Below are positions 1-34,594 of a stretch of 34,594 nt of DNA, one piece after another. The notes under the pieces were generated by a model. The model was not told where the DNA came from, searched no databases, and saw only the letters and a list, made by a program, of their open reading frames with translations. Made by a program: the position numbers and the translations under genes. Numbering within the stretch: the first letter of the stretch is position 1; each line of letters starts with the position of its first letter. The stretch covers positions 11,875 to 46,468 of the forward strand of contig CAZJQF010000003.1 of assembly GCA_964547925.1 (NCBI GenBank). The letters are read 5' to 3'. This stretch comes from an uncultured Dehalococcoidales bacterium. Its GTDB lineage: Bacteria; Chloroflexota; Dehalococcoidia; Dehalococcoidales; JAFGLR01.

Positions 1-923
1 AGCCATTTTTTAGTCGAGCGGATTCTGCGGAAGCCCTCCATAGAACCACGGCAATGGAAATGGTTCCAACAGACTGTGGTATAAACCGGGATCTTGATGT
101 TTTCCCATTTCGGAATTTTATCTTCCCAATATCCGTTTAAGAACGGATATTTATATGTCATCGCGACAACGTCTTCAGTATATCCCATTCCGGCGATGCC
201 GTATGTAATACCTTTACTGAATTCTCCCGGCATACCACCTTCATAAGCCGACTCGCGATAGAAGTCCCCGGTGCCTTCCCAGGGAGCAAGGCAGGCGAGA
301 TGAGGCGGCTGTTCGGCGGCAATACGCCACTGAGTCATAGCGACACCCGAGTTACCGAAGAAGGTTACTTTGCCGTTGCACCAGTGCTGCTGGGCAATCC
401 ATTCTACAAAATCGTAGCCGTCACGGCCGTCCTGGGTACCGAAGAAGTTGGTATCACCTTCGGAATGCCCGATGCCTCGGGGGTCCACGTTAGCGCAGGC
501 GTATCCCTGATGACACCAGTAACCCGGGTCGGCTGATTCGAATTTAGCCATACGGGAAACGGTTCCCGGCGGAACTCCCATCAGCTGCCATTCGGCTTTT
601 ACATCACCGGGACGTTTGCCGAAATAACTCCAGGAAATAATAACCGGAATATTCATTTGCCCGACTGGGCGATAAATATCGGTATAAATAATTTTGCCGT
701 CACGCAGGGTACAAGGCACGTCCTGTTCGCAGATAATACCGGGTTCAGAAATGAAGGTTCTCGGATTAAAAGGCGGGCAGAAGCTGAACATTCCGCCTTC
801 TGTAGACGGTCTTCTCGTTTCAACATATTCGACTTCGAACTCTTGGTCGCCGAATATTTGTTTTTTGGTTATTCTTTTCCGGGGTGGCTCTGTCGGTGCC
901 GGCGGTCTTATTTGATCAACCAC
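1..923 (-). CDS. CocE/NonD family (peptidase S15-like alpha/beta) hydrolase. N-terminal ~307 codons only; the 3' end runs off the window
   Basis: Absent from the ORF track because no stop lies in the window. Manual minus-strand translation from GTG 923-921 (GGAGG at 935-931, 7-nt spacer) is open to position 1. It reads VVDQIRPP...RDGKIIYTDIYRPVGQMNIPVIISWSYFGKR...ANVDPRGIGHSEGD...DGYDFVEWIAQQHWCNGKVTFFGNSGVAMTQW. The DxRGxGxSEG and EW..Q.W.NGKV.FFG.S motifs are typical of CocE/NonD. Confidence 0.8.
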   Translation of the reverse strand, partial: MVDQIRPPAPTEPPRKRITKKQIFGDQEFEVEYVETRRPSTEGGMFSFCPPFNPRTFISEPGIICEQDVPCTLRDGKIIYTDIYRPVGQMNIPVIISWSYFGKRPGDVKAEWQLMGVPPGTVSRMAKFESADPGYWCHQGYACANVDPRGIGHSEGDTNFFGTQDGRDGYDFVEWIAQQHWCNGKVTFFGNSGVAMTQWRIAAEQPPHLACLAPWEGTGDFYRESAYEGGMPGEFSKGITYGIAGMGYTEDVVAMTYKYPFLNGYWEDKIPKWENIKIPVYTTVCWNHFHCRGSMEGFRRIRSTKKW

Positions 924-975
924 TACTTTGCCTCCTATATATCTTTATTATTTATGATTAATATTCCAGTAGAAA

Positions 976-1224
976 TTAGCCGCCGCAAAGCTGGGCTACG
1001 AATTGAGCAGCTTCACCGAGAGTTGGTCTCTTGCGGAAGTCCATGAAGTTAATCTGGACGTCATACGTATCTTCAAGAATAGCGATGATTTGAACAAGAT
1101 TAACCGATTTAGCTTTTAAATCTTCGACGAATTTGGTATTGGCATTTAATGTTGCCGGGTCAACTTTGAATACTTCCGCGGCTCTGGCAATAATTTTCCC
1201 TAAAATTTCCTCTTTAAGTTCCAT
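976..1224 (-). CDS. Acyl carrier protein-like phosphopantetheine-binding protein (82 aa, non-canonical)
   Basis: ACP-sized helical protein with FVEDLKAKSVNLVQIIAILED, equivalent to the DLGxDSLDxVELV phosphopantetheine-attachment motif (Ser40). AGGAG lies 9 nt upstream of the ATG. acpS is two genes upstream. Confidence 0.7.
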   Translation of the reverse strand: MELKEEILGKIIARAAEVFKVDPATLNANTKFVEDLKAKSVNLVQIIAILEDTYDVQINFMDFRKRPTLGEAAQFVAQLCGG

Positions 1225-1293
1225 AATCCAATGCTCCTATTATCTTTAAAATTTTGGACTTTTCAGGTAGCCCATAACCTTAAAAGTGTGTCT

Positions 1294-1323
1294 ATTTTAA
1301 CACCATCAAATTACGATTGTAAA
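1294..1323 (-). promoter_or_regulatory. Candidate sigma70 promoter for the ACP/hydrolase pair (TTTACA-18 nt-TGtTAAAAT)
   Basis: Read on the minus strand: TTTACA (1323-1318), an 18-nt spacer, then an extended -10 TGtTAAAAT ending at 1294. It lies in the 148-nt gap between buk and the ACP gene. Confidence 0.35.
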
Positions 1324-1372
1324 ATATCAGGCGTTATGTAACAGGATTAGTTTAAACTTCCGCCAAAACCAG

Positions 1373-2476
1373 TTATTTTTTAAAACCGCTCCAGATAGGT
1401 ATACCGGTATACACTTTTGCTTTTTCCAGTCCTCTGAGTACCCGAAGAGCCCCGTTGGCCAAAGCTTCCATCTCGAATTCACCGGCATATACTCGAACCG
1501 GGGCAATAAATTTAACCATAGCGGTCACTTTTTCTACTAATTCCGCATCGTTGGCAATGCCGCCCGTAAGAAGAATAGCGTCCACATCACCATGGAGTAC
1601 GGCTGCGTAAGCACCGATATATTTACCGATTTGGTAAATCATCGCATTATAAATTAAAGAGGCGTAAGAATCACCTTTTTTGATGCGTTCTTTAATTTCC
1701 TTAACGTCGGAGGTGCCGAGGTGGTCGACCAGACCGCCGTTTTTAGTTATCCGGTCGTAAATTTGCTTCTCGGTCAACTTACCGGCAAAACTCATTTTGG
1801 AGACGATAGCCGCAGGCAGGAACCCGGCACGGGTTGGTGCCATAGGCCCGTCGCCGTTAATAGCATCGGTGGCATCGACCATACGGCCTTTTCGATGGGC
1901 GGTAATGGTAATACCACCGCCGATATGGGCGACGACGAGGTTTAAGTCTTCGTATTGTTTGCCGACGTCCTGAGCGTATCTGTGCGAGACCTCTTTTTCA
2001 TTCAGAGGGTGGTCTTTAGTATCGCGGATAATATCGGAAAAACCGGTGACTCTGGAAATTTCGTCGAATTCATCCACATCTTCCGGATTGGCGAACGCCT
2101 GACCACCATACTCCGCGGCATAGTCTTTAACCAACTGGCAGCTCAGGTTAATCGGGTGTTTCGCCGTAAAGCCCTTCCGTGAATGTTCCAGGATGATATC
2201 ATTTACAATGTAGGTGCCGCTTTCCATACCGACCATACCGCCGGCCCGGGCAACGAAAGCATCCGTACCATTCAGAGAAATATTGGCTTTTTTCAACTCG
2301 TTATCTATCGTCTCTTTGCGGTATTGTAACTGGTCGATTACTTCTTTGAACTCTTTCAATCTGGCAGCGTCGTGAATGACATTGACGGTGAATACCTGCT
2401 TTTCATTCTCGAAGAGAGTAATCTTGGTTGAAGTGGACCCGGGGTTAATGGCGAATACTTTGTATTTTTTATCCAT
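1373..2476 (-). CDS. buk: Butyrate (short/branched-chain acyl) kinase
   Basis: 367 aa. N-terminus MDKKYKVFAINPGSTSTKITLFE and HIGGGITI/LLTGGIA motifs are characteristic of the butyrate kinase branch of the ASKHA acetate/butyrate kinase family. Length is typical. Confidence 0.9.
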   Translation of the reverse strand: MDKKYKVFAINPGSTSTKITLFENEKQVFTVNVIHDAARLKEFKEVIDQLQYRKETIDNELKKANISLNGTDAFVARAGGMVGMESGTYIVNDIILEHSRKGFTAKHPINLSCQLVKDYAAEYGGQAFANPEDVDEFDEISRVTGFSDIIRDTKDHPLNEKEVSHRYAQDVGKQYEDLNLVVAHIGGGITITAHRKGRMVDATDAINGDGPMAPTRAGFLPAAIVSKMSFAGKLTEKQIYDRITKNGGLVDHLGTSDVKEIKERIKKGDSYASLIYNAMIYQIGKYIGAYAAVLHGDVDAILLTGGIANDAELVEKVTAMVKFIAPVRVYAGEFEMEALANGALRVLRGLEKAKVYTGIPIWSGFKK

Positions 2477-2506
2477 CGGTGCTCCTCCATTAAATATATT
2501 ATTAGA

Positions 2507-2890
2507 TTATTTATCGTTAGAAAGGGCGGCTACCGCGACTGCGTAATCACCGTCGAACGAAAGGCTAAGCAATACTTTCGTGACGCCCCTTTCGGCGGCG
2601 ATCTCGGCAAATCTGCCCGATAATACCGGCATGGGCTCCCCGAATCTTCCTTCGCGGACTTCTATTTCATTGAACTTTACACCATAGTGCCAGCCGATGC
2701 CAAATGTTTTAAATATCGCTTCTTTTGCAGCAAAAGTCATTGCCGTATAGGCTATTTTATCCGGATGTGATTCGGCCCGCTGCTGTTCCCACTCAGTAAA
2801 GACTTTTTTCATAAAGGACTTACCGGAAGTCTCAAGAATATTTTTCATTCTGCTTATCGTTATTATGTCAACACCAACGCCGAGTGTCAT
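2507..2890 (-). CDS. acpS: Holo-[acyl-carrier-protein] synthase (4'-phosphopantetheinyl transferase)
   Basis: 127 aa. Reads GVGVDIITISRM...FAAKEAIFKTFG...IEV...GEP; typical AcpS size and motifs. AAGGAA lies 5 nt upstream of the ATG. Confidence 0.9.
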   Translation of the reverse strand: MTLGVGVDIITISRMKNILETSGKSFMKKVFTEWEQQRAESHPDKIAYTAMTFAAKEAIFKTFGIGWHYGVKFNEIEVREGRFGEPMPVLSGRFAEIAAERGVTKVLLSLSFDGDYAVAVAALSNDK

Positions 2891-2948
2891 ATAAGTTCCT
2901 TATAGTAAAAAAAGAAATCGGTCGAACAACGAAGTGTAATCGGAAAGA

Positions 2949-2957
2949 ATTATATCA
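2949..2957 (-). promoter_or_regulatory. Extended -10 element (TGATATAAT) upstream of acpS-buk
   Basis: The minus strand reads TGATATAAT in the 111-nt queA-acpS spacer. The -35 is weak (GGAGTA). Confidence 0.35.
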
Positions 2958-3001
2958 GAAACCTGACACTTACTCCACTATTTAATATAAGAATCGTGCA
3001 A

Positions 3002-4027
3002 TTACAATATTAAGGTAGCATCGCCGAAACTGTAAAACCGGTATTTTTCTTTGATAGCTTCAGCATACGCCCGGTCGATAAACTCTTTTCCGGCGAAAGC
3101 ACTGACCAGCATTAACAGGGTTGTTTTCGGCAGGTGGAAATTAGTAATCATCGCGTCGGTGACTAAGAATTGACGACCGGGTAGAATGAAAAGGTCGACC
3201 CATCCCGCAAAAGGTGTTAGAGGAAGTTGAATACGGGCTGCATGTTCCACGATTCTGGTGGCGGTAGTTCCCACACAAATAACCCTTCTGCCTTTAGCTT
3301 TTGCCTTTGAAATATTTACCGTGGTCTCGGCACTGATACTACCCAATTCCCGGTGAATAATATGCTGTTCCGGGTCTGCTTCCCTGACCGGCTGGAAAGT
3401 ATCGAGTCCGACGTGCAAAGTAACCGGTGTGAAAATAATTCCCTGGTTTTTTATTTTACCGATTAGTTCTTTGGTGAAGTGTAGACCGGCCGTTGGGGCG
3501 GCCACAGAACCTTCAGTTTTAGCATATACGGTCTGATAACGTTCCCTGTCGGATAACGGGGTGTGAATATAAGGAGGCAGCGGTATTTCCCCTATTTTAT
3601 CGATAAAGTCCTCGCTATCGAATTGAACTGTTCTAATACCTTCGTTTTTAGTATCAATGATTTTAACCGAACCGAAGATTTTATCGTAAGTATCTGTTAT
3701 GTCAACTATAGAGCCTGTTTTGAGGCTTTTCCCGGGTTTTACCATGGCTTCCCAGGTATTTTCTTTAATGCGCTGCAACAGCAGCATTTCGACCCGGCCG
3801 CCGGTTCCCGGTTTCCTGCCCTTCAGCCTGGCCGGGATGACACGGCTTTCGTTGTAAACAAGAACATCTCCCGGTTGTAAATATTCGATAATATCGTAAA
3901 AATACCGATGGGTAATCAATTGAGTGGAGCGATTTAAAACAAGTAATCTCGAATGGTCTCTCGGTTCGATGGGTGTTTGGGCAATATACTCAGGAGGTAA
4001 AACGTAATCGAAGTCAGCGGTCTTGAT
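3002..4027 (-). CDS. queA: S-adenosylmethionine:tRNA ribosyltransferase-isomerase (queuosine biosynthesis)
   Basis: The track ORF (3002-3919) starts at a TTG. The same frame stays open upstream and encodes the conserved QueA N-terminus (I)KTADFDYVLPPEYIAQTPIEPRDHSRLLVL. No ATG/GTG/TTG precedes it, so the start is provisionally placed at ATC 4027-4025. That gives 341 aa, a normal QueA length. The rest of the protein (AAPTAGLHFT, GTTATR, SFGDA) is canonical. Confidence 0.85.
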   Translation of the reverse strand: MKTADFDYVLPPEYIAQTPIEPRDHSRLLVLNRSTQLITHRYFYDIIEYLQPGDVLVYNESRVIPARLKGRKPGTGGRVEMLLLQRIKENTWEAMVKPGKSLKTGSIVDITDTYDKIFGSVKIIDTKNEGIRTVQFDSEDFIDKIGEIPLPPYIHTPLSDRERYQTVYAKTEGSVAAPTAGLHFTKELIGKIKNQGIIFTPVTLHVGLDTFQPVREADPEQHIIHRELGSISAETTVNISKAKAKGRRVICVGTTATRIVEHAARIQLPLTPFAGWVDLFILPGRQFLVTDAMITNFHLPKTTLLMLVSAFAGKEFIDRAYAEAIKEKYRFYSFGDATLIL

Positions 4028-4505
4028 GTTCTTCCTGCCTCTTATCCTGGTCTGCTTCCCACCGATATTTTTTATTCTGGCGTAGCGTATCGAGGCTACA
4101 AATTAAACACAGTCCGTTATGGCAGCATATTGTCCCTCCACATTCAGGGCAGCGCCATTTTCCTGCTTCCTCTTCCAAGAACTTTTCGATACCATTCTCT
4201 TTGATGAATTCAAGGTTTTCTATCATACTCATATGATACTTGGTGTGATAGCGTTTATCGAGGTCTTTTAATCTGTTGCAGGGAAATGTATCGCATTCAT
4301 AACAAAAACGCACAAGCCCTTTTGCCACCAGATCACATTGTCGTGACATGAAAGTACAGTTCTTACCACGCGGCCTGCAGCCAGGACAGTATCTCCTGGA
4401 GAATCCCTTTTTATTAAGGTCGGTTTTCATCGCCAGGTAGCTGACGCATAACCCGCAATTCATCCCGCAAGGGGCAATCAATTCTTTGGTAAATAATCTT
4501 TTCAT
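4014..4505 (-). CDS. Cysteine-rich DUF3795-like protein (163 aa)
   Basis: Reads MKRLFTKELIAPCGMNCGLCVSYL...CPGCRP...CYECDTFPCNRL...CPECGG, a DUF3795-type Cys pattern (family assigned from memory). Start set at ATG 4505 because the longer track ORF (to 4583) runs into the tRNA gene. Confidence 0.6.
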   Translation of the reverse strand: MKRLFTKELIAPCGMNCGLCVSYLAMKTDLNKKGFSRRYCPGCRPRGKNCTFMSRQCDLVAKGLVRFCYECDTFPCNRLKDLDKRYHTKYHMSMIENLEFIKENGIEKFLEEEAGKWRCPECGGTICCHNGLCLICSLDTLRQNKKYRWEADQDKRQEEHQDR

Positions 4506-4538
4506 TATTGAATATGAACGAGGCAGAAAATGGAACGG

Positions 4539-4626
4539 CGGAGAGAGTGGGATTCGAACCCACGGTCGCCGAAATAGCGACACACGCTCTCCAGGCGTGC
4601 CTGTTAGGCCACTCCAGCATCTCTCC
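4539..4626 (-). tRNA. tRNA-Ser (anticodon GGA), 88 nt, long variable arm, CCA not encoded
   Basis: The minus strand reads GGAGAGATGCTGGAGTGG...CACGC-CTGGAGA-GCGTG...long variable stem-loop...GTGGGTTCGAATCCCAC-TCTCTCC-G. It has a 7-bp acceptor stem and a GTTCGAATC T-loop. The anticodon loop is CT-GGA-GA. The discriminator G is followed by CCG. Confidence 0.9.
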
Positions 4627-4632
4627 GTTAGA

Positions 4633-4660
4633 GTTATATTTTAGCTTATTTATTCCTCAA
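4633..4660 (-). promoter_or_regulatory. Candidate promoter for tRNA-Ser (TTGAGG-16 nt-TATAAC)
   Basis: Minus strand: TTGAGG (4660-4655), 16-nt spacer, TATAAC (4638-4633). The -10 ends 6 nt before the mature tRNA 5' end. Confidence 0.4.
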
Positions 4661-4746
4661 ATAACAATGTCGGTCTCAGAATCAGGTATCATAATTAGGA
4701 ATCAAGCTCATTAGTTGCTATAATGAACACCAAAGTAGGGAATAAT

Positions 4747-5493
4747 ATGTCGGAAATAATTTCCGGAAGAAATCCGGTTCTCGAGGCACTTAAAAGCGGA
4801 CGACCGATTAATAAAATACTAATCGGTAAAAATGTATCGCGGCATTCTGTCATCGGGGAAATTATAAATCTGGCAGGAAGACAGAAAATTCCTTTAGAAT
4901 ACGTCGAAAATAGCGTTCTCGAACGGATAGTACCCTCAGGCAACCAGGGATTGGTAGCTTACACTTCTGCGAAAGAATATGTAGACATCGAAGAGTTATA
5001 TCGTATTTCAAATAGTAAGAAAGAATTGCCTTTTTATATCATATTAGACGGTATCGAAGACCCGCATAATTTCGGGGCTATTTTAAGGAGTGCGGACGCG
5101 GCCGGGGTGCATGGTGTCATTATAAGAGAGCGGCGGGAAGTCGGGTTAACCGACGCCGTTGCCCGGTCATCTGCCGGGGCCATCGAATATGTTCCGGTGG
5201 CGAGAGTTACCAACATCGCCCAGACTATCGAAGAATTAAAAAAGAAAAATATCTGGGTCATCGGGGTCGATATGGGCACCGAGAATAATTACCGGCAGAC
5301 GGATTTTCAAATTCCGGTAGCACTGGTAATCGGCGGCGAAGGCAGCGGACTATCTCCCCTGGTCAAAAAACGCTGTGATTTGGTTGTGTCTATTCCGATG
5401 AAGGGAAAAATTTCATCGCTTAATGCTTCCGTGGCAGCCGCACTGGCGATTTATGAGGTTTTTTACCAGAGAAATAGCCGGACTACTAAGTAA
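4747..5493 (+). CDS. rlmB: 23S rRNA (guanosine-2'-O)-methyltransferase, SpoU/TrmH family
   Basis: Reads MSEIISGRNPVLEALKSGRPINKILI...ILDGIEDPHNFGAILRSADAAGV...LVIGGEGSGL...IPMKGKISSLNASVAAA; canonical RlmB/TrmH motifs. The track ORF starts at 4723, but that ATG overlaps a TATAAT (4716-4721). RlmB proteins normally begin at the MSE..G.N.V.EAL position. Confidence 0.85.
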   Translation: MSEIISGRNPVLEALKSGRPINKILIGKNVSRHSVIGEIINLAGRQKIPLEYVENSVLERIVPSGNQGLVAYTSAKEYVDIEELYRISNSKKELPFYIILDGIEDPHNFGAILRSADAAGVHGVIIRERREVGLTDAVARSSAGAIEYVPVARVTNIAQTIEELKKKNIWVIGVDMGTENNYRQTDFQIPVALVIGGEGSGLSPLVKKRCDLVVSIPMKGKISSLNASVAAALAIYEVFYQRNSRTTK

Positions 5494-5549
5494 TTTGGTT
5501 ACATTCGGCTATTGACGTTACCCGGAAAAGCGTGTAAAACTATAACATT

Positions 5550-6326
5550 ATGCAAATATTCTGGTATTTTTTCTTTGTCATACTGGGAATATTAATCGCC
5601 AGCTTTCTTAATGTATGTGCCGACCGGTTGCCTGCCGATAAATCTATCGTCAGGCCGCCTTCCCATTGCGATTCGTGTAACCGGCGCTTATCGGCAAGAG
5701 ACCTGATTCCCGTATTCAGTTATTTATTTGCCCGGGGTAGATGCAGGTTTTGCGGGGCTCGCATTTCCATTCGCGTTCTGCTGGTTGAAATATTTACAGG
5801 AGCGTTATTCGGATTACTTTTCTGGCGTTTCGGATTAAGCCCGGCTTTTGGTTTCGGAGTTTTATACAGTTGTATTTTTATTTTAATTTTCGTTATCGAT
5901 TTTGAACACGGCTTAATACTGAATAAAATCGTATACCCTTCTCTCGTCATAGCGTTGGTAATCAATTTGGTCGTAAGCATTGTATATAAAGCATGGCCGG
6001 TAACGTTTAACGGGCTAATCGGTGGAGCCGGAGGATTCGTATTATTTTTCCTGATAGTATTGATTTCCCGCGGAGGGATGGGGTTTGGTGACGTTAAGAT
6101 GGCTGCTTTAATAGGACTCGCATTGGGATGGCAGCTCGGATTAGTGGCGATATTAATCGGCATTATTATCGGAGGGCTGGCCGCCATCGTATTATTAATA
6201 TTAAGGTTGAAAGGGCGTAAACAAGCGATCCCCTTCGGCCCATTTTTATCGGTTGGCGCGATAGCAGCTTTATTGTACGGCAATGAAATCTGGCAATGGT
6301 ATTCCCGACTGATAGGTATAGGATAA
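5550..6326 (+). CDS. pilD: Type IV prepilin peptidase (A24 family)
   Basis: 258 aa polytopic membrane protein. It has the N-terminal zinc-ribbon pair CDSC...CRFC and the catalytic-type GFGDVK motif. Confidence 0.85.
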   Translation: MQIFWYFFFVILGILIASFLNVCADRLPADKSIVRPPSHCDSCNRRLSARDLIPVFSYLFARGRCRFCGARISIRVLLVEIFTGALFGLLFWRFGLSPAFGFGVLYSCIFILIFVIDFEHGLILNKIVYPSLVIALVINLVVSIVYKAWPVTFNGLIGGAGGFVLFFLIVLISRGGMGFGDVKMAALIGLALGWQLGLVAILIGIIIGGLAAIVLLILRLKGRKQAIPFGPFLSVGAIAALLYGNEIWQWYSRLIGIG

Positions 6327-6397
6327 ATCGGCGCTGGTTAAAGGTTACTAATATTAACAAAAATTGTGTATTTTGGGGCATCTTTACACTCGGGGAC

Positions 6398-6426
6398 TTG
6401 ACAAAATTCAAATTATGTATTATAAA
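6398..6426 (+). promoter_or_regulatory. Near-consensus sigma70 promoter (TTGACA-17 nt-TATAAA)
   Basis: TTGACA at 6398-6403, an exact 17-nt spacer, TATAAA at 6421-6426. Confidence 0.6.
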
Positions 6427-6532
6427 GGAATCCTAAAGCTGTAATAAGCATAATTATTACATAAAAAAATATAGGAAGCTGTGAACCGTTACCTGTATAT
6501 GGTCACTTGGGTAGCGGGGAGCGAATAGTGAA

Positions 6533-6559
6533 ACCGACCGGTAAACGGTCGGTTTTTTT
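6533..6559 (+). terminator. Intrinsic terminator hairpin with U-tract
   Basis: ACCGACCG (6533-6540), loop GTAAA, CGGTCGGT (6546-6553), then a T-run to 6559. It is preceded by AAA, so the element is symmetric. It ends 6 nt before the ATG at 6566. Confidence 0.65.
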
Positions 6560-6565
6560 GTTGTT

Positions 6566-6862
6566 ATGAGAGTAGAACGTAGAAGAAGCAGTATTGAAAT
6601 CATCGCTGACATTTTGCGGTTAGGCGAAGCAGGCAAAACCGAAATAATGTACAGCGCGAATATGAGTTTCTTCCAGTTGCAGAAATATCTCAATTTCCTA
6701 TTGCAATTAGAACTTATCGATAAAGTTCATGTCGGCAATCCGGTGGTTACATACCGGGTTACTAAAAAAGGTTTACGGTTATTACAGAGTATTGACAGCA
6801 TATTACAAATACTGGAACTTAAAGAAGGCGAAGATCTTGGCCTGTTAGGAAAGTTACAGTAG
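6566..6862 (+). CDS. Small winged-helix DNA-binding protein (98 aa)
   Basis: Reads RRSSIEIIADILRLGEAGKTEIMYSANMSFFQLQKYLNFLLQLELIDK...YRVTKKGLRLL. This is the helix-turn-helix-wing layout of small archaeal/bacterial wHTH regulators (HTH_45-like; family recalled, not searched). Confidence 0.6.
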   Translation: MRVERRRSSIEIIADILRLGEAGKTEIMYSANMSFFQLQKYLNFLLQLELIDKVHVGNPVVTYRVTKKGLRLLQSIDSILQILELKEGEDLGLLGKLQ

Positions 6863-6892
6863 TTACTTCATTACTTGGAAGGAGAATACTTG

Positions 6893-7249
6893 ATGGCTGA
6901 GAAAAGAATGGTGATTGTTCCTGCAGAGCTGGTCAGGAAAATCGATGAGAACCGCGGCGATATGAGCCAGGCCGAATTTATCGAGTTTCTCATCGACAGC
7001 CGGTTAAAGGAAGAGCCCAAAGAAAAGAAAGAAACAACGGCTTACGCTACCAAAGAAGAGTTGCGTTCTTTCGAACAGGACATGAAAAAGCTGCTCAAAG
7101 GGTTTCTGGACTTCTTCGTCGCTTACGGTCTGGAACTGGGTAAAACGGCTATCAGTCCGGAATTTGAGGAATTAACCAGCAAACTGCAGGGTCTGGAAAA
7201 AGATTTGGGACCGGACGAAGGTAAAAGAGCCACCATCAAGTGGAAGTAA
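6893..7249 (+). CDS. Ribbon-helix-helix (CopG/Arc/MetJ-like) protein with a charged helical C-terminal extension (118 aa)
   Basis: MAEKRMVIVPAELVRKIDENRGDMSQAEFIEFLIDS fits a beta-strand/helix/helix RHH pattern. GGAAGGAG lies 8 nt upstream of ATG 6893, so the track's TTG start at 6875 sits inside the SD and is unlikely. Confidence 0.55.
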   Translation: MAEKRMVIVPAELVRKIDENRGDMSQAEFIEFLIDSRLKEEPKEKKETTAYATKEELRSFEQDMKKLLKGFLDFFVAYGLELGKTAISPEFEELTSKLQGLEKDLGPDEGKRATIKWK

Positions 7250-7274
7250 GTAAACTTTTTAAAGAAGTTTATGT

Positions 7275-7307
7275 AAGTCCCCCGAAAACCGGGGGACTTA
7301 TTTTTTT
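7275..7307 (+). terminator. Strong intrinsic terminator
   Basis: 10-bp GC-rich stem AAGTCCCCCG (7275-7284) / CGGGGGACTT (7290-7299), loop AAAAC, followed by A+TTTTTTT (to 7307). Confidence 0.85.
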
Positions 7308-7325
7308 GCCTCGCCCCAGCCTCAA

Positions 7326-7340
7326 TAGAACATTGTTCTA
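7326..7340. promoter_or_regulatory. Perfect 15-bp palindrome TAGAACAtTGTTCTA; candidate operator upstream of the GH3 cluster
   Basis: Perfect dyad centred on T7333. It lies between the terminator and the 7392 start and overlaps a weak promoter-like TCAATA-16 nt-CAGAAT. Confidence 0.45.
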
Positions 7341-7391
7341 GTACAGAATACCTTCCAAATCCTGAGATTCAGTGCCATAGTGTAAATCATT

Positions 7392-9626
7392 ATGGTAAAT
7401 ATTTTGATAGGCTGTCTAGGTTTCTTTATTACCCACGCTTTTGACGTTGTGGCCCTGAAAGGTATTAAAAAAGTAAAGCCGGTAATCTGGCTTATCGGAA
7501 ACGGACTAATTGCTTATTCATTAGTAATGTTATGCCTTTCCGAGCCCAATATAGGACTACCCGGCTGGTTAGCCTGGGTAGGCTGGCCTTTAGTCCTCTT
7601 TGGGATATATTTTCAGGTTGCTGCGATTACCACTGATTTACCGGTTAAGAAGACCTATGTCGAATCGGGAACCAGCAACCAGTTAATAAAGACGGGATTT
7701 TTTGCGATGGCCCGCCACCCCGGTGTCATCTTCTTCATTATATTAACAATCGGTTTAACACTCATTTCCGATTCGTTATTAATGCTAATTGCCGTAGCGG
7801 TATTCGGCGCCCTGGACATTATTCTCGTGACCGTTCAAGATGTGTATTTTTTCCCCAAGATGTTCGCCGGTTATGAAGAATACCGGAAAGAAACGCCAAG
7901 TATTATTCCGACGATTGAAAGCATCAAAGCTTGTATTAGAACTATAAAACGACCCCAGATAAAAACAAAGGAGGCACAAACAATGATCAGCACCGATAAC
8001 ATTTTTATTAACGGAAGCAAGGAAGAAATCTGGCAGCGGTATTGTGGTTTTCTCGATTTAAAAATGAATGATTTCATGAATATTCAGAGGAGACTGCTTC
8101 TTGAGCAAATCGAGCTGTTGAATAAGTGTGAGCTGAATACAAATATTATGAAAGGCGTGAAGCCCCATACCATTGAAGAGTTTCGTAATAAAGTACCTCT
8201 GACTACTTACAATGATTATAATGCGTTCTTTGCGAAACGCCGCAAAGGAATATTACCGGAGAAACCTTTAACCTGGATGCACACAGCCGGTCGTTCCGGG
8301 GAATTCACAAAGTGGATACCCGTTTCGGAAAGACGGTATAAAGCCATGGGTGATTATATTATTGCGGTAATCCTGTTAAGTACCAGTAAAAGACGCGGGG
8401 AATTCAATTTAAAGAAACACGATAGAATCCTTTACGCTCTGGCCCCGCCCCCCTTTATGACCGGAACCTGGGCAAGACGTCTTGAAGAGGCTTTACCCGT
8501 TAGTTTCCTCCCGTCACTCGATGACGCAGAAAAAATGTCCTTTTCGGATAGAACTCAGGAAGGCATTAAAATTGCCATGGAAGACGGCATGGAAATTATC
8601 GGGGGAATGTCGAGCGTCCTGCTTGCCATCGGTCAGAGTCTAAAGGAAAAGAAAAGCAAGATTGAATTGTTACCGTTATTGAAAAAACCCAAGAAACTCG
8701 GCCGGGTATTAAAGGGGATATTAAGAAGTAAATTAGCCGGTCGTGCTCTTTTGCCGAAAGACTTGTGGTCGATGAACGGTATTATGGCCGGCGGTGCGGA
8801 TACCGCAATTTACCGGGAAAAAATCAAGGAGATGTGGGGTAAACTTCCCCTGGATGTATACGCTTTCACGGAGGGCGGTCCGATTGCCGCACAGACCTGG
8901 GCTTATAACGGAATGACCTTCTTCCCCAGTCTCAATTTCTATGAATTTATACCGGAATCAGAAATGATTAAGTCGAAAATTGATCCCTTCTATACTCCAT
9001 CAACCGTTACATTGGATGAAGTCCAGCCGGGTAAAAATTACGAACTGGTTATCACCAATCTATTAGGCGGTCCCCTAGTCCGGTATCGTAACGGAGACAT
9101 CGTACAAATCACTTCATTACGGGATGAGAAATATGGTATAGATATTCCGCAGATGGAGTTCCATTCCAGAGCCGAGAATATTATCGATATCGCCGGGTTC
9201 ACCCGCCTGACCGAAAAAACAATCTGGAAAGCTATCGAAAACTCAGGTATAGACTATAAAGATTGGACTGCCCGTAGAGAAGGCAAGGATAAGTCCACGC
9301 TACATATTTATCTTGAACTGAATAAAAACGGTATCGATAAAGATGAAATTACCACCAGCATTCATCAAAAACTGGCGGAGCTGGATACGGACTATGCAAA
9401 TATCGAAGCTCTATTAAGTATGAAACCGTTACAGGTAACCGTATTACCCAACGGTGCGTTTAAGAATTACTCTGCGAGACAGCAGGCATCCGGTGCCGGT
9501 TTGGGGAAGTTAAAGCCGCCTCACATTAATCCGTCAGAACAGACACTCGAATCTCTGATTAATGGGTCAGAATTACTTACGGCTATCGTTCCGTCTCCGG
9601 ACGAATATGAAAAGGTAACCAAATAA
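7392..9626 (+). CDS. Fusion protein: N-terminal ICMT/PEMT-like membrane methyltransferase module plus a GH3-family acyl-acid amido synthetase (adenylating) module
   Basis: aa 1-190 are polytopic, with LIKTGFFAMARHPGVIFF...FFPKMFAGYEEYRKETPSIIP (the ICMT-family RHP...FG..Y..Y...T..IP signature). aa 198-744 carry GH3 signatures FRNKVPLTTYNDY, TAGRSGEFTKWIP, DVYAFTEGG and LVRYRNGDIV. An in-frame ATG at 7983 with AAGGAGG at 7968-7974 sits exactly at the domain junction. Confidence 0.75.
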   Translation: MVNILIGCLGFFITHAFDVVALKGIKKVKPVIWLIGNGLIAYSLVMLCLSEPNIGLPGWLAWVGWPLVLFGIYFQVAAITTDLPVKKTYVESGTSNQLIKTGFFAMARHPGVIFFIILTIGLTLISDSLLMLIAVAVFGALDIILVTVQDVYFFPKMFAGYEEYRKETPSIIPTIESIKACIRTIKRPQIKTKEAQTMISTDNIFINGSKEEIWQRYCGFLDLKMNDFMNIQRRLLLEQIELLNKCELNTNIMKGVKPHTIEEFRNKVPLTTYNDYNAFFAKRRKGILPEKPLTWMHTAGRSGEFTKWIPVSERRYKAMGDYIIAVILLSTSKRRGEFNLKKHDRILYALAPPPFMTGTWARRLEEALPVSFLPSLDDAEKMSFSDRTQEGIKIAMEDGMEIIGGMSSVLLAIGQSLKEKKSKIELLPLLKKPKKLGRVLKGILRSKLAGRALLPKDLWSMNGIMAGGADTAIYREKIKEMWGKLPLDVYAFTEGGPIAAQTWAYNGMTFFPSLNFYEFIPESEMIKSKIDPFYTPSTVTLDEVQPGKNYELVITNLLGGPLVRYRNGDIVQITSLRDEKYGIDIPQMEFHSRAENIIDIAGFTRLTEKTIWKAIENSGIDYKDWTARREGKDKSTLHIYLELNKNGIDKDEITTSIHQKLAELDTDYANIEALLSMKPLQVTVLPNGAFKNYSARQQASGAGLGKLKPPHINPSEQTLESLINGSELLTAIVPSPDEYEKVTK

Positions 9627-9642
9627 AATAAAAGGTATACTT

Positions 9643-10455
9643 GTGGATAATATTTACAAAGAAATATTTTCGAGGAATCTGGGCTTTTTCAATGAGTCTG
9701 AGCAGAACCTACTTCGCAATACCACAGTTGGTGTTGCAGGAGTAGGTGGGGTTGGCGGATTACTGGTCGAGAGATTGATACGGGCAGGGGTCGGTCATAT
9801 CAAATTTACCGACCCCGGCACGTTCGAAGTGAGTAATCTGAACAGGCAGTTCGGCTCAACTATCCATACTATTGATAAATACAAAGCCAGTGTCGTCTAT
9901 CAACAGGTAAGGGATATCAACCCGGAAGCTAAAGTTGAGTACTCCGAAAGAGGTTTGCAGGAAGAATCGGACATTGAGAAATTCGTGGAAGGCTGTGATG
10001 TAGTAGTCGATGAGATGGACACGACCGCATTTAAACAGTCGATTTTACTACAAAGAGCGAGCAGAAAACACGGAATAAAATATATTTTTTCATGTGCTTT
10101 AGGATTCGGGGGTCTACTGGCAATATTTTCATCGGAAGGACAGACGCTGGAAGAATATAATGGAATCACACCTGGAGCGGATCTCGATAAATTAGGTAAT
10201 TTAACGATATCGCTAGAAAAGATGGCTCCCGTTATGCCGTCTTATGCCAGGGCGATTCCATCAGGTTTAATAGAAAAGGTTATGAAAGGCGAAGCTCCGA
10301 TACCATCAAACAGTCTAGGGGTTGGTCTTACATCAATAATGACAGCAAGTGAAACCATCAATGTGATTTTGGGGAAAAGGGAGATATATTTAGCTCCCAA
10401 ATATGTTTATCTTGACCTTTTAGACTTACGGGTAGTTATAGGAACCATGTCCTGA
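9643..10455 (+). CDS. ThiF/MoeB/HesA-family E1-like adenylyltransferase (270 aa)
   Basis: Rossmann nucleotide motif VGVAGVGGVGGLLVERLIRAGVGHIKFTD followed by VSNLNRQ, and DVVVDEMD. I see no CxxC zinc pairs and no rhodanese domain. GTG start. Confidence 0.8.
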   Translation: MDNIYKEIFSRNLGFFNESEQNLLRNTTVGVAGVGGVGGLLVERLIRAGVGHIKFTDPGTFEVSNLNRQFGSTIHTIDKYKASVVYQQVRDINPEAKVEYSERGLQEESDIEKFVEGCDVVVDEMDTTAFKQSILLQRASRKHGIKYIFSCALGFGGLLAIFSSEGQTLEEYNGITPGADLDKLGNLTISLEKMAPVMPSYARAIPSGLIEKVMKGEAPIPSNSLGVGLTSIMTASETINVILGKREIYLAPKYVYLDLLDLRVVIGTMS

Positions 10456-10534
10456 TATTTGAGTTTATTTTAATAACCGTGCAATACTAATACATTATTG
10501 TACTAAATTTGGTTTACTATATCGGAGATAAGCT

Positions 10535-12379
10535 ATGAAAACTTGGATTTGTACTACTCTCTCCAGCTTTTTTAGTCCAATGCAAGGGGCTGCACGGTTA
10601 CATGCGTATGTAAAAAATAAAGGATACGAAGTATGTTTAAAGGATTATAATCAGAATGCTTACTTCTGGCTGTTGTCACGGAAAAATTTAGAACAAGCCT
10701 GCCAGACCTTAAGCTATTCCATAGACTCATCCTCACGCAATCGATATTACCGGGAAGATATAGGCGGTATTTTAACTTTTGCCTCAACCAATAGGATTAA
10801 TGAGTTAATTACAAAGATTACAGGGCAAAAAGAAATACCCCATAAAGACGTATTTTATAACTTACTGGGATTACAGGAACAGATAATTTCAGAAGTTGAG
10901 CAATCAAGGCAGTTATTGGATAGTCATTTTTTAAGCTTACCGCCAGAGGTATTTCTTACAAATTACAGGACATTGCTCGTTGGTAAAGCCATTTTAGACG
11001 CTGTTTATTATCCTGCTATCCTTGATATGGGATTAGGTTTTTTTGGTAATGCCTACTCCACAAGTGCGGAAGATATCTTTCGAGCAACATCGGACAATAG
11101 GTTTAATTTCACTATTCCCTACTTTCAACAGGTAATGCTTTCAGAATTAGAAAAAGAACAACCTGACTTAATCGGCATCTCAATCACGCATACATCCGAA
11201 TTTGTTCCCGCGCTGACCCTTGCAAGGATGGTTAAACATACCAACAAGAAAATCCATATATGTTTAGGAGGATCAACTGTAACTGAAGTTGGTTACAGGA
11301 TTTCTAAAAACCCGCGTTTGTGGGAGCTATTTGACAGCATGGTGCTTGGCCCAGGCGAAGTGGCTTTCAGCGAACTCATTGAAGCGGTCTCAGCGAATAA
11401 AAACCTGGAGAGAGTTCCTAACCTTATATATAAAAATAACGGAGTAATCAGCAGAAGTTCGGAGGAACATGAGTTTGATATCAATGACGCTTGCACCCCG
11501 GAGTATGTATCAGTAAGGCCCAAAACGCCTCTGCCTCTCGAAACCGCATCTGGTTGTTACTGGGGGAAATGTATATTTTGTTATTATCCAAGACAGGGAG
11601 CTGCCGATATTAATACAGGATTTAATAAAAAACGAATACGTGACATCGACCTGGTTCTCCAAGATATACGTAAACTTAAAGATACGTATGATCCTGGATA
11701 TATCGGAATTACAGATTCATCTTTACATCCGAATCGAATTGAGCAAATAGTCGATTATAATAACAAAAATAGTAATCCGGTGAAATTTGCCGCGTTTATC
11801 CGTCTGGAAAAAGAATTTAAATCTGCCGAGTTCTGTAAAAAGATAGCAGCCGGTGGCTTTCTAGGAGGACAGGCCGGATTAGAATCGGGATCTCAGCGAG
11901 TTAACGATATAATCAATAAAGGAGTTAACCTTGAAGATGCTGAAATTATTATACGCAATTTATATAAAGCAGGTTTACTGACTCATTTATATACACTTGT
12001 AGGTACACCGGGTGAGACGGCTCAAAATGCCGGTATGACGCGCGACTTTATTAAACGTCTTCATAAGGAACTTATTTTGGGTTGGCAAATTTATTCATTA
12101 TATGTCGTCGAGAATGGTCCGCTTAGTGAAAGAGCAGAAGAATTTGGCCTTAAAGTGTATCCATTATCCGACGAGTATTTGTCTCAATTTACAGTATTTT
12201 CCGTTGATAAAGGATTATCTCAAAGTGAGAGTACCACCTTGGCTTTGCGTTTTTCAGAAGAGCTCAGGCCCTTAATCAGTGAGTTGCACAATATTATGGA
12301 TATAGAGTCTCATAAGATATTCTTATTGACACAAAAAGCAAATGGATACGGTTTAACAAATACTTATCTTGGGTCATAA
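10535..12379 (+). CDS. B12-binding-domain radical SAM protein (614 aa)
   Basis: Cobalamin-binding-like Rossmann segments (ARLHAYVKNKGYEVCLKDYN ... PDLIGISITHTSEFVPALTLARMVKHTNKKIHICLGGSTVT). The cluster motif is SGCYWGKCIFCYY. Downstream GLESGSQRV is a radical SAM core motif. GGAG lies 7 nt upstream of the ATG. Confidence 0.8.
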   Translation: MKTWICTTLSSFFSPMQGAARLHAYVKNKGYEVCLKDYNQNAYFWLLSRKNLEQACQTLSYSIDSSSRNRYYREDIGGILTFASTNRINELITKITGQKEIPHKDVFYNLLGLQEQIISEVEQSRQLLDSHFLSLPPEVFLTNYRTLLVGKAILDAVYYPAILDMGLGFFGNAYSTSAEDIFRATSDNRFNFTIPYFQQVMLSELEKEQPDLIGISITHTSEFVPALTLARMVKHTNKKIHICLGGSTVTEVGYRISKNPRLWELFDSMVLGPGEVAFSELIEAVSANKNLERVPNLIYKNNGVISRSSEEHEFDINDACTPEYVSVRPKTPLPLETASGCYWGKCIFCYYPRQGAADINTGFNKKRIRDIDLVLQDIRKLKDTYDPGYIGITDSSLHPNRIEQIVDYNNKNSNPVKFAAFIRLEKEFKSAEFCKKIAAGGFLGGQAGLESGSQRVNDIINKGVNLEDAEIIIRNLYKAGLLTHLYTLVGTPGETAQNAGMTRDFIKRLHKELILGWQIYSLYVVENGPLSERAEEFGLKVYPLSDEYLSQFTVFSVDKGLSQSESTTLALRFSEELRPLISELHNIMDIESHKIFLLTQKANGYGLTNTYLGS

Positions 12380-12556
12380 CTATTTATCAAAGGAAGCATC
12401 GTTGCTGCAATTGATATCAGGTATTAGACCATTACAGGTCTGTATTTCGTTAGAGTATCGAAAACATTAAGTCGTTTTAGTTACTTCCGCATAATATTGT
12501 CCGTCATCAAATGGGTATTTAGTACTATGGTCGCACGTGGCATTTAATTATTAGTG

Positions 12557-12585
12557 TTGACAATTAAGCAATTCTAGGCAATAAT
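12557..12585 (+). promoter_or_regulatory. sigma70-like promoter (TTGACA-17 nt-AATAAT) for the GGDEF/HD-GYP gene
   Basis: TTGACA at 12557-12562, 17-nt spacer, AATAAT at 12580-12585. It lies 32 nt upstream of the 12618 start. Confidence 0.55.
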
Positions 12586-12617
12586 CATTCTAAAAGACTT
12601 AAGTTGAAGAAAAACAA

Positions 12618-15113
12618 TTGAACATATATACATCTATACCGCTTTTCAGCGCAATAATATATTTCGTTCTGATATTTTTTGTTTTAAACTCCGGGGTCAG
12701 TAGTACTAAACGAGCCTTCATTCTTTACTTATCTGCAACAATGCTCTGGAGCATCTCGGCATTCATTATTCACGGTAATTTTTTCCCCCAGAATACCCTA
12801 TTGATTAACCAGATAGTAGTTGCAACTGGTTTTATAGTGCCTATTGCATATTATTATTTTATATCTGCATTCACCAATAAAGTCTCCCCACTATTGATCA
12901 TATTAAGTATTTTTTGTTTGGTGACTGTATTGATATTAGATTTCGGTGGGTTTATAGTAAAAAGCTCAGTCGTGGTTGATAACGTACTTTACGTTAAGAT
13001 GAGCATTTTCTTTATGTTAAGTTATCTGGTAACGTTTGTGTTTGTCGGTTTTGGTGTATATTATTTGGTAATCAAATTCCGGAAATCAAACGATCCTTTA
13101 GAACGCAATAGAGTTTCTTACTTGATATTCGGTGTGATCGTGCTAATGGTTTTTAATATCGGTAACTTTTTTGATGCTACATCCAAATATCCCATTGACC
13201 ATGTTGGAAATGTTTTTTACGCTCTGATAATAACCTATACCATCATGAGATATCAGTTATTGAATATCAAGTTTATCTTCCGGAAAGGCTTGACCTACGT
13301 ATTGTTATTACTACCCATGGTGGCTCTTTATGTAGGAATCCTGATTGCCGGTCTGCATTATTTCCCCAGTATTTCGCCCGTTGCAATCGGTATATTTACT
13401 ACGGTAATGGTACTGTTATTGGTTATCGCTTTCCGTACTCTGAATCACGGGGCACAGGAATTAGTCGACCATATATTTTACCGTGAGACATACAAGCACC
13501 GTCAGCTCTTATTAAATATCAGTAATAAACTGGGCGGCGTAATTAACCTGAGCCAGTTAGCCGATGAGATATTACCAACTCTTTGTAAAGCCCTGAGAAT
13601 TTCGCGTGCCCAGTTACTCCTGAGGGATAATAACGGAGGGTTTTCCGCTCAATTTGCTTATCCCGAGATCGAAGAAACGGAAACGGCTCTCGCACTGGAT
13701 TCGGATAATCCGATAATAGGTTGGTTGGAAAAGAAAAACAGACCGTTTGAATTAAGAGAATTGGAAAATATTCCGGAGTTCAAAGGTTTATGGCAATCCG
13801 AGATAGATGAAGTTACCTCAACGAAACTGGGACTGTTTTCTCCGGTTAAAAATAAAGGTGTTCTAACCGGGATATTTGCATTAGGGAAAAAACAGTCCGG
13901 TGTATATTCACAGGAAGACCTCGAGATGACAATGGCGGTGGCCGGTCAGGCCGGTCTGATTATCGAAAATGCCCAGCATTATTCACAGGCATTGTTAAAA
14001 GCCAATACCGACGGACTAACCGGGCTTTATAACCACCGGCATTTCCATGAAAGGTTGGAACAGGAAATTGCCCGCAGTTCACGTTTCGGGACGGTGTTTT
14101 CAGTCATAATTGCGGATATCGATTTATTTAAAGTCTATAACGATAATTACGGGCATCTTGCCGGTGATGAGGTTCTCCGGCGTATCGGAGAATATATCAA
14201 GAGTTCAATCCGGAGCATCGATATTGCTGCCCGGTACGGCGGCGAAGAGTTTGGCGTTATTTTACCGGAAACACGTTTAATGGATGCCCAGGTTGTCGGA
14301 GAACGTATTCGTAAAACAATTGAAGCAAAGACTAATTCACGTGCCATGCCCGTGACCATAAGTGTCGGATTGGCCAGCTGGCCGATAGATGGTGTTATGA
14401 AAGAAGAACTTATCAACCGGGCAGATAAAGCTTTGTACTTTGCTAAACAAAGCGGGAGAAACCGCGTGTGTTTATCCACGGATGTCGTTGATAAAAATCC
14501 ATTACAAAGTGAAAAAGAACTGGAAGTTAATCCCAAATCGCTGAGTATGATTTATGCTCTTGCGGCGACTGTCGATGCGAAAGACCATTATACCTACGGT
14601 CATTCACGGAAAGTAAGCGAGTATGCCGTAGCTCTCGCAGAGGGGGCAAAACTGCCCCAAGAGAAACATTCCATAATCAGGGCTGCCGGATTATTGCACG
14701 ATATCGGAAAAATCGGTATTCCGGATTCTATTTTGAATAAAAAGGAACCCCTTTCCCGTGACGAGTGGGAACCGATAAAAGCCCATCCTCAATTAGGCGT
14801 GGCCATAATCAGACATATTGTGGATTTAACCGATTGTCTGCCGGCTATTTTACACCACCACGAGCACTTTGACGGCAGCGGTTATCCGGCCGGTTTAAAG
14901 GGCAAAAATATACCTATAGAAGCACGCATTTTATCAATAGCCGATGCCTATGAGGCGATGACTTCGCCGCGCGCGTATAGAAAACAGATGACGACCGATG
15001 AAGCGATTGTCGAATTAAAGAAGTGTGCGGGAACACAATTCGACCCGGAGTTAGTCCAGGTTTTCTGCAAACTTCTGGAAACCACACCATCGTGGCGTAC
15101 TACTCAGGGCTAG
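12618..15113 (+). CDS. Membrane sensor protein: 7TM N-terminal domain, GAF, GGDEF diguanylate cyclase, HD-GYP phosphodiesterase
   Basis: About 270 aa of TM helices (HisKA_7TM-like) and a GAF-like region. GGDEF domain: DGLTGLYNHRHF and RYGGEEFGVIL, with RSID (RxxD I-site) 5 residues upstream. HD-GYP domain: HSRKV...LLHDIGKIGIP...HHHEHFDGSGYPAGL. TTG start. Confidence 0.85.
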   Translation: MNIYTSIPLFSAIIYFVLIFFVLNSGVSSTKRAFILYLSATMLWSISAFIIHGNFFPQNTLLINQIVVATGFIVPIAYYYFISAFTNKVSPLLIILSIFCLVTVLILDFGGFIVKSSVVVDNVLYVKMSIFFMLSYLVTFVFVGFGVYYLVIKFRKSNDPLERNRVSYLIFGVIVLMVFNIGNFFDATSKYPIDHVGNVFYALIITYTIMRYQLLNIKFIFRKGLTYVLLLLPMVALYVGILIAGLHYFPSISPVAIGIFTTVMVLLLVIAFRTLNHGAQELVDHIFYRETYKHRQLLLNISNKLGGVINLSQLADEILPTLCKALRISRAQLLLRDNNGGFSAQFAYPEIEETETALALDSDNPIIGWLEKKNRPFELRELENIPEFKGLWQSEIDEVTSTKLGLFSPVKNKGVLTGIFALGKKQSGVYSQEDLEMTMAVAGQAGLIIENAQHYSQALLKANTDGLTGLYNHRHFHERLEQEIARSSRFGTVFSVIIADIDLFKVYNDNYGHLAGDEVLRRIGEYIKSSIRSIDIAARYGGEEFGVILPETRLMDAQVVGERIRKTIEAKTNSRAMPVTISVGLASWPIDGVMKEELINRADKALYFAKQSGRNRVCLSTDVVDKNPLQSEKELEVNPKSLSMIYALAATVDAKDHYTYGHSRKVSEYAVALAEGAKLPQEKHSIIRAAGLLHDIGKIGIPDSILNKKEPLSRDEWEPIKAHPQLGVAIIRHIVDLTDCLPAILHHHEHFDGSGYPAGLKGKNIPIEARILSIADAYEAMTSPRAYRKQMTTDEAIVELKKCAGTQFDPELVQVFCKLLETTPSWRTTQG

Positions 15114-16510
15114 ATATCGAATATCTTGCCGGGATTTAAAATATTATGCGGGTCCAGAGCCTTCTTTATAGCTTTAAGCGTATTCAGATAATCGCTGTTA
15201 AATTGTATCGGTAAGTATGCCTTTTTGATATAACCGATGCCGTGTTCTCCGGAAATTGCTCCCCCATACGAAACTGCAGTTTTTAAAATGTCTTTCATGA
15301 AGTCCGGTAATTTACGGTGCCATTCATCTTCGGTCATCCCGCTGCAAAGTATATGAATGTGAACATTTCCGTCTCCGGCATGACCGTATCCAATGACGGG
15401 AATTTTATATTGACCGGATAAATCCTTGACCCGGTTCATGAAACGGGCAATTTCACTCCGGGGTACTACGGCATCGATTACTTCCATTTTGGCATAGGCT
15501 TTAACCGCCGAATAGAATTTTTCCCGCATCTGTAGTAAATGCCGCTTTGCCCGTTCGCTGCCCGGAATCAAGCCTTCGGTGCCGCCGAACTTACGGCTGA
15601 TTTCATTTACCTGCCTAAAGTAATCCATCGTGACTTCTGAAGATTCGCCTTCCATAATAATCAAAAGAAAAGCTGAAAATTCATGGTGCGGCATTTCTTT
15701 CCCGGTAAAATTTTCAACAATATCGATAATATCTTTTTCCAAAAATTCGAGACCGACCGGAATGAGATTCAACTTTAAAATTTCCGGAACGGCGTCAATC
15801 GCATTATGTAAACCATTGAAAGGTAAAAGTAATATCTCACGGTTTGGTTTAGGGCTGCTCAGTTTTAAGGTAATTTCAGTTATTACGGCAAGTGTTCCTT
15901 CCGCACCGATCATCAATTGAGTTAAATCATAAGCGGTGGTATTTTTAACGAATTTACCGCCGCATCGGATAATACTGCCGTTTGCTAAAACCATTTCCAG
16001 TCCCATGACATGGTGACGTGTAACGCCGTATTTAACGGCATTCATACCGCCGGCATTGGTGGCCACGTTACCCCCGAGTGTCGCATTGAGTTCACCGGGA
16101 TATAAAGGATAAACCAGATTATGTTTCTCCAGCTCCGTTCTCAGATCAGCAAGCGTAACACCCGGTTCGACCACAGCGACGAAATTTTTCTCGTCGATTT
16201 CGATAATGCGGTTCATTTTCTCCAGGGAAAGAACGATACCGCCGTAAATAGGAATTGCTCCGCCGGAAATGCCTGTCCCCGCGCCGCGCGGCACAACGGG
16301 AATCGTATTTTTATCGGCATAGGAAAGGATGGCGGCTACTTCCGAAGCATTTTTCGGTTTTACCACGACCTGGGGATAATACCTTTCAGCTACAGGAGCC
16401 TCGTCATAGGAATAACCCTCGATATCGTTCTTATGCGTGAATACTTTATCTTCGCCGATTAGCTGCCTGAAATGGTCGATGTCTTGTTGCGTTATCTTGT
16501 TAAATTTCAT
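15110..16510 (-). CDS. FAD-binding oxidoreductase (GlcD / D-lactate dehydrogenase-like, FAD_binding_4 family)
   Basis: 466 aa. Reads VVPRGAGTGISGGAIP..., NATLGGNVATNAGG, GISGEHGIGYIK...LDPHNILNPGKIF; canonical GlcD-type FAD-linked oxidase motifs. Confidence 0.85.
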   Translation of the reverse strand: MKFNKITQQDIDHFRQLIGEDKVFTHKNDIEGYSYDEAPVAERYYPQVVVKPKNASEVAAILSYADKNTIPVVPRGAGTGISGGAIPIYGGIVLSLEKMNRIIEIDEKNFVAVVEPGVTLADLRTELEKHNLVYPLYPGELNATLGGNVATNAGGMNAVKYGVTRHHVMGLEMVLANGSIIRCGGKFVKNTTAYDLTQLMIGAEGTLAVITEITLKLSSPKPNREILLLPFNGLHNAIDAVPEILKLNLIPVGLEFLEKDIIDIVENFTGKEMPHHEFSAFLLIIMEGESSEVTMDYFRQVNEISRKFGGTEGLIPGSERAKRHLLQMREKFYSAVKAYAKMEVIDAVVPRSEIARFMNRVKDLSGQYKIPVIGYGHAGDGNVHIHILCSGMTEDEWHRKLPDFMKDILKTAVSYGGAISGEHGIGYIKKAYLPIQFNSDYLNTLKAIKKALDPHNILNPGKIFDI

Positions 16511-16626
16511 GTTTATACGTCCTAATCATACTTAATCCATTTAACCGCTTTTCATAGCGGATGTAAACTTTACCGACCAAATATTCGGAAAATGAAAATA
16601 TATTTTTTAACACCCTTGAAAATATA

Positions 16627-16654
16627 TTGACATCTATTCAATAACTGTTAGAAT
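16627..16654 (+). promoter_or_regulatory. sigma70 promoter with extended -10 (TTGACA-16 nt-TGtTAGAAT) for the kamA operon
   Basis: TTGACA at 16627-16632 and TG at 16646-16647, followed by t and TAGAAT at 16649-16654. The 12-nt direct repeat TGAAAATATATT occurs at 16593-16604 and 16617-16628. Confidence 0.55.
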
Positions 16655-16729
16655 TACATTAAAAAATACTATATAATTATTGTATAGATTGTAATTCTCC
16701 AAAAGGAGGGAGTTAAAAACTAACCCAAA

Positions 16730-18055
16730 ATGACATCGGTAGAATTGAAGACTCAAACCGCTACTATTTCCGAGGATGAACCCCCCAGTAAAACCACGGC
16801 CTGGAGGAGTACGCAAGAAGACGAACCTCCGGGCAAAAGTGCTGTCCCCAAACGCAGGTATTTTGCTCATGTTTCCGACCAGGATTGGACGAATTGGAAA
16901 TGGCAATTCAAGAATCGTATCACTACTGTCGATGAATTAGCGAAATACATTCCCCTTTCAGTCGAAGAACAGATTCAACTCAGGCTGGTTTCTATCCATT
17001 ACCCTATGGCGATTACGCCTTATTATTTATCGCTTATCGACCCTGATGACGCGGCGGATCCCATCAGAATACAAGCTATTCCCAATGTTTTAGAAGTCAC
17101 GATGGGTTGTATGGGTATGGAAGACCCGCTGGAAGAGAAAAGGGATTCCGTAGTACCCGGACTGGTGCACCGCTATCCTGACCGTGTTTTAATGGTACTG
17201 ACGAATGTCTGTCCTATGATGTGCCGCCACTGTACCCGAAAGCGTGAGTGGAAGCATGGCACCTGGATCAGGCCGCAAGAAGAAGTGGATGCGATGTTAA
17301 CCTACATCCGTCGGCATAAGAGTGTTCGTGACGTTATTATTTCCGGCGGGGACCCGTTAACGTTGTCAACGCGGCGGCTCGAAGAGGTAATTTCTGCCTT
17401 GCGAAGAATCAACCATGTGGAAATTATTCGTATCGGCAGCCGTTATCCGGTAGTATTACCATTCCGTATCGATAACGAACTATGTGATATGTTATCCGAG
17501 TACGGACCGATATGGTTGAATACTCATTTTAATAATCCCCGCGAAGTTACCCCGGATTCGGCAAAAGCCTGCGACCGGTTGTTGAGGGCCGGCGTTCCGG
17601 TAAATAACCAGACCGTTTTGTTACGCGGTGTCAACGATTCGGTGGAAACAATGAAAAAACTGGTGCATAACCTGTTGCGTATAAAAGTTCGTCCCTACTA
17701 CTTATTCCAGTGCGATGAGGTGCAGGGCACCGAGCACTTGCGCACTCCTGTTGAAACCGGTATTAAAATTATCGATGGTTTAAGAGGACATACCTCCGGG
17801 CTGGCGGTACCCGCCTTTGTTATAGACTTACCTTTTGGCGGCGGTAAGGTGCCTTTGCAGCCGAACTATGTATTGGCCCAGGATAACGGTGAGTTGTTGT
17901 TGCGGAATTATAAACATAATCTTTATCGTTTTCGTAATCCTAAAAATCAATCAATAACCGCATCAATACAAAATAACGAGCATAAGTTAACTGAAGCACT
18001 TGTAACACAATATGCGTTAGAAGGGAAACCAGATGCGGATAGGGTTATCGTATGA
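16730..18055 (+). CDS. kamA: Lysine 2,3-aminomutase (KamA-family radical SAM/PLP enzyme)
   Basis: CPMMCRHCTRK (CxxxCxxC), GGDPL, YYLFQCDEVQGTEHLR and VIDLPFGGGKVPL (PLP-lysine motif). Both substrate-binding Asp positions are retained (QCD, IDLP). About 40-aa N-terminal extension before the conserved W..W.WQ..N block. Confidence 0.85.
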   Translation: MTSVELKTQTATISEDEPPSKTTAWRSTQEDEPPGKSAVPKRRYFAHVSDQDWTNWKWQFKNRITTVDELAKYIPLSVEEQIQLRLVSIHYPMAITPYYLSLIDPDDAADPIRIQAIPNVLEVTMGCMGMEDPLEEKRDSVVPGLVHRYPDRVLMVLTNVCPMMCRHCTRKREWKHGTWIRPQEEVDAMLTYIRRHKSVRDVIISGGDPLTLSTRRLEEVISALRRINHVEIIRIGSRYPVVLPFRIDNELCDMLSEYGPIWLNTHFNNPREVTPDSAKACDRLLRAGVPVNNQTVLLRGVNDSVETMKKLVHNLLRIKVRPYYLFQCDEVQGTEHLRTPVETGIKIIDGLRGHTSGLAVPAFVIDLPFGGGKVPLQPNYVLAQDNGELLLRNYKHNLYRFRNPKNQSITASIQNNEHKLTEALVTQYALEGKPDADRVIV

Positions 18056-19040
18056 TTTAAAAGAAGCAATTACTTCCGGAAGAGATAATCTTCCGGAAGA
18101 TGCTTTCGAAGAATACGATCATCCGGCGACCATCAATTATATTGCTTCTGCCATCGAACATGCCGGTAATGAAGTCGTCAGGTTGGGTGGCGGAAGACAA
18201 TTCATTGAAAACATTCTCCGTGAGAAAACGGACATGGTTTTTAATATTTCAGAAGGAAGGGGTACTTTTCGCAGCCGAGAGGCTCAAGTACCCTCAATTC
18301 TGGAGATGCTTGACATTCCCTATACCGGTGCAGACCCCGAATGTCTGGCGGTATGTTTGGATAAGCCGTTAACCAAACAACTGGTGACTCTTGCCGGACT
18401 GGCAACACCTCCCTGGATAGTTATAAAAAACCGGGAGGAGTTACATTCAGTAAAATGGGATAAAGTTGCGTTCCCATTAATTGTCAAACCCGCTTTCGAA
18501 GGTTCCAGTAAAGGGGTTCGCCTGAATTCTGTAGTGAGGAACAAAGAACAGGCTATTGAAGTAACCGGAAAGACGCTGGATCTTTACCGCCAGCCGGTAA
18601 TGCTGGAAGGTTTTGTTCAAGGCGACGAAGTAACTGTCGGAATCGTGGGTAACTCTCCACCCAGGATAGTCGGTATCATGCGTATTCTGCCTAAAAAACA
18701 GACGGAGCATTTTGTATATTCTCTTGAAGTAAAACGGGACTGGCAAAACATGGTGGAATACGAATGCCCGGCCCGCCTGGATAAATCCATTCTAGAAAGA
18801 ATAGCCGCCGACAGTATAAAAGCCTTTACCATGTTAGAATGCCGTGATTTTACCAGAATTGATTTTCGTATCGGTGCCGACGGGACTCCTTATTTTATCG
18901 AAATTAACCCGTTACCCGGATTGGGTGATTACAGCGACCTGATAATTATGGCGATAAAAATGGGCTGGAGTCATGAATCGGTAATACAAGCTGTACTTGA
19001 AGCGGCATTGGAGAGATACCGGTTGTGTGCGCAAAAGTAA
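18033..19040 (+). CDS. D-alanine--D-alanine ligase-family ATP-grasp enzyme (paralogue 1)
   Basis: 335 aa. Pre-ATP-grasp N-domain (RIGLSYDL...EEYDHPATINYIASAIEHAGNEVVRLG) and ATP-grasp core (FPLIVKPAFEGSSKGV, MLEGFVQGDEVTVGIVGN, YFIEINPLPGL). Overlaps kamA by 23 nt. Confidence 0.8.
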   Translation: MRIGLSYDLKEAITSGRDNLPEDAFEEYDHPATINYIASAIEHAGNEVVRLGGGRQFIENILREKTDMVFNISEGRGTFRSREAQVPSILEMLDIPYTGADPECLAVCLDKPLTKQLVTLAGLATPPWIVIKNREELHSVKWDKVAFPLIVKPAFEGSSKGVRLNSVVRNKEQAIEVTGKTLDLYRQPVMLEGFVQGDEVTVGIVGNSPPRIVGIMRILPKKQTEHFVYSLEVKRDWQNMVEYECPARLDKSILERIAADSIKAFTMLECRDFTRIDFRIGADGTPYFIEINPLPGLGDYSDLIIMAIKMGWSHESVIQAVLEAALERYRLCAQK

Positions 19041-20029
19041 CTATAGTATATAACGACCCGATTCCCGGCCGGTATCAAAATACCGGTGAAGAAAAAGCCG
19101 TCCTCGGCGTTTTAGACTCGGTTAATGCCGTAAAAAAGGCCTTAACGGAACTCCGTCATGAAGTGAACCTTTTGCCTTTAGCTTTGCCTTTAGAACAGGC
19201 TCTCACGAAGTTAGACAACCTGTCTACGGATATCGTATTTAATCTCTTCGAAGGTTTTCCGGGCTTTCCGGAAACGGAGATGCTTATTCCTCAGTATTTA
19301 GCGAAAAATAATATTATTTACACCGGTTGTTCAAGTGAATCACTGACACTGGCTCTAGATAAAGCCAAAACTAAAGAATATTTAATGAAAGCAGGAATCG
19401 CGACACCCGATTTTCAACTGATGACGGCGGATACTCTTGCTTCTTTTCGGTTGAAATATCCCTGCATAATCAAACCATTCGGTGAAGATGCCAGCCATGG
19501 TTTGAACGAAAACAGTGTCGTTTATGATTTCGCCGGTCTGACGAGGCAGGTAAATCTAGTTTGTTCACAATACGGCGGGCAGGCGCTGGTTGAAGAATTA
19601 ATCGAAGGCCGGGAATTTAATGCCACAGTTATGGGTAACGTCGAGCGTATAGTTTTACCGGTTGGAGAAATCACCTATAATTTACCGCCGGGAAAACCAA
19701 AAATACTGACATTCGATGCCAAGTGGGAGCAGAATAGCTTATATTATAAAAGCACCCCGGTTATCTGTCCTGCGAAGATAGATGACTCGGAGAAAGAACG
19801 TATCAGAAAAGTAGCTTTGGAAGCATTCAAGATAATTATTGGCCGGGGCTATGCCAGAGTGGATATGCGTTTAGATAACCAAAATAGAGTAAATGTTCTT
19901 GAAGTTAATCCGAACCCCGATATTTCACCCAACACCGGTGCGGCCCGGCAGGCCAAAGCTGCCGGGATGACTTATGCTCAGTTTATCGATAGAATAATTT
20001 CGTTGGCGCGGGAAAAAGGGAAGGTATGA
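19025..20029 (+). CDS. D-alanine--D-alanine ligase-family ATP-grasp enzyme (paralogue 2)
   Basis: 334 aa with the same architecture (VTIVYND...NAVKKALTELRHEVNLLPL; YPCIIKPFGEDASHGL; VEELIEGREFNATVMGN; VLEVNPNPDISP). GTG start; overlaps the previous gene by 16 nt. Confidence 0.8.
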   Translation: MCAKVTIVYNDPIPGRYQNTGEEKAVLGVLDSVNAVKKALTELRHEVNLLPLALPLEQALTKLDNLSTDIVFNLFEGFPGFPETEMLIPQYLAKNNIIYTGCSSESLTLALDKAKTKEYLMKAGIATPDFQLMTADTLASFRLKYPCIIKPFGEDASHGLNENSVVYDFAGLTRQVNLVCSQYGGQALVEELIEGREFNATVMGNVERIVLPVGEITYNLPPGKPKILTFDAKWEQNSLYYKSTPVICPAKIDDSEKERIRKVALEAFKIIIGRGYARVDMRLDNQNRVNVLEVNPNPDISPNTGAARQAKAAGMTYAQFIDRIISLAREKGKV

Positions 20030-20523
20030 TACCGAAACCGGAGAATATAATTATCTCTTTAACAAAAGTTCACAAGTCCGCCGTGATGGATATCTTACGC
20101 GTCACTTCGGAATTCAAGCCTATGGAAGTGGATACAGCCGAAGATCTTATAGACTTTTACTTAAAGGATGGTCTTTCCTCAGGGTACCATCATCTGGCAG
20201 CAATAACAGAGTCAGAAGTAACAGGTTATATCTGTTATGGACCGACACCATTAACGGAAAGTACTTGGGATGTTTACTGGATGGCAGTTACACCCGGGAA
20301 AAAGGGACAGGGTATCGGTACTTCATTATTAAGAACCGCGGAAAATGAGATTAGCAAGCGAAAGGGACGGATAATACTTATCGAGACCTCAGATATAGCG
20401 TCCTATGAACCTACCAGAAAATTTTACGAGCATATGGGCTACGAGGTAATAAGCCGAATTCCAGATTTTTATGCCTCAGGTGACGGTCTGGTTGTCTTCC
20501 ATAAAAGACTGGACCGGGTTTAG
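20026..20523 (+). CDS. GNAT-family N-acetyltransferase (165 aa)
   Basis: WMAVTPGKKGQGIGTSLL (Q/R-x-x-G-x-G acetyl-CoA motif) and FYEHMGYE. ATGA start/stop overlap with the upstream gene. Confidence 0.8.
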   Translation: MIPKPENIIISLTKVHKSAVMDILRVTSEFKPMEVDTAEDLIDFYLKDGLSSGYHHLAAITESEVTGYICYGPTPLTESTWDVYWMAVTPGKKGQGIGTSLLRTAENEISKRKGRIILIETSDIASYEPTRKFYEHMGYEVISRIPDFYASGDGLVVFHKRLDRV

Positions 20524-22388
20524 TGAGCCGTTATCTGAGTACCCCTCGCTCTTAAACGCTGGGTTTCCGTAAGCAGTTTTTTCCTCAGGCGAATACTCTT
20601 TGGCGTTACTTCTACCAGTTCGTCGGAATTTATGAAATCAATTGACTGTTCCAGCGTCATCTTTATAGGGGGTGTCAGTTTAATGGCGATGTCCGAAGTC
20701 GAAGAACGGATATTGGTCATCTTTTTCTCTTTGGTAACATTCACTGCAATATCTTGTGTCCGGGAACTCAAGCCGACAATCATTCCTTCATAAACGAACG
20801 TACCAGGGTCAATGAAAGTTAAGCCACGGCCCTGAGCGTTATTGAGTCCATAAGTAACGGCTACACCATCTTCCGAGGCGACTAAGACACCATTACGGGT
20901 GGAACTGATGTCACCGCCCAGAGGTTCATATCCGATAAATCTGGTATTGATCAGCCCTTCACCGCGGGTTATCGTCATAAAGTCACTGCGAAAGCCGATC
21001 AAGCCGCGTGTCGGTATATGGTATTCCATGCGGACGCTGCCGGTATTATCATTGCGCATATTGGTTAATTTACCGCGGCGTTTACTCATCATTTCAGTAA
21101 CCACACCGATATGCGTTTCCCTGGTATCGATTGTTACTGCTTCATAAGGCTCCATTTTCCGGCTGTCGATTTCTTTGATAATGGCTACCGGTTTGGAAAC
21201 GGCCATTTCATACCCTTCACGGCGCATCGTCTCGATTAAGACCGATAAATGCAGTTCGCCGCGGCCGGACACTTTAAATACATCCGAAGTGTCGCCGTCC
21301 TGAACCCGCAGACTCAAGTTAACCTCAAGCTCACGGTAAAGTCTGGCCCTGAGCTGCCGGGTAGTACAGTATTTTCCTTCGCGCCCGGCGAAAGGAGATG
21401 TATTAACGCCGAAGGTCATTTCCACGGTTGGTTCGGTGATTTTAATACGCGGGAGCGGCTGAGGGTCGTCCGTACTGGCGATGGTATCACCGATACTGAC
21501 CTGTTCGATGCCCGCCAGTGTGATAATGTCGCCGGCGCTCGCTTCTTCTACCCCGATGCGTTTTAAACCGAGGAATGTCAGTACTTCACTGACTTCGTAT
21601 TGATTATTATTACTGTTGGCATCGATGACGACTATTTTGTCATGAGGAGATACTTTTCCCCGCCAGATGCGGCCTATAGAAAGCTTGCCTTTATGTGTGT
21701 CATAATCGAGATTCGATACAAGCATCTGGAACGGTCCGGTTTCAATTTTAGGAGGCGGTACGTTATTCAATATGGCTTCGAACAAAGGAATCAGGTCTTT
21801 GTTCTGCCCGTCTACGGTAGTGTCAGCATAACCTTCCCGCCCGCTGGCATATAAAACGGGAAATTCGAGCTGTTTATCGTCGGTGGCGAGTTCGAGAAAT
21901 AAGTCCTGGGCCTGGTTTAATACTTCCTTGATTTGCGCGTTTTCGCGGTCGATCTTATTAATAACGACAATAGGTTTAAGCCCTTTTTCCAGAGCCTGCT
22001 GCAAAACAAAACGGGTCTGGGGCATCGTGCCCTCAACAGAATCGACAAGTAAAATACAACCGTCTGCCATATTGATGACGCGTTCCACTTCACCGCCGAA
22101 GTCGGCATGACCGGGGGTATCGATAATATTAATTTTCACGCCGCGGTACATTATGGCGGTATTTTTGGCAAGGATAGTGATTCCTCGTTCGCGTTCGAGG
22201 TCATTGCTATCCATAACACAATCAGCGACAACCTGATTATCCCGGAATGTTTTGCTTTGTTTTAACATGGCGTCAACCAGAGTTGTTTTACCGTGGTCGA
22301 CGTGAGCAATAATGGCTACGTTACGTATATCATTCCGGTAATTTACACCGGCAGCGAAAGGCATGTTGTTATTAATATTTTCACTCAT
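20520..22388 (-). CDS. typA: Translational GTPase TypA/BipA
   Basis: 622 aa. Reads IRNVAIIAHVDHGKTTLVD, DTPGHADFGGEVER, NKIDR, then the BipA-specific C-terminal region; length is canonical. Confidence 0.95.
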   Translation of the reverse strand: MSENINNNMPFAAGVNYRNDIRNVAIIAHVDHGKTTLVDAMLKQSKTFRDNQVVADCVMDSNDLERERGITILAKNTAIMYRGVKINIIDTPGHADFGGEVERVINMADGCILLVDSVEGTMPQTRFVLQQALEKGLKPIVVINKIDRENAQIKEVLNQAQDLFLELATDDKQLEFPVLYASGREGYADTTVDGQNKDLIPLFEAILNNVPPPKIETGPFQMLVSNLDYDTHKGKLSIGRIWRGKVSPHDKIVVIDANSNNNQYEVSEVLTFLGLKRIGVEEASAGDIITLAGIEQVSIGDTIASTDDPQPLPRIKITEPTVEMTFGVNTSPFAGREGKYCTTRQLRARLYRELEVNLSLRVQDGDTSDVFKVSGRGELHLSVLIETMRREGYEMAVSKPVAIIKEIDSRKMEPYEAVTIDTRETHIGVVTEMMSKRRGKLTNMRNDNTGSVRMEYHIPTRGLIGFRSDFMTITRGEGLINTRFIGYEPLGGDISSTRNGVLVASEDGVAVTYGLNNAQGRGLTFIDPGTFVYEGMIVGLSSRTQDIAVNVTKEKKMTNIRSSTSDIAIKLTPPIKMTLEQSIDFINSDELVEVTPKSIRLRKKLLTETQRLRARGTQITAH

Positions 22389-22588
22389 GAGTAACCGTCC
22401 TGGAAATCAAAAATTCAGAAAAAATAAGCAGAGAATAATCGATATGAGAATACGAGGGCCGCTAAAGCTGAGAACTTAACACGGCTCTAGATTGGATAGG
22501 TTCATCGTTTTTTGATAAGATGAAAGCAAGTTGAATTCATATTTCTATTATAATCTTACGGCAAATCAGCCGTTAAATCAAATAAAGC

Positions 22589-23344
22589 ATGCGCATCGAG
22601 ATAATATCACCTATGAATAAAGCCAGCTTAATCGGTCTTTATGAAATTTCGTTAGACGGCTCTAAGGTGCAATACAGACTTAAGAAAAGTCTTCGGGCCA
22701 GACGCATGCGCCTGGAAATTAATTACAATACAGGTTTAAGTGTTGTCGTACCGCGGCGGTACGATATTGCCGTAGTAGAGAAATTCATTTCCTTAAAACG
22801 AGACTGGATATTAAGAAAGCTAAGAGACGTTCAGGTATATAAAACCATAACGGATAACGGGAAACCGGACACTGTCAGCTACATAGGTAAGACACTGAGG
22901 CTGAACGAATTGCGTGGGAAACAAGAGTATGCGATGGTAAACTTAACCAACGATGAAATTATAGTGAGTTCCCCTGACGGAAAAAATATCCTGAAAGTAT
23001 TAAAAAATTGGTATTTACAGGAAGCCGACCGGGTGGTAAAGGAAAAAGTCGACTACTTCGGTAAGTTAATCGGGGTCAGTTATAATAATCTAGCGATTAA
23101 AGCGGTTAAAACCAGGTGGGGAAGTTGTTCCCGTTCCGGCAACCTGAGCTTTAATTGGAAATTGATAATGGCGCCGGAAACGGTAATCGATTATGTTGTA
23201 ATCCACGAATTATGCCATTTGAAGCGAATGGACCACTCAAAATTATTCTGGAAGTTGGTTGAAACTTATGCCCCGGCATACCGCATACATAGAAATTGGT
23301 TAAAACAACATGAGGCGGAGATGAACCGCCAATGGTTTGATTGA
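22589..23344 (+). CDS. M48-family metallopeptidase-like protein (YgjP/DUF45 type)
   Basis: RWGSCS...NW.L followed by VVIHELCHLKRMDHS (HExxH); size and layout are typical of YgjP/DUF45. The start could be the second ATG (MNKASL). Confidence 0.75.
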   Translation: MRIEIISPMNKASLIGLYEISLDGSKVQYRLKKSLRARRMRLEINYNTGLSVVVPRRYDIAVVEKFISLKRDWILRKLRDVQVYKTITDNGKPDTVSYIGKTLRLNELRGKQEYAMVNLTNDEIIVSSPDGKNILKVLKNWYLQEADRVVKEKVDYFGKLIGVSYNNLAIKAVKTRWGSCSRSGNLSFNWKLIMAPETVIDYVVIHELCHLKRMDHSKLFWKLVETYAPAYRIHRNWLKQHEAEMNRQWFD

Positions 23345-23373
23345 TATGGTTATGTTAAGTAATGTTTCGGTGG

Positions 23374-23628
23374 TTATACGTGTTCGGGAGTCTGGTATAG
23401 ATGTGCCCTGTCTTTTGCCATCGCGTAAATACAATCCGATTCACAGATATTACCCCAGTTACACCGCCATGAGATCAGTTCGGTATCATCTTTATGTTTA
23501 ATCACATGAGGCACCAGCCAAGCGGTCTTCCGGAGCCTCCTATCACCTTGCAGGAAATCAAAACAGAGTGCGGAACGGGGCATAAAAGCAAAAAGGCCGT
23601 CACGATTGTTTTCAACGTATGAATCCAT
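23374..23628 (-). CDS. Hypothetical small protein (84 aa), Cys/Trp-containing
   Basis: ORF with GGGAGGG 9 nt upstream of ATG 23628 (MDSYVENN...). I recognise no family. The track's longer start (23655) overlaps the SD. Confidence 0.45.
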   Translation of the reverse strand: MDSYVENNRDGLFAFMPRSALCFDFLQGDRRLRKTAWLVPHVIKHKDDTELISWRCNWGNICESDCIYAMAKDRAHLYQTPEHV

Positions 23629-23885
23629 CTTATTCGTCCCTCCCCATTCGTTCAAATTTATATCCGTAGTAAATCATTAATGTAATTGAATAATAAACAA
23701 CAAATAATAATTATATTTTATGGAATAATACACCATCCTTAACATAAATACAATAGGTTAAAGAAAATATTTTCTTAATAATCGTTCCGTATCGTGGTAA
23801 TTTTGGATTACGGAGACAAAATAAGTTAAAATTTTGAATAATAATATTTAATAGTTGATAGATATTTTAATTGGAGTTAACCGTG

Positions 23886-25037
23886 ATGAAAAATCGATAT
23901 AAGTACACGTTGTTAGTGTTTTTAGCTTTAGCTGTTATATCTGTCTCATTTGTGAGCGGATGTTTGTTAGGGTTTGGAACTAAGAATCCAACTGAAAAAC
24001 CTGATTACGGTTTGATAAACCAGGCCTGGAATTCTATCTATCAGTATTATGTCGAACCGGGAAAACTGGATGGGACGGAGCTCAGCCAGGGAGCGGTAAG
24101 GGGTATAGTCGAGGCACTAGATGACCCTCATTCGGCGTATATGGATCCGGATACCACCAAGTTATTCCAGACAAACATCAGCGGCAATTTTGAAGGTATC
24201 GGGGCTACGGTAAATATGAACGAGGATAACTGGCCGATTATCGTAACTCCGATCGAAGGGTCTCCCGCAGCTAATGCCGGTTTAAGACCGGGAGATATTA
24301 TTATTGGTGTAGATGGGGGAACTACCTACGGATTGAATATTACCGAACTTGTTTTGAAAATACGGGGTACTGCCGGGACTCAAGTTACGCTGACGATACA
24401 GCGGGAAGGCGAATCGGAACCCTTGGAAATTGCGGTTACCAGAGCTGTAATTAACATGCCTTCTGTAAAATGGGAAATGAAGGGCGATATTGCATACATT
24501 CGTATCATCGAATTCAGAGAAGACACCAACGAAGAATTGAATAATGTGTTGAGCGAAATCGATATGGTTTTAACTAAAGGGATAATACTGGATTTGCGTA
24601 ATAATCCGGGGGGTATAGTAACTACAGTTGTCGATGTTGCCAGCCATTTTATCGAAAAAGGCATTGTTATAACGATGATAGATAACCAGGGTAATCAGAC
24701 GTCGGATGCGGTTAATCCCAACGGTATATTTACTGACCTGCCGATGGTGGTTCTGGTGAATGAGTATAGCGCCAGCGGCAGTGAAGTACTGGCCGGGGCT
24801 TTACAGGATTATGAGAGAGCAACCATTGCCGGGGTTACGACCTACGGTAAAGGCAGCTACAATATTACTATTCCGCTGGAAGACGGGTCCTCGGTATACC
24901 TGACTATCGGACGGTGGGCAACCCCAAACGGAAATTTAATAGAGGGTAAAGGAATCGTTCCTGATTATGAACTGACGCAGACCGGCGACGAGGAAATTCA
25001 ATGGGCTCTGGATTTCCTTCACGGGTATATAAAATAA
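23886..25037 (+). CDS. S41-family C-terminal processing (tail-specific) peptidase with PDZ domain
   Basis: N-terminal TM/signal anchor. PDZ: GIGATV...PIEGSPAANAGLRPGDIIIGVDG. Catalytic region: LDLRNNPGG, SASGSEVLAGALQD, TYGKGS. TGGAG lies 9 nt upstream of ATG 23886. Confidence 0.85.
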   Translation: MKNRYKYTLLVFLALAVISVSFVSGCLLGFGTKNPTEKPDYGLINQAWNSIYQYYVEPGKLDGTELSQGAVRGIVEALDDPHSAYMDPDTTKLFQTNISGNFEGIGATVNMNEDNWPIIVTPIEGSPAANAGLRPGDIIIGVDGGTTYGLNITELVLKIRGTAGTQVTLTIQREGESEPLEIAVTRAVINMPSVKWEMKGDIAYIRIIEFREDTNEELNNVLSEIDMVLTKGIILDLRNNPGGIVTTVVDVASHFIEKGIVITMIDNQGNQTSDAVNPNGIFTDLPMVVLVNEYSASGSEVLAGALQDYERATIAGVTTYGKGSYNITIPLEDGSSVYLTIGRWATPNGNLIEGKGIVPDYELTQTGDEEIQWALDFLHGYIK

Positions 25038-25047
25038 CCATTTCCGG

Positions 25048-25911
25048 TCATAAAACAAAGCGGACTATAAGAAAGCCGATTATACAGGCCAGAGCAATTG
25101 TCGGTAAGGCCGGAGTAGGCTTGCCCTTGAATAGAAAGGCCTGAGCGATATAAGCTCCGATTAAGCCGATTATCGAAAAAATGGATATTATAATAGCGGC
25201 GGTGAATCCGTAGATAAAGAAAACCGAAACGGTAACCAATAACGGAAATCCGATATCGCCGCCGCCGAGAATCGAATATTCTTTCACCCCTGTAGCCTCG
25301 AATAACTTCTTGAATCCGGCTTTTTTTAGATTAAGATTCCAATTGCGTAGATTCCCCGGGATTACGAAAGCAGGTAAGACATCCGATTCGGATAGTTTCT
25401 GGGCCATCCACATCATATACCCGAGCTTTACAGAGACGAAATCATAGACAGCAATTATTATAAGGAACAGTAAAGCTGCCCATGGGGCTAATATATAACC
25501 GAATACCAGGCCGACACTCACCAACGATAACAGGAGCAAGATGTTTTGCAACCAGACTTTCGGAATAAAAAACCAGGTAATCCCGATGATTATACTGACC
25601 GGTAAGGAAACATATACCGGGAAGAAGAGGCTGAACAAAATGAACAGTCCCCAGACATATATAAAAGTAAATAAAAAAGTTAGAATCAGACGCAGCTTTG
25701 AAACCGGAATTAAAAATAAGACGAGCCCGAGAACGACGACTGCGGCGAAAAAGTAGATAATCGGAATATGCAGACCTGCCTGCGGGGAAGGAAATTGGTT
25801 TACTTCGACATAAGATTTTTCATGAGGCACGATAACGAATGTTATTACCTGAGCCAGGATAAGTAACAGGCAGCCCCAAAAAACCGGCGCGTAAAATATT
25901 CTCTTTAACAT
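25048..25911 (-). CDS. Presenilin / signal-peptide-peptidase-like intramembrane aspartyl protease homologue (A22 family, PSH-like)
   Basis: 287-aa protein with about 9 TM helices. It carries, in order and in hydrophobic segments, AVYDFVSV (YD), LGGGDIGFPLL (GxGD) and KPTPALPTIAL (PAL). This is the diagnostic triad of GxGD aspartyl proteases; YDFVSV resembles the archaeal PSH YDAISV. Confidence 0.7.
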   Translation of the reverse strand: MLKRIFYAPVFWGCLLLILAQVITFVIVPHEKSYVEVNQFPSPQAGLHIPIIYFFAAVVVLGLVLFLIPVSKLRLILTFLFTFIYVWGLFILFSLFFPVYVSLPVSIIIGITWFFIPKVWLQNILLLLSLVSVGLVFGYILAPWAALLFLIIIAVYDFVSVKLGYMMWMAQKLSESDVLPAFVIPGNLRNWNLNLKKAGFKKLFEATGVKEYSILGGGDIGFPLLVTVSVFFIYGFTAAIIISIFSIIGLIGAYIAQAFLFKGKPTPALPTIALACIIGFLIVRFVL

Positions 25912-25980
25912 CTGGTATAAGAATCAGCTATCTTTTTTATTATTGTAACCGACTTAGTGTCATATTGCTAATTACACCGG

Positions 25981-27162
25981 TTAACGCTGTTTGCCTAATT
26001 GAGCCCGGACGTTTAAAAAGTTGATGATATTTTCCCGGGTTATCATGCCAATGACATTACCATTTTCGATAACGGGTACCTGATTAACGTTACTCTGAGA
26101 TAAGATATTCATCACGGTATTCAGGTCTTCATCCGGTTTTACCGCTTTTAACTGGTTTAAGGGAGTCATAGCACCGCGGACCGGTGTGTTAGCCCATTCC
26201 TGGCGGGGCACCTTTTGAATATCCCGCAGTGTTATCATTCCCTCGACGCGGCCGTCGGAAACCACTGTAAAACAGCGCCGGCCTGAGGTCATGATATTTT
26301 CGTTCACTAGAATATCTATCGAAAGTCCTGGGGGAATGATGAAACATTCAGCAGACATAATTTCTCTGGCGGCATGCCCTTTCAGCATATCGTTAATAAC
26401 CATTTGCCGGTAACTGCTTGAGGCGGCACTTTCAAGGAACCAGCCGATTAAAATGAACCAGATACCGTTAATAAAATTAGCGGTAAAAAGCAGGAAAATA
26501 CCGCCAAAAATGAACAGGTAACCGATAATCCGTCCGATTGTGGCAGCGATTCGGGTTGCCCTTTGTAGTTTGCCGCTACCCCACCAGATAAGGGCTCGTA
26601 ATACCCTGCCGCCGTCGAGCGGATAACCGGGAATCAGATTAAAAACTCCCAGGGCTAAGTTAATATAACCCAGCCATAATACGATGGCCCCGATAAACTG
26701 AGATAGGAAAGGTTTTGAAGCGGGAATGGTGCTGCCGGTTCCGATAAGAGACGACCAGGTTAAAGTTCCGCCCAGACCTACGAAAACCAACAATAGTAGG
26801 CCCCCGATTAAGATACTGGTGCCCGGTCCGGCAATCGCCATCCAGAACTCATCTCTGGCGGTCTTAGGTTCCTCAGTCATTTCAGAGACCCCGCCGAGTA
26901 TAAAAAGAGTTATTCCGGAGATATGCATGCCTTCCCGGATAGCAACGATGCTATGCATAAGTTCATGAGCCATTACGGAGATGAAAAACAGCAGGCTGGT
27001 TATCACGCCGGCGAAAATGTTCGACAACACCGTCCAGTTCGGATATGTCGCCGGAAAATAGCTGCCGGCTAACGCCCCGGTAACAAGAAGGAAAATAATA
27101 AACCACGACCAGTGTAACTTCAGTGGAATACCGAATGCTTTTCCGATTGGTATACCGCTCAA
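25981..27162 (-). CDS. M50-family site-2 protease with C-terminal tandem CBS domains
   Basis: AHELMHSIVA (HExxH) in a TM helix, NLIPGYPLDGGRVL (NxxPxxxLDG), then two CBS-like repeats (...GRRCFTVVSDGRVEGMITLRDI... / ...VNQVPVIENGNVIGMITRENI...). TTG start. Confidence 0.85.
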   Translation of the reverse strand: MSGIPIGKAFGIPLKLHWSWFIIFLLVTGALAGSYFPATYPNWTVLSNIFAGVITSLLFFISVMAHELMHSIVAIREGMHISGITLFILGGVSEMTEEPKTARDEFWMAIAGPGTSILIGGLLLLVFVGLGGTLTWSSLIGTGSTIPASKPFLSQFIGAIVLWLGYINLALGVFNLIPGYPLDGGRVLRALIWWGSGKLQRATRIAATIGRIIGYLFIFGGIFLLFTANFINGIWFILIGWFLESAASSSYRQMVINDMLKGHAAREIMSAECFIIPPGLSIDILVNENIMTSGRRCFTVVSDGRVEGMITLRDIQKVPRQEWANTPVRGAMTPLNQLKAVKPDEDLNTVMNILSQSNVNQVPVIENGNVIGMITRENIINFLNVRAQLGKQR

Positions 27163-27261
27163 TATAAATACCTTCCGATTATCTCAAATTAGATAAATAA
27201 TAATATAAAGACACGGCAGGTAACTATACGTAAATCTACCTAAGTAAAACCGGGAATTCAC

Positions 27262-28422
27262 TTATTTATCTAATGTGTACCGATGCATGATATTGTAATC
27301 CGGATCTCTAAAGACGATATCGGCGGTATCACCATTGATGGTGATATCCGTAAAGCCGTGTTGCCCGCCGTTATACCAGAAGCTATCCGGGGACTTATAA
27401 GTGTAGTTCGGTTCCAGTTGCCCTCCAAAACCTCCGGTAATAATATAGGTTACGCCGGCGTGCTCCAATAATTCAAGCTGGTGAACGTGGCCGGAAAACA
27501 CCATATCAACGCCGTATTTTTCGAATAACGGGGTAACTGCCCGGATGGTTTCCGGGTTATCATACCATCCCCAGCCGTTTACGACGGAACCTGAAGCGTA
27601 GTAATGGCCGTGCCCGACGACGATTTTCCAATCATCAGGGGGTATCGATTTAAGCTGGTTCTCCAGCCAGGCAGCCTGTTCTGCAGTGAATGTTTCCGCA
27701 CTCCATTCGACATCCAGACAGAGAAAATGGATATTCCCGATATCGTAGCGGTGCCATAATTGAGAACCGGAGTCATTACAGTAATAGTTGTATTTTTCCA
27801 GGCCGGTAAAGAGAGTATCATGGTTTCCCGGTATGAAAGCGGTGGGGATATTTGATATTACAGGTTCAAGATAATTAAAAGCCGTCTGCCATTGCGAATC
27901 GGAAAAACCCAATTCGACAAGGTCGCCAGCCGAAAAAACACAATCGAAACCGTTATCAGGGTTGGCGATGGCCTCGAGCATTTGAGCCGAAAGGTCAGGC
28001 CGGCCGTCCGCAGCACCGAAATGAGCGTCTGAGAAAACAGCGAAATGTAATGTGTTGTTTGCTTCCGGTTTTAAATTACTGAAGTCGATTCGGTTTTCGA
28101 TACGGGATGATACCGGACTGTTCAGGTAGATAAATCCGGCTACAGGTAGAACTATTTCGATAACTGTAAGCAATAATATCGGAGCGATGAACCAGATTTC
28201 TAACCGGTGTTTCGGTTTACGGTCTAAAAATATTTGCCAGACAGCGAGTCCGGCTAAAAAGACGACAGCAAACAATATGATTGCCAGACCAAGACGGAAA
28301 AAGGAATCGATATGCAGCATACCTCCGGTTCCGTGTAAACTTAAAAGCCAACCGAGGAAGCTCAGCATTAAAGCAACGGCTACAAAAGGAGATATGCGGT
28401 AAATATATTTTAATGTTTTCAA
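27262..28422 (-). CDS. Membrane-anchored metallophosphoesterase (calcineurin-like)
   Basis: Three or four N-terminal TM helices, then FAVFSDAHFG, SAGDLVE, IPGNHD, VVGHGH and SGHVHQ, the ordered metallophosphoesterase motifs. TTG start. Confidence 0.8.
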   Translation of the reverse strand: MKTLKYIYRISPFVAVALMLSFLGWLLSLHGTGGMLHIDSFFRLGLAIILFAVVFLAGLAVWQIFLDRKPKHRLEIWFIAPILLLTVIEIVLPVAGFIYLNSPVSSRIENRIDFSNLKPEANNTLHFAVFSDAHFGAADGRPDLSAQMLEAIANPDNGFDCVFSAGDLVELGFSDSQWQTAFNYLEPVISNIPTAFIPGNHDTLFTGLEKYNYYCNDSGSQLWHRYDIGNIHFLCLDVEWSAETFTAEQAAWLENQLKSIPPDDWKIVVGHGHYYASGSVVNGWGWYDNPETIRAVTPLFEKYGVDMVFSGHVHQLELLEHAGVTYIITGGFGGQLEPNYTYKSPDSFWYNGGQHGFTDITINGDTADIVFRDPDYNIMHRYTLDK

Positions 28423-28489
28423 GTTACCATCCGATCTTTTGATAGTGTCAATGCATTATATAAATACGGATGAAAATAATGCAATAAAA

Positions 28490-28518
28490 TTGACAAAGCA
28501 GGGTATAAGGATTACACT
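28490..28518 (+). promoter_or_regulatory. Candidate promoter for the flavodoxin gene (TTGACA-17 nt-TACACT)
   Basis: TTGACA at 28490-28495, 17-nt spacer, TACACT at 28513-28518. A second TATAAT at 28537-28542 has no good -35. Confidence 0.4.
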
Positions 28519-28560
28519 CTATTCGCCGGTTATCAGTATAATATATTTCGGAGGTGTATT

Positions 28561-29004
28561 TTGAATACATTTGTTATCTACGACTCGGTATACGGTAATA
28601 CGGAGAAAATCGCGCAATCCATCAGTTTTGCGTTGGGCGAGAGCACCAAATTGCTCCGCTTTACCAATGTAAAGCTGTCCGATATCGCCGCCGGCGACCT
28701 GGTTTTCATCGGGGGGCCGACTCAAGCCGGCCGTCCGACCAAACCGTTTCAAGAATTTCTCAATAGCATTCCGGAGAACGGTCTTAAAGATGTTAATGTT
28801 ATCGCCTTCGATACCAGAGTAACGAATAAATTGGTCGCTATTTTCGGTTATGCCGCCGGAAAAATCGCCGATGCGGTTAAAAAGAGGGGGGCGATAATTA
28901 AAGGCTCCCCGGAAGGATTTTTCGTTAAAGGCGGACAGGGACCTTTAACCGAAAAAGAGATTGAACGGGCGGCTGCATGGGCGAAGAAAATGGCAGCGAA
29001 ATAG
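28561..29004 (+). CDS. Flavodoxin-family protein (147 aa)
   Basis: FVIYDSVYGNTEKIAQ (FMN phosphate-binding loop type S/T-x-x-G-N-T) and FIGGPTQAG. GGAGG lies 6 nt upstream of the TTG start. Confidence 0.75.
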   Translation: MNTFVIYDSVYGNTEKIAQSISFALGESTKLLRFTNVKLSDIAAGDLVFIGGPTQAGRPTKPFQEFLNSIPENGLKDVNVIAFDTRVTNKLVAIFGYAAGKIADAVKKRGAIIKGSPEGFFVKGGQGPLTEKEIERAAAWAKKMAAK

Positions 29005-29016
29005 TCGCGAAATACT

Positions 29017-29727
29017 TTATTTAGCCATTGCCTGACGCCTTAAAACGTCAGGCATTTTTTCTATGGCGTAGCGGAGAGCGGTCCGGGGCATCGTGGCTTT
29101 ATTTTTCATGACGTAAGCGAATATTTCCGATTCATGCTTACGGCTGCCTTCTTTAAGCATCCAACCATAACCCTTTTGCACCAAATCCTCCTTATCGTGG
29201 AGGAGAATATCGGCTATCTCAAAAACGTCGTTGAGGAACTTGCCGTCTCGGGCCGGTAAGATTAAAGATACTGCAGCCGCCCGCCGCAGCCACATATTAT
29301 CCGATTTCGCCCACTGTTTAAGCGTGGACATATATTCCGGATACAGTTCAATAAATGCCCCGACGGTATGGTTGCACAAGGTATCGCACTTGGCCCAGGT
29401 GTTAACATATTTATTCAGCCAGGTTTCAAAGACGGTTAAATCGGCCGGTTTATATTGTTTTCGTAAATAATACGACCACTCGAAGGCAATATAAGCTTCT
29501 TCGCTGTAATCGGATTTAAGTAATTCTTCGCAAAGATTAAATATATCGGCTTTTGATAACTGTCTAATCTGATAATAATATTTCCGGGCTATTTCGCTAA
29601 CCAGATACGTCTTCACACCATATACTTTAACGGCTTCTTTAAAATAACGCCGGGTGCCGTCTCTGGTTTTTTCGTCGATATTTCGTGTCAGTTCATCCCG
29701 GATTTCAGAAATGATGTTCGTATTCAT
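29017..29727 (-). CDS. DNA alkylation repair protein (AlkD-like HEAT-repeat family)
   Basis: Reads MNTNIISEIRDEL...RRYFKEAVKVYGVKT...WAKSDNMWLRRAAAVSLI...VQKGYGWMLKEGSRKH, typical of the DNA_alkylation family (~235 aa). The track's extension to 29907 would overlap the divergent lipoprotein gene and adds non-conserved sequence. Confidence 0.75.
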   Translation of the reverse strand: MNTNIISEIRDELTRNIDEKTRDGTRRYFKEAVKVYGVKTYLVSEIARKYYYQIRQLSKADIFNLCEELLKSDYSEEAYIAFEWSYYLRKQYKPADLTVFETWLNKYVNTWAKCDTLCNHTVGAFIELYPEYMSTLKQWAKSDNMWLRRAAAVSLILPARDGKFLNDVFEIADILLHDKEDLVQKGYGWMLKEGSRKHESEIFAYVMKNKATMPRTALRYAIEKMPDVLRRQAMAK

Positions 29728-29815
29728 AATTGGTTTTAATGATAACAGAGATGTAATACCCTTACAATAATCAGCGTATAAATTAATAAATAACACTTCA
29801 GTGCAGGAGCTTAAA

Positions 29816-30721
29816 ATGGCCGTAAATAAATCCCACATCGTTATCTCTATTGCATTAATTATCGTGTCCTCGTTACTGTTAATCCTGCCCGGATGTTCGA
29901 AAAACACCTCCGAAGGATTTGCGGTTTATCTCACGAAGAACGATATCCCGCCGGCTCAAATGGAGATTATGAGTCATGTTGCATTAATGGACGAGCCGAT
30001 AATCTCTTCCGCTGATATCGAAGTATATAATGCTCAGACTCATGAAATAAGGTTAACGGCAGCCGCTTTCGAACGGCTTACGCAGCTTGAAGTCCCGGTT
30101 CGGGGAAAGTCGTTTTTAGTCTGTGTGGATAAACAGCCGGTTTACTGGGGGGCGTTTTGGACGCCGGTATCTTCGATGTCCTTCGACGGTATTACTATCT
30201 GGCAGCCGATGAAATTACAGGAACCGTATATTATTACCCTTGAAACGGGTTATCCCTCCGCTTCCTTTTACGGTGGAGAGGACCCGCGGAGTAATCCCGA
30301 GGTCTTACAATCGCTAGAAAAAGACGGTAAATTAATAGATAAGCTGACGATATTTACGGTAACGAAGCTGCCACGTTCGTTCAAGGGTTATGAGCTTTAT
30401 TCCTGGACAGACAGGGGGGAATGGCATTTTACGCTGATAACCGGCACAAACCGCAATAAATTTATAAGTGAAATAATCAGCGAACCGGATTATATTTCCG
30501 AGGCCGGATGGGAAAACATCCACTTAAGCGGAGACGTTCAATTGAAGATTGCGTTAAGTAAAATACCCGCGGGAGAAGAAGTATGCTGGTTGCCCGAGTT
30601 ACGTGCGGAAGAAGCAAACCAAAGCGGTATAGTTTTCGGATATCCGCCGCAAGATATGCTAAACGAAATCATCGCATTTGCACAACTGCAAGGTATCAAC
30701 CTGAGTGTCATAGGTGAGTGA
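29816..30721 (+). CDS. Putative lipoprotein of unknown function (301 aa)
   Basis: Signal peptide MAVNKSHIVISIALIIVSSLLLILPG-C with a lipobox-like LPGC. AGGAG lies 6 nt upstream of ATG 29816. I recognise no family. Confidence 0.6.
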   Translation: MAVNKSHIVISIALIIVSSLLLILPGCSKNTSEGFAVYLTKNDIPPAQMEIMSHVALMDEPIISSADIEVYNAQTHEIRLTAAAFERLTQLEVPVRGKSFLVCVDKQPVYWGAFWTPVSSMSFDGITIWQPMKLQEPYIITLETGYPSASFYGGEDPRSNPEVLQSLEKDGKLIDKLTIFTVTKLPRSFKGYELYSWTDRGEWHFTLITGTNRNKFISEIISEPDYISEAGWENIHLSGDVQLKIALSKIPAGEEVCWLPELRAEEANQSGIVFGYPPQDMLNEIIAFAQLQGINLSVIGE

Positions 30722-30804
30722 TTATATAAGGCGATAAACCAGAGGAATCATCGTTAAAATAATATTAATTATTGTTAATGTAAACTTAGTCTTCGGTTAT
30801 TCAT

Positions 30805-31104
30805 TTACCGCATTAATATCTTAGTATCACAGCCCAGTGCTTGCAGCAACTCGCCGACTGCATGTTCACATTCCAATTTGTGACGCATAGGTAATTCAGT
30901 ATGGACGATATAACGGTTTTTGCGGCCTTCTCTATTACGTGCGACGTAGCCGGCCTCTTCCAGTTCCGAGATTATTTTTTGAACGCCTCGCTGGGTCAGA
31001 CCTACATTTTTGGATATTACTTCAATAGTGCTATGAGGATCCTTTGAGATATATTCAATAACCCTGCCGTGGTTTGAAAGAAAAGTCCAGTGCCCCTTTT
31101 CCAA
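30805..31104 (-). CDS. Winged helix-turn-helix transcriptional regulator (99 aa, ArsR/MarR-like small wHTH)
   Basis: Reads WTFLSNHGRVIEYISKDPHSTIEVISKNVGLTQRGVQKIISELEEAGYVARNREGRKNRY; a classic HTH plus wing. GGGAGG lies 5 nt upstream of the TTG start. Confidence 0.75.
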   Translation of the reverse strand: MEKGHWTFLSNHGRVIEYISKDPHSTIEVISKNVGLTQRGVQKIISELEEAGYVARNREGRKNRYIVHTELPMRHKLECEHAVGELLQALGCDTKILMR

Positions 31105-31121
31105 TTAGACCTCCCAAAACT

Positions 31122-31151
31122 TTGACAAAATTCGATTCTTCGAAGTATAAT
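31122..31151 (+). promoter_or_regulatory. Consensus sigma70 promoter (TTGACA-18 nt-TATAAT) for pycB-pycA
   Basis: TTGACA at 31122-31127 and TATAAT at 31146-31151. It lies about 170 nt upstream of ATG 31328. Confidence 0.65.
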
Positions 31152-31182
31152 AACGAACAGAGATTCATGTATTGCAGTTCCT

Positions 31183-31211
31183 ATATTAACACGATAATAA
31201 GGTGACGTCAA
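31183..31211 (-). promoter_or_regulatory. sigma70-like promoter (TTGACG-17 nt-TAATAT) for the divergent wHTH regulator
   Basis: Minus strand: TTGACG (31211-31206), 17-nt spacer, TAATAT (31188-31183). The -35 is embedded in the palindrome TGACGTCA (31203-31210). Confidence 0.5.
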
Positions 31212-31327
31212 ACCCTCGAATAATCTATACTAATATGGAGGCTAATTATTTCAAGCATCCAATATTCAATTAGCAGAGTTTCGGCACGGCAGTTAGTTTG
31301 GGAATAGGAAGGTAGAGTTAGAATCAG

Positions 31328-33061
31328 ATGGGCATTTTAATTACCGACACAACATTGCGGGACGCACACCAGTCACTCATTGCCACCAGGATGCGTACGA
31401 GGGATATGCTTCCTATCGCTGCTGAGCTTGACAAGGTCGGGTTCTTCTCTCTAGAGGTCTGGGGCGGCGCCACCTTTGATACATGTATCCGGTTCCTAAA
31501 TGAAGATCCCTGGGACCGTCTTAAAAGTATACGCGAAAAAGTTAAAAACACGCGTCTCCAGATGCTTTTACGAGGTCAAAACCTTGTTGGCTATCGTCAT
31601 TATGCTGATGATGTCCTCAAGGAATTCATCCGTCTATCAGTGAAAAACGGGGTAGATGTATTCCGCATATTTGACGCTTTAAATGACATCAGGAATATGA
31701 AACTTGCCATAGAAGTCGCTAAAGACAATAAAGCCCATGTGCAGGGAACTATCAGCTATACTACCAGCCCGGTGCACTCCAACGAAAAATTTGCGGACAT
31801 GGCTAAAGAACTGGAAGGTCTCGGCTGCGACTCGATATGTGTGAAAGATATGGCCGGGCTCATTTCTCCAACGGCCGCAGTTGACCTGGTAAAAACAATT
31901 AAGAAAAAAATTAAAATTCCTTTGAATTTACATTCACACTGCTCCAGCGGTATGGCTCCTTCCAGCTATTATGCCGCCGCTCTTGCCGGGGTAGACATTC
32001 TGGATACTGCTTTTTCCGCTTTCGGTTGGGGTACTTCGCAACCGCCTACGGAAAGTATTGCGGCAATGTTGAAAGATACGCCGTATGATACGGGTTTTGA
32101 TCTGGAACTGCTTTATGAAATTGGAGAGTATTTCGCTAAACTATCCGCTAATTACCGTATGCTTTTTACTGCGGAAACCACACGTCCGAACGTCAATGTC
32201 CTTTTGCACCAGATACCCGGCGGGATGCTCTCTAATCTTGTGAGTCAACTTAGGCAGCAGAATGCTCTCGACAAATTTACCAAAGCGCTGGAAGAAGTAC
32301 CCCGTGTCCGCGCCGACCTTGGTTATCCGCCGCTGGTAACCCCCACCAGCCAGATTGTGGGCATACAAGCGGTATTGAATGTTCTTGCTGGTGAACGATA
32401 CAAGCAGGTAACCGAAGAAGTACGGAACTACTTACTTGGGAAATACGGACAGCCGCCCGGTGAAGTGAACGAAGAAATAAGAAAGCAAGTAATCGGTGAT
32501 GAGAAGCCGATAACCGCCCGTCCGGCAGATTTTATCGCACCTGAGTTAGAAAAACTCAAGGACGAGGCACATAAACTGGGAGTTATTCACCGGGAGGAGG
32601 ATCTTCTTACCTACGCCCTTTACCCGCAGGTAGCGGTTAAGTTCCTCCGCGGTGAGCTTAAAGAGGAAAAATTGCTGACTGCGGCGGATGTTGCAGCTAA
32701 GCCGGATGCCGTTGCACCCACGGATATGCCGATGGAATTTGCGGTTGATGTAGATGGCGAGGTCTTTAACGTTAAGATTTCCTCCATCATGGGTAAAACG
32801 TTTGATGTTGAAAAGGTTAAGAAGGCTAAAGAAAAACCTGCCGGGGCGATTACCGCTTCGATGCAGGGAATGATATTGAACGTAAAAGTGAAAACGGGGG
32901 ACAGGGTAAAAGCGGGCGACGTAGTGCTGGTTATCGAAGCGATGAAGATGCAGAACAACATCGTCACGCCGCACGCGGGTGTCGTTAAAGAAATAATGAC
33001 GTTCCAGGGTGAGGTAGTGGACTCCGGTGACGTGTTGATGGTGGTGGATCCGAACGGGTAA
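31328..33061 (+). CDS. pycB: Pyruvate carboxylase subunit B (carboxyltransferase plus biotin carboxyl carrier domain; oxaloacetate decarboxylase alpha-like)
   Basis: Reads ITDTTLRDAHQSL, HSHCSSGMA, and a C-terminal biotinyl domain with VLVIEAMKMQNNI (AMKM). It is immediately followed by a biotin carboxylase gene, and no membrane beta/gamma decarboxylase subunits are present. Confidence 0.85.
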   Translation: MGILITDTTLRDAHQSLIATRMRTRDMLPIAAELDKVGFFSLEVWGGATFDTCIRFLNEDPWDRLKSIREKVKNTRLQMLLRGQNLVGYRHYADDVLKEFIRLSVKNGVDVFRIFDALNDIRNMKLAIEVAKDNKAHVQGTISYTTSPVHSNEKFADMAKELEGLGCDSICVKDMAGLISPTAAVDLVKTIKKKIKIPLNLHSHCSSGMAPSSYYAAALAGVDILDTAFSAFGWGTSQPPTESIAAMLKDTPYDTGFDLELLYEIGEYFAKLSANYRMLFTAETTRPNVNVLLHQIPGGMLSNLVSQLRQQNALDKFTKALEEVPRVRADLGYPPLVTPTSQIVGIQAVLNVLAGERYKQVTEEVRNYLLGKYGQPPGEVNEEIRKQVIGDEKPITARPADFIAPELEKLKDEAHKLGVIHREEDLLTYALYPQVAVKFLRGELKEEKLLTAADVAAKPDAVAPTDMPMEFAVDVDGEVFNVKISSIMGKTFDVEKVKKAKEKPAGAITASMQGMILNVKVKTGDRVKAGDVVLVIEAMKMQNNIVTPHAGVVKEIMTFQGEVVDSGDVLMVVDPNG

Positions 33062-33095
33062 AAACGCTTTTATCGATTTTGAGTAGAGGCCTGAA

Positions 33096-34583
33096 ATGTT
33101 TAAGAAAATACTTGTTGCTAACCGCAGTGAAATAGCCATAAGGGTAATGCGTGCCTGCCGGGAACTCGGCATAAAGAGCGTGGCGGTATACTCTGATGCA
33201 GACAAAGATGCTCTCTTCGCCAAATATGCGGATGAAGCTTATGCTATTGGAGCAGCACCAGCAGTAGAAAGCTATTTAAATATAGAAAAAATCATAAAAG
33301 CGGCTAAAGAAGCCGGAGCGGAGGCTATTCATCCCGGGTACGGTTTTCTGGCGGAAAATCCCAATTTCGCATACGCCTGTGAAAAGAATGGAATTAAGTT
33401 TATCGGACCTTCCAGCCGTGTGCTGGAATTGATGGGAAACAAAATAGCGGCCCGTGTGGAAATGAGGAAAGCCGGCGTACCCGTCGTACCGGGGACGGAA
33501 GAATGTGTCACGGACTTTAAAAGGGCCCGTGATATTGCCCGAGAAGTAGGTTATCCGGTTATTTGTAAACCGGCCGGGGGTGGCGGCGGCATCGGCATGA
33601 CTATCGTAAATAACGAGGATGAATTAAAAAACGCTATCGAATCTTCCCAGAATATCGCACGTTCAACATTCGGGCTGGCGGATGTCTATATTGAAAAATA
33701 TCTCGCCCATCCCCGACATATCGAATTCCAGATACTTGGAGATTCGCACGGTAACGTCATCCATTTAGGAGAGCGCGAATGCTCTATACAGAGGAGACAT
33801 CAGAAGCTCATCGAGGAATCGCCTTCACCGGTTCTGACGCCGGCCCTGCGAAAGGAAATGGGCATATCGGCAGTGAAGGCCGGTAAATGGGTAAAATATG
33901 AGGGTGCCGGCACAATGGAATTCCTGTATTCCGAAGGTAATTACTATTTCTTAGAAGCGAATACGCGTGTACAGGTGGAACATCCGGTTACCGAGATGGT
34001 AACGGGTATCGATATTGTTAAAGAGCAGATAAACGTGGCGATGGGAATGCCTTTGAGCATTAAGCAGGAGGACGTAAAACCGCGGGGTTGGGCTATAGAG
34101 TGCCGGATTAATGCGGAAGACCCGTTAAATAACTTCGCTCCTTGTCCGGGCAAGCTTAAGGGCTACCGCTCGCCCGGTGGCGTTGGTATCAGGGTGGACA
34201 GCGGCGTGTATACCCGCTATACCATCCCTCCCATATATGACCCGATGATATCGAAACTGATTGTTTTGGGTCGCGACCGGAATGAAGCTATTGCCAGGAT
34301 GAAACGTGCACTTTACGAGTATATTATATCCGGAGTAACTACTAACATACCGTTCCACAAAGCGGTTATGGAGAACCCGCGTTATGTTAAAGGCGAGTTG
34401 AGTACCCACTTTATTGAACAGGAGACAACGCTCCTCGATGATATGAAAGCTATCATCGATAGAGAGAAGCCGTTGGAGGAACGTCTGACAGCCATCTTCG
34501 ACGATAAGAAGAAAGTAGCTGCCTTTGCAGCGGTTGCGGCGGTAAACCAGTTGATATCGGGCAGAGTGGGAAAAGACGAATAG
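33096..34583 (+). CDS. pycA: Biotin carboxylase (pyruvate carboxylase subunit A; AccC-type)
   Basis: Reads [61 protein letters not shown]; canonical ATP-grasp biotin carboxylase. The pycA versus accC assignment rests on adjacency to pycB. Confidence 0.85.
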
Positions 34584-34594
34584 CAGGATATTCT

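Follow-up and report, generated by a model that had tools for sequence, protein, structure and literature searches.

A GH3-centred gene cluster of Dehalococcoidia as a possible biosynthetic arm for tailored, membrane-associated acyl amides

The window, by which we mean the whole stretch of 34,594 nt analysed here, comes from an uncultured Dehalococcoidales bacterium (contig CAZJQF010000003.1, assembly GCA_964547925.1). Three genes on its forward strand are of primary concern: ORF1 (7392-9626, 744 aa), in which a PEMT/ICMT-like domain is fused to a GH3 domain, ORF2 (9643-10455, 270 aa), encoding a stand-alone ThiF-type E1-like adenylating enzyme, and ORF3 (10535-12379, 614 aa), encoding a cobalamin-type (class B) radical SAM enzyme (rSAM). 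These domain calls, made in an earlier note on this DNA, hold in Pfam (PEMT and GH3, ThiF, Radical_SAM with B12-binding), and the ORF coordinates confirm gaps of 16 nt between ORF1 and ORF2, 79 nt between ORF2 and ORF3 and 238 nt between ORF3 and the next gene. A terminator scan of the window found none in the two gaps within the trio. The strong upstream terminator was recovered at 7273-7301 of the forward strand (given earlier as 7275-7307), with a 12-bp stem including seven G-C pairs followed by a T-run, and the downstream gene does have a sigma-70-like promoter of its own on the forward strand (12557-12585; TTGACA, 17 nt, AATAAT, 11 of 12 positions matching). That the trio forms a distinct unit of co-oriented genes, served by a putative promoter of its own, is supported. 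A check for small ORFs in and beside the cluster found no GG-ending ORF and no convincing small intergenic ORF, in agreement with the absence of a precursor claimed before. The downstream gene (12618-15113, forward strand) encodes a 7TM(HisKA_7TM)-GAF-GGDEF-HD(GYP) protein according to Pfam, and its sequence shows the GGEEF and HD...GYP motifs.

The N-terminal part of ORF1 (7392-7976) encodes an integral-membrane methyltransferase-like domain of the PEMT/ICMT superfamily. Residues ~40-148 pass the Pfam cut-offs of PEMT (26.4 bits, cut-off 25) and DUF1295 (22.7 bits, cut-off 20.4) and match ICMT below cut-off (20.4 bits), and among 37 homologues the PEMT match occurs in all, DUF1295 in 26 and ICMT in 21. 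The family profile matches the Methanosarcina ICMT 4A2N (E 7e-6) over a region spanning the RHP motif and the C-terminal cofactor region, and R108-H109-P110 is invariant. AlphaFold models the helical segments of the domain with pLDDT 73-90 and the linker 186-199 as disordered. The remainder of ORF1 (7977-9626) is a GH3 acyl-acid amido synthetase domain, for which GH3, GH3_M and GH3_C all exceed their Pfam cut-offs. Its best Foldseek matches are the plant enzymes GH3.15, GH3.5, GH3.12/PBS3 and JAR1 (E ~1e-18), at 16-20% sequence identity, and three nucleotide-binding motifs, HTAGRSGEFTKW, YAFTEG and RYRNGD, align with the ATP/AMP motifs of JAR1. Plant GH3 enzymes adenylate a carboxylate and then couple it to an amino acid; they are soluble, single-domain proteins encoded outside operons, whereas the window GH3 is tethered to the membrane, and its gene has bacterial signalling genes as partners. 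In our comparative set of 80 species-level Dehalococcoidia GH3 loci (1.19 Mb of GH3-locus sequence, with flanks of +/-10 kb) the fusion of ORF1 is a minority state, found in 10 loci in addition to the window, L081 and L165, while the membrane protein and GH3 are separate adjacent genes in about 46.

The earlier statement that GH3 homologues of bacteria are all but uncharacterised no longer holds. OlsH of the planctomycete Singulisphaera acidiphila, the only bacterial GH3 characterised so far, is a lyso-ornithine-lipid synthetase (PMC12493201) that uses ATP and a free fatty acid to form N-acyl ornithine, and its operon also encodes the lipid N-methyltransferase OlsG (PMC12493201; PMC12971839). 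Like the window, the OlsH-OlsG-OlsI system genetically couples a bacterial GH3-family enzyme to a methyltransferase, and the nucleotide-binding motifs are conserved in both GH3 proteins. On the other hand, OlsH originates from another phylum, the methyltransferase-like partner in the Dehalococcoidia loci is a membrane domain of PEMT/ICMT type, either fused to GH3 or encoded beside it and perhaps of another Pfam family than OlsG, and the OlsI-type alpha/beta-hydrolase is absent from the window cluster. The partners of window-type GH3, namely ThiF, B12-rSAM, FabF, the 7TM-GAF sensor and HTH_45 with its candidate operator, are in turn undescribed for OlsH. The window GH3 is not an OlsH orthologue, as it scores 27 bits in the OlsH NCBIfam model against a cut-off of 620.

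ORF2 reaches 133.6 bits in Pfam ThiF and contains the nucleotide-binding glycine motif as well as the SNLNRQ and DxxD motifs. It remains below the cut-off of every NCBIfam equivalog model, the best model being PRK08223 'hypothetical protein' (176 bits, cut-off 266), PADLOC returns generic E1 similarity only, and no domain of E2, rhodanese or zinc-finger type came up in domain searches. By sequence, the best match in the PDB is 9EGB, a ThiF-type protein of 265 aa, and TcdA structures are also among the best matches. ORF2 shares with TcdA/CsdL and MccB-type enzymes the E1 Rossmann core, the length of ~270 aa and the lack of a ubiquitin-like partner, but their contexts, tRNA modification and microcin, are absent around it.

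In Pfam, ORF3 scores 47.8 bits for Radical_SAM and 33.6 bits for B12-binding (cut-off 32.1), and its AlphaFold model (pLDDT 90.1) finds TsrM, CysS and OxsB as best Foldseek matches. The cluster motif C341-YWGK-C346-IF-C349 is invariant in all 25 members of the family alignment, in which the motif GCYWGKCIFCYYP is likewise invariant or nearly so. The non-canonical CX4CX2C spacing previously pointed out is thus real, but it is already precedented structurally by the cobalamin radical SAM enzyme OxsB (PMC9204698). OxsB (oxetanocin A biosynthesis, 5UL2) is also the best PDB sequence match of the rSAM family (E 3.7e-7) and has the same combination of Cbl domain and radical SAM core. The similarity is nevertheless very weak (~16% identity), and OxsB acts on a nucleotide together with the HD-domain partner OxsA, whose like was not seen near ORF3. 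TsrM and CysS equal OxsB as fold matches, and methylation and rearrangement are both compatible with the fold.

Upstream of the trio lie control elements that the earlier note overlooked. A c-di-GMP-II riboswitch aptamer (6465-6548, forward strand; Rfam RF01786, 65.1 bits, gathering score 53.5), with a terminator-like hairpin detected at 6530-6556 in a hairpin scan, precedes two regulator genes on the same strand. The first encodes an HTH_45/Sso10a-like winged-helix protein (6566-6862; Pfam HTH_45 77.3 bits, NCBIfam Sso10a_fam 66.2 bits), which lies upstream of GH3 in 58 of the 69 loci with sufficient upstream sequence and may control the GH3 promoter. The second, orf124 (6875-7249), encodes 124 aa with no match in Pfam or NCBIfam and always accompanies HTH_45 in GH3 loci; its N-terminus, read by eye, may be ribbon-helix-helix-like, and it is possibly a second DNA-binding protein. 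The terminator at 7273-7301 closes this unit and separates it from the operon. The riboswitch was found by a home-built model (R1) in only 7 of 84 sources, upstream of HTH_45 in the window, L001, L081, L061, L009 and L077 and directly upstream of GH3 in L074.

The perfect palindrome TAGAACATTGTTCTA (7326-7340, no strand assigned) is proposed as the operator of the GH3 operon. Its core AGAAC-N3-GTTCT occurs in 49 of 80 GH3 loci (chance expectation ~1.1), in most cases 45-105 nt before the start of the membrane-protein or GH3 gene, and a variant, TAGAAC-TAT[CT]-TTCTA, occupies the equivalent position in nine further loci. The palindrome tracks HTH_45, being found in 58 of 58 loci with this gene against 2 of 11 without it (Fisher 1e-9, relatedness ignored). 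It is followed by the block ACCTTCC[CA]A-N17-20-TGnCATAGT, whose position is conserved across loci. The block at 7350-7381 of the forward strand (TTCCAA, 17 nt, TGcCATAGT) is the putative operon promoter, although it escaped a generic promoter scan, and since the ATG at 7392 is within ~10 nt the mRNA would be near-leaderless.

Comparison of neighbourhoods revealed that the trio, presented earlier as a unit, is not what is conserved. Its exact order recurs only in L081, a 75-77% identical relative, and a reordered version is found on a distant contig (L102), while partners are swapped elsewhere: L001, with a GH3 79% identical to that of the window, has a different, unrelated B12-rSAM, and L165, a 58% relative, has none. 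The conserved module comprises, in order, HTH_45, the 124-aa ORF, palindrome and promoter, the PEMT/ICMT-like membrane protein, which is fused to the following GH3 or next to it, then the accessory slot and the 7TM-GAF sensor. The slot holds FabF, ThiF, a B12-rSAM of one of several unrelated subfamilies, or nothing. GH3 has its constant partner in the sensor gene, as almost every locus with sufficient downstream sequence carries a homologue 3' of GH3 and in the same orientation. The output of the sensor is interchangeable, with HisKA_3/HATPase or HisKA-HATPase-REC in place of GGDEF-HD-GYP in L083 and L094 among others. All GH3 loci belong to one class, Dehalococcoidia, so that common descent may account for part of the conserved synteny. 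Comparative genomics nevertheless backs a functional link between the genes, which occur in many arrangements and close to GH3: in the 1.19 Mb, 16 of 18 FabF, 12 of 12 ThiF and 9 of 11 B12-rSAM genes are no more than 1.8 kb away from it (binomial P 2.6e-13, 4e-8 and 2.5e-7, respectively, relatedness ignored). The original interpretation is partly supported: its domains, co-directional unit and gene link hold, but the trio is not the co-conserved unit and the constant partners went unnoticed.

The two accessory genes differ in their distribution. ThiF directly neighbours GH3 in no more than 12-13 of the 80 loci, in at least five arrangements, and is anticorrelated with the membrane-protein gene (2 of 56 loci having that gene, 9 of 20 lacking it), so that it may belong to a different pathway variant; the window lineage, where both occur together, is the exception. 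ThiF orthologues are found in the absence of GH3 too (L093). Window-type rSAM orthologues occur beside or near GH3 in seven arrangements (L081, L102, L104, L096, L106, L087 and L114). Others, from other bacteria (L085, L088 and L101), lack GH3 nearby and reside in clusters with the N-acyl-amino-acid synthase FeeM (95.8 bits), a LolA-like protein, a MacB/FtsX-type ABC transporter and PlsC-type acyltransferases. The same rSAM family thus neighbours two non-homologous enzymes that form N-acyl amino acids, a context from which an N-acyl amino acid may be inferred as its substrate. None of the FeeM, acyltransferase and transporter genes is inside the window cluster, where GH3 would supply the FeeM-like product. 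The neighbours of six further orthologues (L090, L095, L097, L099, L107 and L115) are uninformative.

We tentatively read the cluster, with a probability of about 0.45, as the biosynthetic part of a locus conserved among Dehalococcoidia, whose product is most likely a tailored membrane-associated acyl amide in the sense of an N-acyl-amino-acid-like lipid or lipophilic conjugate; the best reading of its closest known pathway is the non-orthologous OlsH/OlsG of planctomycetes. To judge by fold and motifs, the GH3 domain would adenylate a carboxylic acid and couple it to either an amine or an amino acid; the acid would be hydrophobic and is probably a fatty acid. The fused PEMT/ICMT-like domain may then O- or N-methylate the membrane-embedded substrate or product with SAM, and ThiF, by ATP-dependent carboxylate adenylation, and the OxsB-like rSAM would be optional tailoring enzymes, both of which occupy the variable slot. 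This is compatible with the membrane-associated, carboxylate-directed pathway suggested before, and the gene combination has no match in the literature, as was also claimed. Operator, regulators, riboswitch and a putative diguanylate cyclase/HD-GYP phosphodiesterase meet in one locus and can therefore be read as one circuit. In the window lineage, a membrane sensor would act through c-di-GMP on the riboswitch preceding the HTH_45 and orf124 genes, whose products would act at the palindrome before the operon promoter; the components are all observed, the wiring is conjectural. Against the acyl-amide reading counts that no OlsI- or OlsA-type O-acyltransferase is found in the window cluster, as do the low score of the window GH3 in the OlsH model, the origin of all GH3 loci from a single class, the anticorrelation of ThiF with the membrane protein, the GH3-less ThiF and the uninformative rSAM contexts. 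The FabF of the slot, moreover, could be a housekeeping copy. The rarity of the riboswitch and the terminator between it and the operon speak against both circuit and acyl amide.

The constancy of the 7TM-GAF protein combined with swapped outputs (GGDEF-HD-GYP, HisKA_3 kinase or hybrid kinase) ties GH3 to the sensing module rather than to an output. The GH3 product could accordingly serve mainly as a signal and less as a structural lipid, the membrane-anchored GH3 making or inactivating a hormone-like lipophilic conjugate sensed by its neighbour, with ThiF and rSAM diversifying the signal between lineages, in parallel to plants, where GH3 conjugation is paired with carboxyl methylation of the same hormones. 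The exchange of tailoring genes between relatives as close as L001 and the window is the pattern expected of a diversifying signal, and the dedicated regulators and candidate operator also fit. This explanation is nonetheless rather unlikely: the 7TM-GAF protein is only a candidate receptor and is transcribed from its own predicted promoter, a sensor beside lipid-remodelling genes can equally detect membrane state, and the FabF, LolA-like, ABC transporter and acyltransferase contexts suggest bulk lipid handling.

Somewhat less probable still is that three unrelated genes became neighbours by chance, ThiF and rSAM having merely ended up in the slot that separates GH3 from the sensor gene and is prone to recombination. 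The slot does vary among close relatives, it holds a transposase in L057, the exact trio is rare, and ORF3 has a GC3 of 0.34 (0.39-0.56 in the other genes measured), suggestive of recent acquisition. However, the slot recurrently holds only three gene types, which almost never occur elsewhere in the +/-10 kb flanks, and ThiF and window-type rSAM remain next to GH3 despite many rearrangements, in which they also take upstream or divergent positions. In L105 and L114, moreover, a GH3-type palindrome stands immediately before the rSAM promoter, and the window gaps are short and terminator-free.

That ThiF and rSAM, with or without GH3, modify a peptide or protein C-terminus in a RiPP- or ubiquitin-like manner, with a precursor encoded elsewhere, is improbable: ORF3 weakly resembles the RiPP C-methyltransferase models TIGR03975 (80.6 bits, cut-off 282) and ApyD (38.8 bits), in microcin C7-type pathways the C-terminus of the peptide is adenylated by a ThiF-type enzyme, and ICMT enzymes methylate the C-terminal carboxylate of proteins, but all RiPP model scores are far below cut-off, protease, RRE-containing protein, peptide exporter and precursor-like ORF are absent from the cluster, no RiPP precursor family appeared in any rSAM or ThiF neighbourhood examined, and to our knowledge GH3 enzymes act solely on small acids.

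Two minor observations concern individual genes of the locus. The FabF of the accessory slot scores 562 bits (cut-off 494), and the true start of orf124 is probably the ATG at 6890.

Three co-directional genes separated by gaps of 16 and 79 nt form the cluster, and a spacer of 238 nt follows them. ORF1 (7392-9626, + strand) encodes an N-terminal membrane domain of the PEMT/DUF1295/ICMT type followed by three GH3 domains in Pfam, ORF2 (9643-10455, + strand) a ThiF-family protein of 270 aa, and ORF3 (10535-12379, + strand) a protein with B12-binding and radical SAM (rSAM) domains. A strong terminator (7273-7301) lies upstream, between a 124-aa ORF (orf124) and a palindrome, the promoter of the sensor gene downstream is found at 12557-12585, and neither the 79-nt nor the 238-nt spacer holds a convincing small ORF. 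The earlier note had described the trio, its domains and spacing, the Cx4Cx2C motif and the flanking terminator and promoter, and every one of these details was confirmed. The closest named relatives of the window proteins belong to Dehalococcoidales MAGs. We rate the locus as a putative GH3-based acyl-amide pathway; it is uncharacterised, widespread within one class and rich in testable parts.

The folds and motifs of the four catalytic domains are conserved. The membrane domain belongs securely to the ICMT/PEMT superfamily of integral-membrane SAM methyltransferases: PEMT (PF04191) scores 26.4 bits with the full ORF1 and 29.9 bits with the domain alone (cut-off 25) and matches 37 of 37 membrane-domain homologues in Pfam. 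Because DUF1295 also passes its cut-off and ICMT (PF04140) falls just under, only the superfamily-level assignment is secure. The family profile aligns to residues 60-192, the cofactor-binding half, of the Methanosarcina ICMT 4A2N (E 7e-6), and the cofactor region sought, an RHPxY-type motif and a C-terminal FGxxYxxY...P helix, is present, with R108, H109 and P110 (the R-H-P motif), Y161, Y164, P169 and P173 invariant in the family. The EE pair of ICMT is replaced by QD, and this predicted methyltransferase-like domain may methylate either oxygen or nitrogen.

Scanning GTDB with one genome for each species gave 405 genomes with an ORF1 relative, and the best 80 of these loci were retrieved with as much as 10 kb of either flank, as the contig allowed (comparison loci and contigs carry handles such as L001). 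The membrane protein is fused to GH3 in 10 of these 80 loci, adjoins it as a separate gene in about 46 and is absent from 20. Membrane protein and GH3 are thus mostly an adjacent gene pair, and the fusion in the window is the Rosetta-stone version of that pair. In L016 two stop codons break the membrane-domain frame (10001-10582), probably a pseudogene, and in L015 and L039 a single stop lies between membrane protein and GH3; the three loci look like snapshots of both fusion and fission of the pair.

By domains, fold and motifs, the rest of ORF1 is a member of the GH3 acyl-acid amido synthetase family (ANL superfamily). The N, M and C domains all pass (PF03321, 36.1; PF23571, 55.9; PF23572, 37.0 bits; cut-off 23.6), and the AlphaFold model of ORF1 (pLDDT 81.7) consists of a helical membrane domain, a disordered linker (186-199) and the GH3 body. 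Its top seven PDB matches in Foldseek are all GH3 enzymes from plants (E 9e-19 to 1e-17), the best being GH3.15, GH3.5, GH3.12 and JAR1 (E about 1e-18). Three ATP/AMP-binding motifs, HTAGRSGEFTKW, YAFTEG and RYRNGD, align to those of JAR1 (reference motifs SSGTSxGxxK-like, YxxSEG-like and YRxGD), and T298, G300, T493, E494, R564 and Y565 are invariant across the family. By analogy, the enzyme would use ATP to join an acyl acid to an amino acid through an amide bond.

To our knowledge, OlsH is the sole bacterial GH3 enzyme of known function. It forms part of OlsH-OlsG-OlsI of Singulisphaera, a GH3 enzyme with a lipid N-methyltransferase and an O-acyltransferase, which is the closest known system to the window locus, and its documented function no longer allows bacterial GH3 enzymes to be called uncharacterised, as had been claimed. 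Reviews describe OlsG as 'related to phospholipid N-methyltransferases' (PMC12971839). The window GH3 has a different and larger partner set than OlsH. Orthology to OlsH was rejected, as the OlsH model NF052613 reaches 27.3 bits, far below its cut-off of 620, and aligns with the C-terminal part of the window GH3 only. An OlsI-type alpha/beta-hydrolase was found neither in the window cluster nor, at the best 80 loci, in the slot, the variable gene position between GH3 and the sensor gene. Failing the model and without OlsI, the system is OlsH-like at most in its first step and no member of that family, and OlsH is kept as an analogy.

ORF2 is a ThiF/MoeB/E1 family protein, with a ThiF domain (PF00899, 133.6 bits, residues 10-263) and the nucleotide-binding motifs GVGGVGG, SNLNRQ and VVVDEMD of an E1 Rossmann core read off the sequence. 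It falls under the cut-off of every named NCBIfam model, including the ThiF, MoeB and UbaA equivalogs, and no ORF in 7240-12640 encodes a GG-ending ubiquitin-like or sulfur-carrier partner of the ThiS/MoaD type, an absence already remarked upon. A thiamine, molybdopterin or SAMP sulfur-carrier pathway was rejected on these two grounds. A CBASS Cap2-type E1-E2 defence system was also rejected: PADLOC matches only the E1 part, a generic E1 similarity, and there is no E2. ORF2 has just 270 aa, and PADLOC gave no other defence match in the locus. For PDB 9EGB, the best ThiF match, no paper was found.

ORF3 is a cobalamin-dependent (class B) rSAM enzyme with a B12-binding Rossmann domain (PF02310, 33.6 bits, cut-off 32.1), a radical SAM core (PF04055, 47.8 bits) and a three-Cys [4Fe-4S] motif, and the top folds for its model (pLDDT 90.1) in Foldseek are TsrM, CysS, OxsB and MgmA. 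The motif, C341-x4-C346-x2-C349, is invariant in 25 of 25 family members and is CX4CX2C, not CX3CX2C. Novelty of this spacing was considered and rejected: OxsB, the closest solved structure by sequence, has the same spacing (PMC9204698), which is therefore a family trait with a precedent. Membership was found in none of the named subfamilies PhpK, RiPP C-methyltransferase, ladderane-lipid rSAM, HpnJ/HpnR and BchE, the best score being 106 bits for PhpK (TIGR04479, cut-off 600) and the others lower.

Full-length ORF3 orthologues with 47-76% identity are common in Chloroflexota, and rSAM neighbourhoods were surveyed on seven encoding contigs and in 25 metagenome loci. Seven different arrangements place the orthologue beside the GH3 module or close to it: GH3-ThiF-rSAM (window and L081), ThiF-GH3-rSAM (L102), GH3-rSAM-sensor (L104), inverted within the slot (L096), beyond the sensor gene (L106), immediately 5' of the HTH_45 regulator gene (L087) and divergent from GH3 (L114); in L083 it is 6.4 kb away from GH3. 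Where GH3 is missing, the rSAM gene clusters with a FeeM N-acyl-amino-acid synthase, a LolA-like protein, a MacB/FtsX ABC transporter and PlsC-type acyltransferases (L085, L088, L101), or stands beside an LPG_synthase_TM/NRPS/glycosyltransferase set (L089). The proposal of an acyl-amide substrate rests mainly on the finding that GH3 and FeeM, unrelated makers of N-acyl-amino acids, adjoin the same rSAM family. On L085, a Gram-negative metagenome contig, two PilZ genes and a receiver-domain gene (7097-8275) lie directly upstream of the FeeM/LolA-like/rSAM/ABC cluster, a second, independent link of the rSAM family to c-di-GMP signalling.

We give the reading of the cluster as a regulated acyl-amide pathway, its mechanistic steps taken together, a probability of about 0.45. 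By analogy with OlsH (PMC12493201), GH3 would adenylate a hydrophobic acid and couple it through an amide bond to an amine or amino acid. The membrane domain would methylate this membrane-embedded molecule. ThiF may activate a remaining carboxylate for a further step, and the OxsB-like rSAM enzyme may perform radical C-H functionalisation, methylation or rearrangement. Control would form a loop in which a c-di-GMP sensor acts on the pathway by way of riboswitch, regulators and operator. The Dehalococcoidia GH3 clade spans about 400 species-level genomes, with partners unlike those of OlsH and a much richer conserved context, and provides a concrete, testable pathway hypothesis for a widespread, mostly uncultured anaerobic group. 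Should the product be an amino-lipid-like amide, it would represent a new lipid class and tailoring chemistry for Chloroflexota membranes, involving an E1-like enzyme and OxsB-like cobalamin rSAM enzymes, and a substrate class for the CX4CX2C rSAM family.

A conserved operator linked to HTH_45, a riboswitch and a partnership with a sensor gene accompany the cluster. The c-di-GMP-II riboswitch (6465-6548, + strand) is a full-length match to RF01786 with 65.1 bits against a gathering threshold of 53.5, and lies directly upstream of HTH_45 (6566-6862) and orf124 (6875-7249), a unit closed by the terminator. The 3' part of the riboswitch coincides in part with a terminator-like hairpin (6530-6556). 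As a guess, orf124 might be a ribbon-helix-helix protein, a fold that has no Pfam support there even at E up to 10. With a search model built from four copies, the riboswitch was recovered in only 7 of 84 sources (the loci set including the window), in L074 directly upstream of GH3; it is therefore lineage-specific, and the view that it belongs to the module in general was dropped.

The stretch from the terminator to ORF1 contains a perfect palindrome of 15 bp, TAGAACATTGTTCTA (7326-7340), whose core recurs in 49 of the 80 loci against about 1.1 expected by chance, mostly 45-105 nt upstream of the membrane-protein/GH3 start, and a variant occupies the same place in nine further loci. Counting the variant, the palindrome is present in 58/58 loci with HTH_45 versus 2/11 without. 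Downstream of it comes a conserved ACCTTCC...TGnCATAGT block (7326-7381 in the window; about 58 of the 80 GH3 loci, with the palindrome), which we infer to be the -35 and extended -10 of the operon promoter. Palindrome and block are probably operator plus promoter and appear to be undescribed, and since the window ATG comes within about 10 nt of the block, the mRNA would have almost no leader. In L105 and L114 the palindrome stands immediately upstream of a TTGACA-N18-TATCAT promoter of the rSAM orthologue, which argues for co-regulation of rSAM with GH3. Kept across many species, the 15-bp palindrome is suited to binding assays. In six loci (L004, L005, L009, L010, L046, L078) a conserved AATACCTTCCC element has 10-11 nt of complementarity to the GGGAAGGTATT Shine-Dalgarno region just before the membrane-protein/GH3 start codon, and in read-through transcripts such pairing could mask the ribosome-binding site; the window, which looks leaderless, lacks the pairing partner.

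The gene 3' of the slot (12618-15113 in the window) always begins with HisKA_7TM followed by GAF, with GGDEF-HD(GYP) as its output at most loci, HisKA_3/HATPase at others and HisKA-HATPase-REC at some, and the more distant GH3 loci L083 and L094 display the same pattern. A constant sensor module with swapped outputs links GH3 with the input that this module perceives. Sensor, second messenger, riboswitch, regulators, operator and target operon would together make an unusually complete putative c-di-GMP circuit in less than 9 kb. A variant in which the GH3 product is mainly a signal is, in our estimate, rather unlikely; if the neighbouring receptor does have the product as its ligand, the locus has a real chance of being something more unusual. 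We also hold it improbable that the locus constitutes a bacterial signalling circuit of its own, centred on GH3, in which a tailored, hormone-like acyl-amide would act through the 7TM-GAF receptor on c-di-GMP or a phosphorelay, with feedback by riboswitch, HTH_45/orf124 and palindrome, and in which ThiF and a swappable B12-rSAM would give lineage-specific tailoring of the acyl-amide made by the membrane-anchored GH3. If true, prokaryotes would have their own equivalent of hormone conjugation by GH3 in plants, complete with a dedicated receptor.

The surroundings of GH3 bear on whether the genes belong together at all. Of the 80 loci, 79 are labelled Dehalococcoidia/Chloroflexota, and the neighbourhood is constant: often a PilD prepilin peptidase, then HTH_45, the 124-aa ORF, membrane protein, GH3, slot and the large 7TM signalling protein. 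Bona fide FabF occurs 18 times in 1.19 Mb of loci, 16 of them within 1.8 kb of GH3, ThiF 12 times, all 12 within that distance, and B12-rSAM, from at least three unrelated subfamilies, 11 times, nine of them within it. All three are thus almost confined to the vicinity of GH3 (binomial P 1e-7 to 1e-13, relatedness ignored). These counts and all other comparative evidence derive from MAGs and metagenome contigs of a single class, many of the contigs being truncated. ThiF lies downstream of GH3 in the window, L001, L081, L165 and seven GTDB loci, upstream in L056, L068 and L102, after a split membrane-protein gene in L033 and L092, behind an rSAM gene and on the opposite strand in L044 and L059, and convergent with a GH3-kinase operon in L094; in L091 it accompanies a stand-alone PEMT-like gene without GH3, and once, in L093, it has no relevant neighbour. 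The adjacency of ThiF and B12-rSAM to GH3 is enriched and resists rearrangement, and the membrane protein and GH3 occur fused. That the genes are unrelated neighbours is improbable. The trio itself is not the conserved unit; slot content differs between relatives: L001 (79% GH3 identity) has ThiF and then a different, DUF4070-type B12-rSAM, L165 (a 58% relative) has membrane::GH3 and ThiF with no rSAM, the JGI contig L081 (75-77% identity) has exactly the gene order of the window, and no orthologue of the window's own rSAM occurs in the best 80 GH3 loci. Between ThiF and the membrane-protein gene there is a strong negative association (ThiF in 2/56 loci with that gene versus 9/20 without it; Fisher 5e-5), and the window lineage, having both, is atypical.

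The trio is a lineage-specific combination and, because bacterial GH3 function and the CX4CX2C spacing are already documented as well, the locus is less surprising than the earlier note held; its statement that no pathway with the trio has been described agrees with the literature searched, which makes no mention of this gene combination. A peptide or RiPP route is very improbable, precursor, RRE and protease being present in no neighbourhood examined.

Several minor observations concern the slot and the other genes of the window. In L057 (12245-13180) an IS-type transposase (rve integrase core) fills the slot, consistent with a recombination-prone site. The GC3 of ORF3 (10535-12379), 0.34, is clearly below that of the other measured window genes (0.39-0.56), and together with slot swapping among close relatives it suggests recent acquisition. 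At 16730-20523 (+ strand) a lysine-2,3-aminomutase-like radical SAM gene (LAM_C), two D-Ala-D-Ala-ligase-type ATP-grasp genes and a 165-aa ORF seem to share one operon, which may specify a beta-amino-acid or peptide-ligation pathway. About 5 kb upstream of the cluster (1373-2890, - strand) are genes for a holo-ACP synthase (ACPS) and an acetate-kinase-family protein, and in L081 (246-2193) an acyl-carrier-protein gene (PP-binding) is also found; these genes may be relevant to acyl substrate supply. Finally, tRNA-Ser(GGA) (4537-4626) overlaps the 5' end of a mechanically called DUF3795 ORF (4014-4583, - strand), whose true start must therefore be further downstream.

Follow-up and report, generated by a model that had tools for sequence, protein, structure and literature searches.

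[quoted passage not shown] A KamA-family enzyme also supplies beta-lysine for ATP-dependent ligation in the EpmB/EpmA system, in which EpmB, an enzyme without the LAM_C domain, makes the (R)-isomer and EpmA is a LysRS paralogue. Other pathways combine ATP-dependent ligases with similar partners. NAGGN (Ngg/AsnO), a compatible solute of the N-acetylated dipeptide type, is produced by a non-ribosomal route that uses a GNAT and an ATP-grasp ligase, mycosporine-like amino acids are completed by MysC and MysD, two ATP-grasp enzymes (one of them Ddl-like) that add amine partners sequentially, and aerobactin is made by a lysine-modifying enzyme, a GNAT and two paralogous ATP-dependent ligases (IucD/IucB/IucA/IucC), with an MFS exporter in some clusters.

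Here, we describe a four-gene cassette in a 34,594-nucleotide stretch of DNA from an uncultured Dehalococcoidales bacterium, the whole of which is called the window. The cassette shares with AblA/AblB and kamA-yodP the pairing of an aminomutase and a GNAT, the conserved lysine-binding residues and an acetylation of beta-lysine that would neutralise charge; however, two ATP-grasp ligase genes lie between the aminomutase and GNAT genes, the GNAT is not of the AblB type, and the aminomutase scores below the AblA equivalog cut-off. Unlike the AblA/AblB product, the product of the cassette must carry additional amide bonds. The cassette follows the GNAT plus ATP-grasp ligase logic of NAGGN, but Ngg fuses both activities and uses glutamine blocks, with one ligase and no aminomutase. 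The mycosporine pathway differs in its 4-deoxygadusol core and in having neither a radical-SAM enzyme nor a GNAT, aerobactin in its NIS synthetases, lysine N-hydroxylation and hydroxamate siderophore product, and EpmA in being a LysRS paralogue, whereas the cassette ligases are Ddl-fold ATP-grasp enzymes. A full-text search of the open-access literature found no description of the four-gene cassette, in agreement with the original prediction, which knew of no characterised pathway of this composition. We consider that the cassette product is most likely an acetylated beta-lysine compound.

Organization of the Cassette

The open reading frame list and family searches identified four + strand genes at 16730-20523, encoding a KamA-type aminomutase, two ligases (Lig1 and Lig2) and a GNAT, with successive overlaps of 23, 16 and 4 nt; these are exactly the genes and overlaps originally predicted. 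The features are as follows:

16627..16654, + strand: sigma-70-type promoter-like site (TTGACA-16 nt-TAGAAT with a TG extension; consensus match only)
16730..18055, + strand: KamA-type radical-SAM/PLP lysine 2,3-aminomutase (441 aa, ATG start)
18033..19040, + strand: Lig1, a Ddl-fold ATP-grasp ligase, not a D-Ala-D-Ala ligase (335 aa, ATG start)
19025..20029, + strand: Lig2, a second, anciently diverged Ddl-fold ATP-grasp ligase (334 aa, GTG start)
20026..20523, + strand: small GNAT N-acetyltransferase (165 aa, ATG start, QGIG acetyl-CoA motif)

The promoter-like site, with 11/12 matches, was the top site in the region and lies ~75 nt upstream of the aminomutase gene. Purine-rich, Shine-Dalgarno-like stretches precede every internal start (GAAGGGA, GGAGAG and GGGAAGG), no outstanding terminator-like site was detected between the cassette genes, and the 220-nt leader upstream of the cassette contained no Rfam element. 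At the other end, the GNAT gene runs into the convergent typA gene, the two stops overlapping by 4 nt. Upstream of the cassette, two Desulfovibrio loci have a sigma-54-like promoter element together with a sigma-54 activator; the sigma-54 motif count in both of these loci was not above chance.

Conservation of the Cassette across Lineages

As suggested in the original prediction, we analyzed the conservation and gene neighbourhood of the cassette, which proved to be strongly conserved in several phyla. Among the 67 Dehalococcoidia species-representative loci with enough sequence, 63 carried all four genes within 5 kb and in the window order, and this arrangement was recovered in 8/8 look-ups that started from GNAT homologues of other lineages. 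Two of these eight, both long-read assemblies, hold one fragmented gene (Lig2 in L085 and KamA in L091), which we read as frameshift errors. The cassette was also present in Desulfovibrio (including Desulfovibrio mangrovi), Desulfobacterales, Pirellulales and Woeseia, and one locus carries a GNAT 99% identical to PDB 2R7H, the source organism of which we take to be Desulfovibrio/Oleidesulfovibrio G20. The Lig1/Lig2 junction overlaps in 61/63 loci, with a median of -16 nt, the same as in the window, these values being taken from the longest ORFs and thus somewhat overestimated. The genes flanking the cassette were not conserved. These results indicated that the four-gene module is intact in at least four bacterial phyla. 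The cassette-bearing Dehalococcoidia include freshwater, groundwater and fen organisms, a retention that a purely salt-induced osmolyte would not predict; nothing in the analysis speaks specifically for the salt-stress link or the self-protection role that had been raised.

The Aminomutase Retains Lysine-Binding Residues

The aminomutase consists of Radical_SAM and LAM_C domains preceded by an acidic, Pro-rich N-terminal extension of roughly 45 residues. The window protein is 55.8% identical over 362 aa to the crystallised Clostridium enzyme 2A5H, and across the cassette aminomutases the identity to the characterised C. subterminale enzyme is 50-56%. Alignment to 2A5H confirmed the originally noted CxxxCxxC motif, both Asp residues (D293 in QCD and D330 in IDLP) and K337 in GGGK, every checked Fe-S cluster, PLP and lysine-binding residue being retained. 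Moreover, C125/C129/C132, R134, D293, D330 and K337 were invariant in 89/89 cassette aminomutases, including those from outside the Dehalococcoidia. In 2A5H, R134 binds the alpha-carboxylate and D293 and D330 the epsilon-ammonium group of lysine, and K337 is the PLP-binding lysine. The invariance of these four residues, together with the 50-56% identity, strengthened the earlier assignment of beta-lysine as the likely product.

The top curated model for the window protein was TIGR03820 (lysine 2,3-aminomutase), at 482.3 bits below its equivalog cut-off of 525.4, and only the generic KamA model TIGR00238 was passed (346 vs 199.2). TIGR03820 was also the best family for 11/11 cassette aminomutases tested from five lineages, all of which were taken to lie under the cut-off because the best (E = 1.7e-148) was only marginally above the window protein. 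Because of this shortfall, the specificity of the aminomutase may be shifted, for example, to another basic amino acid.

The homology between KamA and EpmB raised the question of EF-P-like protein beta-lysylation, with the ATP-grasp ligases in place of EpmA, and protein modification is known for certain ATP-grasp enzymes (RimK and LysX, for example). However, the EpmB model gave 234.7 bits against a cut-off of 369.3, far under the lysine aminomutase model, the enzyme retains the LAM_C domain typical of free-lysine aminomutases, and the Ddl fold of the ligases joins two small molecules. In addition, the linked genes encode small-molecule deacylases and transporters, no target protein gene is conserved nearby, and neither the window nor the recurrent neighbours of the 93 loci include a LysRS-like (EpmA) gene. 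Thus, modification of a protein target, which the original prediction had left possible, is now very unlikely. We give next to no credence to lysine fermentation or catabolism: KamA catalyses the first step of the lysine-to-butyrate pathway in Clostridia, but beta-lysine 5,6-aminomutase, 3,5-diaminohexanoate dehydrogenase, the cleavage enzyme and the ammonia lyase were absent from the window and not recurrent in the 93 loci.

Two Ddl-Fold Ligases with Altered Substrate Sites

Lig1 and Lig2 are paralogues with about 27% identity, and their order and orthology are maintained across phyla. Each matched only Dala_Dala_lig_C (PF07478) and generic ATP-grasp models. They resemble Ddl/VanA in fold (TM 0.75-0.85), in the C-terminal ATP-grasp domain and in the ATP/Mg/transition-state residues. 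The nearest solved folds of the Lig1 AF2 model (pLDDT 95.8) were Ddl/Van ligases at 20-26% identity. In an alignment of 82 Lig1 and 75 Lig2 sequences (E. coli DdlB numbering), K97, K144, E180, E187, R255, D257, E270 and N272 were kept with few exceptions, and both proteins are thus expected from these residues to be active ligases.

The substrate sites, in contrast, were different from those of Ddl/VanA. The D-Ala-site signature (GGxSxE with E15, H63, the S150/Y216 triad and S281/L282) was not kept in either ligase, the GG motif being absent, and the D-Ala1 and D-Ala2 positions carry other, family-specific residues that are invariant and in several cases acidic. H63 was replaced by E in 157/157 sequences; Lig1 also carries the invariant changes E68 to R and L282 to D, with L/V at Y216, and Lig2 carries S150 to A, an invariant Y216 to W, G276 to D and L282 to G.

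Because Ddl/Van ligases supply both the top database names and the closest solved structures, ordinary peptidoglycan D-Ala-D-Ala ligases beside an Abl-type beta-lysine osmolyte pair had to be considered; genuine peptidoglycan Ddl enzymes were one of the possible refutations named in the original prediction. We regard this as extremely improbable. Lig1 and Lig2 are only 20-30% identical to Ddl/VanA and fell under all curated cut-offs (174.5 and 146.2 bits against 243 for the Ddl model NF002378), the domain search detected no Dala_Dala_lig_N, the D-Ala-site residues are those replaced above, and no mur/fts cell-wall genes were found in the window annotation or among the recurrent neighbours of the 93 loci. 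Furthermore, the pair is always flanked by KamA on one side and the GNAT on the other, some organisms have it fused to KamA, and the accompanying GNAT is not AblB-like.

Two further candidates were rejected. A graspetide/microviridin-type RiPP cluster does not agree with ligases of the Ddl type rather than the RimK macrocyclising type, with unconserved flanks that hold no conserved small ORF, or with an aminomutase that keeps R134 for a free alpha-carboxylate. For known anti-phage defence systems, the PADLOC models gave no match to any of the four proteins.

GNAT, Gene Fusions and Accessory Genes in Relatives

The closest solved relative of the GNAT was 2R7H, a structural-genomics 'putative D-alanine N-acetyltransferase' (E = 1.3e-34). 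In the curated-model search, the GNAT matched only RimI/AAC-type models, all below cut-off (RimI 45 bits vs 86), and an AblB-type model gave no match. Among the best 150 representatives of Lig1 clusters at 50% identity, we observed 16 Lig1-Lig2, 3 KamA-Lig1 and 1 Lig1-KamA fusions; the last was present in two independent sources, and some of the fusions from metagenomes may be artefacts of gene calling. The predicted natural KamA-Lig1 and Lig1-Lig2 fusions tie the cassette steps together.

Accessory genes recurred in the 93 loci. A MarC/NAAT membrane transporter gene lies directly downstream in 30 and an efflux-type MFS gene directly upstream in 14, the latter with a very weak match to the exporter model (39.6 bits, cut-off 600). 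An extra protein in which a GNAT is fused to an acetylpolyamine-amidohydrolase-like deacetylase is encoded in 17 loci, and a second GNAT with an M20 (ArgE/DapE-type) deacylase occurs in 11-12; the linked deacetylase was nearest to acetylpolyamine amidohydrolases (1e-66 to 1e-70). None of these accessory transporters or hydrolases was found in the window or its closest relative (L001), and the transport-and-turnover part of the interpretation therefore comes from the relatives.

The composition recalls aerobactin: an enzyme that modifies lysine, a GNAT and a pair of paralogous ligases, joined in relatives by the adjoining MFS or MarC/NAAT genes. The GNAT would then make N-acetyl-beta-lysine, and the ligases would use a di- or tricarboxylic acid as the scaffold for two such units, or for one unit and another amine, before export. 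We consider this rather improbable, as neither an N-hydroxylase nor anything else that would provide strong chelating groups is present, the ligases are not members of the NIS synthetase superfamily, the MFS match is very weak, and no transporter adjoins the window cassette. A product of the aerobactin-like kind would be secreted and could, for example, bind metal.

Proposed Pathway

Taken together, we proposed, with moderate confidence, that the cassette forms an autonomous biosynthetic unit whose product is a small N-acetylated beta-lysine-derived amide or peptide, made through two sequential ATP-grasp ligations. Judging from its substrate-binding residues, the aminomutase would first turn free L-lysine into (3S)-beta-lysine. 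Lig1, which some organisms carry as a fusion with the aminomutase and which therefore probably acts directly on beta-lysine, would then use ATP to form an acyl-phosphate and one amide bond. Lig2, fused to Lig1 in other organisms, would make a second amide bond, through which a third building block or another beta-lysine would be added. Finally, the GNAT would acetylate one of the primary amines that remain, with the epsilon-amine of the beta-lysyl chain as the most likely site, because the module is often linked to a deacetylase of the acetylpolyamine-amidohydrolase type. The order of these steps is a proposal, and sequence does not show the partners of beta-lysine, the direction of each ligation or the acetylation site. 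The ligation-then-acetylation scheme of the original prediction was thus supported, none of the refuting outcomes that it had named having come up, with new backing from the fusions and the linked small-molecule deacylases and transporters, and the product itself is still inferred.

A homo-oligomer or polymer is an unlikely but distinct version, in which Lig1 would make a beta-lysyl-beta-lysine dimer, Lig2 would extend it, and the GNAT would cap the terminal amine to give a polyamine-like polycation or nitrogen store. Streptothricins have a comparable beta-lysine chain, which here would be assembled by ATP-grasp enzymes. The core module has no gene that supplies a second building block, the invariant acidic residues in the altered substrate sites (E at H63 in both ligases, D at L282 in Lig1 and D at G276 in Lig2) would suit cationic substrates in both sub-sites, and the polyamine type of the linked deacetylase and the sigma-54-like elements and activators of the two Desulfovibrio loci point the same way. 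However, there was no sign of processivity, two distinct, anciently diverged ligases suit two different bonds at least equally, and the sigma-54 motif counts carry no excess.

Returning to the N-acetylated amide or peptide that we prefer, the transporters, deacylase and GNAT-deacetylase of many relatives suggest that the compound crosses the membrane and is taken apart. Transport and breakdown are consistent with a soluble metabolite (for example, a compatible solute or a cationic compound that the cell secretes) and not with a wall precursor or a protein modification.

Implications

More tentatively, a beta-lysine oligomer or N-acetyl-beta-lysyl peptide built by ATP-grasp ligases could represent an unrecognised class of primary metabolite, cycled by polyamine-type deacetylases and transporters. 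If so, it would serve as a polyamine-like cation, solute or nitrogen store in Dehalococcoidia, sulfate reducers, Planctomycetes and Woeseia, the first two of which are environmentally dominant anaerobes.

Organization of the Four-Gene Operon

The cassette, located in DNA of a Dehalococcoidales bacterium, comprises four plus-strand open reading frames (ORFs), encoding an aminomutase of the lysine 2,3-aminomutase type (KamA), two paralogous Ddl-fold ATP-grasp ligases (Lig1 and Lig2), and a GNAT acetyltransferase.

Features of the cassette region
16627-16654, upstream of the cassette: sigma-70-like site, TTGACA-16-TAGAAT with TG, strong consensus match
16730-18055, + strand: aminomutase, 441 aa
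18033-19040, + strand: Lig1, 335 aa
19025-20029, + strand: Lig2, 334 aa, GTG start
20026-20523, + strand: GNAT, 165 aa

The ORF list exactly reproduced the coordinates of the original prediction and its overlaps of 23, 16, and 4 nt between successive genes, and a Shine-Dalgarno-like purine-rich stretch was found 5' of every internal start, within the preceding gene. An Rfam scan of the 220-nt leader revealed no riboswitch or other Rfam element, and the stop of the convergent typA gene overlaps the GNAT stop by 4 nt. The flanking genes of the window (GGDEF-HD, FAD oxidase, TypA, YgjP, and S41 protease) were rejected as parts of the system because they were shared only with L001, the closest relative of the window; thus, we consider the four genes to be the unit. 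The cassette proteins gave no PADLOC matches as a defence system.

Just 5' of the cassette region lies a gene (12618-15113, + strand) for a membrane protein of 831 aa that combines 7TM, GAF, GGDEF, and HD-GYP-type HD domains. GGDEF proteins were also observed upstream of the cassette in two Pirellulales loci (L083 and L093), and their position in all three cases is probably a coincidence. Elsewhere in the window, a c-di-GMP-II riboswitch (RF01786; 6465-6548, + strand; 65.1 bits, exceeding the gathering score) is followed downstream by an unusual row of plus-strand genes (6875-12379), which comprise a 124-aa ORF that matched no Pfam family and genes for a PEMT-like/GH3 acyl-amido-synthetase fusion of 744 aa, a ThiF/E1-like protein, and a B12-binding radical-SAM protein. 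A 367-aa ORF (1373-2476, - strand) matched the acetate kinase model in its C-terminal half only (profile 182-348 of 392) and possibly represents an acetate/propionate-kinase-like gene that has diverged or been truncated.

The Aminomutase Is of the Lysine Type by Sequence

The aminomutase carries the Radical_SAM and LAM_C domains of Pfam, and its sole solved relative is the Clostridium subterminale lysine 2,3-aminomutase (2A5H; E = 4e-137), with 55.8% identity across 362 residues. In an alignment of 89 cassette-linked sequences (Dehalococcoidia, Desulfovibrio, Desulfobacterales, Pirellulales, Woeseia, and others), seven of the residues were invariant: C125/C129/C132, which are the cluster cysteines, R134, D293, D330, and the PLP lysine K337. 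The cluster cysteines, the PLP lysine, and both aspartates that the original prediction had read from the window enzyme are among these residues. From the published structure, we take R134, D293, and D330 to bind the carboxylate and epsilon-ammonium groups of lysine.

Scores of the window aminomutase against curated models
Lysine 2,3-aminomutase (TIGR03820): 482 bits, cut-off 525
Glutamate 2,3-aminomutase: 442 bits, cut-off 650
Arginine 2,3-aminomutase: 418 bits, cut-off 600
EpmB: 235 bits, cut-off 369

Because the lysine model scored best but below its cut-off, and because the same ranking was obtained for members of five lineages, the enzyme is, as judged from these comparisons, a 2,3-aminomutase of the lysine type whose clade lies just beyond the curated equivalog, and beta-lysine is its well-supported predicted product. 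An N-terminal extension of approximately 45 residues (16730-16865), which the Clostridium enzyme lacks, contains an EDEPP motif repeated twice, of which "EPP" is retained in the cross-phylum consensus.

Two Divergent ATP-Grasp Ligases and a GNAT

Public annotations name both ligases "D-alanine-D-alanine ligase". Pfam recognised in them nothing beyond the C-terminal domain of Ddl and generic models for ATP-grasp, and they reached 174 and 146 bits with curated Ddl models, for which the cut-off is 243. The two ligases share approximately 27% identity with one another and 20-30% with solved enzymes of the Ddl/Van type, and a fold search with the AlphaFold model of Lig1 (pLDDT 95.8) returned Ddl/Van structures only (TM 0.75-0.85), with no closer characterised ligase.

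When 82 Lig1 and 75 Lig2 sequences were aligned to Escherichia coli DdlB, the residues for ATP, Mg, and the transition state (K97, K144, E180, E187, R255, D257, E270, and N272) were conserved in both, whereas those that define the D-alanine site were replaced. The position of H63 was occupied by Glu in 157/157 sequences, and the GGxSxE motif was absent. In Lig1, L282 was replaced by an invariant Asp and E68 by an invariant Arg, and K215/Y216 were not alignable; Lig2 showed S150 to Ala, Y216 to an invariant Trp, G276 to Asp, and L282 to Gly. We expect both Lig1 and Lig2 to be active in amide formation, on substrates that are not D-alanine, and the additional acidic residues in their sites suggest that these substrates may be cationic. 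The cassette ligases have the Ddl fold and its catalytic core but failed every Ddl specificity test; we therefore give little weight to genuine Ddl function, which the original prediction had named among the findings that would refute it.

The GNAT carries a QGIG acetyl-CoA motif, fell below all cut-offs in the curated model search, and had no AblB-type match there. Its single close solved relative is 2R7H (E = 1.3e-34), a structural-genomics protein deposited as "putative D-alanine N-acetyltransferase".

Conservation and Spread of the Module

When one genome of each species was scanned with the aminomutase, 249 relatives emerged; the best 80 of these were kept, and all were from Dehalococcoidia. 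All four genes were present in the same order inside 5 kb in 63 of the 67 Dehalococcoidia loci that had at least 3.9 kb beyond the aminomutase start (the other four being L018, L032, L046, and L065). In L032, on the complete Dehalococcoidales chromosome CP070645, a cassette-type aminomutase (8001-9317) with an upstream MFS gene has neither ligases nor a GNAT within 8 kb and is followed instead by LRR, PIG-L deacetylase, and enoyl-CoA hydratase genes; this lineage may have lost or relocated the remaining module genes.

Eight GNAT homologues from a search with the 2R7H sequence were looked up, and the aminomutase-Lig1-Lig2-GNAT arrangement surrounded every one (8/8): on the Desulfovibrio mangrovi chromosome, at a locus with a GNAT that matches 2R7H at 99% identity, in a Desulfobacterales MAG, in a Pirellulales MAG and related contigs, in Woeseia sp., and on one further contig. 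In Oleidesulfovibrio alaskensis G20, the counterpart of the cassette is probably Dde_3041-3044, beside the cutC paralogue Dde_3039. The conservation on which the original prediction depended thus extended from Dehalococcoidia to distant lineages with gene order kept. At the distant loci the Lig1 orthologue invariably came first and the Lig2 orthologue second, which indicates that the duplication predates the spread of the module. In two long-read assemblies, Lig2 was broken into frameshifted ORFs (Woeseia locus L085) or the aminomutase was called as two ORFs (L091). At two Desulfovibrio loci, the cassette was preceded by a sigma-54 activator gene and a sigma-54-like TGGCAT-N5-TTGC element immediately 5' of the aminomutase gene (L082, 4457-4471; L087, 4488-4502); the count of this element in these loci showed no enrichment above chance.

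Gene Fusions and Accessory Genes

An exhaustive search with Lig1 among 1.84 billion cluster representatives (50% identity) yielded 797 clusters at E <= 1e-30, a set that includes at least one unrelated system. The best 150 of these clusters contained fused proteins of three kinds, namely Lig1-Lig2 (16), KamA-Lig1 (three), and Lig1-KamA (one, present in two independent sources). Through these fusions, Lig1 is linked to the product of the aminomutase, and Lig2 to Lig1. A natural Lig1-Lig2 fusion was modelled as well folded (pLDDT 93.4, pTM 0.69), which has no bearing on a heterodimer.

The same 150 clusters also held 24 tandem proteins whose N-terminal ATP-grasp half is more divergent. We rejected these as reversed Lig2-Lig1 fusions and assigned them to a different system that does not support the cassette, because no aminomutase or GNAT lies within 6 kb. 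They are found at loci L094-L102 (e.g., L102, 6001-8118 and 8115-9407) and are exemplified by P0247, a Lig1-related protein of 675 aa. A Peptidase_S58 gene, of the family that includes the DmpA/BapA beta-aminopeptidases, follows the tandem gene in 7 of approximately 9 loci with room, a pairing which hints that ligases of this clade produce peptides that carry unusual residues at the N terminus.

Clustering of all flanking ORFs of 93 loci revealed recurrent accessory genes, none of which occurs in the window: a MarC/NAAT-family membrane transporter passing TIGR00427, directly 3' of GNAT (30/93); an efflux-type MFS gene directly 5' of the cassette (14/93); a second GNAT gene with one for an ArgE/DapE-type M20 deacylase after it (11-12 of 93); and a GNAT-deacetylase fusion of approximately 580 residues (17/93, D. 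mangrovi and Woeseia among them). The deacetylase domain of the fusion is closest to acetylpolyamine amidohydrolases (1e-66 to 1e-70); examples lie at L082 8629-10386, L004 14232-15995, and L085 6505-8001, and L004 carries every recurrent accessory gene in one row. Across Desulfovibrio, Woeseia, and Dehalococcoidia, the fusion keeps approximately 60% identity and is thus more conserved than the core genes (31-50%), which could reflect strong constraint or recent transfer.

Together, these accessory genes point to a small molecule with an acetylated primary alkyl amine that is transported and hydrolysed again. Modification of a protein by the cassette receives little weight in this small-molecule context. 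The same applies to lysine fermentation, whose genes were absent from both the window annotation and the recurrent neighbours of the 93 loci.

A Proposed Pathway for a Beta-Lysine-Derived Metabolite

The analysis directly showed which residues are conserved, how the genes are ordered, and which fusions and neighbours occur; the chemistry, step order, and partners that we infer would be as follows. The aminomutase would convert L-lysine to beta-lysine; Lig1 would form an acyl-phosphate and then one amide bond involving beta-lysine; Lig2 would form a second amide bond; and GNAT would acetylate a free amine, probably the epsilon-amine. We modestly favour this general four-step scheme with hetero-partners. 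A beta-lysine homo-oligomer as the product appears unlikely, and an aerobactin-like scheme built around a carboxylic acid more improbable still.

In free-living microbes, beta-lysine occurs mainly as the N-epsilon-acetyl osmolyte, as an intermediate of lysine fermentation, and as a building block of a few antibiotics. With AblA/AblB and the Bacillus kamA-yodP pair, the cassette shares its first enzyme and the principle of acetylating an amine, but it adds two ligases and has a different GNAT. The syntheses of NAGGN, of mycosporines (MysC/MysD), and of aerobactin, as generally known, follow a similar logic but are not homologous in their key steps. A role of the product as a compatible solute would be attractive, given the analogy to N-epsilon-acetyl-beta-lysine and NAGGN; however, the cassette was equally conserved in freshwater and groundwater Dehalococcoidia.

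The searchable open-access full texts, including the Desulfovibrio G20 transposon, sigma-54 regulome, and Pelobacter genome papers, did not describe the cassette, and the published pathway that could have displaced the original prediction was not found among them. We rate the cassette as a candidate pathway for a beta-lysine-derived metabolite, built from known enzyme families in a combination undescribed in the searched literature. The hypothesis is directly testable, because a genetically tractable Desulfovibrio appears to have the cassette. If true, it would provide a function for a large clade of mis-annotated "D-alanine--D-alanine ligases" and a natural substrate context for 2R7H. The near-universal presence of the cassette in the small genomes of Dehalococcoidales, together with its occurrence in sulfate reducers, Planctomycetes, and marine Woeseia, points to a widespread undescribed metabolite derived from beta-lysine.

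Follow-up and report, generated by a model that had tools for sequence, protein, structure and literature searches.

An uninterrupted open reading frame of 287 aa in the window (the whole 34,594-nucleotide stretch of DNA analysed here, from an uncultured Dehalococcoidales bacterium) very probably encodes, to judge from sequence comparisons and a structural model, a catalytically competent GxGD di-aspartyl intramembrane protease of the presenilin/SPP/PSH family, belonging to a Dehalococcoidales subclade whose closest relatives lie in Patescibacteria. Presenilin is the catalytic core of gamma-secretase (Alzheimer's disease), and its structure and mechanism have been approached chiefly through simple prokaryotic relatives, archaeal PSH among them. 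The bacterial protein described here, which is small, encoded by a stand-alone gene and equipped with canonical YD, GxGD and PALP motifs, might serve as a further tractable model, and it shows that bacteria too possess the fourth class of intramembrane protease.

The initial annotation, which had proposed a presenilin/SPP/PSH-type homologue at 25048..25911, was right about the coordinates and the length, with a correction needed only for the strand. The frame runs on the minus strand, from 25911 to 25048, while the plus-strand frame across the same interval is riddled with stop codons. Translation confirmed all three strings that had been quoted as signature motifs, in the order given. AVYDFVSV contains the YD motif (Y156-D157, 25441..25446, minus strand) with the first catalytic aspartate, in TM6; LGGGDIGFP contains the GxGD motif (G216-G217-G218-D219, 25255..25266, minus strand), which supplies the second catalytic aspartate where TM7 begins on the cytoplasmic side; and PTPALPT contains the PAL(P) motif (P267-A268-L269-P270, 25102..25113, minus strand), just before TM9 (helix 269-286). 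A six-frame search with PF06550 found a single copy of the gene in the window's genome.

The assignment to the presenilin/SPP/PSH family is backed by significant similarity at the level of HMM, profile and fold. The 287-aa protein matches Pfam PF06550 (SPP; MEROPS A22) with an E-value of 5e-15 and 56.2 bits, well above the curated gathering threshold of 23.9 bits, over model positions 3-277 of 283. A phmmer search of the PDB returned PSH (4HYC, E 9e-9) as the best sequence match, over residues 9-282 and with YD and GxGD aligned, while PS1 chains came in at E about 0.8-1. With hhalign, the alignment to a profile of archaeal PSH spanned 267 columns (98.5% probability, E 1.8e-15) and placed D157 on PSH D162 and D219 on PSH D220, both of which columns are invariant in archaeal PSH. 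Neither Presenilin PF01080 nor SPP/SPPL PF04258 (A22B) matched the protein in the Pfam search at E up to 1, and no Pfam match was obtained to A24, the type IV prepilin peptidase/FlaK family that also bears a GxGD motif. The score against NCBIfam NF041679, the archaeal PSH equivalog model, was 67.2 bits. Since this lies below the cut-off of 125 bits, the protein cannot be taken to be functionally equivalent to archaeal PSH and is best described as its homologue, not as an equivalog.

The pattern of conservation bears on whether the protein is an enzyme at all. Among 26 homologues of 47-86% identity, no variation is seen at Y156, D157, L215-G216-G217-G218-D219, P265 or P270, and P267 and A268 are conserved to at least 90%; both aspartates, the GxGD glycines and PAL(P) are also invariant or nearly so in the relatives from Patescibacteria. 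A presenilin-fold protein devoid of proteolytic activity, serving for example as a scaffold or an ion-leak channel, would have a precedent of sorts in the non-proteolytic roles that have been put forward for eukaryotic presenilin (PMC6320538). However, conservation of the catalytic residues throughout the clade and in Patescibacteria is the pattern to be expected of an active enzyme, which makes a purely non-proteolytic role extremely improbable.

The AlphaFold (AF2) model of the protein (pLDDT 84.7, pTM 0.84) contains nine TM helices. Both aspartates fall in adjacent membrane helices, D157 within TM6 (143-162) and D219 at the start of TM7 (217-234), and in the model they lie at equal membrane depth, the latter at the cytoplasmic end of its helix. 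In the loop between TM6 and TM7, the model shows a short helix at 165-174, reminiscent of TM6a in presenilin, as well as short beta strands at 181-185 and 212-216. In a Foldseek comparison with the PDB, the best 23 matches were all PSH, PS1, PS2 or SPPL2a, and the next match had E > 1. The TM-scores of these 23 ranged from 0.42 to 0.74, the 14 best reaching at least 0.59 by either normalisation. Among the significant fold matches there was no structure of FlaK or PilD.

The distribution of lysine and arginine, 14 on the inside versus one on the outside, favours a cytoplasmic N-terminus. By this positive-inside count, the predicted topology is N-terminus in and C-terminus out, with a cytoplasmic TM6-TM7 loop. 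That loop (residues 163-216, 25264..25425, minus strand; limits from DSSP of the AF2 model) is hydrophilic and K/R-rich, with eight such residues when three flanking positions on each side are included. Presenilin has its N-terminus inside; the predicted orientation is thus that of presenilin, and not that of SPP. PMC3663554 and PMC1654158 describe presenilin as acting on type I substrates and SPP on type II substrates. Because the predicted orientation is that of presenilin, the likeliest substrates would be stubs that have short ectodomains and lie in the type I orientation (N-terminus outside, C-terminus inside), signal peptides being less likely, a proposal drawn by analogy with the eukaryotic enzymes and from the positive-inside rule. 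Mechanistically, the aspartate pair would be expected to activate water within a cavity that opens to the cytoplasmic side, leading to hydrolysis of the TM helix of substrates that span the membrane once. According to PMC2947513, archaeal PSH itself has no known physiological substrates. Stubs left by sortases were considered as type-I substrates and rejected for the order, since Sortase PF04203 was detected in none of its 61 genomes.

Could the protein instead dispose of spent signal peptides, in the manner of eukaryotic SPP, and thereby replace a missing SppA? The name of the PF06550 family is SPP, S49 SppA has no match in the window's genome, and only 10 of the 61 genomes of the order possess one. 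Signal peptides are type II oriented, however, and the predicted N-terminus-in orientation is the opposite of that of SPP. Across the 61 genomes, moreover, the presenilin homologue and SppA are distributed independently (both in three, the presenilin homologue only in 13, SppA only in seven, neither in 38; Fisher p 0.71), and substitution for SppA was rejected for want of an anticorrelation. The near-universal M50 protease is itself a candidate for signal-peptide clearance, because RseP-type S2Ps do this in E. coli. A signal-peptide peptidase function is consequently unlikely.

The gene is flanked by two other proteases. Directly upstream and on the same strand (25981..27162, minus) lies a site-2-protease-type M50 metalloprotease with CBS domains (Pfam PF02163 and CBS). 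On the other side, a convergent gene (23871..25037, plus strand) encodes an S41 C-terminal processing protease that resembles CtpB/CtpA and includes a PDZ domain (Pfam PF03572, PDZ, CtpB_N-like); its stop codon is 10 bp from that of the presenilin homologue. The 69-bp spacer that separates the M50-CBS gene from the presenilin homologue (25912..25980, minus strand) holds a sigma-70-like site, TTAGCA-18-TACAAT at 25971-25942, which is a consensus match only: promoter and terminator scans of the region returned no more sites than scans of shuffled sequences. No clear Shine-Dalgarno sequence precedes the ATG of the presenilin homologue.

In B. subtilis, the M50 protease SpoIVFB, which has a CBS domain, is activated through CtpB. 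By reference to this system, a regulated intramembrane proteolysis cascade can be imagined, with the S41 enzyme as the site-1 or signalling protease and the M50-CBS protease and the presenilin homologue cutting a shared substrate. The short distance and common strand of the latter two genes fit this scheme, as does the persistence of the trio in three other, separately assembled samples, in which the presenilin homologues are 86%, 70% and 64% identical to that of the window and in which the order holds even where more distant genes have changed. At 58% and 50% identity, however, the neighbours already differ. In the fetched flanks of 89 other Dehalococcoidia loci, an S41 homologue was present in one and the M50-CBS gene in none; in every other listed genome that has both genes, M50-CBS and the presenilin homologue sit on separate contigs; and M50-CBS orthologues elsewhere are accompanied by none of the window's neighbours. 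The two genes also differ in frequency, M50-CBS occurring in 52 of the 61 genomes of the order versus 16 for the presenilin homologue. Given this low linkage of the M50-CBS and S41 genes in other genomes, the trio has the appearance of a gene order passed down within a single family-level lineage. I therefore consider the cascade improbable for the window, and reject it as a general feature, the arrangement being kept only at 64% identity or above.

The same loci were used to search for partners of other kinds. A tblastn search with 17 window proteins against the 89 related loci disclosed no shared conserved operon or partner, and no shared neighbour emerged from an all-against-all clustering of flanking ORFs or from Pfam tallies of the genes lying directly upstream (73) and downstream (79). 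The commonest recurring neighbour was an ABC ATPase, at 18 of the 89 loci, and the Pfam tallies were headed by MFS, in six of 73. The presenilin homologue is a gene that behaves as a stand-alone accessory in the order. PSH cuts substrates without cofactors (PMC2947513). Because no partner gene is conserved alongside, the bacterial protease would, by analogy, probably also work alone, without partner subunits of the gamma-secretase type.

The initial annotation had called a bacterial copy unusual, and this is true only in part. A survey of 14 named control genomes detected the family in no bacterium, the only matches being two archaea, and a sample of 401 genomes from the phylum contained nine positives, eight in the window's own order and one elsewhere in its class; the family is nearly absent from Chloroflexota outside Dehalococcoidales. 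On the other hand, about a quarter of Dehalococcoidales genomes (16/61) and 22 of 301 Patescibacteria genomes have a PF06550-type member. An alignment-based contig search found 89 relatives, of which 80 were kept, all in Chloroflexota/Dehalococcoidia assemblies. Such proteins are, in addition, already named, NCBI using the label 'presenilin family intramembrane aspartyl protease' and JGI 'presenilin-like A22 family membrane protease'. Reviews place this class of intramembrane protease in eukaryotes and archaea only (PMC4343526, PMC2947513), and my literature search turned up no paper naming presenilin alongside either Dehalococcoidia or Patescibacteria, or describing a bacterial member. The call is thus correct and fairly ordinary, concerning genes that are fairly common in the order and in Patescibacteria and that pipelines already name. 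With the family recurrent in many genomes and identified by the NCBI and JGI pipelines, the copy in the window brings no new biology beyond its lineage-specific protease neighbourhood.

The bacterial setting described in the initial annotation is borne out. The neighbours, typA/BipA among them, are bacterial by Pfam, and the gene order recurs in separately assembled samples. This bears directly on the origin of the gene, for which an archaeal source had been implied. The family is near-universal in the archaeal phylum that includes Methanoculleus, with 191 of 201 genomes positive, and its occurrence among bacteria is patchy, a distribution that could reflect the recent horizontal acquisition of an archaeal gene or contamination of the bin with archaeal DNA. 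Against contamination stand typA/BipA and the other bacterial genes on the contig, as well as the identical gene order on contigs of the other samples; relatives are moreover found on a complete 1.38-Mb Dehalococcoidia chromosome and on single-contig genomes. The G+C content of the gene, 0.425, is close to the 0.438 of the window, and its Pfam score of 56 bits compares with 230-430 bits for the archaeal copies listed. In a phylogenetic tree whose archaeal sampling consists of Halobacteriota PSH, the bacterial sequences group together without exception, and a branch of about 3 changes per site (support 100) divides them from the archaeal proteins. With so long a branch between the bacterial proteins and the archaeal PSH sampled, the sequences give no support to a recent transfer from archaea, and I regard recent gain or contamination as very unlikely, in keeping with the shortfall against the archaeal equivalog model. 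An ancient transfer from an archaeal lineage outside the sampled Halobacteriota is possible.

Relationships within the bacterial group are less clear-cut. A quick tree nested the Dehalococcoidia clade inside Patescibacteria, the nearest outgroup being a protein (P0262) in a Patescibacteria genome. An AU test, however, did not reject a tree in which the non-Dehalococcoidia bacterial sequences form one clade (p 0.68), and this constrained tree was the likelier of the two. The sequence data fit either nesting, as expected of a transfer from CPR, or a sister-group relationship. The 'presenilin family' proteins of Patescibacteria are the nearest relatives outside Dehalococcoidia, with 30-40% identity and equal length; they carry GGGD, GTGD or GSGD together with PALP and group with the Dehalococcoidia clade against archaeal PSH, although they belong to another phylum, with genomes of 0.5-1.3 Mb. 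A tentative and rather doubtful extension of these observations would be a distinct, old bacterial branch common to Dehalococcoidales and Patescibacteria, with its own signature, the presenilin orientation and a dedicated class of type-I membrane substrates. If so, the branch would offer a minimal, partner-free bacterial model of presenilin, and its members would no longer count as strays from a family proper to archaea and eukaryotes. Both groups of bacteria have atypical cell envelopes.

Comparison with the characterised members of the family sets the bacterial protein apart in several respects. It shares with PSH/MCMJR1 of Methanoculleus marisnigri (PDB 4HYC, 4HYD, 4HYG, 4Y6K; NF041679) the nine-TM fold, with YD in TM6 and GxGD in TM7, and the two are both stand-alone genes without partner subunits and of similar size (287 versus 301 aa). 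PSH is among the best fold matches (TM-score 0.72-0.74, target-normalised), yet identity is about 20-25%, the host is a bacterium, and the long branch described above separates the two in the tree. The GxGD variant is GGGD here, in contrast to GMGD or GLGD in archaea; the PAL region is a canonical PALP, where Methanoculleus PSH has an aligned AGLP; and the segment after TM6 reads VKLGYMMWMAQKLSESD, versus VYRTKHMITLAEGVLE in PSH. The resemblance to eukaryotic presenilin-1/2 extends to the fold (TM-score 0.59-0.69 to PS1 chains), to YD, GxGD and PALP, and to the predicted N-terminus-in orientation, the TM6a-like helix and the two short strands before TM7. The cytoplasmic loop, however, is much shorter than in presenilin-1/2, of whose nicastrin, APH-1 and PEN-2 partners and endoproteolytic maturation there is no sign here. 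With SPP/SPPL2a (PF04258, MEROPS A22B) the protein has in common the predicted GxGD di-aspartyl mechanism and the fold (SPPL2a 9K92 and 9K93, TM-score 0.62-0.65), but its predicted membrane orientation is reversed. As a side observation, the bacterial branch may be recognisable by a proposed signature consisting of GGGD or GTGD, PALP in its canonical form and, following TM6, a conserved G-Y/H-M-M/L-W segment.

Translation of the minus strand at 25048-25911 gives an uninterrupted open reading frame of 287 codons, while the plus-strand frame across the same interval contains many stops. The product, P0001, carries three motifs in the order AVYDFVSV, LGGGDIGFP and PTPALPT, and translation verified the minus-strand codons of the YD (Y156-D157, 25441-25446), the GGGD (G216-D219, 25255-25266) and the PALP (P267-A268-L269-P270, 25102-25113). 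Y156, D157, L215-G216-G217-G218-D219, P265 and P270 do not vary among 26 homologues (47-86% identity), in which conservation of P267 and A268 reaches at least 90%. PF06550 (SPP, "presenilin aspartyl protease") is the sole Pfam family matched by P0001 (E = 5e-15; 56.2 bits, with a gathering score of 23.9; model positions 3-277 of 283); neither Presenilin (PF01080) nor Peptidase_A22B (PF04258) is matched at E up to 1. A PDB sequence search retrieved PSH, the presenilin homologue of the archaeon Methanoculleus marisnigri (E = 9e-9; 4HYC and related entries). The alignment spans residues 9-282 and pairs YD with YD and GGGD with GMGD; presenilin-1 appeared only at E of about 1. Profile-profile alignment of the 26 homologues with 12 archaeal PSH sequences (98.5% probability, E = 1.8e-15, 267 columns) placed D157 and D219 on the invariant PSH residues D162 and D220.

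The AlphaFold2 model of P0001, computed from the 26-sequence alignment (pLDDT 84.7, pTM 0.84), has nine transmembrane (TM) helices. D157 lies within helix 143-162, D219 opens helix 217-234, and the PAL motif immediately precedes helix 269-286. Foldseek comparison of this model with the PDB gave 23 matches at probability 1.00, all of them PSH, presenilin-1, presenilin-2 or SPPL2a, with TM-scores up to 0.74; the 24th match had an E value of 1.9. Since four differing methods agree (Pfam, PDB sequence search, profile alignment and AlphaFold2/Foldseek), P0001 is, judged by sequence and predicted fold, a presenilin-family protease homologue, and the initial annotation, which had proposed a presenilin/SPP-type GxGD protein, was correct: HMM and structural similarity are both significant, and both aspartates fall in TM helices of the model. 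The score against the archaeal PSH equivalog model (NCBIfam NF041679) is 67.2 bits, in contrast to a cut-off of 125, and at the sequence level P0001 is a homologue of PSH, not its equivalog.

The orientation of the protein was predicted by counting K and R in the loops, together with three flanking residues on each side, for the nine model helices. Fourteen of these residues lie on one face (N-terminus and loops 2-3, 4-5, 6-7 and 8-9) and one on the other; the positive-inside rule thus predicts a cytoplasmic N-terminus, a cytoplasmic position for the long loop 163-216 and an external C-terminus. An inward N-terminus is the presenilin orientation, and SPP has the opposite one. In the model with its predicted topology, each aspartate is no more than a few residues from the cytoplasmic end of its helix (TM6 or TM7), and the two are therefore at the same depth in the membrane. 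Two papers describe presenilin as directed at type I and SPP at type II substrates (PMC3663554, PMC1654158). Given the predicted presenilin orientation, type-I-oriented TM stubs would be likelier substrates than signal peptides. The idea that such stubs are generated by sortase is rejected for this order, sortase being found in none of 61 Dehalococcoidales genomes. Replacement of the signal-peptide peptidase SppA is unsupported: S49 SppA is absent from the window's genome and present in 10 of the 61, and the occurrence of the two proteins is independent (both in 3 genomes, the presenilin homologue alone in 13, SppA alone in 7, neither in 38; p = 0.71 by Fisher's test).

Two other protease genes adjoin the presenilin homologue. 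A convergent gene for a CtpB/CtpA-like S41 protease with a PDZ domain (23871-25037, plus strand) has its stop 10 bp from that of the presenilin homologue, and 69 bp upstream, on the same strand, lies a gene for an M50 site-2-type metalloprotease with CBS domains (25981-27162, minus), itself preceded by a metallophosphoesterase gene (27262-28422, minus). This trio could be taken for a proteolysis cascade. It is kept in three other samples, assembled separately, on contigs whose presenilin homologues show 86%, 70% and 64% identity. Relatives at 58% and 50% identity have other neighbours. In the former (L143, 1034-3736), a surface-type protein of roughly 900 residues (SdrD_B, SpaA, DUF11) is encoded immediately upstream; in the latter (L144, 3255-4876), the gene of an Rce1-like CPBP (PF02517) protease lies upstream with a 4-bp overlap, and that of an M48 (Ste24/HtpX-like) protease 1 kb further up, which makes it a second, different protease-rich neighbourhood. 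In the fetched flanks of 89 more distant loci, an S41 homologue occurs once, anywhere, and an M50-CBS homologue never. M50-CBS orthologues are present in 52 of the 61 Dehalococcoidales genomes; in the other genomes listed with both genes these are always on different contigs, and none of the window's neighbours is present at 14 fetched M50-CBS loci. No recurrent partner emerged from flanking-ORF clustering or Pfam tallies of immediate neighbours. As a general feature, such a cascade is rejected, adjacency being lost at 58% identity and below and no partner recurring. Since the trio is kept only in the closest relatives, and M50-CBS and the presenilin homologue are unlinked elsewhere, inheritance of synteny within one family-level lineage is the best reading; the presenilin homologue itself behaves as a stand-alone accessory gene.

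The 69-bp spacer contains one sigma-70-like match, TTAGCA-18-TACAAT, such sites being no more numerous in the scan than in shuffled sequence, and no clear Shine-Dalgarno. Outside the window, the same genome encodes a second M50-CBS paralogue (G000:C4:20803-21897), 29% identical to the window's copy. A same-genus genome (G001) has this second type only and no presenilin homologue, which may mean that the whole block is missing or simply that it was not assembled.

The assembly, of 2.03 Mb in 211 contigs and about 90% complete, has the window on its contig 3 and carries one copy of the presenilin homologue. Close homologues of P0001 are labelled Dehalococcoidales or Chloroflexota, and among 89 relatives in species-representative genomes, the 80 kept and listed all belong to Chloroflexota/Dehalococcoidia assemblies, one of them a complete 1.38-Mb chromosome. 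PF06550 is matched in 16 of 61 Dehalococcoidales genomes (13 of the 31 high-quality ones) and in 9 of 401 genomes sampled across the phylum, eight from the same order and one from elsewhere in the class; 14 named control genomes gave matches in Haloferax volcanii and Methanosarcina acetivorans only. Searched with a profile, 1.84 billion cluster representatives yielded only 1080 proteins with an E value of 1e-3 or lower. Second-tier matches (30-40% identity) sit on clearly bacterial contigs, one with S20, UvrB, RuvA and a Mur ligase, another with the S13-S11-S4-RpoA-L17 operon and MreB. One such contig comes from a genome roughly 0.5 Mb in size, and within its phylum, Patescibacteria, the family occurs in 22 of 301 genomes; source names include [quoted passage not shown] and likewise "[Candidatus Paceibacterales bacterium]". 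In the archaeal phylum of Methanoculleus the family is found in 191 of 201 genomes, the listed matches scoring 230-430 bits. Bacterial copies are rare over all bacteria, common in two lineages and already pipeline-annotated. The gene had been called unusual in bacteria, which holds for the control genomes and the sample of the phylum (9/401) but is overstated for Dehalococcoidales (16/61) and Patescibacteria (22/301).

An archaeal horizontal origin had also been raised. In a maximum-likelihood tree of 96 rows (31 Dehalococcoidia, 18 Patescibacteria, 27 unlabelled second-tier representatives and 20 Halobacteriota, the one archaeal phylum sampled), a branch with a length of about 3 changes per site (SH-aLRT 100) splits off all archaeal rows, and the Dehalococcoidia rows form a single clade (support 99) whose nearest outgroups, the homologues P0253 and P0262, are both bacterial. 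Beside P0262 lies a gene for NusA whose product shares 73% identity with the NusA of the 0.5-Mb Patescibacteria genome; against Dehalococcoidia NusA the identity is roughly 50%, over shorter matches. A quick tree placed Dehalococcoidia within Patescibacteria diversity; uniting the non-Dehalococcoidia bacterial rows in one clade was not rejected by the AU test (p = 0.68), the constrained tree being slightly better. In the tree, the bacterial group stands well apart from those archaeal PSH sequences that were sampled. The long branch and the G+C content of the gene (0.425 versus 0.438 for the window) give no sign of recent transfer from archaea; an ancient transfer from other archaeal lineages may have taken place, since archaeal sampling covers a single phylum.

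The 2010 paper identifying MCMJR1, as PSH is also called, treated presenilin-like proteins as eukaryotic and archaeal (PMC2947513), and a 2015 review gave a presenilin/SPP homologue for an archaeon only (PMC4343526). A search of the literature library did not find presenilin together with the stem Dehalococcoid; with Chloroflex it returned only papers on gut or oral microbiomes and Alzheimer disease, and acidophilic archaea; among the 12 best-ranked matches, neither presenilin nor signal peptide peptidase was combined with Patescibacteria/CPR. The bacterial branch looks unstudied, though pipeline-annotated. The gene belongs to a known, already annotated family and its interest is modest, resting on no bacterial presenilin homologue having been characterised.

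Some minor features were recorded. At the related locus L007 (G017:C19:59525-60202), a six-frame search found one in-frame TAG in the open frame holding the presenilin homologue; since the ORF called there is identical to that of locus L052 in the kept alignment columns, the TAG may lie in an upstream extension, not in the gene. A 93-aa ORF (23374-23655, minus), flanked by the YgjP-like gene and the S41 gene, matches no tested family and is cysteine-rich near its C-terminus (CNWGNICESDC); because it is conserved in the related metagenome contigs L140 and L142 (84% and 72% identity), it is probably a real small gene. A 306-aa ORF (29801-30721, plus) without a Pfam match at E up to 0.001, 59-69% identical in L046 and L140, overlaps the start of a DNA-alkylation-repair gene (29017-29907, minus) by about 100 bp, and its true start is probably further downstream. 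The 3' part of a tRNA-Ser (4537-4626, minus; anticodon GGA) overlaps a mechanically listed 189-aa ORF (4014-4583), so that the start given for this ORF is probably wrong. Finally, G+C is lower at 10000-14000 (0.375-0.386 versus about 0.44 elsewhere), a stretch spanning ORFs at 10535-12379 and the beginning of 12618-15113.
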